A stretch of 35,913 nucleotides of DNA from Thermoplasmata archaeon (GCA_028864975.1 JAGWLG010000037.1:1-35913); one strand, 5' to 3'; shown: positions 1-35,913, numbered from the stretch's first letter. Notes: a model not told the origin generated them from the sequence alone. A program made the numbers and translations.

Positions 1-187
1 CAGCAGGAGAGCAGCGGGTGCGGGGCTCCCTCTTCGGCCGGGGCCGCCTAAGAACCGTTCCACCGGGGCCCTTGGCTTCCCAAGCACCTGGGGGCGGGTG
101 CTCTTGTTGCAAGCTCATGGGGGAGGAGCCCCCCCTCGGACCGACTTCCCGAGCGGGGTCCGGTCTTAGGAGCACAGTATCACAATG

Positions 188-223
188 CTAAAATACGATG
201 TGTGTATCCCACAAGTATACACA
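188..223 (+). promoter_or_regulatory. TATA-like box (CTAAAATA, 188-195) plus 7-bp inverted repeat TGTGTAT-N9-ATACACA (201-223) upstream of the pha operon
   Basis: AT-rich patch in otherwise very GC-rich DNA, 35 nt before ATG 223; perfect inverted repeat read directly; function inferred. Confidence 0.55.
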
Positions 224-456
224 TGGCGCCACACTCCCCTGACCTCTCGGTCGTCTACGCCAACTTCGCCGAACAGTCGGTCCGTGCGGCCTTCCAGACC
301 TGGGAGGCCCTCTTCGGCCAGCTCCGACCCCTCGAGGCGGACGAACGGGCCTTCCTCTCGCAGGTCGAGAACGGCGCGGTCCTGACCGCGCGAACCCTGG
401 TCGAGAAGAGCGTCGAGGCGGCCACGCGCCCCTTGGAGCTCTTCCCCCGGCCGTAG
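223..456 (+). CDS. Small helical protein, first gene of pha operon (putative granule-associated/phasin-like)
   Basis: 77 aa from ATG 223 (the ORF track starts at GTG 202); host-like codon usage; amphipathic helix VRAAFQTWEALF; directly upstream of pha genes. Confidence 0.6.
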   Translation: MAPHSPDLSVVYANFAEQSVRAAFQTWEALFGQLRPLEADERAFLSQVENGAVLTARTLVEKSVEAATRPLELFPRP

Positions 457-485
457 GCATCCTACGAAACGACGCGAAGGTTCCC

Positions 486-950
486 ATGCGATTGGACATC
501 GGCTCGGACGGGAAGATCATCGGCACCCGGCGGGTGAGCCCGAACGGGCAGGTGAGCGGGCTCAGCGAGTTCGCCGGCCGCGAGGTCCTCGTGATCCTGC
601 CGGGGTCGTCCGACGCCCCTTCCTCCGCGACCTGGGGCACGCCCGAGGGGCTGACCCAGCTCGTGAGCGAGCAGATCCGCCAGGCGTACCAGCGCTACCA
701 GGCCCTGCAGGAAATGTACGCCACCCCTTGGGAAGCCACGCGTTCGTTCATGCAAAGCGTCCTGGGCGGTCAGCCGCCCGACCTCCTGGCCGAAGTTGAC
801 CGATGGGTTAAAGCCCAGGTCCGGGATGCCCAGCCCGGTCGCACTTCCCAGCCTACTGGCTCCTCCGACGACGGGGCTTCCAGCTCGGCTCGCGGCGGCG
901 CGAAGAGCGCCGCACGGCGCTCCGACGCTCCCGGGAGGAAGCGGCCATGA
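486..950 (+). CDS. AbrB/DUF2080-like swapped-hairpin N-terminus plus helical C-terminus; putative PhaR-type regulator
   Basis: N-terminal IIGTRRVSPNGQVSGLSEFAGREVLVILP resembles an AbrB-fold hairpin; haloarchaeal PhaR is AbrB-like; stop overlaps next ATG (ATGA). Confidence 0.6.
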   Translation: MRLDIGSDGKIIGTRRVSPNGQVSGLSEFAGREVLVILPGSSDAPSSATWGTPEGLTQLVSEQIRQAYQRYQALQEMYATPWEATRSFMQSVLGGQPPDLLAEVDRWVKAQVRDAQPGRTSQPTGSSDDGASSSARGGAKSAARRSDAPGRKRP

Positions 951-1714
951 CCGGAGAGAACGGGAACATGAACCGCGTACTGGACCGCCGAGCCCTGGTG
1001 ACAGGGGGAAGCGGGGGGATTGGATACGACGTGGCGAGGGCGCTGGCGGAAGAGGGAGCCGACGTCGCGGTCCAATGGCACCGCAACCAGGTCGAGGCGG
1101 ACAAGATCGTCGAGCTCATCTCCAAGTCGGGGCGCAAGGGCCTCGCCGTCCAGGCGGACCTCCAGGACCCGAAGAGCGTCCGTTCCATGCGCGACGCGCT
1201 GCACGAGAAGTTCGGCAAGATCGACGTGCTGATCAACTGCGCCGGGATCAACCGGGACAGCCTCTTCGCCCGAATGACCGACGAGCAGTGGGAGGAGGTC
1301 ATCCAGGTCAACCTCTCCGGCGTCTACCACTGCTGCAAGGCCTTCGTCGAGGAGATCTCGGCGAGCGGGCACGGACGCATCATCAACATCTCCTCGCTCG
1401 TGGGCCAGATGGGGAACATCGGGCAGGTCAACTACGCCGCCAGCAAGAGCGGCATGATTGGGTTCACCAAGGCGCTCGCACGTGAGCTCGCCCGCGACAA
1501 GGCGACCGTCAACGTCGTCGCCCCGGGGTTCATCGACACCCCGATGGTCCAGAAGATCCCGGACAAGGTGAAGCAGAAGATCCTCTCCCAGATCCCCATG
1601 GGCCGCTTCGGGACCCCCCGCGAAGTGGCCATGAGCGTCGTCTACCTGGCCTCCCCGGAGGCCGACTACGTCACCGGAGCTGTCCTCAATCTCAACGGAG
1701 GAATGTATCTATGA
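947..1714 (+). CDS. phaB: Acetoacetyl-CoA reductase / FabG-like SDR
   Basis: TGGSGGIG NAD(P) motif, NCAG, YAASK catalytic motif, APGFIDT; sits in the phaEC operon. Confidence 0.85.
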   Translation: MTGENGNMNRVLDRRALVTGGSGGIGYDVARALAEEGADVAVQWHRNQVEADKIVELISKSGRKGLAVQADLQDPKSVRSMRDALHEKFGKIDVLINCAGINRDSLFARMTDEQWEEVIQVNLSGVYHCCKAFVEEISASGHGRIINISSLVGQMGNIGQVNYAASKSGMIGFTKALARELARDKATVNVVAPGFIDTPMVQKIPDKVKQKILSQIPMGRFGTPREVAMSVVYLASPEADYVTGAVLNLNGGMYL

Positions 1715-2064
1715 GCGCAACCGAGACCCCGAGCTTCCCGACGCTGCCGAACTTGCCGAACCTGCCCAACCTGCCCCAGGTCACCGCGGCCTGGAACCAG
1801 GTCGGGGACGCCGTCAACAAGGCGACCGAGCTCTACCTGCGCGAGCTCACGGCCTACCTGACGTGGGCCCGGGACGTCCAGAAGGAGGTCCTCGAGCAGA
1901 GCCTTTCGACGAGCCAGGAGCTCTCGCGCCTGGGCGAGCGCCAGCTCGCCTTCCTGGCGCGCCTGCGCGACAACACCCCCGTCCTGGGCGCGGTCCCGAA
2001 GGGGACCGAGACCATCGCGGGCATGGTCGAGAGCGTCGTGAAGGAGACCACCGGCGGCCAGTAG
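1711..2064 (+). CDS. Small helical protein, putative phasin (PhaP-like)
   Basis: 117 aa, ATGA-coupled to phaB, mostly amphipathic helix, located between phaB and phaE. Confidence 0.6.
   Translation: MSATETPSFPTLPNLPNLPNLPQVTAAWNQVGDAVNKATELYLRELTAYLTWARDVQKEVLEQSLSTSQELSRLGERQLAFLARLRDNTPVLGAVPKGTETIAGMVESVVKETTGGQ
1744..1776 (+). repeat. 9-bp tandem repeat encoding (LPN)3-LP
   Basis: ctgccgaac ttgccgaac ctgcccaac ctgccc read directly. Confidence 0.85.
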
Positions 2065-2095
2065 ACGATCCACGAAAGAACAACAGGTGAGGAAC

Positions 2096-2914
2096 ATGCC
2101 ACGAGCAAGGAAGAGCAAGAGCGAGCCCCGAGCCACGCCGAGCAAGACCGTCGCCGCGTCCGAAGCGCGAGAGGCTCCCCGCAGGGAGACCCCGACCTCG
2201 GCCGACGCTCCCCGGGCCCCCCTCGAAGAGGGGCTCGAGCTGTGGACGCGCTTCGCCCGGGAGACCGGCGAGACGGTGACGGAGTTCCTCCGGCGATTCG
2301 GTGAGGAGCAGCAGAAGAACTACGAGTCCTGGTCGACCTCGCTCGCCGATGTCACCCGACCGGCTATGCGGGACCGCGGGACCCAGGAGGTCCAGACGCG
2401 CCTCGAGGAGTGGAACCGCCGGGCCGAGGAGATCGGCACCCGGGTCCGCGACGCCTTCCAGACCGCGCTCGAGCCCCAGAAGGAGCTCCTGGACGCGTGG
2501 GTGAAGCCCTTCCTCCCGAAGGAGGCCACGCCCCAGGACAAGGCCCGGGAAGCGACCGAGCTCGTCCAGAAGCTCTACACCGGGCTCACGACGAACCTCT
2601 CCCGCCGGCTCTTCGAGACCCTGCAGCCGGGAAGGGGCGTCGAGGACCTCGTGAGGGCCCAAGAGGAGTCGCTCAAGGAGTTCTCCGACTCCTTCCAGAA
2701 GCTGACCCAGCTCTACTTCACGAGCCCGGCCTTCGTCTCGATGTTCGGGAAGACGCTGGACGCCTCGCTCGACCTCCAGAAGGCGGTCAAGGAGGGGGAC
2801 GATGTCTTCAGCAAGATCACCGGGTTCCCCTCCCGGCGCGAGATCACCGAGCTCAACCAGGCGGTCAAGGACCTCTCCGCGAAGGTCTCCCGTCTGAACA
2901 CTGGGCGGGCGTAA
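2096..2914 (+). CDS. phaE: Class III PHA synthase subunit PhaE
   Basis: C-terminal FPSRREITELNQAVKDLSAKVSRL matches the PhaE (LP)TRxE(I/V)..L..L coiled coil; directly upstream of phaC; SD GGTGAGG before ATG 2096. Confidence 0.8.
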   Translation: MPRARKSKSEPRATPSKTVAASEAREAPRRETPTSADAPRAPLEEGLELWTRFARETGETVTEFLRRFGEEQQKNYESWSTSLADVTRPAMRDRGTQEVQTRLEEWNRRAEEIGTRVRDAFQTALEPQKELLDAWVKPFLPKEATPQDKAREATELVQKLYTGLTTNLSRRLFETLQPGRGVEDLVRAQEESLKEFSDSFQKLTQLYFTSPAFVSMFGKTLDASLDLQKAVKEGDDVFSKITGFPSRREITELNQAVKDLSAKVSRLNTGRA

Positions 2915-2972
2915 GCCCGCTCCCCGGTCGCGCTGTCGGGCTTATACCCGACAGCGCGCTGGAGTTCTTCCG

Positions 2973-4148
2973 ATGGCGACCGCTCTGCCCCCTCCGTCTG
3001 CGATGGAGGAAGATCCCTCCCCCAGCGACCCTGTCGCGGAGTTCCAGGAGAAGCTCCGCAAGGCCTGGGACCTGGCGCTCCACCCGCCCAAGATCGAGGT
3101 CGGGGTGACCCCCGCGGACGTGGTCCTGCGAGAAGGTCGGATGCGCCTCCTACACTACCGTTGCCCGCAGGGCGTGCTGAAGGAGGACCGCCCCCCCGTG
3201 CTCTGCGTCTACGCCCTCATCAACAAGCCGTACATCATGGACCTTCAACCGGGGCTCTCGGTCGTCGAGACCCTTCTCTCGCGGGGGCTGGACGTGTTCC
3301 TCATCGACTGGGGGACGCCGAACGAGCTCGACCGCGACTTGACGCTCCACGACTACGTCAACGGCTACGTCGGCCGCTCGGTCGAGGCGGTCCAGAGGGA
3401 GACCGGCGAGGCCCAGGTCCACATCCTGGGCTACTGCATGGGAGGGACCTTCTCCGCGATGTACACGGCGCTCCACCCCGAGAACGTTCGGACCTTGACC
3501 CTGATGGCCGCGCCGCTCGACTTCGACACGCGTTCGAGCTACCTCAACATCTGGGCCCACGCGCCCGGGTTCGACGCGTGGAAGATCGCGCGGACCTTCG
3601 GGCTCATCCCTCCCGAGTTCTTCAACTCGGCCTTTGGGATGCTGGACCCGCTGCGCACGAGCTACCTCAAGTTCAAGGACCTGCTCGAGCGGATGGACGA
3701 CACGCCGTTCGTCGAGAACTTCCTCCGGATGGAGAAGTGGACGAACGACGGCATCCCCATGGCGGGTCCGACCTACGCCGAGTTCATCGACAAGGGCTAC
3801 CAGAAGAACCTGCTCATCAAGGGGGAGTGGACCTTGGACGGCGACAAGCGCCGCGTCGACCTCAAGGCGATCGACATGCCGCTCGCCACGATCGTCGGGC
3901 TCAAGGACAACCTGGTCCCTCCCGAGTCGACGGAGCACGTGCTGGGGTACGTCGGGTCGAAGGACACCACGAAGTTCCAGTTCCCCGGTGGCCACATCGG
4001 GCTTTCCGTGAGCCGCCGCGCCCACCAGGAGCTCTGGCCGCGCTACGCTGACTGGGTCCTGGCGAGGAGCCGAGGTCCGTCCAAGAAGTCCGCGCCCGCC
4101 GCCGCAAAGGCCCCGAAGGCCCGAGCGCGTCGCCGCCGATCGAAGTAG
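2973..4148 (+). CDS. phaC: Class III PHA synthase catalytic subunit PhaC
   Basis: YALINKPYIMDLQP, lipase box GYCMGG (Cys), KDNLVPP (Asp), GGHIG (His). Confidence 0.93.
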   Translation: MATALPPPSAMEEDPSPSDPVAEFQEKLRKAWDLALHPPKIEVGVTPADVVLREGRMRLLHYRCPQGVLKEDRPPVLCVYALINKPYIMDLQPGLSVVETLLSRGLDVFLIDWGTPNELDRDLTLHDYVNGYVGRSVEAVQRETGEAQVHILGYCMGGTFSAMYTALHPENVRTLTLMAAPLDFDTRSSYLNIWAHAPGFDAWKIARTFGLIPPEFFNSAFGMLDPLRTSYLKFKDLLERMDDTPFVENFLRMEKWTNDGIPMAGPTYAEFIDKGYQKNLLIKGEWTLDGDKRRVDLKAIDMPLATIVGLKDNLVPPESTEHVLGYVGSKDTTKFQFPGGHIGLSVSRRAHQELWPRYADWVLARSRGPSKKSAPAAAKAPKARARRRRSK

Positions 4149-4171
4149 GTCCCTAGGAAGGAGCAACCACC

Positions 4172-5353
4172 ATGGCCGCAGCACGTCGGAGCACCCCGAA
4201 GTCCGTCGCGACCGAGAAGAACGCCGCCCCCGCCGCACAGGCGGGTCCCCTCGTTCTCGTCGAACGTAGGGGCCCGGTGGCCGTCCTGACGCTCAACAAC
4301 CCGCCTGTGAACATCCTCACGACGCCCCTTCTCGAGGAGCTCGCAGGACAGGTCCTCGAGCTCTCCGACGACCCCACGGTCCGAGCCTTGGTGCTGACCG
4401 GAGGCGGGGACAAGGCCTTCTCCGGCGGGGCCGATATCAAGGAGATGGTGAAGATGGACCGCGAGGAAGCGAGCCGCCACTCCGCGAAGGGGCAGGCCGT
4501 CGCGAACTTGCTCGAGCGCTCGCCGCTCCCCGTGATCGCGGCCGTCAAGGGTTACTGCCTGGGCGGGGGGTGCGAGATCTCCCAAGCGTGCGACTTCATC
4601 ATTGCCAGCGACGACGCCGTCTTCGGCCAGCCCGAGATCAACATCGGGGTCATCCCCGGGTGGGGCGGCTCTCGCCGGCTCACCCGTGCCGTAGGCGCGG
4701 CCCGCGCCCGCGACTGGATCATGACGGGCGAGAAGGTGGGCGCCGAGCGGGCGCTCAAGGATGGGCTGCTCCACGCGGTCGTCCCGCGGGCGAAGCTCCT
4801 CGACGAGGCGGTCGCGCTCGGGCAGAAGCTGGCCACGAAGCCGGCGGTCGCGCTCGCGGCCTGCAAGTACGCGGTCAACCAGGCCTCCGATGCGAGCCGG
4901 CTCATGGGGCTCGAGTACGAGCGCGAGCTGTGGGGGCTCCTCTTCGAGACCGAGGACCAGAAGGAGGGGATGCAGGCCTTCCTGGAGAAGCGTCCCGCGC
5001 AGTTCCCCGACCAACGGGACTGGACGCGGCGGAAGCCAGAGTTCCCCTGGGAGAGCCCAGGCAATCCCTTGGAGAGCGCCAAGGTGTTGGCCTACCAGCG
5101 GGCGACCGGGCCTTCCGTGGGTCCTGTCCCCCCAAGGTTCCCTTCGCTCCTCGCTATCAAGGGCCCCTACGACGTGATGGCCATGGCGGAGGCCTACCGA
5201 GAAGCGGGGCAGCGGGCGTTCGAGACCTTCTTCGCGCTCATGCGGAGCGCTTCGGACAACTACCAGAGCTGGACCCGGGCGGCGATGCGGGAGAACCCGG
5301 TGCTCCGGTACGCTCGCCCCCCCTCCTCAGGGAAGCGCGAGGAAGAACGCTGA
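4172..5353 (+). CDS. Enoyl-CoA hydratase (crotonase family) with ~115-aa C-terminal extension
   Basis: AFSGGADI, GGGCEI, PEINIGVIPGWGG (both catalytic Glu); the usual end EGMQAFLEKR is followed by an extra tail. Confidence 0.9.
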   Translation: MAAARRSTPKSVATEKNAAPAAQAGPLVLVERRGPVAVLTLNNPPVNILTTPLLEELAGQVLELSDDPTVRALVLTGGGDKAFSGGADIKEMVKMDREEASRHSAKGQAVANLLERSPLPVIAAVKGYCLGGGCEISQACDFIIASDDAVFGQPEINIGVIPGWGGSRRLTRAVGAARARDWIMTGEKVGAERALKDGLLHAVVPRAKLLDEAVALGQKLATKPAVALAACKYAVNQASDASRLMGLEYERELWGLLFETEDQKEGMQAFLEKRPAQFPDQRDWTRRKPEFPWESPGNPLESAKVLAYQRATGPSVGPVPPRFPSLLAIKGPYDVMAMAEAYREAGQRAFETFFALMRSASDNYQSWTRAAMRENPVLRYARPPSSGKREEER

Positions 5354-5426
5354 GCGGCAGGCCTCCCCCCGCCGAACGCGAACGCTAAGAACCTCCTGCC
5401 GTAGGCGACCCCGTCCGAAAGGGCGT

Positions 5427-5499
5427 GCCGCGGTGGCTCAGTCGGTAGAGCGGCTCCTTGGTAAGGAGCAGGCCGAGGGTTCAATTCCCTCCCGCGGCT
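5427..5499 (+). tRNA. tRNA-Thr(GGT)
   Basis: Cloverleaf: acceptor GCCGCGG/CCGCGGC, anticodon arm GCTCC-TTGGTAA-GGAGC, T arm GAGGG-TTCAATT-CCCTC; no encoded CCA. Confidence 0.95.
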
Positions 5500-5610
5500 T
5501 CGGCGCCTTATCTCTTCCCTGGACCGGAGCGGTTGATCTTTGAGCTGAGGTCTCCCCTCTCGTCCGAAGTCCAACGTCATCCTCATTCGGTGAAGCCTCT
5601 CGCCTCCTCC

Positions 5611-6159
5611 ATGTCGACCGACCGAAAGTTCTGCCGGTTCAATCGCGACCCTGACACCGCCGCCTTCAGCGTGACGGAGATCCCTTCGGCCGGTGTTTGC
5701 CTCTCGGCCTTCGTCCTCCTGAGCCCTCAAGGGCGGCCGCAGGAGGTCCTGATGGGTCGCATGAATCCCGAGTTCGCCTGGGACCACATCGGCGCGCTGG
5801 ACCCGAAGCGTGTCGAGGTCCATGGACGGGGATGGATGCTGCCTTCCTCTCACCTCATCTTCCAAGAAGGACCTCAAGAAGGAGCGCAGCGGATCCTCCG
5901 GGAGCAACTGGAGGCTCCCTACCTTCAGCTCTCAGGCCCGCAGGTGGTCTCGGAGGTGCATACGCCCCGTCGGTTCCCGGAACGCCCGGCACACTGGGAC
6001 CTGGAGTTCATCTTTCGAGGGGAGTGGCCGGAGGCCCAGCCCCCGAAGGCACCCGCGTGGCGAGAACTCAAGTTCGTGGACACACGGACCGTGGGTAAGC
6101 AGAACATTGCGCGATCTCACGAGGACATTCTTGCCTCGGCAGGGTCGCCTGTCGGGTAG
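5611..6159 (+). CDS. Nudix-fold protein with degenerate Nudix box
   Basis: GWMLPSSHLIFQEGPQEGAQRILREQL resembles W.lPgG...gE.p..aa.RE..EE; start trimmed to ATG 5611 because the listed ORF overlaps the tRNA. Confidence 0.65.
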   Translation: MSTDRKFCRFNRDPDTAAFSVTEIPSAGVCLSAFVLLSPQGRPQEVLMGRMNPEFAWDHIGALDPKRVEVHGRGWMLPSSHLIFQEGPQEGAQRILREQLEAPYLQLSGPQVVSEVHTPRRFPERPAHWDLEFIFRGEWPEAQPPKAPAWRELKFVDTRTVGKQNIARSHEDILASAGSPVG

Positions 6160-6837
6160 GAGCTCACACCGAGTGCTTCTCCCATGGGTCCAACCGGTCC
6201 TCGCTCGGGTGCCCCGAGGACCCGTCGTCTGAATCCAAGTGAGGATGGGAGAGATTCCTCGCCCCATATCGCTCCTGGGTGGGCGGGCATCACCCTCAGT
6301 AGGACCTTCGACCCTCCGTTCTTCGCGGAGCGAGCGCCTTTCCTGCCGTCGGACACGAAATGGGCGCGCTCTCGCCCAGGAGAGGCCTCCATCCCCTCGA
6401 CTCTAGCGCACTCACGTCGTCGAGGACCTTGCACCGAAAGCCGTCGGTGACCGTGCTGAGGCGCGAGACGTCACTCGAGGATCTCTCGACCAACGTCATG
6501 CCTCAGGCGGCCTAAACCCAGTTCGCGTCGCCACCGCTCTCGAAGAAGGGGTCATCTACCGCTGGACGAGTGAAGCCCCGTCCCTGAGCATCGACCACTG
6601 GGGGAGTATGGCCTTGCGCATGCCCAGAGGACCTGCTCACGTAGGAAAGCACCCCTCACCTCCACCTGAAGACGCCCTTGTCCCGCAGCGCATTCCGAGG
6701 GAGCCTAATCCCTGCCGGCGGACCTCTCGGCGACGGCGGCGGACGGTCCATGCTCGCGGGGCTCGGCATAGGTCGAGGGTAGCGAGGAGGTAGGTGGAGG
6801 AAACTCCATCATGGCGAAGGCTCTCCCTTTCGAGCCC

Positions 6838-7806
6838 TCAGAGAAGATGGACGTAAGCCAGCAGGAACGTCAAGCCTGCGCCGACGGCCGCTCCGGACAA
6901 GGGCCCAACCCCCCATCCAACGGCGATCCCACGCACGGCGGCCCACTTGATCTTCCCCGACGGCCGAGCGAACCCCGCCCCGATCATTGCGCCGACGAGT
7001 GCCTGGTTCATCGAGGTGAAGTAGCCGAACGAGACGTAGCTTAGAATCACGGCGGCCTGGGAGAGCTGGGCCGAGGTCGCCATTCGAGGGTCGAGCTGGA
7101 CGATCTCGAAGGCGACCCGCTTGAGCAACGGCTGTCCCCAGGTGAGGACCCCGAGCGCGAGCCCCGCTCCCCCGATGAGGCCGGCGGTCAACGGTGAGAA
7201 GAGGCCTGTCATGATGAACGCGCCCGAAGCGTTCGACACGTCGTTCGCCCCCATCGCGAACGAGGCGATGGACCCCATCGCCACGAGGCCAAAGGCGGCC
7301 ATGCCCACGAGCTCCGAGGGGGCCTCCGCGTGGGGGAGCAGCCGGCGGTCAGCCACGCGGACAAGGAGGTACCCCAGGGCGAAGGCGGCGAACGGCGCGA
7401 TCGCCCAGAGCAAGAGAAGCCGCTCGATCGTGCCCCAGTTGATCTCCAGGTGATGCGCAAGCCCCGCCCCAACCACCGAGAAGACCAGGAGTTGGATGGT
7501 CGAGGTCGGGACCTTCGCGAGGTTGAACGCCGTGGTCAGGAGGAACGCGCTTGCCAGGGTCGCGAGCGCCAGGGCGACCGGGACGGTTGCGGCGAGGAGG
7601 AGCCCATGGCCCACCGTGGACTCTACCCCACCGCTCGCGAGGGCGGCGCCCGCCAGCGTGAGAGGGGCCATGAGCAGGAGGGCGGGGAGAGGGCGGATCG
7701 CCCCTGAAGCATAGGACATGCCCATGCACGCCCCGGTATAGTGGGCGCCCATGCTGAAAGCGAAGGCGAAGGCGGCGGTCACCAGCAGGTCCGCGAGCAG
7801 ATTCAT
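6838..7806 (-). CDS. PiT-family inorganic phosphate/anion permease
   Basis: Multi-TM protein; C-terminal signature MGANDVSN; PTSTIQ and MNQALVGA match PiT ST(T)H-type motifs. Confidence 0.85.
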   Translation of the reverse strand: MNLLADLLVTAAFAFAFSMGAHYTGACMGMSYASGAIRPLPALLLMAPLTLAGAALASGGVESTVGHGLLLAATVPVALALATLASAFLLTTAFNLAKVPTSTIQLLVFSVVGAGLAHHLEINWGTIERLLLLWAIAPFAAFALGYLLVRVADRRLLPHAEAPSELVGMAAFGLVAMGSIASFAMGANDVSNASGAFIMTGLFSPLTAGLIGGAGLALGVLTWGQPLLKRVAFEIVQLDPRMATSAQLSQAAVILSYVSFGYFTSMNQALVGAMIGAGFARPSGKIKWAAVRGIAVGWGVGPLSGAAVGAGLTFLLAYVHLL

Positions 7807-7837
7807 CGGACCATCGAGCGGAGTGGGGCCTCTCGCA

Positions 7838-8638
7838 TCACCGTTTCGTCGGAGCGCGGCGGTCCTGGAACGGTGCCGCCGGGCCGGCGGAGCCCCGCTT
7901 GTCGCCTGCCCTCGGGGCCTTTGTCCGCGGTGATCTCCCGGTGCACCTCATCCCGTAGAGCCCGAGCCCCCGCCGCCCGACGGGGGTGGACCCGCGCCTG
8001 CGTGCCCAGCTCAGCAGGGCCGGGCACAGCCCTCCCCCGGGGCCGTGGTCCACGATCGCGACACCCCCCGGAGGAACGAGAGGGTCGATCCTGCGGAACT
8101 CCAGCTCGCTCGTTGCATCGTCGTGCGGGACGTCATACACGAAGAGGTCGACCCCGGGCAGCTCGCGGGCGAGCAGCGGGAGGACCACCTCCTTGTCGCC
8201 CAGACGGAGGTCCCATCGCTTCCGCAACGTGAACGGCACCGCCCATCCGGAGGATCGGCCTTTTGGAAGGGACCAGGAGACCCGGGGTGGGGGACCTCTG
8301 GCCCTGGACCTTCGAGGGAACGATGGGAGGTCGACCGAGTGGAGAGTTCCCCGGTGGTTGAGCTCGAGGGCGTGGAGGAGATAGGCCGAGGAGACCCCGG
8401 AGGAGACCCCGACCTCCACCACGTGCGCGGGGCGGAGCAGGCGCACTAGCGCATGCAGCTCGAGCGGAGCGTCGATCTCGACGTAGGAGGCTCGGCCTTC
8501 GGAGGCGTGCTCGCCTTCGAGGTGGCGGTAGAGCGCCCGAGCGTCCTTCGCCTCGGTGAGGGCGGCCTTGCAGGCCTTCGTCGGCCGATGGACGAGGCGC
8601 CGGACCCACTCGAGGTCTGGCTCCTCCTCCGACTTCAG
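7838..8638 (-). CDS. Class I SAM-dependent methyltransferase (Methyltransf_24-like), probable CTG start
   Basis: VVEVGVSSGVSS motif I, SVDLP, DLFVYD; frame is open 64 codons upstream of the listed GTG to a CTG preceded by GAGGAGGAG. Confidence 0.8.
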   Translation of the reverse strand: MKSEEEPDLEWVRRLVHRPTKACKAALTEAKDARALYRHLEGEHASEGRASYVEIDAPLELHALVRLLRPAHVVEVGVSSGVSSAYLLHALELNHRGTLHSVDLPSFPRRSRARGPPPRVSWSLPKGRSSGWAVPFTLRKRWDLRLGDKEVVLPLLARELPGVDLFVYDVPHDDATSELEFRRIDPLVPPGGVAIVDHGPGGGLCPALLSWARRRGSTPVGRRGLGLYGMRCTGRSPRTKAPRAGDKRGSAGPAAPFQDRRAPTKR

Positions 8639-8654
8639 CGCTCCTCCTCGATGA

Positions 8655-9098
8655 TCAGAGGCCGGTCAGCTCGGCCAAGTTCCCGATCCAATCGAGCCCG
8701 CGGTGCGCCTTAGGGCGGGCCTCCCGGACGCGCGCGTAGGCGCTCTCCAGAGAGATCCCTTCTGAGCGGTGGAGGTACCAGGCGCCGCCGAAAGGGGAGC
8801 GGTAAATTCCGTGCCCGCAGAAGACGAGCACCGGCATGCCGCGGTCGCGGGCGGACTTCATCTCCTTAGCCAGGCGGTCCAGGTTCTTTCGGTCGGCGCG
8901 GTCCACTTTCTCGCTGTAGATCGCAATGTGCTGGGAGGGGGGCATCCCTTCGGGCTCCTCGTCCAGGACGCAGAAGCGCGCCCCCTGGAACTTGACCGCG
9001 TCGTCCCAATTTCCGACGTAAACGCCGGGGGCGATCTCGGAGGGGGTCTTGCTGGGTCGCTTGGCTCGAGGGGCGTTCTTCGACTTCGCGCTCGACAT
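8655..9098 (-). CDS. Dual-specificity/protein-tyrosine phosphatase family protein
   Basis: VLVFCGHGIYRS is an intact CX5R(S) P-loop; IAPGVYVG is a typical DSP start; SD AGGAG before ATG 9098. Confidence 0.85.
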   Translation of the reverse strand: MSSAKSKNAPRAKRPSKTPSEIAPGVYVGNWDDAVKFQGARFCVLDEEPEGMPPSQHIAIYSEKVDRADRKNLDRLAKEMKSARDRGMPVLVFCGHGIYRSPFGGAWYLHRSEGISLESAYARVREARPKAHRGLDWIGNLAELTGL

Positions 9099-9163
9099 GG
9101 TCGCTCCTGGGGACCACATGGGCTCCAGAACCATCTCGATAGAACCGCCCCCGGGCGGCTCCT

Positions 9164-9171
9164 GATAAATA
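9164..9171 (+). promoter_or_regulatory. TATA-like box for the HTH_10 regulator
   Basis: GATAAATA, 32 nt before ATG 9196. Confidence 0.55.
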
Positions 9172-9195
9172 CTGAGCTCCCGCTGCTATCGGGGA

Positions 9196-9963
9196 ATGCC
9201 GATCGTGGATGCCCGCGTGCGTGTGCACCACCCGTGCCCCTACTGCGACCTCTCCACGCGCTTCCCGCGCACGCTCTTCTTGCTTTGGTGCGACAACCGC
9301 AGAGACGTGGTGCTCATCTCCAGCCCCCGCCCGAAGGAGTTGCGAACGGTGCTCTTGGCGTGGAAACGCGGGTTCCACGCACGGGTCCTCCTGCGGGAGG
9401 GCAATGACGCGCTCGTCATCGTTCCCGACTTCGAGTGGCCCGACCCGCCGTCCGTCACCCGCCTCGCGCGGTCCGGGGGAGTGTGGGCGCTGCATCCGGT
9501 CCTCTACTTCGGCGGCGAGGAGACCTACCGGTTCCTAGCGCCTTCCCGCGCCCTGCTCCAGCAGCTGTGTCGGAAGCTCCGCAAGCTGGGGGCCGTGGAG
9601 GTCCTCTCCGTCACGGACCGGGCCGGCCTCGAGTCGGTCCGAACGGTGCCCGCGGCGACGGTGCACCTCTTGGAGGGGCTGACCGAGCCGCAGGCTCGCT
9701 CCCTCGTTGCTGCTCGAGACGCGGGTCTGCTCGAGGTCCCAGCCCGCTCAAATTGGGCCGAGGTGGCGCGCGCCCAGGGCCTCTCCCGTTCCACGTTCGG
9801 CGAGCACCTGCGCAAGGGACAACGCAAGTTGCTCGAGAACAGCTACCCCCTCCTACGGGCCCGGCTGGGATCGAAGGCGCGGAGGGCGGGAAGCGCAATG
9901 GAGAAACGTGAGGCGAGCCACCGACGGAGGCAGAGAAGGTCTTTGCTCACGCCAGGGCTCTGA
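9196..9963 (+). CDS. HTH_10 (bacterio-opsin activator-type) transcriptional regulator
   Basis: LTEPQARSLVAARDAGLLEVPARSNWAEVARAQGLSRSTFGEHLRKGQRKLL matches the HTH_10 consensus; N-terminal HHPCPYC. Confidence 0.85.
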   Translation: MPIVDARVRVHHPCPYCDLSTRFPRTLFLLWCDNRRDVVLISSPRPKELRTVLLAWKRGFHARVLLREGNDALVIVPDFEWPDPPSVTRLARSGGVWALHPVLYFGGEETYRFLAPSRALLQQLCRKLRKLGAVEVLSVTDRAGLESVRTVPAATVHLLEGLTEPQARSLVAARDAGLLEVPARSNWAEVARAQGLSRSTFGEHLRKGQRKLLENSYPLLRARLGSKARRAGSAMEKREASHRRRQRRSLLTPGL

Positions 9964-9994
9964 ATGCGTTGCGGCCCGACGCAGGTCGCCGAAC

Positions 9995-10687
9995 CTAGGT
10001 GGTCGGGGCCGGCGCGGCCGCGGGCGCCGCCACCTTCGGCAGGCTGATGATGCCGAAGAACAGCAGGATGATCCCGATGAACTCGGCGTAGTAGAGGAAG
10101 ACCGGGAAGGACGCGATGTAGAGCGTTCCCCCCGCCCCGAGCACCAAGGCTCCTGCGATGAGGAGCAGGGTCTGCCACTTTCGGCTCCGACGGAGTCCGA
10201 CGATGGCCGAGGCCAGGAGCACGACCGTCGCGGGGCCCGTGATGACGGTGGAGGCGAGGATCAGGCTCAAGGGGGGACTTCCCGAGATGATCCCCCCCAG
10301 GCCGCGCGGGCTGACCATCTGGGAGGGAGACACAGGTACCACGAAACTGATGACGCCGACGACCGCGGTGGCCGCCCAGATGAAGAGCGAGTATCCCCGC
10401 TCCAGGCGAGGGCTGCGCAGGACCCGGGTCGCCCCGAGGGAGAGCACCCCCACAAGGGCGGCGGAGAGGAAGATGTAGGCCTGAAGGAGAGGCACCGTGA
10501 CGACCCCATCGTACACGACCGCCTCCACGACCATCGCCAACGATGCAAGCACAAGCCCTGCGGCCCACATGAGTTGGACCCAGACACGTCTTGCCAGATA
10601 CTCCCGAACCCCGCGGATGCCGAGGAAGGCGAGCGCGGCAGCGAGGAGCCAGAGCGAGACGGCGATCGCCGCGGGGGTTGGGTCCAC
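9995..10687 (-). CDS. Uncharacterised ~7-TM membrane protein
   Basis: About seven hydrophobic segments; start set at GTG 10687 downstream of a GATATATG box. Confidence 0.7.
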   Translation of the reverse strand: MDPTPAAIAVSLWLLAAALAFLGIRGVREYLARRVWVQLMWAAGLVLASLAMVVEAVVYDGVVTVPLLQAYIFLSAALVGVLSLGATRVLRSPRLERGYSLFIWAATAVVGVISFVVPVSPSQMVSPRGLGGIISGSPPLSLILASTVITGPATVVLLASAIVGLRRSRKWQTLLLIAGALVLGAGGTLYIASFPVFLYYAEFIGIILLFFGIISLPKVAAPAAAPAPTT

Positions 10688-10903
10688 GTCAGACCTTGCT
10701 GCGGAGGCGAGCCCTGTCCCCCCATATATCGAACGCGGTCGTCCCAAGGCCACGCGGTCGGGATGTCGGGCCGAGCAGGGTGGACCCCGTGGCATGTCGC
10801 TCGGGCCAATCGCGTGGTGGAGACCTCACGTTCGAGGCGAACCGAGGTGGAGCCGCGTGTGGCACAAGGGAGTCGTTTTCCGCACGCTAACCCTTGTCGT
10901 TCG

Positions 10904-13900
10904 ATGCGGGTCGGACTGAGGGTCCCCCTCACCGGCGTCCTGTTCCTGCTGCTCCTCCTTCCCACGAGTCCCGTCGCACCGGTCCACCCCTCCGCGATGA
11001 GGGCGGACCCTCCCGTCCGCGCGTCCCAGAACCCGGGAGACCTCTTGGGGGCGCCGGCAGCCCCCGCCATCTCAGAGTCCCCCGCGTCACCATGGGTCGG
11101 CGGTACGGCTTCCCGCGGCACCCTTCCCATCCCTCGATGGACCCCGCTTCCCAGCTACATCTGGATGGTCCAGCTCCAGTTCTACAACATCTCGGGCACG
11201 CCCTACGCCCAGAGCGACTTCGACCGCATCGCGGCCAACGGCTACAACACCGTGGAGCTGATCGTCCCGTGGACCTTGGAGACCTCCCAAGGGGTCTACG
11301 ACTTCTCTCAGCTCGATACCTACATGGGCGAAGCCCAACAGGACGCGCTGGCGGTGGTCCTGGTCTTCTGGTACGAGGGTTGGACCTTCGGAGTGGCCAA
11401 TTGGGTACCGTCGTGGATCACCGCTCGAGAGACCTATTCGAACGGAGCGACTGCCTCTTACCCGCCGTGGTGGGACGCTGGTGCCCGCTCGGACTACTTC
11501 GGTTTCCTCAACGCCACGATCGCCCATGTTGACCCTGACGGCAACTTCCAAGGGGTCTACGCCCCGTTCGGATGGCTGGACTACCCTTGGTCCCCTCCCC
11601 CCTCGGGAGCCTCCGGGGCCGTGGTGGCGGGATATTCGGCCGCCACCACCGCGGCCTACGACTGGTACCTGGAGTCCCAGTGGGCATCTCTGGCCCAGTA
11701 CAACTCGGCGTACGGGACCTCGTACACCGCCTGGTCGCAGATACCCGCCTCTCTCCCCGGGAGCGCAGAGTGGAACGACTTCGGGAACTTCCGTATCTTC
11801 AGCGTCGAGCAGACCTTCGCTCAACTGAGCCAGTACGTCAGGGCCGTCACGAACCGGACGATCTTCTACTACTACGGCGGGGACATCTCTGGCGCTGTCG
11901 TTGGGGTCAATCTCGAGGACTACTACTTCCAGCTCGCCGCGCAGTACGGGGGGATCGTCAACGTCGACGACGCGGACTGGCCCGCGCTCGTCGCCACCTT
12001 TGGCTCACTTGCCTCGCGGTACCACGTGCCGTTCATCCAGGAGTTCACCCCGCCAAGCTCCGGCTTCCAGGGAGGCTTCGAAGAAACGATGGCCAACATG
12101 TACATCGGGCGCCCGTGGGAGGTCGGCGCGGACTTCTTCACCTACAATCCTCCGAACCCGAGCTTCGCCTGGGCCTTCCCCCTGTTCGGGAGCCTGCGGA
12201 GCATCACCGAAGCGACCGCCCCTTCCCAGACCCCGCAGAACGGCGTCGCGGCGCTGGTCAGCTACTTCTCGGGCTTCTACACCTTCGCGAACAACGGACA
12301 AGCCACCAACTCGTTGCCCACCCAGCAGAACTTCCTCTTCCAGCTCACGTACACGCACCGTCCCTTCGAAGTGGTGTCCGACCTTGAGCTGATGGCGAGC
12401 GCGGTGAACCTGACCCAGTTCTCCTCGGTCCTGGACCTGGGAAGCGCCTACGGCGACACGGCCCACGCACCGTACATCCAGGGAGATTTGCGATGGTTCG
12501 TCGGTCACGGGGGAAACCTCGTCGCATCTTCCAGCAGCGTCGCGTTCCTCAACGGGCAGCCGGCGCTCGTTCAGCTGAGCCTATCCCCGGCCCCTGCCGC
12601 CGACCAGATCGAGGTCCAAGGCACCTCTGTGCCCTCCTCCTCGGTGCTCTACCTCGCGGCCTGCAACTGGGACATCGACACGAACAGCGCGACCGCAGAG
12701 AGCGGTTCGCTGGGGGTCGTCCTCTCGACGTGGGGCTTGCCAGGGTTCGGGACCTACTACGTCAACGACCTGCTCTCGGGGACCACAACCTCGGTTACGG
12801 CAAGTTCCGGAGTGGTCTCGATACCCTGGAGCCCTGCCGCGGGCCAACTGAACTACTTCCAGCTGGTCCCCGCCACGCCGCTCATTTTGACGATCGCGAC
12901 CAATGCCTCGCAAGGAGAAGGCTCGCTCCCGGTCGCCCTGTCAGCTGCAGTCTCCGGTGGTACGACGATCTACGGGGCGGTCTCTTGGACCTTGGGGGAC
13001 GGTGCGACCGCCACAGGCTCTTCGATCACCCACACCTACGTTGCGCCTTCGGGTTCCGTGTTCACGGTGAACGCGACGGTCGCCGACTCCTCGGCGTCCA
13101 CCGTCACTTCGACCCTCCAGATCACGGTACTCCTGTCGCTCTCGATCTCGCTCTCCCCGGCCTTCGCCTGGGCGGAGGTCGGCGGTTCCAGGGTCGGGCT
13201 CCAAGCGACGAGCCGTGGTGGAGACGGTCCTATCAATCTCACCTGGAGCGACAATGGCTCCACCCTTCCGGGGGCCTTCGGTTGGAACCTCTCCTATGCG
13301 CCCACCATCGCGGGTAACCGAACCCTCTCCGTGCGGGCGCTCGACGCTCTCGGAGGACGCGCGGTCGCCGCAGTTCCGATCGAGGTCTTGCCTCCGCTCG
13401 CCGTCGCTCTGACCGGACCTTCCGTGGTCGAGCTCCCGGCGGGGGCGTCCTTCCTCGCCCACCTGTCCGGGGGTCGGCCCGGCTCCGCGGTTCTGTCCTG
13501 GTGGGTCGGCGGGACCAGGGTCGCCGGCGCGAACGGGACCTTGCTTTCCCTTCCCTCGTCGTCCTTCCCCAGCCTTCGCGCTGGCAATTACGTGATCAAC
13601 GCGACCGCCCTCGACGCCCTTGGAGGGAGGGCGAACTCGGCCCCCTCGTCGCTGGTCGTGGTCGCGCACGTTGCGGTTCGCATCAACCCCTCCAACGCCA
13701 ACGTCACCTTGGGCTCCTCGGCCCATCTGACCTCAACCACCGTCGGAGGGACGTGTCCTTGCCGCTACGTCTGGTTCGAGACCTCCCCGGTGCAGCTCAC
13801 AGGGGGCAGAGGTATGAACCAGACGGAGAATGCGACCTCGACCGGGACCTTCACCTTCGAGGTCAAGGTGATGGACAACCTTGGAGGGGCCGCGTTCGCG

Positions 13901-14203
13901 AACGCGACGATCGTGGTCCTCGCTCCACCGAGCTCCCCTCCACCGAACTCCCCTGCGCCAAACCCAGGGGGAGGTTGGTTCTCGATGCTCGGGTCGAACA
14001 CCCTCTGGGTTTTCCTGGTCCTACTGCTTGCGGTGGGAGGCGTTCTGGGGGCCCTGGAACTTCGCAGGCGTCGCCGAGGTGGATCGGCCCAGGCCGCTCC
14101 ACCGGCGCAAGAGGGCGGCAAGGCGCCCATGGTCGAGCCCTCGGGGTGGTCCGAGGACCCGAGCGGAGCGGACGAGGTCCTACCCGGTCCGCCCCCGCCA
14201 TAG
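10904..14203 (+). CDS. Secreted, C-terminally anchored GH42-like (beta/alpha)8 glycoside hydrolase with PKD/Ig-like domains (1099 aa)
   Basis: Signal-like N-terminus; DFDRIAANGYNTVEL..W....GVYDFSQLD; YNSAYGT; FIQEF; PKD motif SWTLGDG..THTY; Pro linker, TM helix and RRRRR. Confidence 0.8.
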   Translation: MRVGLRVPLTGVLFLLLLLPTSPVAPVHPSAMRADPPVRASQNPGDLLGAPAAPAISESPASPWVGGTASRGTLPIPRWTPLPSYIWMVQLQFYNISGTPYAQSDFDRIAANGYNTVELIVPWTLETSQGVYDFSQLDTYMGEAQQDALAVVLVFWYEGWTFGVANWVPSWITARETYSNGATASYPPWWDAGARSDYFGFLNATIAHVDPDGNFQGVYAPFGWLDYPWSPPPSGASGAVVAGYSAATTAAYDWYLESQWASLAQYNSAYGTSYTAWSQIPASLPGSAEWNDFGNFRIFSVEQTFAQLSQYVRAVTNRTIFYYYGGDISGAVVGVNLEDYYFQLAAQYGGIVNVDDADWPALVATFGSLASRYHVPFIQEFTPPSSGFQGGFEETMANMYIGRPWEVGADFFTYNPPNPSFAWAFPLFGSLRSITEATAPSQTPQNGVAALVSYFSGFYTFANNGQATNSLPTQQNFLFQLTYTHRPFEVVSDLELMASAVNLTQFSSVLDLGSAYGDTAHAPYIQGDLRWFVGHGGNLVASSSSVAFLNGQPALVQLSLSPAPAADQIEVQGTSVPSSSVLYLAACNWDIDTNSATAESGSLGVVLSTWGLPGFGTYYVNDLLSGTTTSVTASSGVVSIPWSPAAGQLNYFQLVPATPLILTIATNASQGEGSLPVALSAAVSGGTTIYGAVSWTLGDGATATGSSITHTYVAPSGSVFTVNATVADSSASTVTSTLQITVLLSLSISLSPAFAWAEVGGSRVGLQATSRGGDGPINLTWSDNGSTLPGAFGWNLSYAPTIAGNRTLSVRALDALGGRAVAAVPIEVLPPLAVALTGPSVVELPAGASFLAHLSGGRPGSAVLSWWVGGTRVAGANGTLLSLPSSSFPSLRAGNYVINATALDALGGRANSAPSSLVVVAHVAVRINPSNANVTLGSSAHLTSTTVGGTCPCRYVWFETSPVQLTGGRGMNQTENATSTGTFTFEVKVMDNLGGAAFANATIVVLAPPSSPPPNSPAPNPGGGWFSMLGSNTLWVFLVLLLAVGGVLGALELRRRRRGGSAQAAPPAQEGGKAPMVEPSGWSEDPSGADEVLPGPPPP

Positions 14204-14265
14204 TCGCTCGTGCTCTCGAGCGAGGTTCGAGAACCTTTCAAAGGGAGGCCTCTCTCCCCGGGACC

Positions 14266-14685
14266 GTGAAGAACGACCGCCTTCGGTTCCGATACACCGG
14301 CATAGAGGTCACCGACCTCGACCGCTCCCTCCGTTTCTACCAAGGACTTGGCTTCCGAGAGATCTACCGCGGTACCATGGGTCATGGCGGTGTGTGGGTC
14401 CACCTTCGGCTCCTTGGGCAGGTCACTCGCCTCGAGCTGAACTGGTACCCTCGGGGGAACCGGTTCCGTCGACCCTACCGGCACGGCTCGGAGCTCGACC
14501 ATCTTGGTTTTCGGGTCGAGGATCCGGAGACTTGGGCCCGACGCGCGCGGAAGCTGGGCGGCAAGGTCGTGGCCCGCGTCAACGAGCCCCACGAGTGGCT
14601 CACCTATGTCGCCGACCCTGACGGGATCTGGCTGGAGTTCATCGGGGACGCTTCGAAGCGACCGCGATCCCCGCGCCGACGCTGA
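14266..14685 (+). CDS. VOC/glyoxalase family protein
   Basis: YTGIEVTDLDRSLRFY, LEL, DHLGFRVED, DPDGIWLEF; CTTTCAAA box 31 nt upstream of GTG. Confidence 0.88.
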   Translation: MKNDRLRFRYTGIEVTDLDRSLRFYQGLGFREIYRGTMGHGGVWVHLRLLGQVTRLELNWYPRGNRFRRPYRHGSELDHLGFRVEDPETWARRARKLGGKVVARVNEPHEWLTYVADPDGIWLEFIGDASKRPRSPRRR

Positions 14686-14771
14686 AGTCGAAATCTCCAC
14701 CTCGGGAAGGAACTTCACACCATCTCGCGAGCACCTTCAAATACGCCCCTTCGATGGACGCGCGGCACGAT

Positions 14772-14846
14772 AGCGGGGTAGGGTAGTCAGGTCATCCCGA
14801 CGGGCTCATAACCCGTAGATCCATGGTTCAAATCCATGCCCCGCTA
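14772..14846 (+). tRNA. Initiator tRNA-Met(CAT)
   Basis: AGCGGGG/CCCCGCT acceptor with A1-U72, anticodon arm ACGGG-CTCATAA-CCCGT with three G-C pairs, T loop TTCAAAT; CTTCAAAT box upstream. Confidence 0.95.
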
Positions 14847-14848
14847 CT
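14833..14848 (+). repeat. att-like direct repeat, copy 1 (tRNA-iMet 3' end)
   Basis: TCCATGCCCCGCTACT, identical to 16441-16456. Confidence 0.9.
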
Positions 14849-14906
14849 ACCGTTCTTGGTGGCCACGGCTTTGTTGGTAGGTGACTTCTCTTCCGCGGCG
14901 CGCGGC

Positions 14907-15605
14907 CTACCATGACGACAGCGGCTGCTTGGTGGTCGGCCCCGTGGGCCTCCCGGAGGCTCTCCGCGTGATCCCACCGCGAGAGGAGGTGCTTCCTGTC
15001 TCCGTGTCGGCGACCGACTGGAGGTCGAGTCGCGGGAAGTACGCGAGAACGCGCGGGAGATCGACGTCGACGGCCTTGGAGGCGGGGACACCGCCTCCTG
15101 CCTCGGACAGGAAATGGCTCAGGCGTTTCATCCGCAGGTAGTGGAGGTCGTCTCGTGTTTCGGTCGAGGCTTCGAAGTACGCTTCCCGAAGATCGTACGT
15201 CTGCAAATGTGGATTCTGGACATTGTTGAAGGCCATGGGAAGGGGTTCGACGGGAAAGATCATCGGCGCAACGCGCAGCATTTCCCGAGAGACCCGGATC
15301 CTGGTTCGTTCGCTTCGAAGGGAACGAATGCGTGTACGTTGCGGGCGAGGTCAAGACAAGGAGGGAAGAAGGGAGATCAGCGGACCTCCGCCCCCACGGG
15401 GAAAGATCGGCTCACAAGGCGTGTATTCGTGACGGCCTCGTGAAAGACTGGCCAACGCTCCCACTTGAGCGCAACCACGGCCGTCCTCTCCCGCCAGAAC
15501 CGCGAGTGAGACTGTGGTGATGGCGTGCGTGCCAGATCCCATCTCGAGTAGACTCCGGCTTTCCAGCCATGGAGCGTCTTGAAAAGTCCTGTAGCGTTCA
15601 ACCAT
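14907..15605 (-). pseudogene. Putative decayed tyrosine recombinase catalytic domain
   Basis: ORFs 15351-15605 and 14907-15281 share one frame split by a single TGA (15351-15353); SGTH, YDLREAYF and DLHYL..LSH fall in box I/box II order; points toward the tRNA. Confidence 0.45.
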
Positions 15606-15708
15606 CTCCTACCTTGGCCACTCTCGTGGTATCGGGGGAGTGTGGAGCAAGGGGACGCGGCAACGGAGTTCGCCGAACGTCGGGTCGATAGGTTGGAGAT
15701 GGTCTCAT

Positions 15709-15726
15709 AGTCGGCTCATGCCGACT
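15709..15726 (-). terminator. Perfect hairpin AGTCGGC-TCAT-GCCGACT downstream of the RelE-type toxin
   Basis: 7-bp stem, 4-nt loop, 45 nt after the toxin stop; terminator role inferred. Confidence 0.35.
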
Positions 15727-15770
15727 CCCAGTGTGGTTCCGTTCAGTTCCGGCCGCGACGCATCACAGCC

Positions 15771-16070
15771 TCATCCCGGAAGATGCTGGTACACGTTCCG
15801 CCAGTGGCCAAATCGCAGGATGTTGACCTCCGCTCCGGTCCACTGGAAAACGCAGCGGTAGTCCGCCCAAGGATGACCGTGCTCCTCGGTGAGCTTCAGC
15901 GTCCAGAGGTCACGGGTGTCCCGTAGTCGATGGGCAAGGTACGATCCGGGAAGTGTGAGACGCGCCGCTTTCTCCCACTCCAAGAAGACCGAGAAGTAGG
16001 CTTGGAGCGCTTCCTTGGGAACGCGGCGCGCGGTCGCGTCTCCCTCGGGCTTCACCTCGACGTGGACCAT
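15771..16070 (-). CDS. RelE/ParE superfamily toxin
   Basis: 99 aa; LWTLKL..DYRCVFQW....VNILRFGHWRNVY matches the RelE YR(V/I)..I..(I/V)GHR..VY pattern; follows an antitoxin. Confidence 0.75.
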   Translation of the reverse strand: MVHVEVKPEGDATARRVPKEALQAYFSVFLEWEKAARLTLPGSYLAHRLRDTRDLWTLKLTEEHGHPWADYRCVFQWTGAEVNILRFGHWRNVYQHLPG

Positions 16071-16073
16071 GGC

Positions 16074-16286
16074 CTACTTCAGGCGGTGTCGTCGCTTGAA
16101 CTCTGAAAGCGGGATTCCAGGCCGCTTGAGTTCCTCCGCAGCCCACTTGAGGAACTCCTCTGGCGGGACATGATCCATGAACTCCCGGACAACGTCGTCC
16201 CAGGTCTTCCCCCCGGTCTTGTAGAGCTGGAGCGCCTTCGCGTTCTCGGGTTTCAGAGAGATTGTCGTGTAGTGTGTTGCGGACAT
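16074..16286 (-). CDS. Antitoxin, archaeal RHH-like (TTISL..E...L...K..G.TWDDV)
   Basis: 70 aa, 3 nt upstream of the toxin; CTTATTAC box 31 nt upstream of ATG 16286. Confidence 0.75.
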   Translation of the reverse strand: MSATHYTTISLKPENAKALQLYKTGGKTWDDVVREFMDHVPPEEFLKWAAEELKRPGIPLSEFKRRHRLK

Positions 16287-16440
16287 CGCTAGGAAACAAG
16301 GCAATTATGGTAATAAGACTTCGGAGAGAACGCTCCCTGCGGGGGTGCTCCCGCGAACACGATGGCCCTCGTTCACATCCACGCGGGCGAGAACTGGTTC
16401 TCGAAGCTTGGGAGGATATTCACCTCCTCCGGGGGAGGAG

Positions 16441-16456
16441 TCCATGCCCCGCTACT
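16441..16456 (+). repeat. att-like direct repeat, copy 2
   Basis: TCCATGCCCCGCTACT, identical to 14833-14848; weaker similarity continues to CTTGGTG (14855-14861 vs 16465-16471). Confidence 0.9.
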
Positions 16457-16641
16457 TCCCCTTCCTTGGTGTAGCGGGCGAATCTTCCTCGAGAACGAAT
16501 TGAACGATCGCCCCGTGGTTTTCGTTGATTGAACCATGGTCACGGCCGGGTGGGCTCCGGTCAGGGTTCTTCGCATCATCGGTTCGAGCTTTCCTCGGAA
16601 ACGGCGTTGTAACACGCAAGGCCCCGGGAAACGTTGATCAG

Positions 16642-17136
16642 TCAGGGGTGGTAAGACAAGACTTCCCGCCTCGCCCACTCCACCAAATCTGCGGTGAGAT
16701 ATAGGGTCGACTTGGAGTGCAGGTCGCTGATCTGGCCCAGTGCGTCGCCCCGATCCACCACCCCTTCTCGGAACGACCTCACAACCAAGGCCAACGTCCC
16801 GTGCGGCTCCAGCTCGAATTGCATCGCAACCTCACGGGCTTCCAGGTCATCGGTGAAGAGGAGGCGGATGCCTTCCTGCTTCGCGAGAGCGATCGCCGAA
16901 GCCTCGCCCAGTCCGAGACCGTACCTTTGGACGAGAAGCTCGGCGAGGTTCTTGCCTCTACCCTCCAGGGGCACCGTGGTGCAGATCGAGGGCCCTGCAC
17001 CATGGGGGCGGACCTCGCGGCAGACTTCTTCCGTTACCTTGGGTTCGCGGATGACGGTCAGTACACGGAGTGCCTCGATCTGCTCCAAATGTATTATAGG
17101 ACCGGCGTCGAGAACGGCGACCTTAATCCTTGCCAC
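16642..17136 (-). CDS. PIN-domain (VapC/DUF3368-like) toxin
   Basis: VAVLDAGPIIHL, LGLGEASAIALA, LLFTDDLEAR, GTL; start set at GTG 17136 overlapping the antitoxin stop. Confidence 0.85.
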   Translation of the reverse strand: MARIKVAVLDAGPIIHLEQIEALRVLTVIREPKVTEEVCREVRPHGAGPSICTTVPLEGRGKNLAELLVQRYGLGLGEASAIALAKQEGIRLLFTDDLEAREVAMQFELEPHGTLALVVRSFREGVVDRGDALGQISDLHSKSTLYLTADLVEWARREVLSYHP

Positions 17137-17317
17137 GGAGACCCCACCGCACATCCTCCTTGAAGGCGGACTCGAGTCGCTGGGACCGGGCTCGACGGAT
17201 CGCCTCCCGAACCGCGTCCCGGATCAGTTCGGATCGGTTCGCGTACCATCCCTCTCGAATGAGCTCGTCCATTTCCTCGATGAGCTTGGGCGTGAGCTTC
17301 GCTGGGATCGCGTCCAT
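17123..17317 (-). CDS. Ribbon-helix-helix (CopG/Arc/MetJ) antitoxin/regulator
   Basis: IPAKLTPKLIEEMDELIREGWYANRSELIRDAVR; GTTATTCA box and GTAC-N4-GTAC upstream. Confidence 0.88.
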   Translation of the reverse strand: MDAIPAKLTPKLIEEMDELIREGWYANRSELIRDAVREAIRRARSQRLESAFKEDVRWGLRGKD

Positions 17318-17568
17318 GGCAATCGTGGTACCCCAGTACTACGCTCTGAATAACCCTTGCTCGGAGCCGCGCCACCGGTGTGAGCTCATTGGGCGCCCCT
17401 CCTGGACCCACGGTGCGAATCCGCCCGCGAGACGCGGCTGAAGCTTGGCGGGACATTCACCCGCACCGGGTTTGCGACTCCGACCCCCGTTCCGTCGTGC
17501 CTCGACCTACCAGGCTTGGACCATCGGCCCGAGCCAACAAGGCGGTCTCGGACCGCCGCCAAGACTGC

Positions 17569-18600
17569 CTACGTGGGAACGGGGGTCATGAGTTCTCCAC
17601 GGGCTCCGGTCTCGATGGTGCTCCCGGTCGCGCGGGTCGTCGCCGGACAATAGGCTCTGGCCAGATAGGCGGACACGTCCGCGATCTCGATCTCTGCGGG
17701 CGCGGCTCTCCGCAGGTTCGCGAGGCACAGAGGGCAGAGCGTTACGACGCGTTGGGAGGCCTTCGCGAGCTGGTCCACGCGCTGTGCGGCGACCTCGCGA
17801 GACTTCCCCGGGAAGAGCATCTCGATGGGACCGCCGCAGCACTGTGTGGCTTTGGCCGATCTTTCCACTTCGTGGATAGTCACCCCGCCTCTCCGCAGGA
17901 GGTCCCGCGGCTGCTCGATGACCCCCTCCCTCCGGGCGTAGATGCACGAGTCGTGGATGGTCACGCTCTCGGAGAGCCGCTTCACAGGCTCGGGTCGAGC
18001 TTCCTCCAGGACCTCGAGGTAGGTCCGGACCTTGAGGTCGAACCCCTCGAGGATCTTCGGGTAGACCGTTCGTAACATGTCCGTGGTGTGAGGGTCGATG
18101 GTGATGACCTCGCGGACCCCATGCTCCCGCAGGAGGGTCTGGACCCGCTGGGCATGGGCCTTGAGCGCGTCATCGAGACCCTCGTCATGGGCCAAGGCCC
18201 CCGCGTACAGGTCGTCCTCGTAGAGGTAACCGAACTCCACATGGGCGGCGCGGAGGAGCGCCACGATGTTCCTGAGGTACCCGGAATACTCGCGCGCCTC
18301 CCGCGGGTCGCCACGGGCCATGAGGCCCGCGAGATTGAAGAGGCGGTTCATGCTCCGAGCGAGGCCGAAGTAGCTCGACATCCACGAGCCTTCCATCTTC
18401 GACAGGCGCTCGGTCATCGCGTTGATGGCCGGGACCATCTGGTACATCTGACCGGTGTAGAGCACGGTCGCCCCGCCGCGGGGGAGGTCGAGGCCCTTCG
18501 TCCACGAGAGCAGCCTCCGACGCGAAAGGGGGAGGACGCTCTTGCGCTTGCGCAGGTTGTCGCTGAGCATGCCCAGCGTGTGCTTGATCGGGGTCGGCAT
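17569..18600 (-). CDS. HdrB/HdrD-like (Fe-S)-binding CCG-domain protein, one intact CCG domain
   Basis: C-X34-CCGG-..-CPLC in the C-terminal half; N-terminal half has no Cys (LYAG and DPHT at the equivalent sites). Confidence 0.8.
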   Translation of the reverse strand: MPTPIKHTLGMLSDNLRKRKSVLPLSRRRLLSWTKGLDLPRGGATVLYTGQMYQMVPAINAMTERLSKMEGSWMSSYFGLARSMNRLFNLAGLMARGDPREAREYSGYLRNIVALLRAAHVEFGYLYEDDLYAGALAHDEGLDDALKAHAQRVQTLLREHGVREVITIDPHTTDMLRTVYPKILEGFDLKVRTYLEVLEEARPEPVKRLSESVTIHDSCIYARREGVIEQPRDLLRRGGVTIHEVERSAKATQCCGGPIEMLFPGKSREVAAQRVDQLAKASQRVVTLCPLCLANLRRAAPAEIEIADVSAYLARAYCPATTRATGSTIETGARGELMTPVPT

Positions 18601-18603
18601 GTT

Positions 18604-18918
18604 TCATCCCTCCACCGGGGCGAGCTGCATCTCCTCGCGGGCGAGGAGGACCCGGAGCGCGCGAACGTTCTCCGTGATGTGGACCCCCGCAGGACAGTTC
18701 TCCTCGCACATCTTGCAAAGGAGACAGGAGTAGATCGTGTCGGTCTCTTCCAGGACCTTCTCTTCGGCCCCCAGCAGGACGTATCGGAAGAGCTTCCGAG
18801 GAAGGAGGTGGATCCCTATCGGGCAGAGCGCCGTGCACTGGCCGCAGTTGAGGCACGCCTCGGCGTTGAACGGGGTGCCCTTGGAAACGCGCTCGGCGAA
18901 GCTCGGGTCGACCTTCAT
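18604..18918 (-). CDS. HdrC-like 2x[4Fe-4S] protein
   Basis: CLNCGQCTALCP and CLLCKMCEENCP; PRKLFRYVLLG. Confidence 0.85.
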   Translation of the reverse strand: MKVDPSFAERVSKGTPFNAEACLNCGQCTALCPIGIHLLPRKLFRYVLLGAEEKVLEETDTIYSCLLCKMCEENCPAGVHITENVRALRVLLAREEMQLAPVEG

Positions 18919-19163
18919 GCTCCCTCCACACGGCGGTAGCGAGTGTACTCTTCCTCGGCACCCTTCGGGAGGTCGGCGACCTTTCCGTACCTCCGGAGCA
19001 TCATCACCCAGAGCGCGACCTCCCTCGTCGGCGCGTGGAGCACCTCGGCGATCTCGGGAATGGTCTTCGGCCCCTCCGCGAGCGACGCCAGGAGCTCGCG
19101 CTGCAGCGACATCCCGTCCCGCAGCACCTCGCTCAGGTCGCGCAACGGTGCCACCGCCGCCAT
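18915..19163 (-). CDS. Small winged-helix protein within the hdr-like operon
   Basis: LLASLAEGPKTIPEIAEVL..LRRYGKV wHTH pattern; 4-nt overlap with the hdrC-like gene. Confidence 0.7.
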   Translation of the reverse strand: MAAVAPLRDLSEVLRDGMSLQRELLASLAEGPKTIPEIAEVLHAPTREVALWVMMLRRYGKVADLPKGAEEEYTRYRRVEGA

Positions 19164-19167
19164 CTTC

Positions 19168-20913
19168 CTACTCCTCCTCCGAGGCGAGCGCCTCGATCAT
19201 GGAACGCATCTGATCGTGGGTGTACCCTTCGACCTCGATCGCCTGGAGCGGGCAGACCGGGACGCAGGCCCCCTCTCCCTTGCAGAGCACCGGGACGACC
19301 TTGGCCACCCGCTTGTCCCCTTCGGCGACCTCCTCGATCGCCCCATAGGGACAAGCCTGGGCGCAGAGGCCGCACCACGTGCAAGCGCTCGTGTCGATCT
19401 TCGCGACCAGGGGATCCAGGTCGACGTAGCCCTTCAGCAGGATGCCCGCCGTCTTTGATACAGCGGCGAGGGCGCTCGCGACGCTCTCGGCCGTGTTCTT
19501 GGGCCCCTGCGCGGTCCCCGCCAGGAAGACCCCGTCGACGACCGTCTCGACAGGGCGAAGCTTCTGGTGGATCTCGTTGTAGAACCCTTCCTTCCCCACC
19601 GGCAACTTCAGGACGTCCGTCAGGACGGTGTTCTCCCGCGGGACCATCCCCGTGACGAGGACCACCAGGTCGGTCGGGATCTCGACCCCTTCTCCCCCCG
19701 TGAGCTGGTCCGCGACCTTGACGAGGAGGCCACCGCCCTCTCGCGTCACCGTTGGCGGCGAGTCGTCCTTGTAGCGCAGGAACAACGAACCGCTCTTGAG
19801 CGCCCGCTCGTAGAGCGACTCGTACTTTCCGTAGGTCCGGATATCGCGGAAGAGGTGGTACTGTCGGACGTGGGGGTCTCGTCCCGCAGCGCGGATCGCC
19901 GCGTACGAGGTGGCGCTGCAGCAGTAGCGGGAGCAGTAGGTGTGACCCTCGGGATTGCGAGAGCCCACGCAGTAGACGTACGTGATCGTCCGGACCGGCC
20001 GGCCGTGGAACTCGATGGGCCGGCTGCCATCTCCGAGCAGCTCCTCGAACTCGGGGAGGGTGAGGACCCCGTCCTCTCCGTACCCGAACTCCCCCTTGGG
20101 AGGGGTGTACGGCTCGAATCCTGTGGCGACGACGATGGCGCCGACCTTCAAGGTGACCTTCTCCCCGTTGCTCGTACGGACCTTGACGGTGAAGTCGCCG
20201 ATGTGACCCTCCTTTTCGACGACCTCGGCGCGGGTGTAAAGGACGATGTTGTCCCTTCGTCCCAGCTCGGAGAGCAGGGAGTCCACGATCGCGCGGCCGC
20301 TCTTGTCGTTGGGGAAGAGCCGGGCCCAGCGCGTCAGCTGGCCCCCTGGCTTCTCCGCCCTTTCGACGAGGTGGACCGAGATCCCAAGGTCGGAGAGCGC
20401 AAGCGCGGAACGGAGGCCGGAGACCCCGGCCCCGACCACCAAGGCGCTCGGGGCGGTGTCGGTCCGGATGGGCTCAAGGGGACGCGACCGGACGGTGCGC
20501 GCGATCGCCGCCCGGGTGATCGCGACGGCCTTGTCCGTCGTCCCCTGGCGATCATGGGTATGGGCCCAGGAGTCCTGCTCCCGGACGTTCGCCTGGGTGT
20601 ACTCGTACGGGTTGAGGCCGCCCCGTCGAGCGGCGCCCCGGAACGTCATCGTGTGGAGCTTCGGAGAGCAGGAGGCGACGACCAGCCCGTCGAGCTTCTT
20701 CTCTTGGATGGCCCGGACGATGCACTGCTGCCCCGCGTCGGAGCAGGCGAACATCTGGACCTCGATGTGCGCGACCCCCGGGTCCTTCTCGAGGGTGGCC
20801 CGGGCCTTCTCGGTGTCCACGTAGTCGGAGATGTTCCCTCCGCACTGGCAGAGGAAGACGCCGACGCGACGTTCCTTGGGGGCCGGGACCTCCTGGGACG
20901 GGTCCTCGCTCAT
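19168..20913 (-). CDS. hdrA: HdrA-like flavoprotein (581 aa) with N-terminal GVFLCQCG domain and C-terminal ferredoxin
   Basis: GVFLCQCGGNI, CSPKLH, NVREQ, VVGAGVSG, CVGSR..CSRYCC, CTWCGLCAQACP; real start ATG 20913 overlaps the upstream TGA. Confidence 0.88.
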   Translation of the reverse strand: MSEDPSQEVPAPKERRVGVFLCQCGGNISDYVDTEKARATLEKDPGVAHIEVQMFACSDAGQQCIVRAIQEKKLDGLVVASCSPKLHTMTFRGAARRGGLNPYEYTQANVREQDSWAHTHDRQGTTDKAVAITRAAIARTVRSRPLEPIRTDTAPSALVVGAGVSGLRSALALSDLGISVHLVERAEKPGGQLTRWARLFPNDKSGRAIVDSLLSELGRRDNIVLYTRAEVVEKEGHIGDFTVKVRTSNGEKVTLKVGAIVVATGFEPYTPPKGEFGYGEDGVLTLPEFEELLGDGSRPIEFHGRPVRTITYVYCVGSRNPEGHTYCSRYCCSATSYAAIRAAGRDPHVRQYHLFRDIRTYGKYESLYERALKSGSLFLRYKDDSPPTVTREGGGLLVKVADQLTGGEGVEIPTDLVVLVTGMVPRENTVLTDVLKLPVGKEGFYNEIHQKLRPVETVVDGVFLAGTAQGPKNTAESVASALAAVSKTAGILLKGYVDLDPLVAKIDTSACTWCGLCAQACPYGAIEEVAEGDKRVAKVVPVLCKGEGACVPVCPLQAIEVEGYTHDQMRSMIEALASEEE

Positions 20914-23624
20914 GCCTCGGCCCTCCTCTTGAGATAGGCCGCGATCTGGGCGCTCGCGGCGCCCGAGTGCAGCACGGTATCGGGGATGTCGCGGACCGCG
21001 GAAGCCGCGCCGACGGCGAACACCCCGTCGATGTTCGTTCGGCCCGGGTCGAGCTCCTCGTCCATCTCTCGGACGTAGTTCAGGGAGTCGCGTTCCAGCC
21101 TCTCGCCTTGGAAGAGCCGGTCCGGGAGCTGATGGGGGAGGAGCCCCACAGCGAGGACGACCAGATCGTGTCGGGCCTTGGTCACCCCCCCGTTCCCCTC
21201 GAAGTCCTCGTAGTGGACCTCCAGGTCCTGATGGTCGACCTCCTCGACCCGTGCGACCTTCCCCCGGACGAAGCGGACCCCCATCTCCTGGGCCTGCTGG
21301 AAGAACTCTTCGTACCCCTTCCCGAAGGCGCGGATGTCCGTGTAGTAGATCGTGATGTCCGCTGTCGGGAGCGCCCCCATCAGGAGCGTCGCCTGCTTCA
21401 CCGAGTACATGCAGCAGACCCGCGAGCAGGCCCGGTTGCCCACCTGCTCGTCGCGCGAGCCGGTGCAAAGGACGAACCCGATGTTCGAGGGAGACTTCCC
21501 ATCTGAAGGGCGGAGGACCGCGTTGTAGGGACGCGTCGGGGCGAGGATCCGGTCCATCTGGACCCCGGTGATGACGTTCGGGAACTTGCCGAACCCCAGG
21601 AGCGGTTTCTTCTGGGCGTCGAAGACGTCGAACCCCGTGGCCAGGGCGATGGCCCCGACCTTGTAGGTCTCCATCTGCGTTGCCATGTGGAGGTCGATCG
21701 CGTCCGCGGGGCAGGCCGCGATGCACTCCCGGCATTCCGAGCATCCGCCGCAGTCCAGGCATCGGGTCGCACCGTACCGAGCCTCCTCTTCGGTCATCGC
21801 CCGCTCGAAGGGGGCGAACGCGCGGATCCGCTCCGCGACGGGGGCCCTTTCCACCTCCCTGGGCGGGCGGGACGAGGCCTGCGCCACCACCGCCGCTTTG
21901 TCCGCGACCGGCATCCGGACGTCGAACTGGATCCCTTGGAGCGGCGTCCCCCTCAGGAATCGGTCGATGTAGAACGCGGCGCGCTTCCCTTGACCGATGG
22001 ACCGCACGATGTTCGCAGGTCCCATCACGGCGTCCCCCGCCGAAAAGGTCCGCGGATCGGACGTCTGGAGGGTCTCGGGATCGGCCTTGACGCTCCCGCC
22101 CCGGTTCAGCTCCAGCTCCTTCGCGAAAGGTGAGGTCTGGGGACGGAGCCCGATCGCCAGGAGGATTACTTCCGCCCCAACACGCTCGCTGACCGTTCGG
22201 TCGAAGGTGGGATTGAACCTCTTCTGCGCGTCGAAGACGGAACTGCACCGGACCATCTCAAGTCCTGTCGCACGCCCTTCGGCTCCGGTCTCGACCTTCC
22301 CCACGCCCCACGAGGGGTGGATCGAGATGCCCTCCTCCTCGGCCTCCTGCACTTCCCAGCGGTGCGCGGGCATCTCCAGGCGGGACTCCAGGCAATAGAG
22401 GTCGACCTTCGCGGCCCCGAGGCGCAGGGCGCTGCGAGAGGAGTCCATCGCGACGTTGCCGCCTCCGATGACCACGACCTTCTTCCCGCGTAGGTCCATG
22501 GGTCTTCCCGCGCGGACACCCCCCAGGAACTCGACGGCATCCACGACCCCGGGGGCCTCCTCTCCCGGCGCCCCGAGCTTGCGTCCCCCCGTGCTACCCA
22601 CCGCGAGCAGCACGGCATCGTACCCGTGGAGCTCCTGCAGCGACCGGACCGCGGTGGACGTCCGGATCTCGACCCCGAGCGCGGTGACGTTCATCACGTC
22701 CCTCGCGAGCACCTCTCGGGGAAGTCGGTAGGCGGGGATCCCCCATCGCATGATGCCCCCCGGTTCCGGGGCCGCTTCGAAGATCGTGACCGAGTGCCCC
22801 TCTCGTCCGAGGTAGAAGGCGGCGGTGAGACCACTCGGGCCCGACCCTACGATGGCCACCTGCTTGCCTGTCCTCTCCTTCGGGGGTCCGTATTCGGGCT
22901 CCGGATGGGCGGCATAGTACCGATCGGCCATGAACCGCTTGATCCCTCGGATCGTGACCGTTCCGTCGACCTCGGCCCGGGTGCAGGCCTCTTCGCAGGG
23001 CGCGTAGCATGCGCGGCTCAGGACCCCGACCAGGGGTGCGTCCTCCAGATGCTGGCGGAAGGCCTCGTCGTACTTCCCCGCGCGAACGAGGGAGATGTAC
23101 CCGTGGGGCTTCACGCCCGCCGGACATTCGTGGGAGCAGGGGGAGAGCCCCTTGCGCGTGATGACCGCCTTCTTCGGTACGGCCTGAGGGAACGCGATGT
23201 GGGCCGCCTTCCGGGCCGCCAGGTCCGCGTTGAACTCGTCGGGGAGGGCGACGGTGCAGGCGGTCTCGCAGAGGCTGCACCCGGTGCACTTGGCGAAGTC
23301 CACGTAGGTGGGTTTCCGTCGGACGACGACCTCGAACCCGCCCTCCGGTCGCCGGGAGATACGCTCGACCTCGCTGTAGACGAGCGTCCGGACGTTCGGA
23401 TGGTTCTGCGTGCCGGCCATCTTGGGGGTCGAGATGCAGCTCGCGCAGTCGAGCGTCGGGAAGACCTTCGACAGGAGGATCATCTTCCCCCCCACGCTCG
23501 GCTCCTTCTCGACGAGCAGGACATGGAATCCCATGTCGCCCAGCGAGAGGGAGGACTCCATCCCGCCGATCCCGCCCCCGATCACCAGGACGTCGAAATC
23601 GCTCCCCCTTCCCCCTTCGGTCAT
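20910..23624 (-). CDS. Large HdrA-like protein with inserted GltD/NfnB-like NAD(P)H-FAD module (HdrL-type)
   Basis: GGGIGG, FPTLDCASC, CTGCSLCETAC; insert CSHECP..RACYAPCEEAC, GSGPSG, GGGNVAMD; return to CLDCGGCSECRECIAACP, CTGSRD, CSRVCC. Confidence 0.88.
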   Translation of the reverse strand: MTEGGRGSDFDVLVIGGGIGGMESSLSLGDMGFHVLLVEKEPSVGGKMILLSKVFPTLDCASCISTPKMAGTQNHPNVRTLVYSEVERISRRPEGGFEVVVRRKPTYVDFAKCTGCSLCETACTVALPDEFNADLAARKAAHIAFPQAVPKKAVITRKGLSPCSHECPAGVKPHGYISLVRAGKYDEAFRQHLEDAPLVGVLSRACYAPCEEACTRAEVDGTVTIRGIKRFMADRYYAAHPEPEYGPPKERTGKQVAIVGSGPSGLTAAFYLGREGHSVTIFEAAPEPGGIMRWGIPAYRLPREVLARDVMNVTALGVEIRTSTAVRSLQELHGYDAVLLAVGSTGGRKLGAPGEEAPGVVDAVEFLGGVRAGRPMDLRGKKVVVIGGGNVAMDSSRSALRLGAAKVDLYCLESRLEMPAHRWEVQEAEEEGISIHPSWGVGKVETGAEGRATGLEMVRCSSVFDAQKRFNPTFDRTVSERVGAEVILLAIGLRPQTSPFAKELELNRGGSVKADPETLQTSDPRTFSAGDAVMGPANIVRSIGQGKRAAFYIDRFLRGTPLQGIQFDVRMPVADKAAVVAQASSRPPREVERAPVAERIRAFAPFERAMTEEEARYGATRCLDCGGCSECRECIAACPADAIDLHMATQMETYKVGAIALATGFDVFDAQKKPLLGFGKFPNVITGVQMDRILAPTRPYNAVLRPSDGKSPSNIGFVLCTGSRDEQVGNRACSRVCCMYSVKQATLLMGALPTADITIYYTDIRAFGKGYEEFFQQAQEMGVRFVRGKVARVEEVDHQDLEVHYEDFEGNGGVTKARHDLVVLAVGLLPHQLPDRLFQGERLERDSLNYVREMDEELDPGRTNIDGVFAVGAASAVRDIPDTVLHSGAASAQIAAYLKRRAEA

Positions 23625-23633
23625 GGCCCCTCC

Positions 23634-24125
23634 TCAGGCTGCGGTCGCGGTGACGCCGTTCGCGACCTTCTCGGTGGGAAGGTCCGCCAGGGGCGGTGTC
23701 CGATGCGCCGCGAGCTTCGAGAGCTCCTCGCCGAACTTCTTCATGTGCGCCGCGAAAGGCTCGGCGCAGACCGAGCAGACCGCAGCCATCTTCAGCCGCG
23801 CGGGGTCATACCCGGCCGCGCGCATCAGCTCCTGCGTGCGCGCGACGATCCGCCCGGTCCTCGCCGAGCAGTCGGAGATCTTCGCACAGTCGCTTCCGTC
23901 GGCGGCGATGAAGACCCCGTCGAACCCCACCTCGAAGGCGTGCAGGACCCAGCGGGGGTCGATGCCGCTCGAGCAGGGCACCGCGAGGACACGTACGTGG
24001 GGCGAGTAGGCGACGTGCGCGCTCCCGGCGAGGTCAATCCCCGAGTCCGAGACGTTGTTCGTCGAGAGGACGAGGATGCGAGGACCCCGACCGGACGGAC
24101 CGCCGCCCGGCGCCGCGGAGGTCAT
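23634..24125 (-). CDS. MvhD/FlpD-family iron-sulfur subunit, variant Cys pattern
   Basis: DLAG..Y..VRV..VPCSSGIDPRWVLHAFEVGFDGVFI matches MvhD; lacks the N-terminal CxxC, has a C-terminal CSVC. Confidence 0.75.
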   Translation of the reverse strand: MTSAAPGGGPSGRGPRILVLSTNNVSDSGIDLAGSAHVAYSPHVRVLAVPCSSGIDPRWVLHAFEVGFDGVFIAADGSDCAKISDCSARTGRIVARTQELMRAAGYDPARLKMAAVCSVCAEPFAAHMKKFGEELSKLAAHRTPPLADLPTEKVANGVTATAA

Positions 24126-24137
24126 GGGTCGGGTCCC

Positions 24138-24392
24138 TCACTTCATCCGGCGGACGTAGATCCGCCAGAAGCCCGCGTCCGCTACGGTTCCGAGGTACTC
24201 GTGGCCGACCTTCCTCGCCCAGAGCGGCACGTCGGTCGTCGTCCCCTCGTCCGAGGAGATGACCTCCATCACCCCGTGCAGGGGCACGCTGGCCATCTGG
24301 CGCTTCGCCTCCAACAGAGGACCGGGGCAGGCCATGCCCCTCGCGTCGACGACCTTGTCCGCTCTCACGTTCTCCAGGACCGTGGCTTGCAT
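24138..24392 (-). CDS. tusA: TusA-family sulfur carrier
   Basis: VDARGMACPGP motif, 84 aa; SD GAGGAGG. Confidence 0.9.
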   Translation of the reverse strand: MQATVLENVRADKVVDARGMACPGPLLEAKRQMASVPLHGVMEVISSDEGTTTDVPLWARKVGHEYLGTVADAGFWRIYVRRMK

Positions 24393-24442
24393 GTTCTTCC
24401 TCCTCCTCTCTTAGGTTCCTTGTGGCGATCGTGTTCCTTCCT

Positions 24443-24772
24443 TCACTCCGCATACGACTGGGAGAGGATGCGACGTATCCTCGCGCAGCAGCCTCCGAGG
24501 GCCGGGTTCGACAGGCGATAACGCACCGCGTGCCCGCTCCGTTCCGCGCGAACGATCCCCTGGTCGCGCATCACCCGCAGGTGCTGGGAGACGTTGGGCA
24601 TGGCGAGGTCGAGCTCTTCGGCGAGCCCTGTGACCGTGGCCGCGCTGTGCGCAAGGAGGTCGACGATCATCAATCGCTTGGGGTGCGCCATCGCCCGGAG
24701 GGCATGGGCCTCCCGTTCGAACATCCAGCTCGAGGCGGGCCGGGGATGCCGCCGCGATCGAACCTGCCTCAT
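24443..24772 (-). CDS. ArsR/SmtB-family transcriptional regulator
   Basis: LRAMAHPKRLMIV, PNVSQHLRVMRDQGIV, vicinal CC in the last helix. Confidence 0.9.
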   Translation of the reverse strand: MRQVRSRRHPRPASSWMFEREAHALRAMAHPKRLMIVDLLAHSAATVTGLAEELDLAMPNVSQHLRVMRDQGIVRAERSGHAVRYRLSNPALGGCCARIRRILSQSYAE

Positions 24773-24789
24773 GGTGCCCCTCCTGCCCC

Positions 24790-25356
24790 CTAGATGAACA
24801 GCGTCATCCGGCTCCGGTCCGCCGCATCGATGAACGAGCCAACGTTCCCGAAGGTGAGCCCATCAATGAGCTCCTCCTTGCGAATGCCCATGAGGTCCAT
24901 CGACATCGTGCACGCGATGAACCGCACGCCCTGCTCCTGGGCGCTCCGAATCAGGTGGGCGAGGTCGTCCACGTGCTTCTTCGCCATCTCCCGCTTGATG
25001 AGCCGGGTGCCGAGGCCACCCATCTTGAGCTTCGAGAGCTGAAGTCCGGCAGGTCCGTTCGGCATCATCGCGCCGAACATGCTCTCCATCGTGGTCTTCT
25101 TCTTCGCGACCTTGATGTGTCCGCCGCGGCGGAGCACGTTCAGTCCCCAGAACGTGAAGAACATGCTCACCGGCAGGTCCATCGCCGCCGCTCCGTTGGC
25201 GATGATGAACGCCGCGAGGACCTTGTCCAGGTCCCCGGAGAAGACGACCATCGAAAGACCTTCGACGTGGGTCGGCTCTTCAGCGGGGAGCGACATCGCT
25301 TCCGCCTTGGCGTGAAGTTCGTGAGAGATCGGCGCAGACATCGTGGCGCTCGTCAT
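24790..25356 (-). CDS. DsrE/DsrF/DrsH-like (DrsE_2-type) sulfur-relay protein
   Basis: VVFSGDLDK..AFIIANGAAAM..FFTFWGLN; IACTMSMDLMG; SD GAGG before ATG 25356. Confidence 0.9.
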   Translation of the reverse strand: MTSATMSAPISHELHAKAEAMSLPAEEPTHVEGLSMVVFSGDLDKVLAAFIIANGAAAMDLPVSMFFTFWGLNVLRRGGHIKVAKKKTTMESMFGAMMPNGPAGLQLSKLKMGGLGTRLIKREMAKKHVDDLAHLIRSAQEQGVRFIACTMSMDLMGIRKEELIDGLTFGNVGSFIDAADRSRMTLFI

Positions 25357-25380
25357 GGTTCCTCTTGTCCTCAGTTTCGC

Positions 25381-25405
25381 ACTTGCAGGACATTGCAATC
25401 CAAGT
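25381..25405. promoter_or_regulatory. Nested palindromes upstream of dsrE2-arsR: candidate ArsR operator
   Basis: ACTTG-N15-CAAGT, TTGCA-N6-TGCAA and perfect ATTGCAAT (25392-25399), 25-49 nt upstream of the dsrE2 ATG. Confidence 0.5.
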
Positions 25406-25661
25406 ATGGAGACGCTATGAGCGACCCGTCAACCAGGGTTCACCTCGTCTCGCCGTGGCAGCCTGGAGCACGCGACGTCGTCGGTTGCCGAGGTCGAGGA
25501 CGTGTCACCCCGTCCTGAAGCGACGTAAGGACTTCGACACCGCCCTCCTCGCCCGGGAGGAGGGAAAGGGCCCGCTCGCCGCCCGCGAAGGGGATGCCGC
25601 CGTCAATCGGACACGACGGCCACCTTTTCTGCGGACCGGCGCCCCCATCCTCGAGGTATCC

Positions 25662-25841
25662 ATGACGGGTTACAACTTCGCCTGCAAGGACATTGGCATG
25701 ACCTGCGGCTTTGAGATCCGGGGTGCGACATCGAAAGACGAGATCTTCCAGGAGGCGGCGGCCCACGCGAAGGTCGCTCACAAGATGGCCACGATCCCGC
25801 CCGACGTGGCGACCAAGGTGAGCGCGGCGATCCACGCCTGA
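25662..25841 (+). CDS. DUF1059-family small metal-binding protein
   Basis: FACKDIGMTCGF..EI...AAAHAKVAH; SD GAGGT before ATG 25662. Confidence 0.8.
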   Translation: MTGYNFACKDIGMTCGFEIRGATSKDEIFQEAAAHAKVAHKMATIPPDVATKVSAAIHA

Positions 25842-25900
25842 AGGGGTCGGTCGTCGCGCGTGAACCCCGGGCCCCCGGTGGCCCGGGGGCGGTCTGCCCC

Positions 25901-26566
25901 TCAGCACTCCGAACCGGAGGGCTCCTCCCTCCTGCGAAGGAGCTGCCCGTAGTGGTGGGGACCAAGGTCCCAGGTACGCACGACCTTGAGCCCGAAAGCG
26001 GAGAGGCGACTCGCCGCCTCCTCGGGAGAGAGGCGGATCTCGAGCGGGGGCCCCCAGGGGGTCTCCTGCTTCGACCAATCGAGATTGACGAAGCATCCGC
26101 CAGGGCGAAGGAGGCGAACGGCCTCCGCGACGGTGGGGTCGGGCACATCATGGAGCACGGTAGCGAGCAGGACGACGTCGGCGACGCCCGAGGGGAGAGG
26201 GATCTTTTCGACCGTCGAGCGGACGGGGTGGAGCCAGGGGAGCTTCTCCCTGCGTCCCCGTTCGCTGAGGTAGTTCACGAGTTCGCTGGAGACATCGATC
26301 GCGTAGACCGCCCCCTTCGCGCCGACGCGCTGCGCTGCGGGGGTCGCAAAGTATCCGGTCCCCGCGCCGACGTCCGCGACGACACTTCCGGGAAGGAGCC
26401 CCACTTCTCGCCATAGGGACTCGGGGTCCAGGATGCGTCGGCGTTCCGGGCTCTCGAGAGCTTCGAGGGCCCGGTCGACGCTCCAACCGGGGCCCCCTCC
26501 GTGGTGGTGATGCGCCTGGTGCCCGTGGGCGCTCGGAGGGACCTTGGAGGGCGCTGGGCGTTTCAT
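25901..26566 (-). CDS. Class I SAM methyltransferase with His-rich N-terminus
   Basis: VADVGAGTGYF, VYAIDV, LLRPGG; HGHQAHHHH; start ATG 26566 overlaps the DUF302 stop. Confidence 0.85.
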   Translation of the reverse strand: MKRPAPSKVPPSAHGHQAHHHHGGGPGWSVDRALEALESPERRRILDPESLWREVGLLPGSVVADVGAGTGYFATPAAQRVGAKGAVYAIDVSSELVNYLSERGRREKLPWLHPVRSTVEKIPLPSGVADVVLLATVLHDVPDPTVAEAVRLLRPGGCFVNLDWSKQETPWGPPLEIRLSPEEAASRLSAFGLKVVRTWDLGPHHYGQLLRRREEPSGSEC

Positions 26567-26970
26567 GGGGCTCGGGGAACGGCGGCCGCCTTGACCGCGT
26601 TCTGCAGTCCGACCTCCACCTCCTCGGCGAGGCTCTCGAACTCCTTCGAGGGCATCAACGAGCGGATGAGGGTCGTCGGTCGGACCAGCGATATCCGGGT
26701 CTTCCCCTTCTCCAGCGACACGACGATCTTGCAGGGGAGGAGCCACGCCGCATCCCGGGAGATCTCCAGCGCTCTCTTCGCCTGCCTCGGAGAACAGACG
26801 TCGAGGATGACGATGGGGTCGATGACCGCACCCAACTTCTCTTGGAGCGTGTCGTGGACGCGGAGCGTTGCCAGGATCCCGAACCCTTCCGCCTTCAGCC
26901 GCTCCTCCAGGGCGCGCACGGCCCCGTCGACCGTGCCGGGGTATTCCACCGAGAGGTCGAGCGAGCTCAA
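26563..26970 (-). CDS. DUF302-family protein
   Basis: EGFGIL..L.VHDTLQEKLG..ILDVCSP..A..AL....A.LLPCKIVV; TTG start overlaps the thioredoxin stop. Confidence 0.85.
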   Translation of the reverse strand: MSSLDLSVEYPGTVDGAVRALEERLKAEGFGILATLRVHDTLQEKLGAVIDPIVILDVCSPRQAKRALEISRDAAWLLPCKIVVSLEKGKTRISLVRPTTLIRSLMPSKEFESLAEEVEVGLQNAVKAAAVPRAP

Positions 26971-27416
26971 GTTCCGTTCCCTCCCAGACCGAAGGCACGG
27001 TGGATCCTCGCGTTCAGGACGTCCTTCGGCATCGCCCCCACGACGCGGTCGACCAGCTTGCCCCGCTGGAAGAGCAGCAACGTCGGGATCCCCTGGACCC
27101 CGAAGGTCGCAGGGATGTCCGGCTCTTCGTCCGAGTTGAGCTTGCCGAACTTCACCGCTCCATCGAGCTCATGCGCCAGGGCATCCACCGTCGGGGCGAG
27201 GTAGCGGCAGGGACCGCACCACGGGGCCCAGACATCGACCACGGCGCGGGGGTTCTCCTGGAGGAACGTGGTGAAGGTCGCGGAGGTGAGATGGGCCGGG
27301 GAGGGGTCCGAGGTCGATGGGGGGGCGGGCGAAGGTCGATGCTGGAGCTCCGCGGTCCGCTTGGCCCGCCAGGCGTAGAGCTCACGGTCCTCGGCCGGCG
27401 GGGTCACCTTGGTCAT
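26967..27416 (-). CDS. trxA: Thioredoxin
   Basis: VVDVWAPWCGPC, GIPTLL, DRVVGA; start trimmed to ATG 27416. Confidence 0.92.
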   Translation of the reverse strand: MTKVTPPAEDRELYAWRAKRTAELQHRPSPAPPSTSDPSPAHLTSATFTTFLQENPRAVVDVWAPWCGPCRYLAPTVDALAHELDGAVKFGKLNSDEEPDIPATFGVQGIPTLLLFQRGKLVDRVVGAMPKDVLNARIHRAFGLGGNGT

Positions 27417-27670
27417 GGGGCACCCCCTCGGAAGCAACAGCTGCGGCCGAGATTGTCCATCGCGCCGGGGTTCCCCCCCATGGCGAGTCCCATATGATCG
27501 GCGCAGAGACTTGGCATCCGTTGGGGTTTCGGGGTCATGCCGGCCTCGCAGTCGTCGGAGGAAAAAGAGCACGCGTGAAATCGGATTGACCCGAAGCGCG
27601 TTCCGGAGGCCTCTCGACCCGCAGAGCCCGATCGGGGCCGCCCTCCAGGACGGGCGGGGAGGAACGGGAC

Positions 27671-28096
27671 TCACTCGGCATCAGGTCGAGCCCCGGGCGA
27701 AGGGTCCCGGGATGAGGCGGCAAGACCGGCGGCGACGTGGGACCCCGAAGAGCCCTGGTCATCCGCGTCCTTCGGGCTCAGGCGGCGAAGCTCCCGCTGC
27801 ACCCGATCCCACTCCTTGCGGGGGACCGCGATGCTCTCTTCATCGTCCTCCTCTTCTTCGCGCTCTTCCCTCGCGAAGAGCAACAGGACCCCGGCGACCA
27901 GGGCGATCGCGCCCAGGACCAGGAACAGCACCCAGTACGGGGGCGTTCCCGAGCGGGCCGGCACCGCATGGAGGGAGATCGCGAGGAAGCAGGACAGCCC
28001 TCCACCGAACAGGAAGGGGAGCGCGACCATCCACCGGTCGGGCGCACCAGGAGGTTCGTGGCCGGTCTCCGGGGCCGGGTCGTCCGGGGCGTTCAC
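27671..28096 (-). CDS. Orphan 2-TM membrane protein with acidic linker and short cytoplasmic helix
   Basis: Two hydrophobic helices, EEREEEEDDEES, VPRKEWDRVQRELRRL; GATATAGG box 34 nt upstream of GTG. Confidence 0.7.
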   Translation of the reverse strand: MNAPDDPAPETGHEPPGAPDRWMVALPFLFGGGLSCFLAISLHAVPARSGTPPYWVLFLVLGAIALVAGVLLLFAREEREEEEDDEESIAVPRKEWDRVQRELRRLSPKDADDQGSSGSHVAAGLAASSRDPSPGARPDAE

Positions 28097-28268
28097 GGGC
28101 GTTCGCCGGGATGGGGTCCACCCCTATATCTCACGCGCCCGGCGGCCCCGGAGCGTGCTTCCTCCTCGGACGGGGGACCACGGCACTTCGGTCAGGCTGT
28201 TCCACGCACCAAGCAGGCAAGTGGTGGGCGACCGATACTTTCAACCCTCCCAAGGTCGTGAAGTCCTC

Positions 28269-29996
28269 GTGGTCAAGGAGTGGGTGGGGCCCGACCAGCC
28301 TCCCTCCGGCGATCTCTCGGAGCTCGAGCAGCTCGCGAACGAGTTCGACGCCCAGCGGCAACCCCGCAAGCCCTCGCGGAAGAATCCCTCCCGAACGAAG
28401 CCAGGGGCGGCAGCGCGTCCTTCGGCTCCCTCCTGGAACCGAGGGGACCTCGCCTTGGTCTTCGTCGGCGCGGCGTGCTTCGTGCTCTCCTACTTCACCT
28501 TCGCCCACGGGAGCCCGCTCCCGAACCGTGTCTACCCCCTCTGGGCCCTGTTCATCGGGCTCGGAGCCATCGCGACCACCGGTGGCCTGCTCTCGATCTA
28601 CGTCGGGCCGGACCCCCCCGGCCTAGGCCTCGAAGACCTCGACCCCACCCAGTTCGTCGTGGTGGAGCGAGAGCGATGGGCCGCGATGCAGTCCGAGCTC
28701 CGTACGCTTCGGAAGCGATCGCAGGGCGGAGGCACGCTCGTTGCCCGTCCACCGTCGGAGCGAGGGGCCGCACCCGTCCCCCGACGTATCTCCCAGGAGG
28801 AGCACCGTGCGGTCCTGGGAGAACTGGAGGCCCTTTCCGGGCAGCGGACGACGGCGCCTGCGGCCCGCCCGCTGACCGTCACCCCCGCCGCCGCCCTCCC
28901 GGCCGAGCGTTCGGGAGGAGGGATGACCGCGATCTCCCGTCCCATCCCTGCCCCCGTCGCGGTCAGGGAACCCCCACCGGAGGAGTACCTCGAGGAGTCA
29001 GCGGGCGAGGCGCCCACCGAGGAGTACGTGGAGATCCCCGAAGTCGGCGAGGTGGAGGGGGACGCCCTCCGTGCAGAGCTCGACGCCCAGCTCAAGGGGG
29101 TGGCCCTCGGGTCCGCTCCGACGCCCCCCTCGGGGACCCCACCGACCCCGCCTTCCACGCCCAGGCCCCCCTCCACAACGGCCCCCCCCTCGACGGCAAC
29201 GTCGCCCGCCCCTCCCGTCGAGCACCCGGCCCCCGAGGAGGACCGCCACTGGGACGAGGAGCCTCAGACTCCCGATGAGCTCGCCGAGATCGAGGACCTG
29301 GCGCGGAAGTTCGCCGCGGTCTCTCAGCCGATGGGGGGGTTCGAGGGTCCTCGGGCGCCGACGGCCCCGGCCATCTCCGCCCCCGCGATGACCGCGGGAC
29401 CCACGACGCTCCCGGCGCGATCCCCGCCATCTTCTCGGTACCCGTGGGAGTCGGCCGCGATCCGCGCGGCCCTGGACTACTGTGTCGACCGTGCCGAAGG
29501 GGAGACCGCCGAGGCGTTCGTCGGTCGGGTCCGCAACGAGCTCAAGAGGTGGACCGCCCAACCGCCCCCGATCCCCCGCGAATCGGACCGGGCTCGGGCC
29601 TTCGTCGGGGCCTTCGTGGAGGCCCAGCGCGTGCTCTCCGCGGAGGAGATCGCGCGGCTCGATTCGGAGTTCCGTGCCCGCGTGGAAGCGCTCGGCAAGG
29701 CGATCGGTCTCCCGATCGGCAGCTCCGAACCGCTCGACGCCTACACCCTCCGCCTGCGGCAGGTCCTCGCCAAAGCGAAGGAGCGTGAAGCCCCTCCTCC
29801 TCCGCGCCCGCCGCCCCCCTCCGTAGGGTCCGCCCCGCCGAGGAGCGGGGAGCCCGACCTTGGGAACTTGAGCGACGAGCTAGAGCGGATGGTCCAGGAC
29901 ATCGAGAGCAGCACCTTCCTGGTGAACCCCCCCTCCCCGGAAGGCTCCGCCAGGGCGAAGAAGGACCCCAAGGGCCAGGATCCCGACACTCGGTGA
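28269..29996 (+). CDS. Orphan 2-TM membrane protein with long Pro/Glu-rich region and helical repeats (575 aa)
   Basis: Two TM helices then a low-complexity region; start GTG 28269 chosen from a CTTTCAA box 31 nt upstream (alternative GTG 28284). Confidence 0.75.
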   Translation: MVKEWVGPDQPPSGDLSELEQLANEFDAQRQPRKPSRKNPSRTKPGAAARPSAPSWNRGDLALVFVGAACFVLSYFTFAHGSPLPNRVYPLWALFIGLGAIATTGGLLSIYVGPDPPGLGLEDLDPTQFVVVERERWAAMQSELRTLRKRSQGGGTLVARPPSERGAAPVPRRISQEEHRAVLGELEALSGQRTTAPAARPLTVTPAAALPAERSGGGMTAISRPIPAPVAVREPPPEEYLEESAGEAPTEEYVEIPEVGEVEGDALRAELDAQLKGVALGSAPTPPSGTPPTPPSTPRPPSTTAPPSTATSPAPPVEHPAPEEDRHWDEEPQTPDELAEIEDLARKFAAVSQPMGGFEGPRAPTAPAISAPAMTAGPTTLPARSPPSSRYPWESAAIRAALDYCVDRAEGETAEAFVGRVRNELKRWTAQPPPIPRESDRARAFVGAFVEAQRVLSAEEIARLDSEFRARVEALGKAIGLPIGSSEPLDAYTLRLRQVLAKAKEREAPPPPRPPPPSVGSAPPRSGEPDLGNLSDELERMVQDIESSTFLVNPPSPEGSARAKKDPKGQDPDTR

Positions 29997-30133
29997 GGCG
30001 GGGGGCGGCCGCGCGTTCCACCCGCATGCCGTCGAGGGGGGGGTGCCACTCCGCCCTCCCCTGAGAAGCCCCGCCCCCGAGGGAAGCACGTTCCCCCGGG
30101 GTCACGTCCCCGTCTTGACCCCCCGGGCCAGAG

Positions 30134-30379
30134 ATGTCCTGTATGCTCGCCGACACGCATCCCACGAGCGACCCGCCGATCCACTGCCCCGCGTGCGGTG
30201 TCCCGATGCGGGAGCAGCCCGACAAGTGGGTCTGTCCGAACCGCAAGTGCGGGGCCACGCTCCCGAAGACCTTCGCGCCCCGGGACGAGACGGACCCGAA
30301 CGCCAGCGCGGCCCACACCCCTTCCGAAGCGCCTCCCCCCGCCACCACGCTCCCGCGGTCGTCGAACACGCCCCGGTAG
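30134..30379 (+). CDS. Small Zn-ribbon protein
   Basis: CPACG...W.CPNRKCG; start could be 30134 or 30143. Confidence 0.6.
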   Translation: MSCMLADTHPTSDPPIHCPACGVPMREQPDKWVCPNRKCGATLPKTFAPRDETDPNASAAHTPSEAPPPATTLPRSSNTPR

Positions 30380-30407
30380 ACCGTCCGGGCTGCGGGGCCA
30401 CCGTTCC

Positions 30408-30839
30408 TCAGTCAGTATCGCCGCGGCGCGCTTCGGGGGCATAGCGATACCAGGCCCGCCCCACCAAGCGATCCCCCGGGACCGGCCCGAACGCCCGACT
30501 GTCGCGGCTCTCGTCCAGGGCGTCTCCTCGTACTTCGACATGGAACCTTGGACCCCCGTGAAGCTCCGGGGGTCCCGTCGTGACCTTCGCCACCCGCTTG
30601 AGGAGGAGCCGTCCCTCGACCTCAGGGTCGTGGAGCACGATCACCTCCCCAGGCGTGGGAGGGGGGAACCTCACGTTCCACCGCTCCACGAGTAGGCGGT
30701 CCCCCGGCTGGAAGGACGGGACCATGCTCCGGTCAGCGACCACGAACCTTCGGCTTCTCAAACGACGGAGGAGCCATCCCCAGCGCCCCCGAGGTCCTCG
30801 GGGAGCTGGCGGCCTCACCGGTGGGGCTTCGACAGGCAT
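30408..30839 (-). CDS. sodX: Ni-SOD maturation protease (S26 family)
   Basis: RSM.P, LLKRV, GD..ESRDSRAFG (Ser/Lys dyad, boxes B/D/E); head-to-head with sodN. Confidence 0.85.
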   Translation of the reverse strand: MPVEAPPVRPPAPRGPRGRWGWLLRRLRSRRFVVADRSMVPSFQPGDRLLVERWNVRFPPPTPGEVIVLHDPEVEGRLLLKRVAKVTTGPPELHGGPRFHVEVRGDALDESRDSRAFGPVPGDRLVGRAWYRYAPEARRGDTD

Positions 30840-30869
30840 CCTTTATTGTCCGCCTCCTTCCGGCCGAAC

Positions 30870-31400
30870 ATGTCCGCGCTATCCCACCTTCGGACCCAGC
30901 TCGCGAGCGCCCTGGACGCCATCGTGCCCCCCGCCACGGTCTACGCGCACTGCGACATCCCGTGCGGGATCTACGACCCCCACGAGGCCCAGATCGCGGC
31001 CTTGACCGTGATCCGGATGAACCAGCTCATCGGCGAGCTCAAGCCCCCGGCGGCCGACGCGAAGCCGGAGGAGCGGACGGTCTTCGTCCACAAGCTCGCA
31101 CGATACACCGCGATCAAGGAACAGCATGCCGAGCGGGTCAAGCACGAGGTCCGCGTCATCTGGGGCGACTACTTCACCCCCGACATGGTGAAGGCCCACC
31201 CGCAGGCGACCGAGCTGGTCTTCAAGATCATGAAGTGCGCCTCCAAGGCCCGGCAGGAAGCGAGCATGGCGTCGGCCGAGGAGCTCAACGGATGCGTGCA
31301 GGAGTTCGCGGAGCTCTTCTGGAAGACCAAGGACACCAAGACGGCGCGGCTCCCCTCCCATCAGAAGGCCGGTGGGACCTTGGTCGTCCCGACGGCGTAG
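30870..31400 (+). CDS. sodN: Nickel superoxide dismutase precursor
   Basis: Leader followed by the Ni-hook HCDIPCGIYDP; WGDYF; CTTTATTG box 29 nt upstream of ATG 30870. Confidence 0.95.
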   Translation: MSALSHLRTQLASALDAIVPPATVYAHCDIPCGIYDPHEAQIAALTVIRMNQLIGELKPPAADAKPEERTVFVHKLARYTAIKEQHAERVKHEVRVIWGDYFTPDMVKAHPQATELVFKIMKCASKARQEASMASAEELNGCVQEFAELFWKTKDTKTARLPSHQKAGGTLVVPTA

Positions 31401-31414
31401 GAGCCGCGGGCGCT

Positions 31415-32464
31415 CTAATCGCCCGCCCGTTTCCTTGCGCCGCCCTTGGCCTTGCGGACCACCCCGCCTCCCTTCGCGGAGGTTGGGGCCTTTCGCGAGC
31501 CCTTGGCGAGGCTAGCAGGGAGTGGCGAGGTCCGCAGGGGGGCGGGCGGAGAAAGGGACGGGTCGCCGCGGGAGGTTGGAGGGACCGGCTCCGGCTCCGC
31601 AGGTACCTCGGCCACCGAGGCCTCGGCCTCCTCCAGTGACGGCTCTTCCTGCTTCGGTTCTGGGAGCGGGGGTTCCACGGAGGGAGATGCTGGCGTTGGA
31701 GGGGTGGAGCTCTCCTCCGCGGCGGGCGAAGCGGAGGCAGGAGGGGGGACCGCGGGGGTCGGTGCGAGTGAGTCGGCGGAGTGGACGAGCTCGGGGGCGT
31801 CCTCCTCTTCGGGAGGGGTCGGAGGTTCCGGCTCCTCCTCCACGGCCGAGGTGGAGCTCGGTGGGGGCGTCCGAGCATGCTCTTCGGTGGGCACAGGGGT
31901 AGGCGTCGGTGCGTCCGCGGGGCCGAGGGCCGCAGAGCGAGGAGGGGGAGCGACCAAGGGCTGCGAGTTCTCTGGAGGAGAGGGGCTTGAGGGAGCTTCG
32001 GGGGCAGGGACGTGCGCCGGGATCCTCGGGGGAGGCAGGTCGAGGTAGGGGGTCGAGGGGGGCGAGGTCGGTGGCGTAGCCACAATCGGGGGCGCCGGGG
32101 GTGGTGTCGGAGTGGGAGACACGACCGAGGGGATGGGCGGCAGGGCGGGTTTCGGGACCTCGGAGATCATGGCCTTCGGGGCCGCGACCATGGGGGTGGT
32201 CTTCGGCGCCGGCGCGGGGGTCGCGTTGACCGGGATCAGTGTGCCGGGGGAGAGGCCCCTTCCCGTGCGGAGGATCTCACGGTCCGTGACGTAGAAGTCC
32301 GTGAACCCGCACTCTCGGCAGATCTTGGCCTTGAACACTCCTTCGTTGCGCAAGGTCGCGGGGTTCAAGGCCAGTACCGACTTGGCCCCCAGAACCTTGT
32401 AGGTGACGATCTCCCGCGCCCAGACCAGGTCGATCGATCCGCACCGGGCGCACTTCTCGACCAT
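31415..32464 (-). CDS. Zn-ribbon (DUF2082-like) domain plus Pro-rich disordered region and basic tail
   Basis: CARCGS...ICRECGFTDFY; long Pro/Glu/Ser/Thr-rich stretch; tail KGSRKAPTSAKGGGVVRKAKGGARKRAGD; CTTAAG box 33 nt upstream. Confidence 0.75.
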   Translation of the reverse strand: MVEKCARCGSIDLVWAREIVTYKVLGAKSVLALNPATLRNEGVFKAKICRECGFTDFYVTDREILRTGRGLSPGTLIPVNATPAPAPKTTPMVAAPKAMISEVPKPALPPIPSVVSPTPTPPPAPPIVATPPTSPPSTPYLDLPPPRIPAHVPAPEAPSSPSPPENSQPLVAPPPRSAALGPADAPTPTPVPTEEHARTPPPSSTSAVEEEPEPPTPPEEEDAPELVHSADSLAPTPAVPPPASASPAAEESSTPPTPASPSVEPPLPEPKQEEPSLEEAEASVAEVPAEPEPVPPTSRGDPSLSPPAPLRTSPLPASLAKGSRKAPTSAKGGGVVRKAKGGARKRAGD

Positions 32465-32533
32465 CGGAGGGACGTGGAGCCGGGGTCTCCTCTTAAGGTG
32501 GCCGTCGCCGAAAGAGCCGAACTCTCCGGCGGC

Positions 32534-32923
32534 TCACGCCGGCAGGTCCACGATCTCGGCGTGCGGGACTCCTCCAAGGGAGCCCGCCCCCTCGACGGCG
32601 AGAAGGCCGGCCTTGACCGCCCAGCCGATGGTACGTGCGCCAAGCAGGTTCACGATCGTCCCTCGCCGCACCTGGGCGACGAACTCTTCTTCGCTCACCG
32701 CGATGCGGCCGTAGAAGTGGGAGGAGACCTTCACCGGGCACTTTCCCACCTGGAGCTCGGTCTCGATGAGCTCGCTGTCGCAAGCCGCGACGACGACCTC
32801 TCCCCGCACCCGGTGCACCCGCAGGACCACGTTCCCGGGCCTCGGCGGAGGAAGGTCGTGCTCGGCGACGCTACCGCCGTTCCCAGGAGCTACGCCCAGG
32901 CCCTCCGGGGCTCCCGTCCCCAT
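32534..32923 (-). CDS. DUF424-family protein
   Basis: VVVAACDSEL..V..HFYG..NLLG..AV..G..GVPHAEI; conserved part begins near GTG 32830, so the start is uncertain. Confidence 0.85.
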   Translation of the reverse strand: MGTGAPEGLGVAPGNGGSVAEHDLPPPRPGNVVLRVHRVRGEVVVAACDSELIETELQVGKCPVKVSSHFYGRIAVSEEEFVAQVRRGTIVNLLGARTIGWAVKAGLLAVEGAGSLGGVPHAEIVDLPA

Positions 32924-33033
32924 GCGCTCCTCCGGCCGTGGAAGGGCGGAAGCTCCTTTTCAACCCCTGCCTTCCAGGCCCGTCGCCAAGCCCTCAAATA
33001 TCTCCCCCGTCGGGGCACCCGGCCCCCATCGCG

Positions 33034-35187
33034 CTAGATGAGCCGCAGCAGGTCCTGCCGCGGTCGATAGACCTCGTTCCCGCGTTCGAGCTCGTCCAGG
33101 ATGCGCTTCGCCTCGGCGTCGCCGATCCCCTCGGACCGGGCGGCCGAGACGAGGTCGCGTTCGGAGACGCCCTGGGCCTGGGGGTTCTGGGCCTGGAGCC
33201 GCTCGAGCAGGTGGCGGACCTTCCCGATCTGGTCCCGGTGGCTCGCCGTGATGCCCGTGAAGAGAAGGTCGATGTCGCGCTTCCCCTCGCCCGTGGAGGT
33301 GACCTCGGAGAGGAAGTGCTCCATGATCCGGACCGCCCGGTCCGCGTCCAGGATCGTCGCCTGAGCGCTCAAGCGGGACCGGGCGGCCGCTTCCGTCAGC
33401 CGGACCAGCGCCTCGAGCTGGCGGGGCGTGATGGCGATCCCCCCCCGTGCCCCCGTGTCCTCCTCCTGCGGGAGGACCTTTCGCATGTCCATGTAGTAGG
33501 ACTCGAGCTTGGCGTAGGCCTCCGCGTCCATCACCGGGCGGACGTTCTGCCGAGCATACGCGATGTACTTCTTCAGGAACTCCTGGGAGAAGAGCCCCGC
33601 GGGCGTGGCGACCTCGACGCTCCCGGTCCGGTGGCGCTCCCCCTCGCGGGCCTCGGCCTCCTGGTGCTGCGAGAGGATGGCCCGGGCGAGGTTGCGGTCC
33701 GTGGTCTCGTCCGGGCGGTCGCGGAGCGGAAGGATCACGTCGAACCGCGAGAGCAGGGTCGGCGGAAGGTCGAACTGGAGGTGCGGAGGCTGGTCCATCG
33801 TGAATCGTCCGAACTTCGGGTTCGCCGCCGCCAGGACCGGACACTTGGCCGATAGCGTGGCAGTGATCCCTGCCTTGGCGATCGAGATCTGTCCCTGCTC
33901 CAGGCCCTCGTGCATCGCCGAGCGGTCCTCCTTGGACATTTTGTCTGCTTCGTCGAGCGCCAGAAGACCGCCGCTCGCGAGCACCATGGCCCCCGCCTCG
34001 AGGGACCAGCGACCTGTGGCCTCGTCGCGGACCGCCGCCGCCGTGAGCCCGGCGGAGGTCGTTCCCTTCCCGCTCGCGTAGACGCCGCGAGGGGCCGTTC
34101 GTGACACATAGAGCAAGAGTTGGGACTTGGCGAGCCCCGGGTCCCCGATGATCAAACAATGGATGTCGCCCCGGACCCTGACCCCGTCGGGGAGGAGCTT
34201 CTCGACGCCCCCAAAGAGCTGGAGCGCGATGGCCTCCTTCTCCCAGCGCATCCCCTTGATGCTGGGGGCGAGCGAGTCGACGATCCGGTCGAAGACCGCG
34301 GGGTCCCCCCGCCAGCGCTCGATCTCCGCGCGGTCCTCGTCCCCTATCTCGATCTCGCCGTACTCCTTGCTCCGCTTCTCCAGCGAGACCGCGACCAGGA
34401 CCACGTCAAGGAGGCTGTGGGTCGCTCCCGCTCCACGCCCGGGCGCCGGGCGCGGCACGGCCCGCAACACCCCGGTCACGGTGACCCGGGTCCCGGGGTA
34501 GATCTGTTCGACGAGGTCCTCGGAAAGATGGACGGCCAGGTTCTCGGGGTTGCGGCCTCCCTTGAGCCGTTCCGGGTCCTCCTGGAGGTCGAGCCGCTGG
34601 AAGTCCACCGTCAGGCTCTCGGCCTCGAGGAAGGAGAAGCGGGCCTTGAAGGCCGGCTTGCCGCAGCCGTTCTGGGCCGGGTCGCACTCGGGAGGGACGC
34701 GCAGGGTCGGCAGGGTCCGTTCCTGGGGCCACCGGATCTTCTGGCGGCAGGCCGCGCACTCGAAGACCGCCTCCACGACCTGGGGCTGGGTCGTCGAAGC
34801 ACGACGGATGACCCCGTCGATCGCCACGAGCTTCCCTAGATGCTCTCGGCGGAGCAGGTGGACCGGGATGTGCTGGTCGCTCGGCAGCTCGGCCACGCGG
34901 AGGCGGATCGGTCCGTTGAGCGCGGCGGTGGCGGGGAGGAGCTCCCGCATCGCGGCCTCCCCGGCCGCGAGGCACGTCTCCGGTCGTTCCAGCAGCGTGT
35001 CGGCGAGACCACGGTCGATCCGCTCGAGGTCCCCGAACGGCACCGTGAGCGAGCGGTCCTGAGGGTAGTTCTCGGCGATCTCCAGGACCCGCCGTCGTAG
35101 GTCCGCCTCCTCGAGGAAGGCCATCCACCGGGCCGTCTGCTCGCCGCTCGAGAGCGCGGTGGTGGAGGCGGTCGTGACGATGGCCAT
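33034..35187 (-). CDS. mcm: Replicative helicase MCM
   Basis: Zn finger C..C/C...C, Walker A GDPGLAKSQLL, Walker B LDEADKM, ISIAKAGI, arginine finger LLSRFD, RQLEALVRL, C-terminal wH. Confidence 0.96.
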   Translation of the reverse strand: MAIVTTASTTALSSGEQTARWMAFLEEADLRRRVLEIAENYPQDRSLTVPFGDLERIDRGLADTLLERPETCLAAGEAAMRELLPATAALNGPIRLRVAELPSDQHIPVHLLRREHLGKLVAIDGVIRRASTTQPQVVEAVFECAACRQKIRWPQERTLPTLRVPPECDPAQNGCGKPAFKARFSFLEAESLTVDFQRLDLQEDPERLKGGRNPENLAVHLSEDLVEQIYPGTRVTVTGVLRAVPRPAPGRGAGATHSLLDVVLVAVSLEKRSKEYGEIEIGDEDRAEIERWRGDPAVFDRIVDSLAPSIKGMRWEKEAIALQLFGGVEKLLPDGVRVRGDIHCLIIGDPGLAKSQLLLYVSRTAPRGVYASGKGTTSAGLTAAAVRDEATGRWSLEAGAMVLASGGLLALDEADKMSKEDRSAMHEGLEQGQISIAKAGITATLSAKCPVLAAANPKFGRFTMDQPPHLQFDLPPTLLSRFDVILPLRDRPDETTDRNLARAILSQHQEAEAREGERHRTGSVEVATPAGLFSQEFLKKYIAYARQNVRPVMDAEAYAKLESYYMDMRKVLPQEEDTGARGGIAITPRQLEALVRLTEAAARSRLSAQATILDADRAVRIMEHFLSEVTSTGEGKRDIDLLFTGITASHRDQIGKVRHLLERLQAQNPQAQGVSERDLVSAARSEGIGDAEAKRILDELERGNEVYRPRQDLLRLI

Positions 35188-35216
35188 GCCTCTCCTGTGT
35201 CCTCGCGACGGGGTCC

Positions 35217-35913
35217 CTACGGCTGAAGGCGGAACCGGTCCCGGGGGAACAAGCGCCCCTCACGGATATTACTGAGCCCCGCGAGCCGCTGGACGATGCG
35301 GTCCAGGCCCAGGGCGAAGCCCCCGTGGGGCGGCATCCCGTAGCGGAAGGCCTCCAGGTAGGATTCGAAGGAGGCGGGGTCCAGTCCGGCGCTCCGGATC
35401 TGCGACTCCAACCGATCCAGCCTGTGCTCCCGCTGACCGCCGGAGAGCATCTCCAGCCCTCGGAACTCGAGGTCGAAGTAGTTCGTGAGCTCCGGGTGGT
35501 CGTCCTGCCTCATGGCGTAGAAGGTCCCCATCTTGAGGGAAGTGGGAAACTCGGTGAGCAGGTAGAACTCGTTCCCGTACTTCTCTTCCACCTTGCTCCC
35601 CAGGGCCTTCTCGTCCTCGGACCCCATGTCCGCCTCGAACGCGGCGGTGCCCTTCTCGCGCCCGAGGAGCTCGGCGCCCTCCCGGAAGGAGACCCGGGGG
35701 AACGGACGGCGCACCTCCGGCACCTTCGAGGCGAGCGCGGAGCCTCGCGCCTCGAGCCGGGCCTTCGTACGCCGGAAGGTCCCGGCGACGAGCTCCTCGA
35801 CGGTGTTCCACAGGTCCTGGGGCCCCTCCAGGTAGGCCATCTCCGCGTCGATGCTGGTGAACTCGGTGATATGGCGGACGGTGTCGGAAGGTTCCGCGCG
35901 GAACGCGGGGGCG
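35217..35913 (-). CDS. aspS: Archaeal-type aspartyl-tRNA synthetase, 3' part (5' truncated by window edge)
   Basis: Motif 2 FRAEPSDTVRHITEF, LSGGQREH, motif 3 GMPPHGGFALGLDR, LFPRD..RL.P. Confidence 0.93.
   Translation of the reverse strand, partial: APAFRAEPSDTVRHITEFTSIDAEMAYLEGPQDLWNTVEELVAGTFRRTKARLEARGSALASKVPEVRRPFPRVSFREGAELLGREKGTAAFEADMGSEDEKALGSKVEEKYGNEFYLLTEFPTSLKMGTFYAMRQDDHPELTNYFDLEFRGLEMLSGGQREHRLDRLESQIRSAGLDPASFESYLEAFRYGMPPHGGFALGLDRIVQRLAGLSNIREGRLFPRDRFRLQP

Follow-up and report, generated by a model that had tools for sequence, protein, structure and literature searches.

Which reaction can an Hdr-like complex serve when its genes are joined to those of sulfur carriers and no hydrogenase is encoded beside them? 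This question is raised by an operon in a 35,913-nt stretch of DNA (here called the window) from a Thermoplasmata archaeon, an aerobic soil organism with a heme-copper oxidase. Nine co-oriented genes occupy positions 17569–25356 of the minus strand in the order dsrE2-arsR-tusA-mvhD-hdrL-hdrA-wHTH-hdrC-hdrB*, where hdrB* denotes an hdrB with a single CCG domain. All nine genes listed in an initial annotation of this DNA are present. The gaps between successive genes, from dsrE2 to hdrB*, are 17, 50, 12, 9, -4, 4, -4 and 3 nt, and every internal gene has a GGAGG-type ribosome-binding motif 5–10 nt upstream of its start. The packing is as tight as had been described, but instead of several overlapping stop and start codons there are true overlaps at only two junctions, hdrL/hdrA and wHTH/hdrC, the wHTH stop codon overlapping the hdrC start.

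A synteny survey returned the identical order tusA-mvhD-hdrL-hdrA-wHTH-hdrC-hdrB* in more than 60 fetched loci of other genomes, with 49–79% identity per protein. Therefore, the nine-gene arrangement is far beyond chance. Strict co-linearity of the seven genes extends over Thermoplasmata and no fewer than 14 named bacterial phyla, with identities of about 50–65% in many of the latter, and the HdrB* motif was matched in the genomes of 488 species. This strongly confirms the earlier guess that similar clusters exist in bacteria; the idea of a specifically archaeal system has to be abandoned, as the locus belongs, as a single branch, to an operon family that is widespread among bacteria. Its carriers inhabit soils, sediments, aquifers and hot springs. 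Within the family of the host the module has a patchy, accessory-like distribution (11 of 37 genomes). The Thermoplasmata copies are monophyletic in phylogenetic trees and lie nested next to Chloroflexota, and the archaeal family probably gained the operon from Chloroflexota-like bacteria. An archaeal origin was not favoured, as the root, determined with HdrL-HdrA pairs of other Thermoplasmata families as outgroup, fell among the bacterial sequences. In this rooted tree, which has long outgroup branches and comes from a quick search, the archaeal clade stayed beside Chloroflexota, and transfer from bacteria to archaea is the likely direction.

The flanks of the module were scanned for ten recurrent families within 6 kb in 80 related loci. 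Apart from DsrE-family carriers, only regulators (ArsR, sigma-54 response regulator) recur beside it. A DsrE-family gene adjoins the module in 43 of the 80 loci; hydrogenase, formate dehydrogenase, DsrC and lipoate protein are not recurrent in these flanks. The other carrier gene, tusA, stands first in the conserved module, with few exceptions among the full-length related loci.

In the window, dsrE2 (24790–25356) encodes a DsrE2-type sulfur carrier of 188 aa (PF13686, E 3e-54) whose single cysteine lies in the motif FIACTMS; against NF047629 it scores 88 bits, under the cut-off of 210. TusA (24138–24392; PF01206, E 2e-19) has the active-site motif GMACPGP, including the CPGP cysteine motif. 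TusA also shows weak matches to YedF models, and HdrL, HdrC and HdrB* weakly match NF045663, an oxidoreductase/dicluster model (diclust_near_Sec) whose name points to selenium-gene neighbourhoods. One might hence imagine YedF-like carriers of selenium and a complex reducing the carrier-bound selenium. All these matches are far under their cut-offs, selD reaches only 71 bits against a cut-off of 125 in the host genome, and YedE/YeeE was not found there, so that we regard this reading as extremely improbable.

The core of the predicted complex consists of two HdrA-type proteins. HdrL (20910–23624, 904 aa) is a flavoprotein, recognized by NCBIfam and Pfam matches, in which two HdrA halves (residues 1–130 and 621–899) enclose a GltD/NfnB-like FAD and NAD(P)H module at about 139–620. 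This is the NAD(P)H module that the initial annotation had seen fused in an HdrA-type protein. HdrL has the architecture termed type III HdrA, with the NfnB/GltD-like module inserted into the ferredoxin domain. Its HdrA parts match PDB 5odc/9sfi (E about 1e-95 to 1e-100), and the insert matches PDB 9bov, 9n5u, 8oh5_C and NfnB 4ylf_B. FPTLDCASCI and C-x-GSRD...CC are retained, and the HdrA-type N-terminal and C-terminal domains are missing. The insert aligns end to end, over about 400–455 residues, with NfnB and StnC of the bifurcating transhydrogenases NfnAB/StnABC (PDB 4ylf, 5jca, 8oh5), and the sites for FAD, for the nucleotide and for the two [4Fe-4S] clusters are all included in the alignment. 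In contrast to these enzymes there is no NfnA partner, and the NADPH-phosphate-binding YRR of NfnB is replaced by CLE. HdrL orthologues fall into YRR and CLE classes at this position; the CLE of the archaeal version suggests, by comparison of sequences, a preference for NADH.

HdrA (19168–20913, 581 aa) is of the methanogen type and has the N-terminal domain, the FAD domain and the C-terminal 2x[4Fe-4S] domain. Both the DCxxC motif and the inserted ferredoxin domain are missing, residues of about 242–314 of 5odc_A being skipped in the alignment. This cysteine loss is kept in 54 orthologues, in which the domain and cysteine losses of HdrL and HdrA are complementary. The protein is far nearer to methanogen HdrA (5odc_A, E 4.5e-106) than to sHdrA (6tjr, E 9e-33). 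The MvhD/FlpD-type [2Fe-2S] electron-transfer subunit (mvhD, 23634–24125; PF02662, E 8e-27) is full length, covering positions 1–122 of 123 of the model, and has no hydrogenase partner: as initially annotated, neither mvhA/G nor lbpA occurs in the window, and no Mvh-type hydrogenase appeared in a search of the genome, which is 89.6% complete. The sole match there to the NiFe-hydrogenase large subunit (PF00374) extends over 70 positions of the model, in a frame of 388 aa that is putatively a complex-I subunit.

Between hdrA and hdrC there is always an 82-aa reading frame (18915–19163), 43–68% identical across related loci. It has no Pfam match; its AlphaFold2 (AF2) model (pLDDT 87.7) is a winged helix (wHTH) with ArsR/SmtB/MarR cores as closest structural matches. 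The protein contains no cysteine, and W52, R57, R58, Y59 and G60 are among its invariant residues. A word-index search with it returned 42 clusters only; a protein atlas and tblastn showed the family to be much wider. The HdrC-like protein (18604–18918, 104 aa), a 2x[4Fe-4S] ferredoxin subunit, has two CxxCxxCxxxC motifs and matches PF13183/PF13534, with 56 bits, under the cut-off, against TIGR03290. HdrB* (17569–18600, 343 aa) has the HdrB/HdrD fold, and PF02754 matches once, at residues 213–297. The only CCG motif is C-terminal (C219, C254, C255, C289, C292); the first 218 residues are free of cysteine, with DPHT at the CxxC position. In the family profile the retained motif aligns with residues 105–242 of methanogen HdrB. 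Thus, the single HdrB-like gene previously noted encodes a one-cluster protein with one CCG domain. Almost all of the 117 representative clusters found at E<1e-30 share the five-cysteine pattern, and the only other CCG protein of the host genome is encoded on another contig. Foldseek searches with the AF2 model (pLDDT 91) gave EtfD 9ojn as closest match (TM 0.68), besides LutA and HdrB 5odc_B (TM 0.51).

The initial annotation had stated that the locus matches neither methanogen Hdr-Mvh nor sHdr. This holds, and defining features of the characterised Flx-Hdr and Qmo systems are missing as well. Methanogen HdrABC-MvhAGD (PDB 5odc) has HdrA, MvhD, HdrC and the HdrB fold in common with the operon. 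However, its two CCG domains bind two non-cubane [4Fe-4S] clusters, of which HdrB* has lost the N-terminal one, and its donor is the MvhA/MvhG [NiFe] hydrogenase or Fdh. Here, the HdrL/HdrA pair stands in for the HdrA homodimer, so that the HdrA domains are not in one chain, and the methanogen substrate CoM-S-S-CoB cannot be the substrate.

FlxABCD-HdrABC of Desulfovibrio vulgaris is an NADH dehydrogenase/heterodisulfide reductase with proposed ferredoxin bifurcation (PMC5947623, PMC10504309). In outline it resembles the predicted complex in its pyridine-nucleotide donor, Hdr-type core and small thiol/sulfur-protein acceptor, but has the NADH site in separate Flx subunits, an HdrB with two CCG domains and DsrC instead of TusA/DsrE as partner. 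Identity with it was rejected, as the operon contains no FlxA-D genes and the nucleotide site lies in the NfnB-like insert of HdrL. QmoABC, especially the type II HdrA-like Qmo (PMC10504309), shares two HdrA paralogues and an HdrC-type ferredoxin module. It was rejected as well: there is neither a QmoC membrane subunit nor AprAB, HdrC has no membrane domain, and HdrB* and the NAD(P)H insert are additional.

HdrL-containing loci were described in Desulfobacterium autotrophicum HRM2 (locus VIII; PMC2702500) and Syntrophobacter fumaroxidans (HdrABC/HdrL, Sfum_0819-0824; PMC5947623), and type III HdrA is known from methane-metabolising archaea (PMC12054007). Hence the Hdr part was already drawn in a 2009 genome paper, as locus VIII, and the domain type of HdrL has been described before. 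The sulfate-reducer loci share the inserted GltD-like module, an adjacent MvhD without hydrogenase, tandem hdrL/hdrA, HdrC/HdrB-like partners and a proposed thiol-protein substrate; TusA, DsrE2 and the winged-helix gene are mentioned in none of the three papers. The S. fumaroxidans set was made only with sulfate and is proposed to reduce DsrC (PMC5947623). It differs in gene order and by an FdhB-like FeS protein, and DsrC as substrate was rejected for our organism, whose genome has no PF04358 match. The literature searched contained only parts of the operon (HdrL and locus VIII), without functional test, and no experimental study in any organism. New are the aerobic host without DsrAB and DsrC, the YRR/CLE classes, a candidate ArsR operator and sibling operons ending in QmoC.

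The comparison with sHdr leads to the question of direction. Known sHdr clusters are shdrC1B1AHC2B2 (type I) or shdrC1B1AHB3-etfAB-emo (type II), and the terminal subunit sHdrB3 of the latter likewise binds one non-cubane cluster only (PMC11094781). ArsR-type regulation is another shared trait. With tusA and dsrE genes at its head, an order hdrA-small ORF-hdrC-hdrB mirroring shdrA-H-C2-B2 and an aerobic host, the operon might be thought to oxidise sulfane sulfur delivered by TusA/DsrE2 and to reduce NAD(P)+. Yet sHdr needs two HdrC/HdrB modules (C1B1 plus C2B2 or B3), where here one hdrC and one hdrB* exist and shdrC1B1 is missing, and it is obligatorily linked to LbpA, for which there is no gene in the window or among the recurrent neighbours of the 80 loci. 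Furthermore, the operon is without Etf/EMO, HdrA is not of the short sHdrA type, sHdr has neither MvhD nor the NfnB-like insert, and many hosts are strict anaerobes, e.g. Dehalococcoidia, Desulfallas and Pontiella. Identity with sHdr was thus rejected, and oxidative running appears very unlikely.

An NAD(P)H-linked role on protein-bound persulfide, possibly bifurcating, had been suggested at the outset. It remains the most economical reading, with TusA/DsrE genes linked across many genomes; the reaction and its direction are what we infer. In this preferred form, to which we give about an even chance, a regulated Hdr-like flavin/FeS complex uses NAD(P)H to reduce sulfur carried by TusA/DsrE2, possibly bifurcating to ferredoxin. 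The complex would be cytoplasmic and couple NAD(P)H to the redox state of the sulfur on both carriers. Where methanogens have an HdrA homodimer, HdrL and HdrA would pair as a heterodimer of complementary subunits, with HdrA giving the N-terminal and C-terminal cluster domains and HdrL the inserted ferredoxin domain, extended by the NfnB-like FAD and NAD(P)H module. MvhD, HdrC and HdrB* would attach as in methanogen Hdr, and the winged-helix protein may be a small adaptor subunit or an internal regulator. On the predicted path, electrons leave NAD(P)H, run through the flavins and clusters and reach first HdrC and then the only non-cubane cluster that HdrB* has. There, a persulfide, trisulfide or mixed disulfide on TusA/DsrE2 would be reduced and sulfide released, a reaction reminiscent of that between DsrK and DsrC. 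Flavin-based electron bifurcation may direct some of the energy to the reduction of ferredoxin, which would bind on the MvhD/C-terminal ferredoxin side.

Several observations support this reading: the domain assignments and cysteine patterns, the strict co-linearity across phyla, the restriction of recurrent neighbours to DsrE-family carriers and regulators, an HdrA of the bifurcating methanogen type, its complementarity to HdrL in 54 orthologues, and the DsrC reduction proposed for the S. fumaroxidans set (PMC5947623). The host genome encodes four 2-oxoacid:ferredoxin oxidoreductases; therefore ferredoxin is in use, which also favours it. Since neither DsrC nor DsrAB/sulfite reductase was found in this genome, TusA/DsrE2 are the sole candidate thiol substrates encoded nearby. 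Against it stands the aerobic life of a host in whose genome no sulfur-respiring or sulfur-oxidising pathway was found. Moreover, NAD(P)H at -320 mV provides little driving force for ferredoxin reduction unless the potential of the sulfur acceptor is clearly higher. HdrL/HdrA might even be a new bifurcating class, in which NfnB-type and HdrA-type flavins are wired together and TusA/DsrE sulfane sulfur is the high-potential acceptor enabling electron flow from NAD(P)H to ferredoxin; this we consider possible, though doubtful.

The site of sulfur chemistry is a further point. In five other Thermoplasmata families sibling operons DsrE-TusA-MvhD-HdrA'-HdrA-wHTH-QmoC exist, which end in a QmoC-like membrane subunit instead of HdrC/HdrB* and include no CCG protein. 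As these keep TusA/DsrE, it is uncertain whether sulfur reacts at HdrB*, and the nearest structural match of HdrB*, EtfD, is not known as a disulfide reductase. HdrC/HdrB* may instead play the part of QmoC and let electrons pass to or from a quinone or some other carrier, with sulfur reacting at the conserved core of HdrL/HdrA, MvhD and wHTH, as AprAB reacts with QmoAB. EtfD, whose cytoplasmic domain HdrB* resembles, is an ETF:menaquinone oxidoreductase, and orphan TusA-wHTH-HdrL triads occur without HdrA, HdrC and HdrB*, both of which fit this idea. But no membrane segment is predicted in HdrB* or HdrC, the invariant five-cysteine CCG motif does thiol/disulfide chemistry in Hdr and DsrK, and the core proteins show no obvious thiol-reactive site, wHTH being cysteine-free. 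We judge this alternative unlikely.

Thioredoxin and Ni-SOD genes lie near the operon. Together with the patchy presence in the family, the missing dissimilatory sulfur pathway and an ArsR-type regulator with a conserved cysteine, they would suit a non-bifurcating NAD(P)H:persulfide/polysulfide reductase with a housekeeping or detoxifying role, which clears excess sulfane sulfur or supplies biosynthetic sulfide without energy conservation. Known persulfide or CoA-persulfide reductases are far simpler than a complex with two bifurcating-type flavoproteins plus MvhD, and the rigid conservation of all seven subunits from phylum to phylum points to a coupled reaction, which makes this role decidedly unlikely.

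The regulator gene arsR (24443–24772) codes for an ArsR/SmtB-family protein of 109 aa (PF01022, E 8e-14) with a weak BigR-like match (54 bits, cut-off 155); one cysteine in helix alpha-5 is common to its orthologues. A palindrome TTGCA-N6-TGCAA at 25383–25398, 27 nt upstream of the dsrE2 ATG, is the sole match in the window, where 0.03 are expected. The same box stands upstream of dsrE2 in the ArsR-bearing Thermoplasmata loci L064, L065, L068 and L113, and TCAAC-N4-5-GTTGA takes its place at ArsR-less loci. Across bacterial loci the strict pattern TGCA-N5-9-TGCAA occurs in 6 of 25 with ArsR and 1 of 21 without. Because it is absent from most bacterial ArsR loci, the box is a lead for the Thermoplasmata and Chloroflexia branch only. 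At this candidate operator, ArsR probably keeps the operon repressed, and modification of its conserved cysteine by a sulfur signal would lift the repression.

Hdr-type complexes are central to anaerobic energy conservation, and few outside methanogens have a known substrate. The operon described here is among the most rigidly conserved of them, occurs in hundreds of species, now also in one Thermoplasmata family, and is tied to sulfur-carrier genes. It is a testable system, with two cultured hosts, small soluble proposed partners, a predicted NADH/NADPH switch position and a candidate operator. If NAD(P)H indeed reduces carrier-bound sulfur, this would be a widespread, uncounted route of sulfide formation and sulfur handling, also in organisms which marker-gene surveys do not score as sulfur metabolisers. 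If the bifurcating reading is true, cells without sulfur-respiration genes, including aerobic soil archaea, would gain low-potential electrons from zero-valent sulfur, and the CLE (NADH-type) and YRR (NADPH-type) versions and the quinone-linked QmoC sister would tune the enzyme to different lifestyles.

The nine co-oriented genes from dsrE2 to hdrB* that the initial annotation had described are borne out by Pfam and NCBIfam matches, on which all gene assignments rest, as well as by gaps and ribosome-binding-like GGAGG-type motifs. On the minus strand from 25356 to 17569 they follow each other as dsrE2 (PF13686, E 3e-54), arsR (Pfam/NCBIfam), tusA (PF01206, with a CPGP cysteine motif), mvhD (PF02662, full length), hdrL (904 aa), hdrA (581 aa), an 82-aa open reading frame, here called wHTH, that matches no family in Pfam or NCBIfam, an hdrC-like gene (104 aa) and hdrB* (343 aa), which codes for an HdrB-like protein. 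The intergenic gaps are, in this order, 17, 50, 12, 9, -4, 4, -4 and 3 nt. Since these gaps are short and a GGAGG-type motif is found ahead of each internal gene, the nine genes are regarded as one operon. A trio of genes, for DUF1059 (plus strand), a SAM methyltransferase and a thioredoxin-domain protein, occupies 25662–27674, directly upstream of dsrE2. Its counterpart in L064 and L065, two close relatives, is located downstream of hdrB*, so that the operon is there on the opposite side of the trio.

Among 301 Thermoplasmata genomes, full-length HdrL orthologues (59–71% identity) were found exclusively in the family of the host, in 11 of 37 other genomes (a count that takes in G098 and G212, neither with an HdrL match) and two further genera. 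The whole operon occurs in the same order in nine fetched loci from eight of the genomes with such an orthologue. A scan for the HdrB* family by motif and tblastn in 185,579 species genomes yielded 488 loci. Besides Thermoplasmata, the best 80 of these 488 come from Chloroflexota, Ignavibacteriota, Zixibacteria, Calditrichota, Planctomycetota, Nitrospirota, Kiritimatiellota, Acidobacteriota, Gemmatimonadota, Actinomycetota, Bacillota, Pseudomonadota and Deltaproteobacteria, with Pontiella sulfatireligans F21 and Desulfallas sp. Bu1-1 as cultured hosts. All loci on sufficiently long contigs keep the order tusA-mvhD-hdrL-hdrA-wHTH-hdrC-hdrB*, at about 50–65% identity to the window. DsrE-family genes neighbour the module in 43 of the 80 loci, and ArsR, a sigma-54 response regulator, DUF2173 and a few others recur as well; no recurrent hydrogenase, formate dehydrogenase, DsrC or lipoate-binding protein was found in the flanks of the 80 loci. 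Second, reduced copies exist at L041:12988-16443 (G230) and L044:8068-11623 (G266), consisting of TusA, the winged-helix gene and HdrL alone, without HdrA, MvhD, HdrC or HdrB*. Their HdrL is 59–61% identical to that of the window, and their neighbours are unrelated (an AbrB/PhoU-type regulator and a low-molecular-weight phosphatase).

HdrL is an HdrA flavoprotein in which a module of ~480 residues splits the inserted ferredoxin domain. Over its whole length this module can be aligned to NfnB, to the NfnB-like portion of StnC (8oh5_C) and to related enzymes, and the two [4Fe-4S] sites as well as the FAD and nucleotide sites are included in the match. The protein corresponds to 'HdrL' of Desulfobacterium autotrophicum (PMC2702500) and to the 'type III HdrA' of PMC12054007. 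The neighbouring HdrA is of the methanogen type (E 4.5e-106 to 5odc_A versus 9e-33 to 6tjr, the sHdrA of a sulfur oxidiser). An oxidative role, similar to that of sHdr, of which types I and II are well described (PMC11094781), appears improbable to us. When aligned to 5odc_A, HdrA is seen to have no inserted ferredoxin domain, the one that in methanogen Hdr holds clusters HA5 and HA6 leading to ferredoxin (PMC6019823). The DCxxC motif is gone from HdrA but kept in HdrL, which for its part has neither the N-terminal nor the C-terminal domain of HdrA. These losses are complementary in all 54 of the 54 orthologues compared, which suggests that an HdrL/HdrA heterodimer replaces the HdrA homodimer.

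HdrB* has one complete copy of the CCG motif (C219, C254, C255, C289, C292), which the family profile aligns to methanogen HdrB at the latter's C-terminal CCG domain. No cysteine occurs in the N-terminal half of HdrB*, where the CPHC of related proteins is replaced by an invariant DPH; D169 and H171 are conserved residues of the protein. Its AF2 model (pLDDT 91) most resembles EtfD in the cytoplasmic domain of the latter (9ojn, TM 0.68), with LutA next and HdrB (TM 0.51) third. The 82-aa protein is modelled as a minimal winged helix (pLDDT 87.7) with ArsR/SmtB/MarR as nearest folds; it is cysteine-free, with a strongly conserved W-x4-RRYG helix.

Our preferred reading, to which we give an about even chance, is that the operon encodes an oxidoreductase with NAD(P)H as electron donor and carrier-bound sulfur as acceptor. 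The electron path would lead via HdrL/HdrA and then HdrC to HdrB*, whose single non-cubane cluster, by analogy to DsrK and DsrC, would reduce a persulfide, trisulfide or mixed disulfide carried by TusA/DsrE2. Bifurcation to ferredoxin by the complex is possible; a non-bifurcating reductase, serving detoxification or the supply of sulfide, seems to us a rather unlikely alternative. Related arrangements have been reported. HdrL in tandem with hdrA4 and hdrCB was drawn for D. autotrophicum in 2009 (PMC2702500), and an HdrABC/HdrL set of S. fumaroxidans, which differs from the operon of the window in gene arrangement, is made in the presence of sulfate only, with reduction of DsrC as its proposed role (PMC5947623).

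With a profile of the winged-helix protein, more weakly matching relatives came up in one genome of the host's own family and in five further Thermoplasmata families. In five of the six loci fetched (L150–L155) these belong to a sibling operon, DsrE-TusA-MvhD-HdrA'-HdrA-wHTH-HdrC-like, in which HdrA' has no GltD/NAD(P)H insert; the sixth is on a short contig ending before the upstream genes. At L150:5595-11374 (G127), the only locus examined in detail, the last gene codes for a membrane protein resembling QmoC, which hits the qmoC model over its entire length (190 bits) and has five to six hydrophobic segments. Both HdrB* and the NAD(P)H module are absent from the sibling operon. Judged by gene content, both operon types share a constant core of MvhD, the winged-helix protein, the carriers and a pair of HdrA paralogues; the ends are exchangeable, with QmoC in one type and HdrC/HdrB* together with the NAD(P)H insert in the other. 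A type II Qmo has been noted before (PMC10504309). The QmoC-ended siblings weaken the view that TusA-bound sulfur must react at HdrB*. HdrC/HdrB* could instead be an electron exit equivalent to QmoC, with the sulfur reacting at the core, an alternative that we consider unlikely but worth more weight than the other ones.

At the nucleotide-specificity position (HdrL residues about 385–425, window 22350–22470) the HdrL of the window carries CLE where NfnB and StnC carry YRR. In Rossmann folds the YRR arginines bind the 2'-phosphate of NADPH, and an acidic residue at this position usually means a preference for NADH. In the alignment of 54 orthologues YRR is found in most bacterial HdrL, and CLE or CVE in all but one of the Thermoplasmata, in Chloroflexia, the Pontiella sulfatireligans group, Anaerolineales and one Gaiellales row; L072 is the single Thermoplasmata locus with YRR. 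On the basis of this position, two cofactor classes are predicted among the HdrL orthologues, NADPH (YRR) and NADH (CLE/CVE).

With regard to regulation, the ArsR orthologues have one conserved cysteine in helix alpha-5 in common. The palindrome TTGCAATGTCCTGCAA, 27 nt upstream of dsrE2, has one match in the window versus 0.03 expected and recurs upstream of dsrE2 in ArsR-bearing Thermoplasmata loci. In the arsR-less Thermoplasmata loci L066, L075, L078, L080 and L082, TCAAC-N4-5-GTTGA is found at this place and not TTGCA-N6-TGCAA. The palindrome TTGCAATGTCCTGCAA is a candidate operator.

The host genome, of which the window is contig C20, is a metagenome-assembled one from Thermoplasmata (3.6 Mb, 124 contigs, 89.6% complete, about 67% GC). 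It encodes a heme-copper oxidase and four 2-oxoacid:ferredoxin oxidoreductases, and its sole NiFe-hydrogenase match is confined to 70 model positions, within a frame of 388 aa. Searches of this 89.6% complete genome found no DsrC, sulfite-reductase domain or YedE/YeeE and no selD above cut-off; a role of the operon in selenium handling we hold to be very improbable. Because the heme-copper oxidase is present and sulfur-pathway genes were not found, the host looks like an aerobic or facultative heterotroph without a known dissimilatory sulfur pathway. A nickel superoxide dismutase gene (30696–31400) is in keeping with a life exposed to oxygen, and the archaeal nature of the host is confirmed by an MCM helicase gene (33034–35259). 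The window also holds a polyhydroxyalkanoate-type set at 947–5353 (short-chain dehydrogenase, PhaE-like, PhaC-like alpha/beta hydrolase and enoyl-CoA hydratase) and, at 9707–14203, a 1498-aa open frame with PKD and Y_Y_Y domains near its end only, the 5' part of which may be spurious because of the 67% GC. Elsewhere in the genome a second TusA-domain gene (G000:C32:161682-161894) is part of an open frame of 228 aa that may encode a fusion protein.

In a quick-search tree of concatenated HdrL, HdrA and HdrB* (54 rows), all Thermoplasmata rows form one clade with a support of 100, nested in a grade of Chloroflexota rows, with the other bacterial phyla on the far side. Rooting with HdrL-HdrA pairs from other Thermoplasmata families, again in a quick search, places the root among Bacillota and Actinomycetota rows and leaves the archaeal nesting unchanged. 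Given this stable nesting, in trees limited by quick searches, long outgroup branches, biased composition and possibly mis-binned rows, a transfer of the operon from bacteria to this archaeal family is likely. L075, labelled 'bacterium', has its operon inside the Thermoplasmata clade, so its bin probably carries the wrong label; the archaeal clade has as its sister L077, which is labelled Dehalococcoidales and possibly mis-binned. A full-text literature search retrieved no paper describing or testing a tusA-mvhD-hdrL-hdrA-wHTH-hdrC-hdrB* operon. The operon is real and strongly conserved, a functionally unstudied variant of the Hdr/Qmo kind of complex, which its archaeal host most likely acquired from bacteria.
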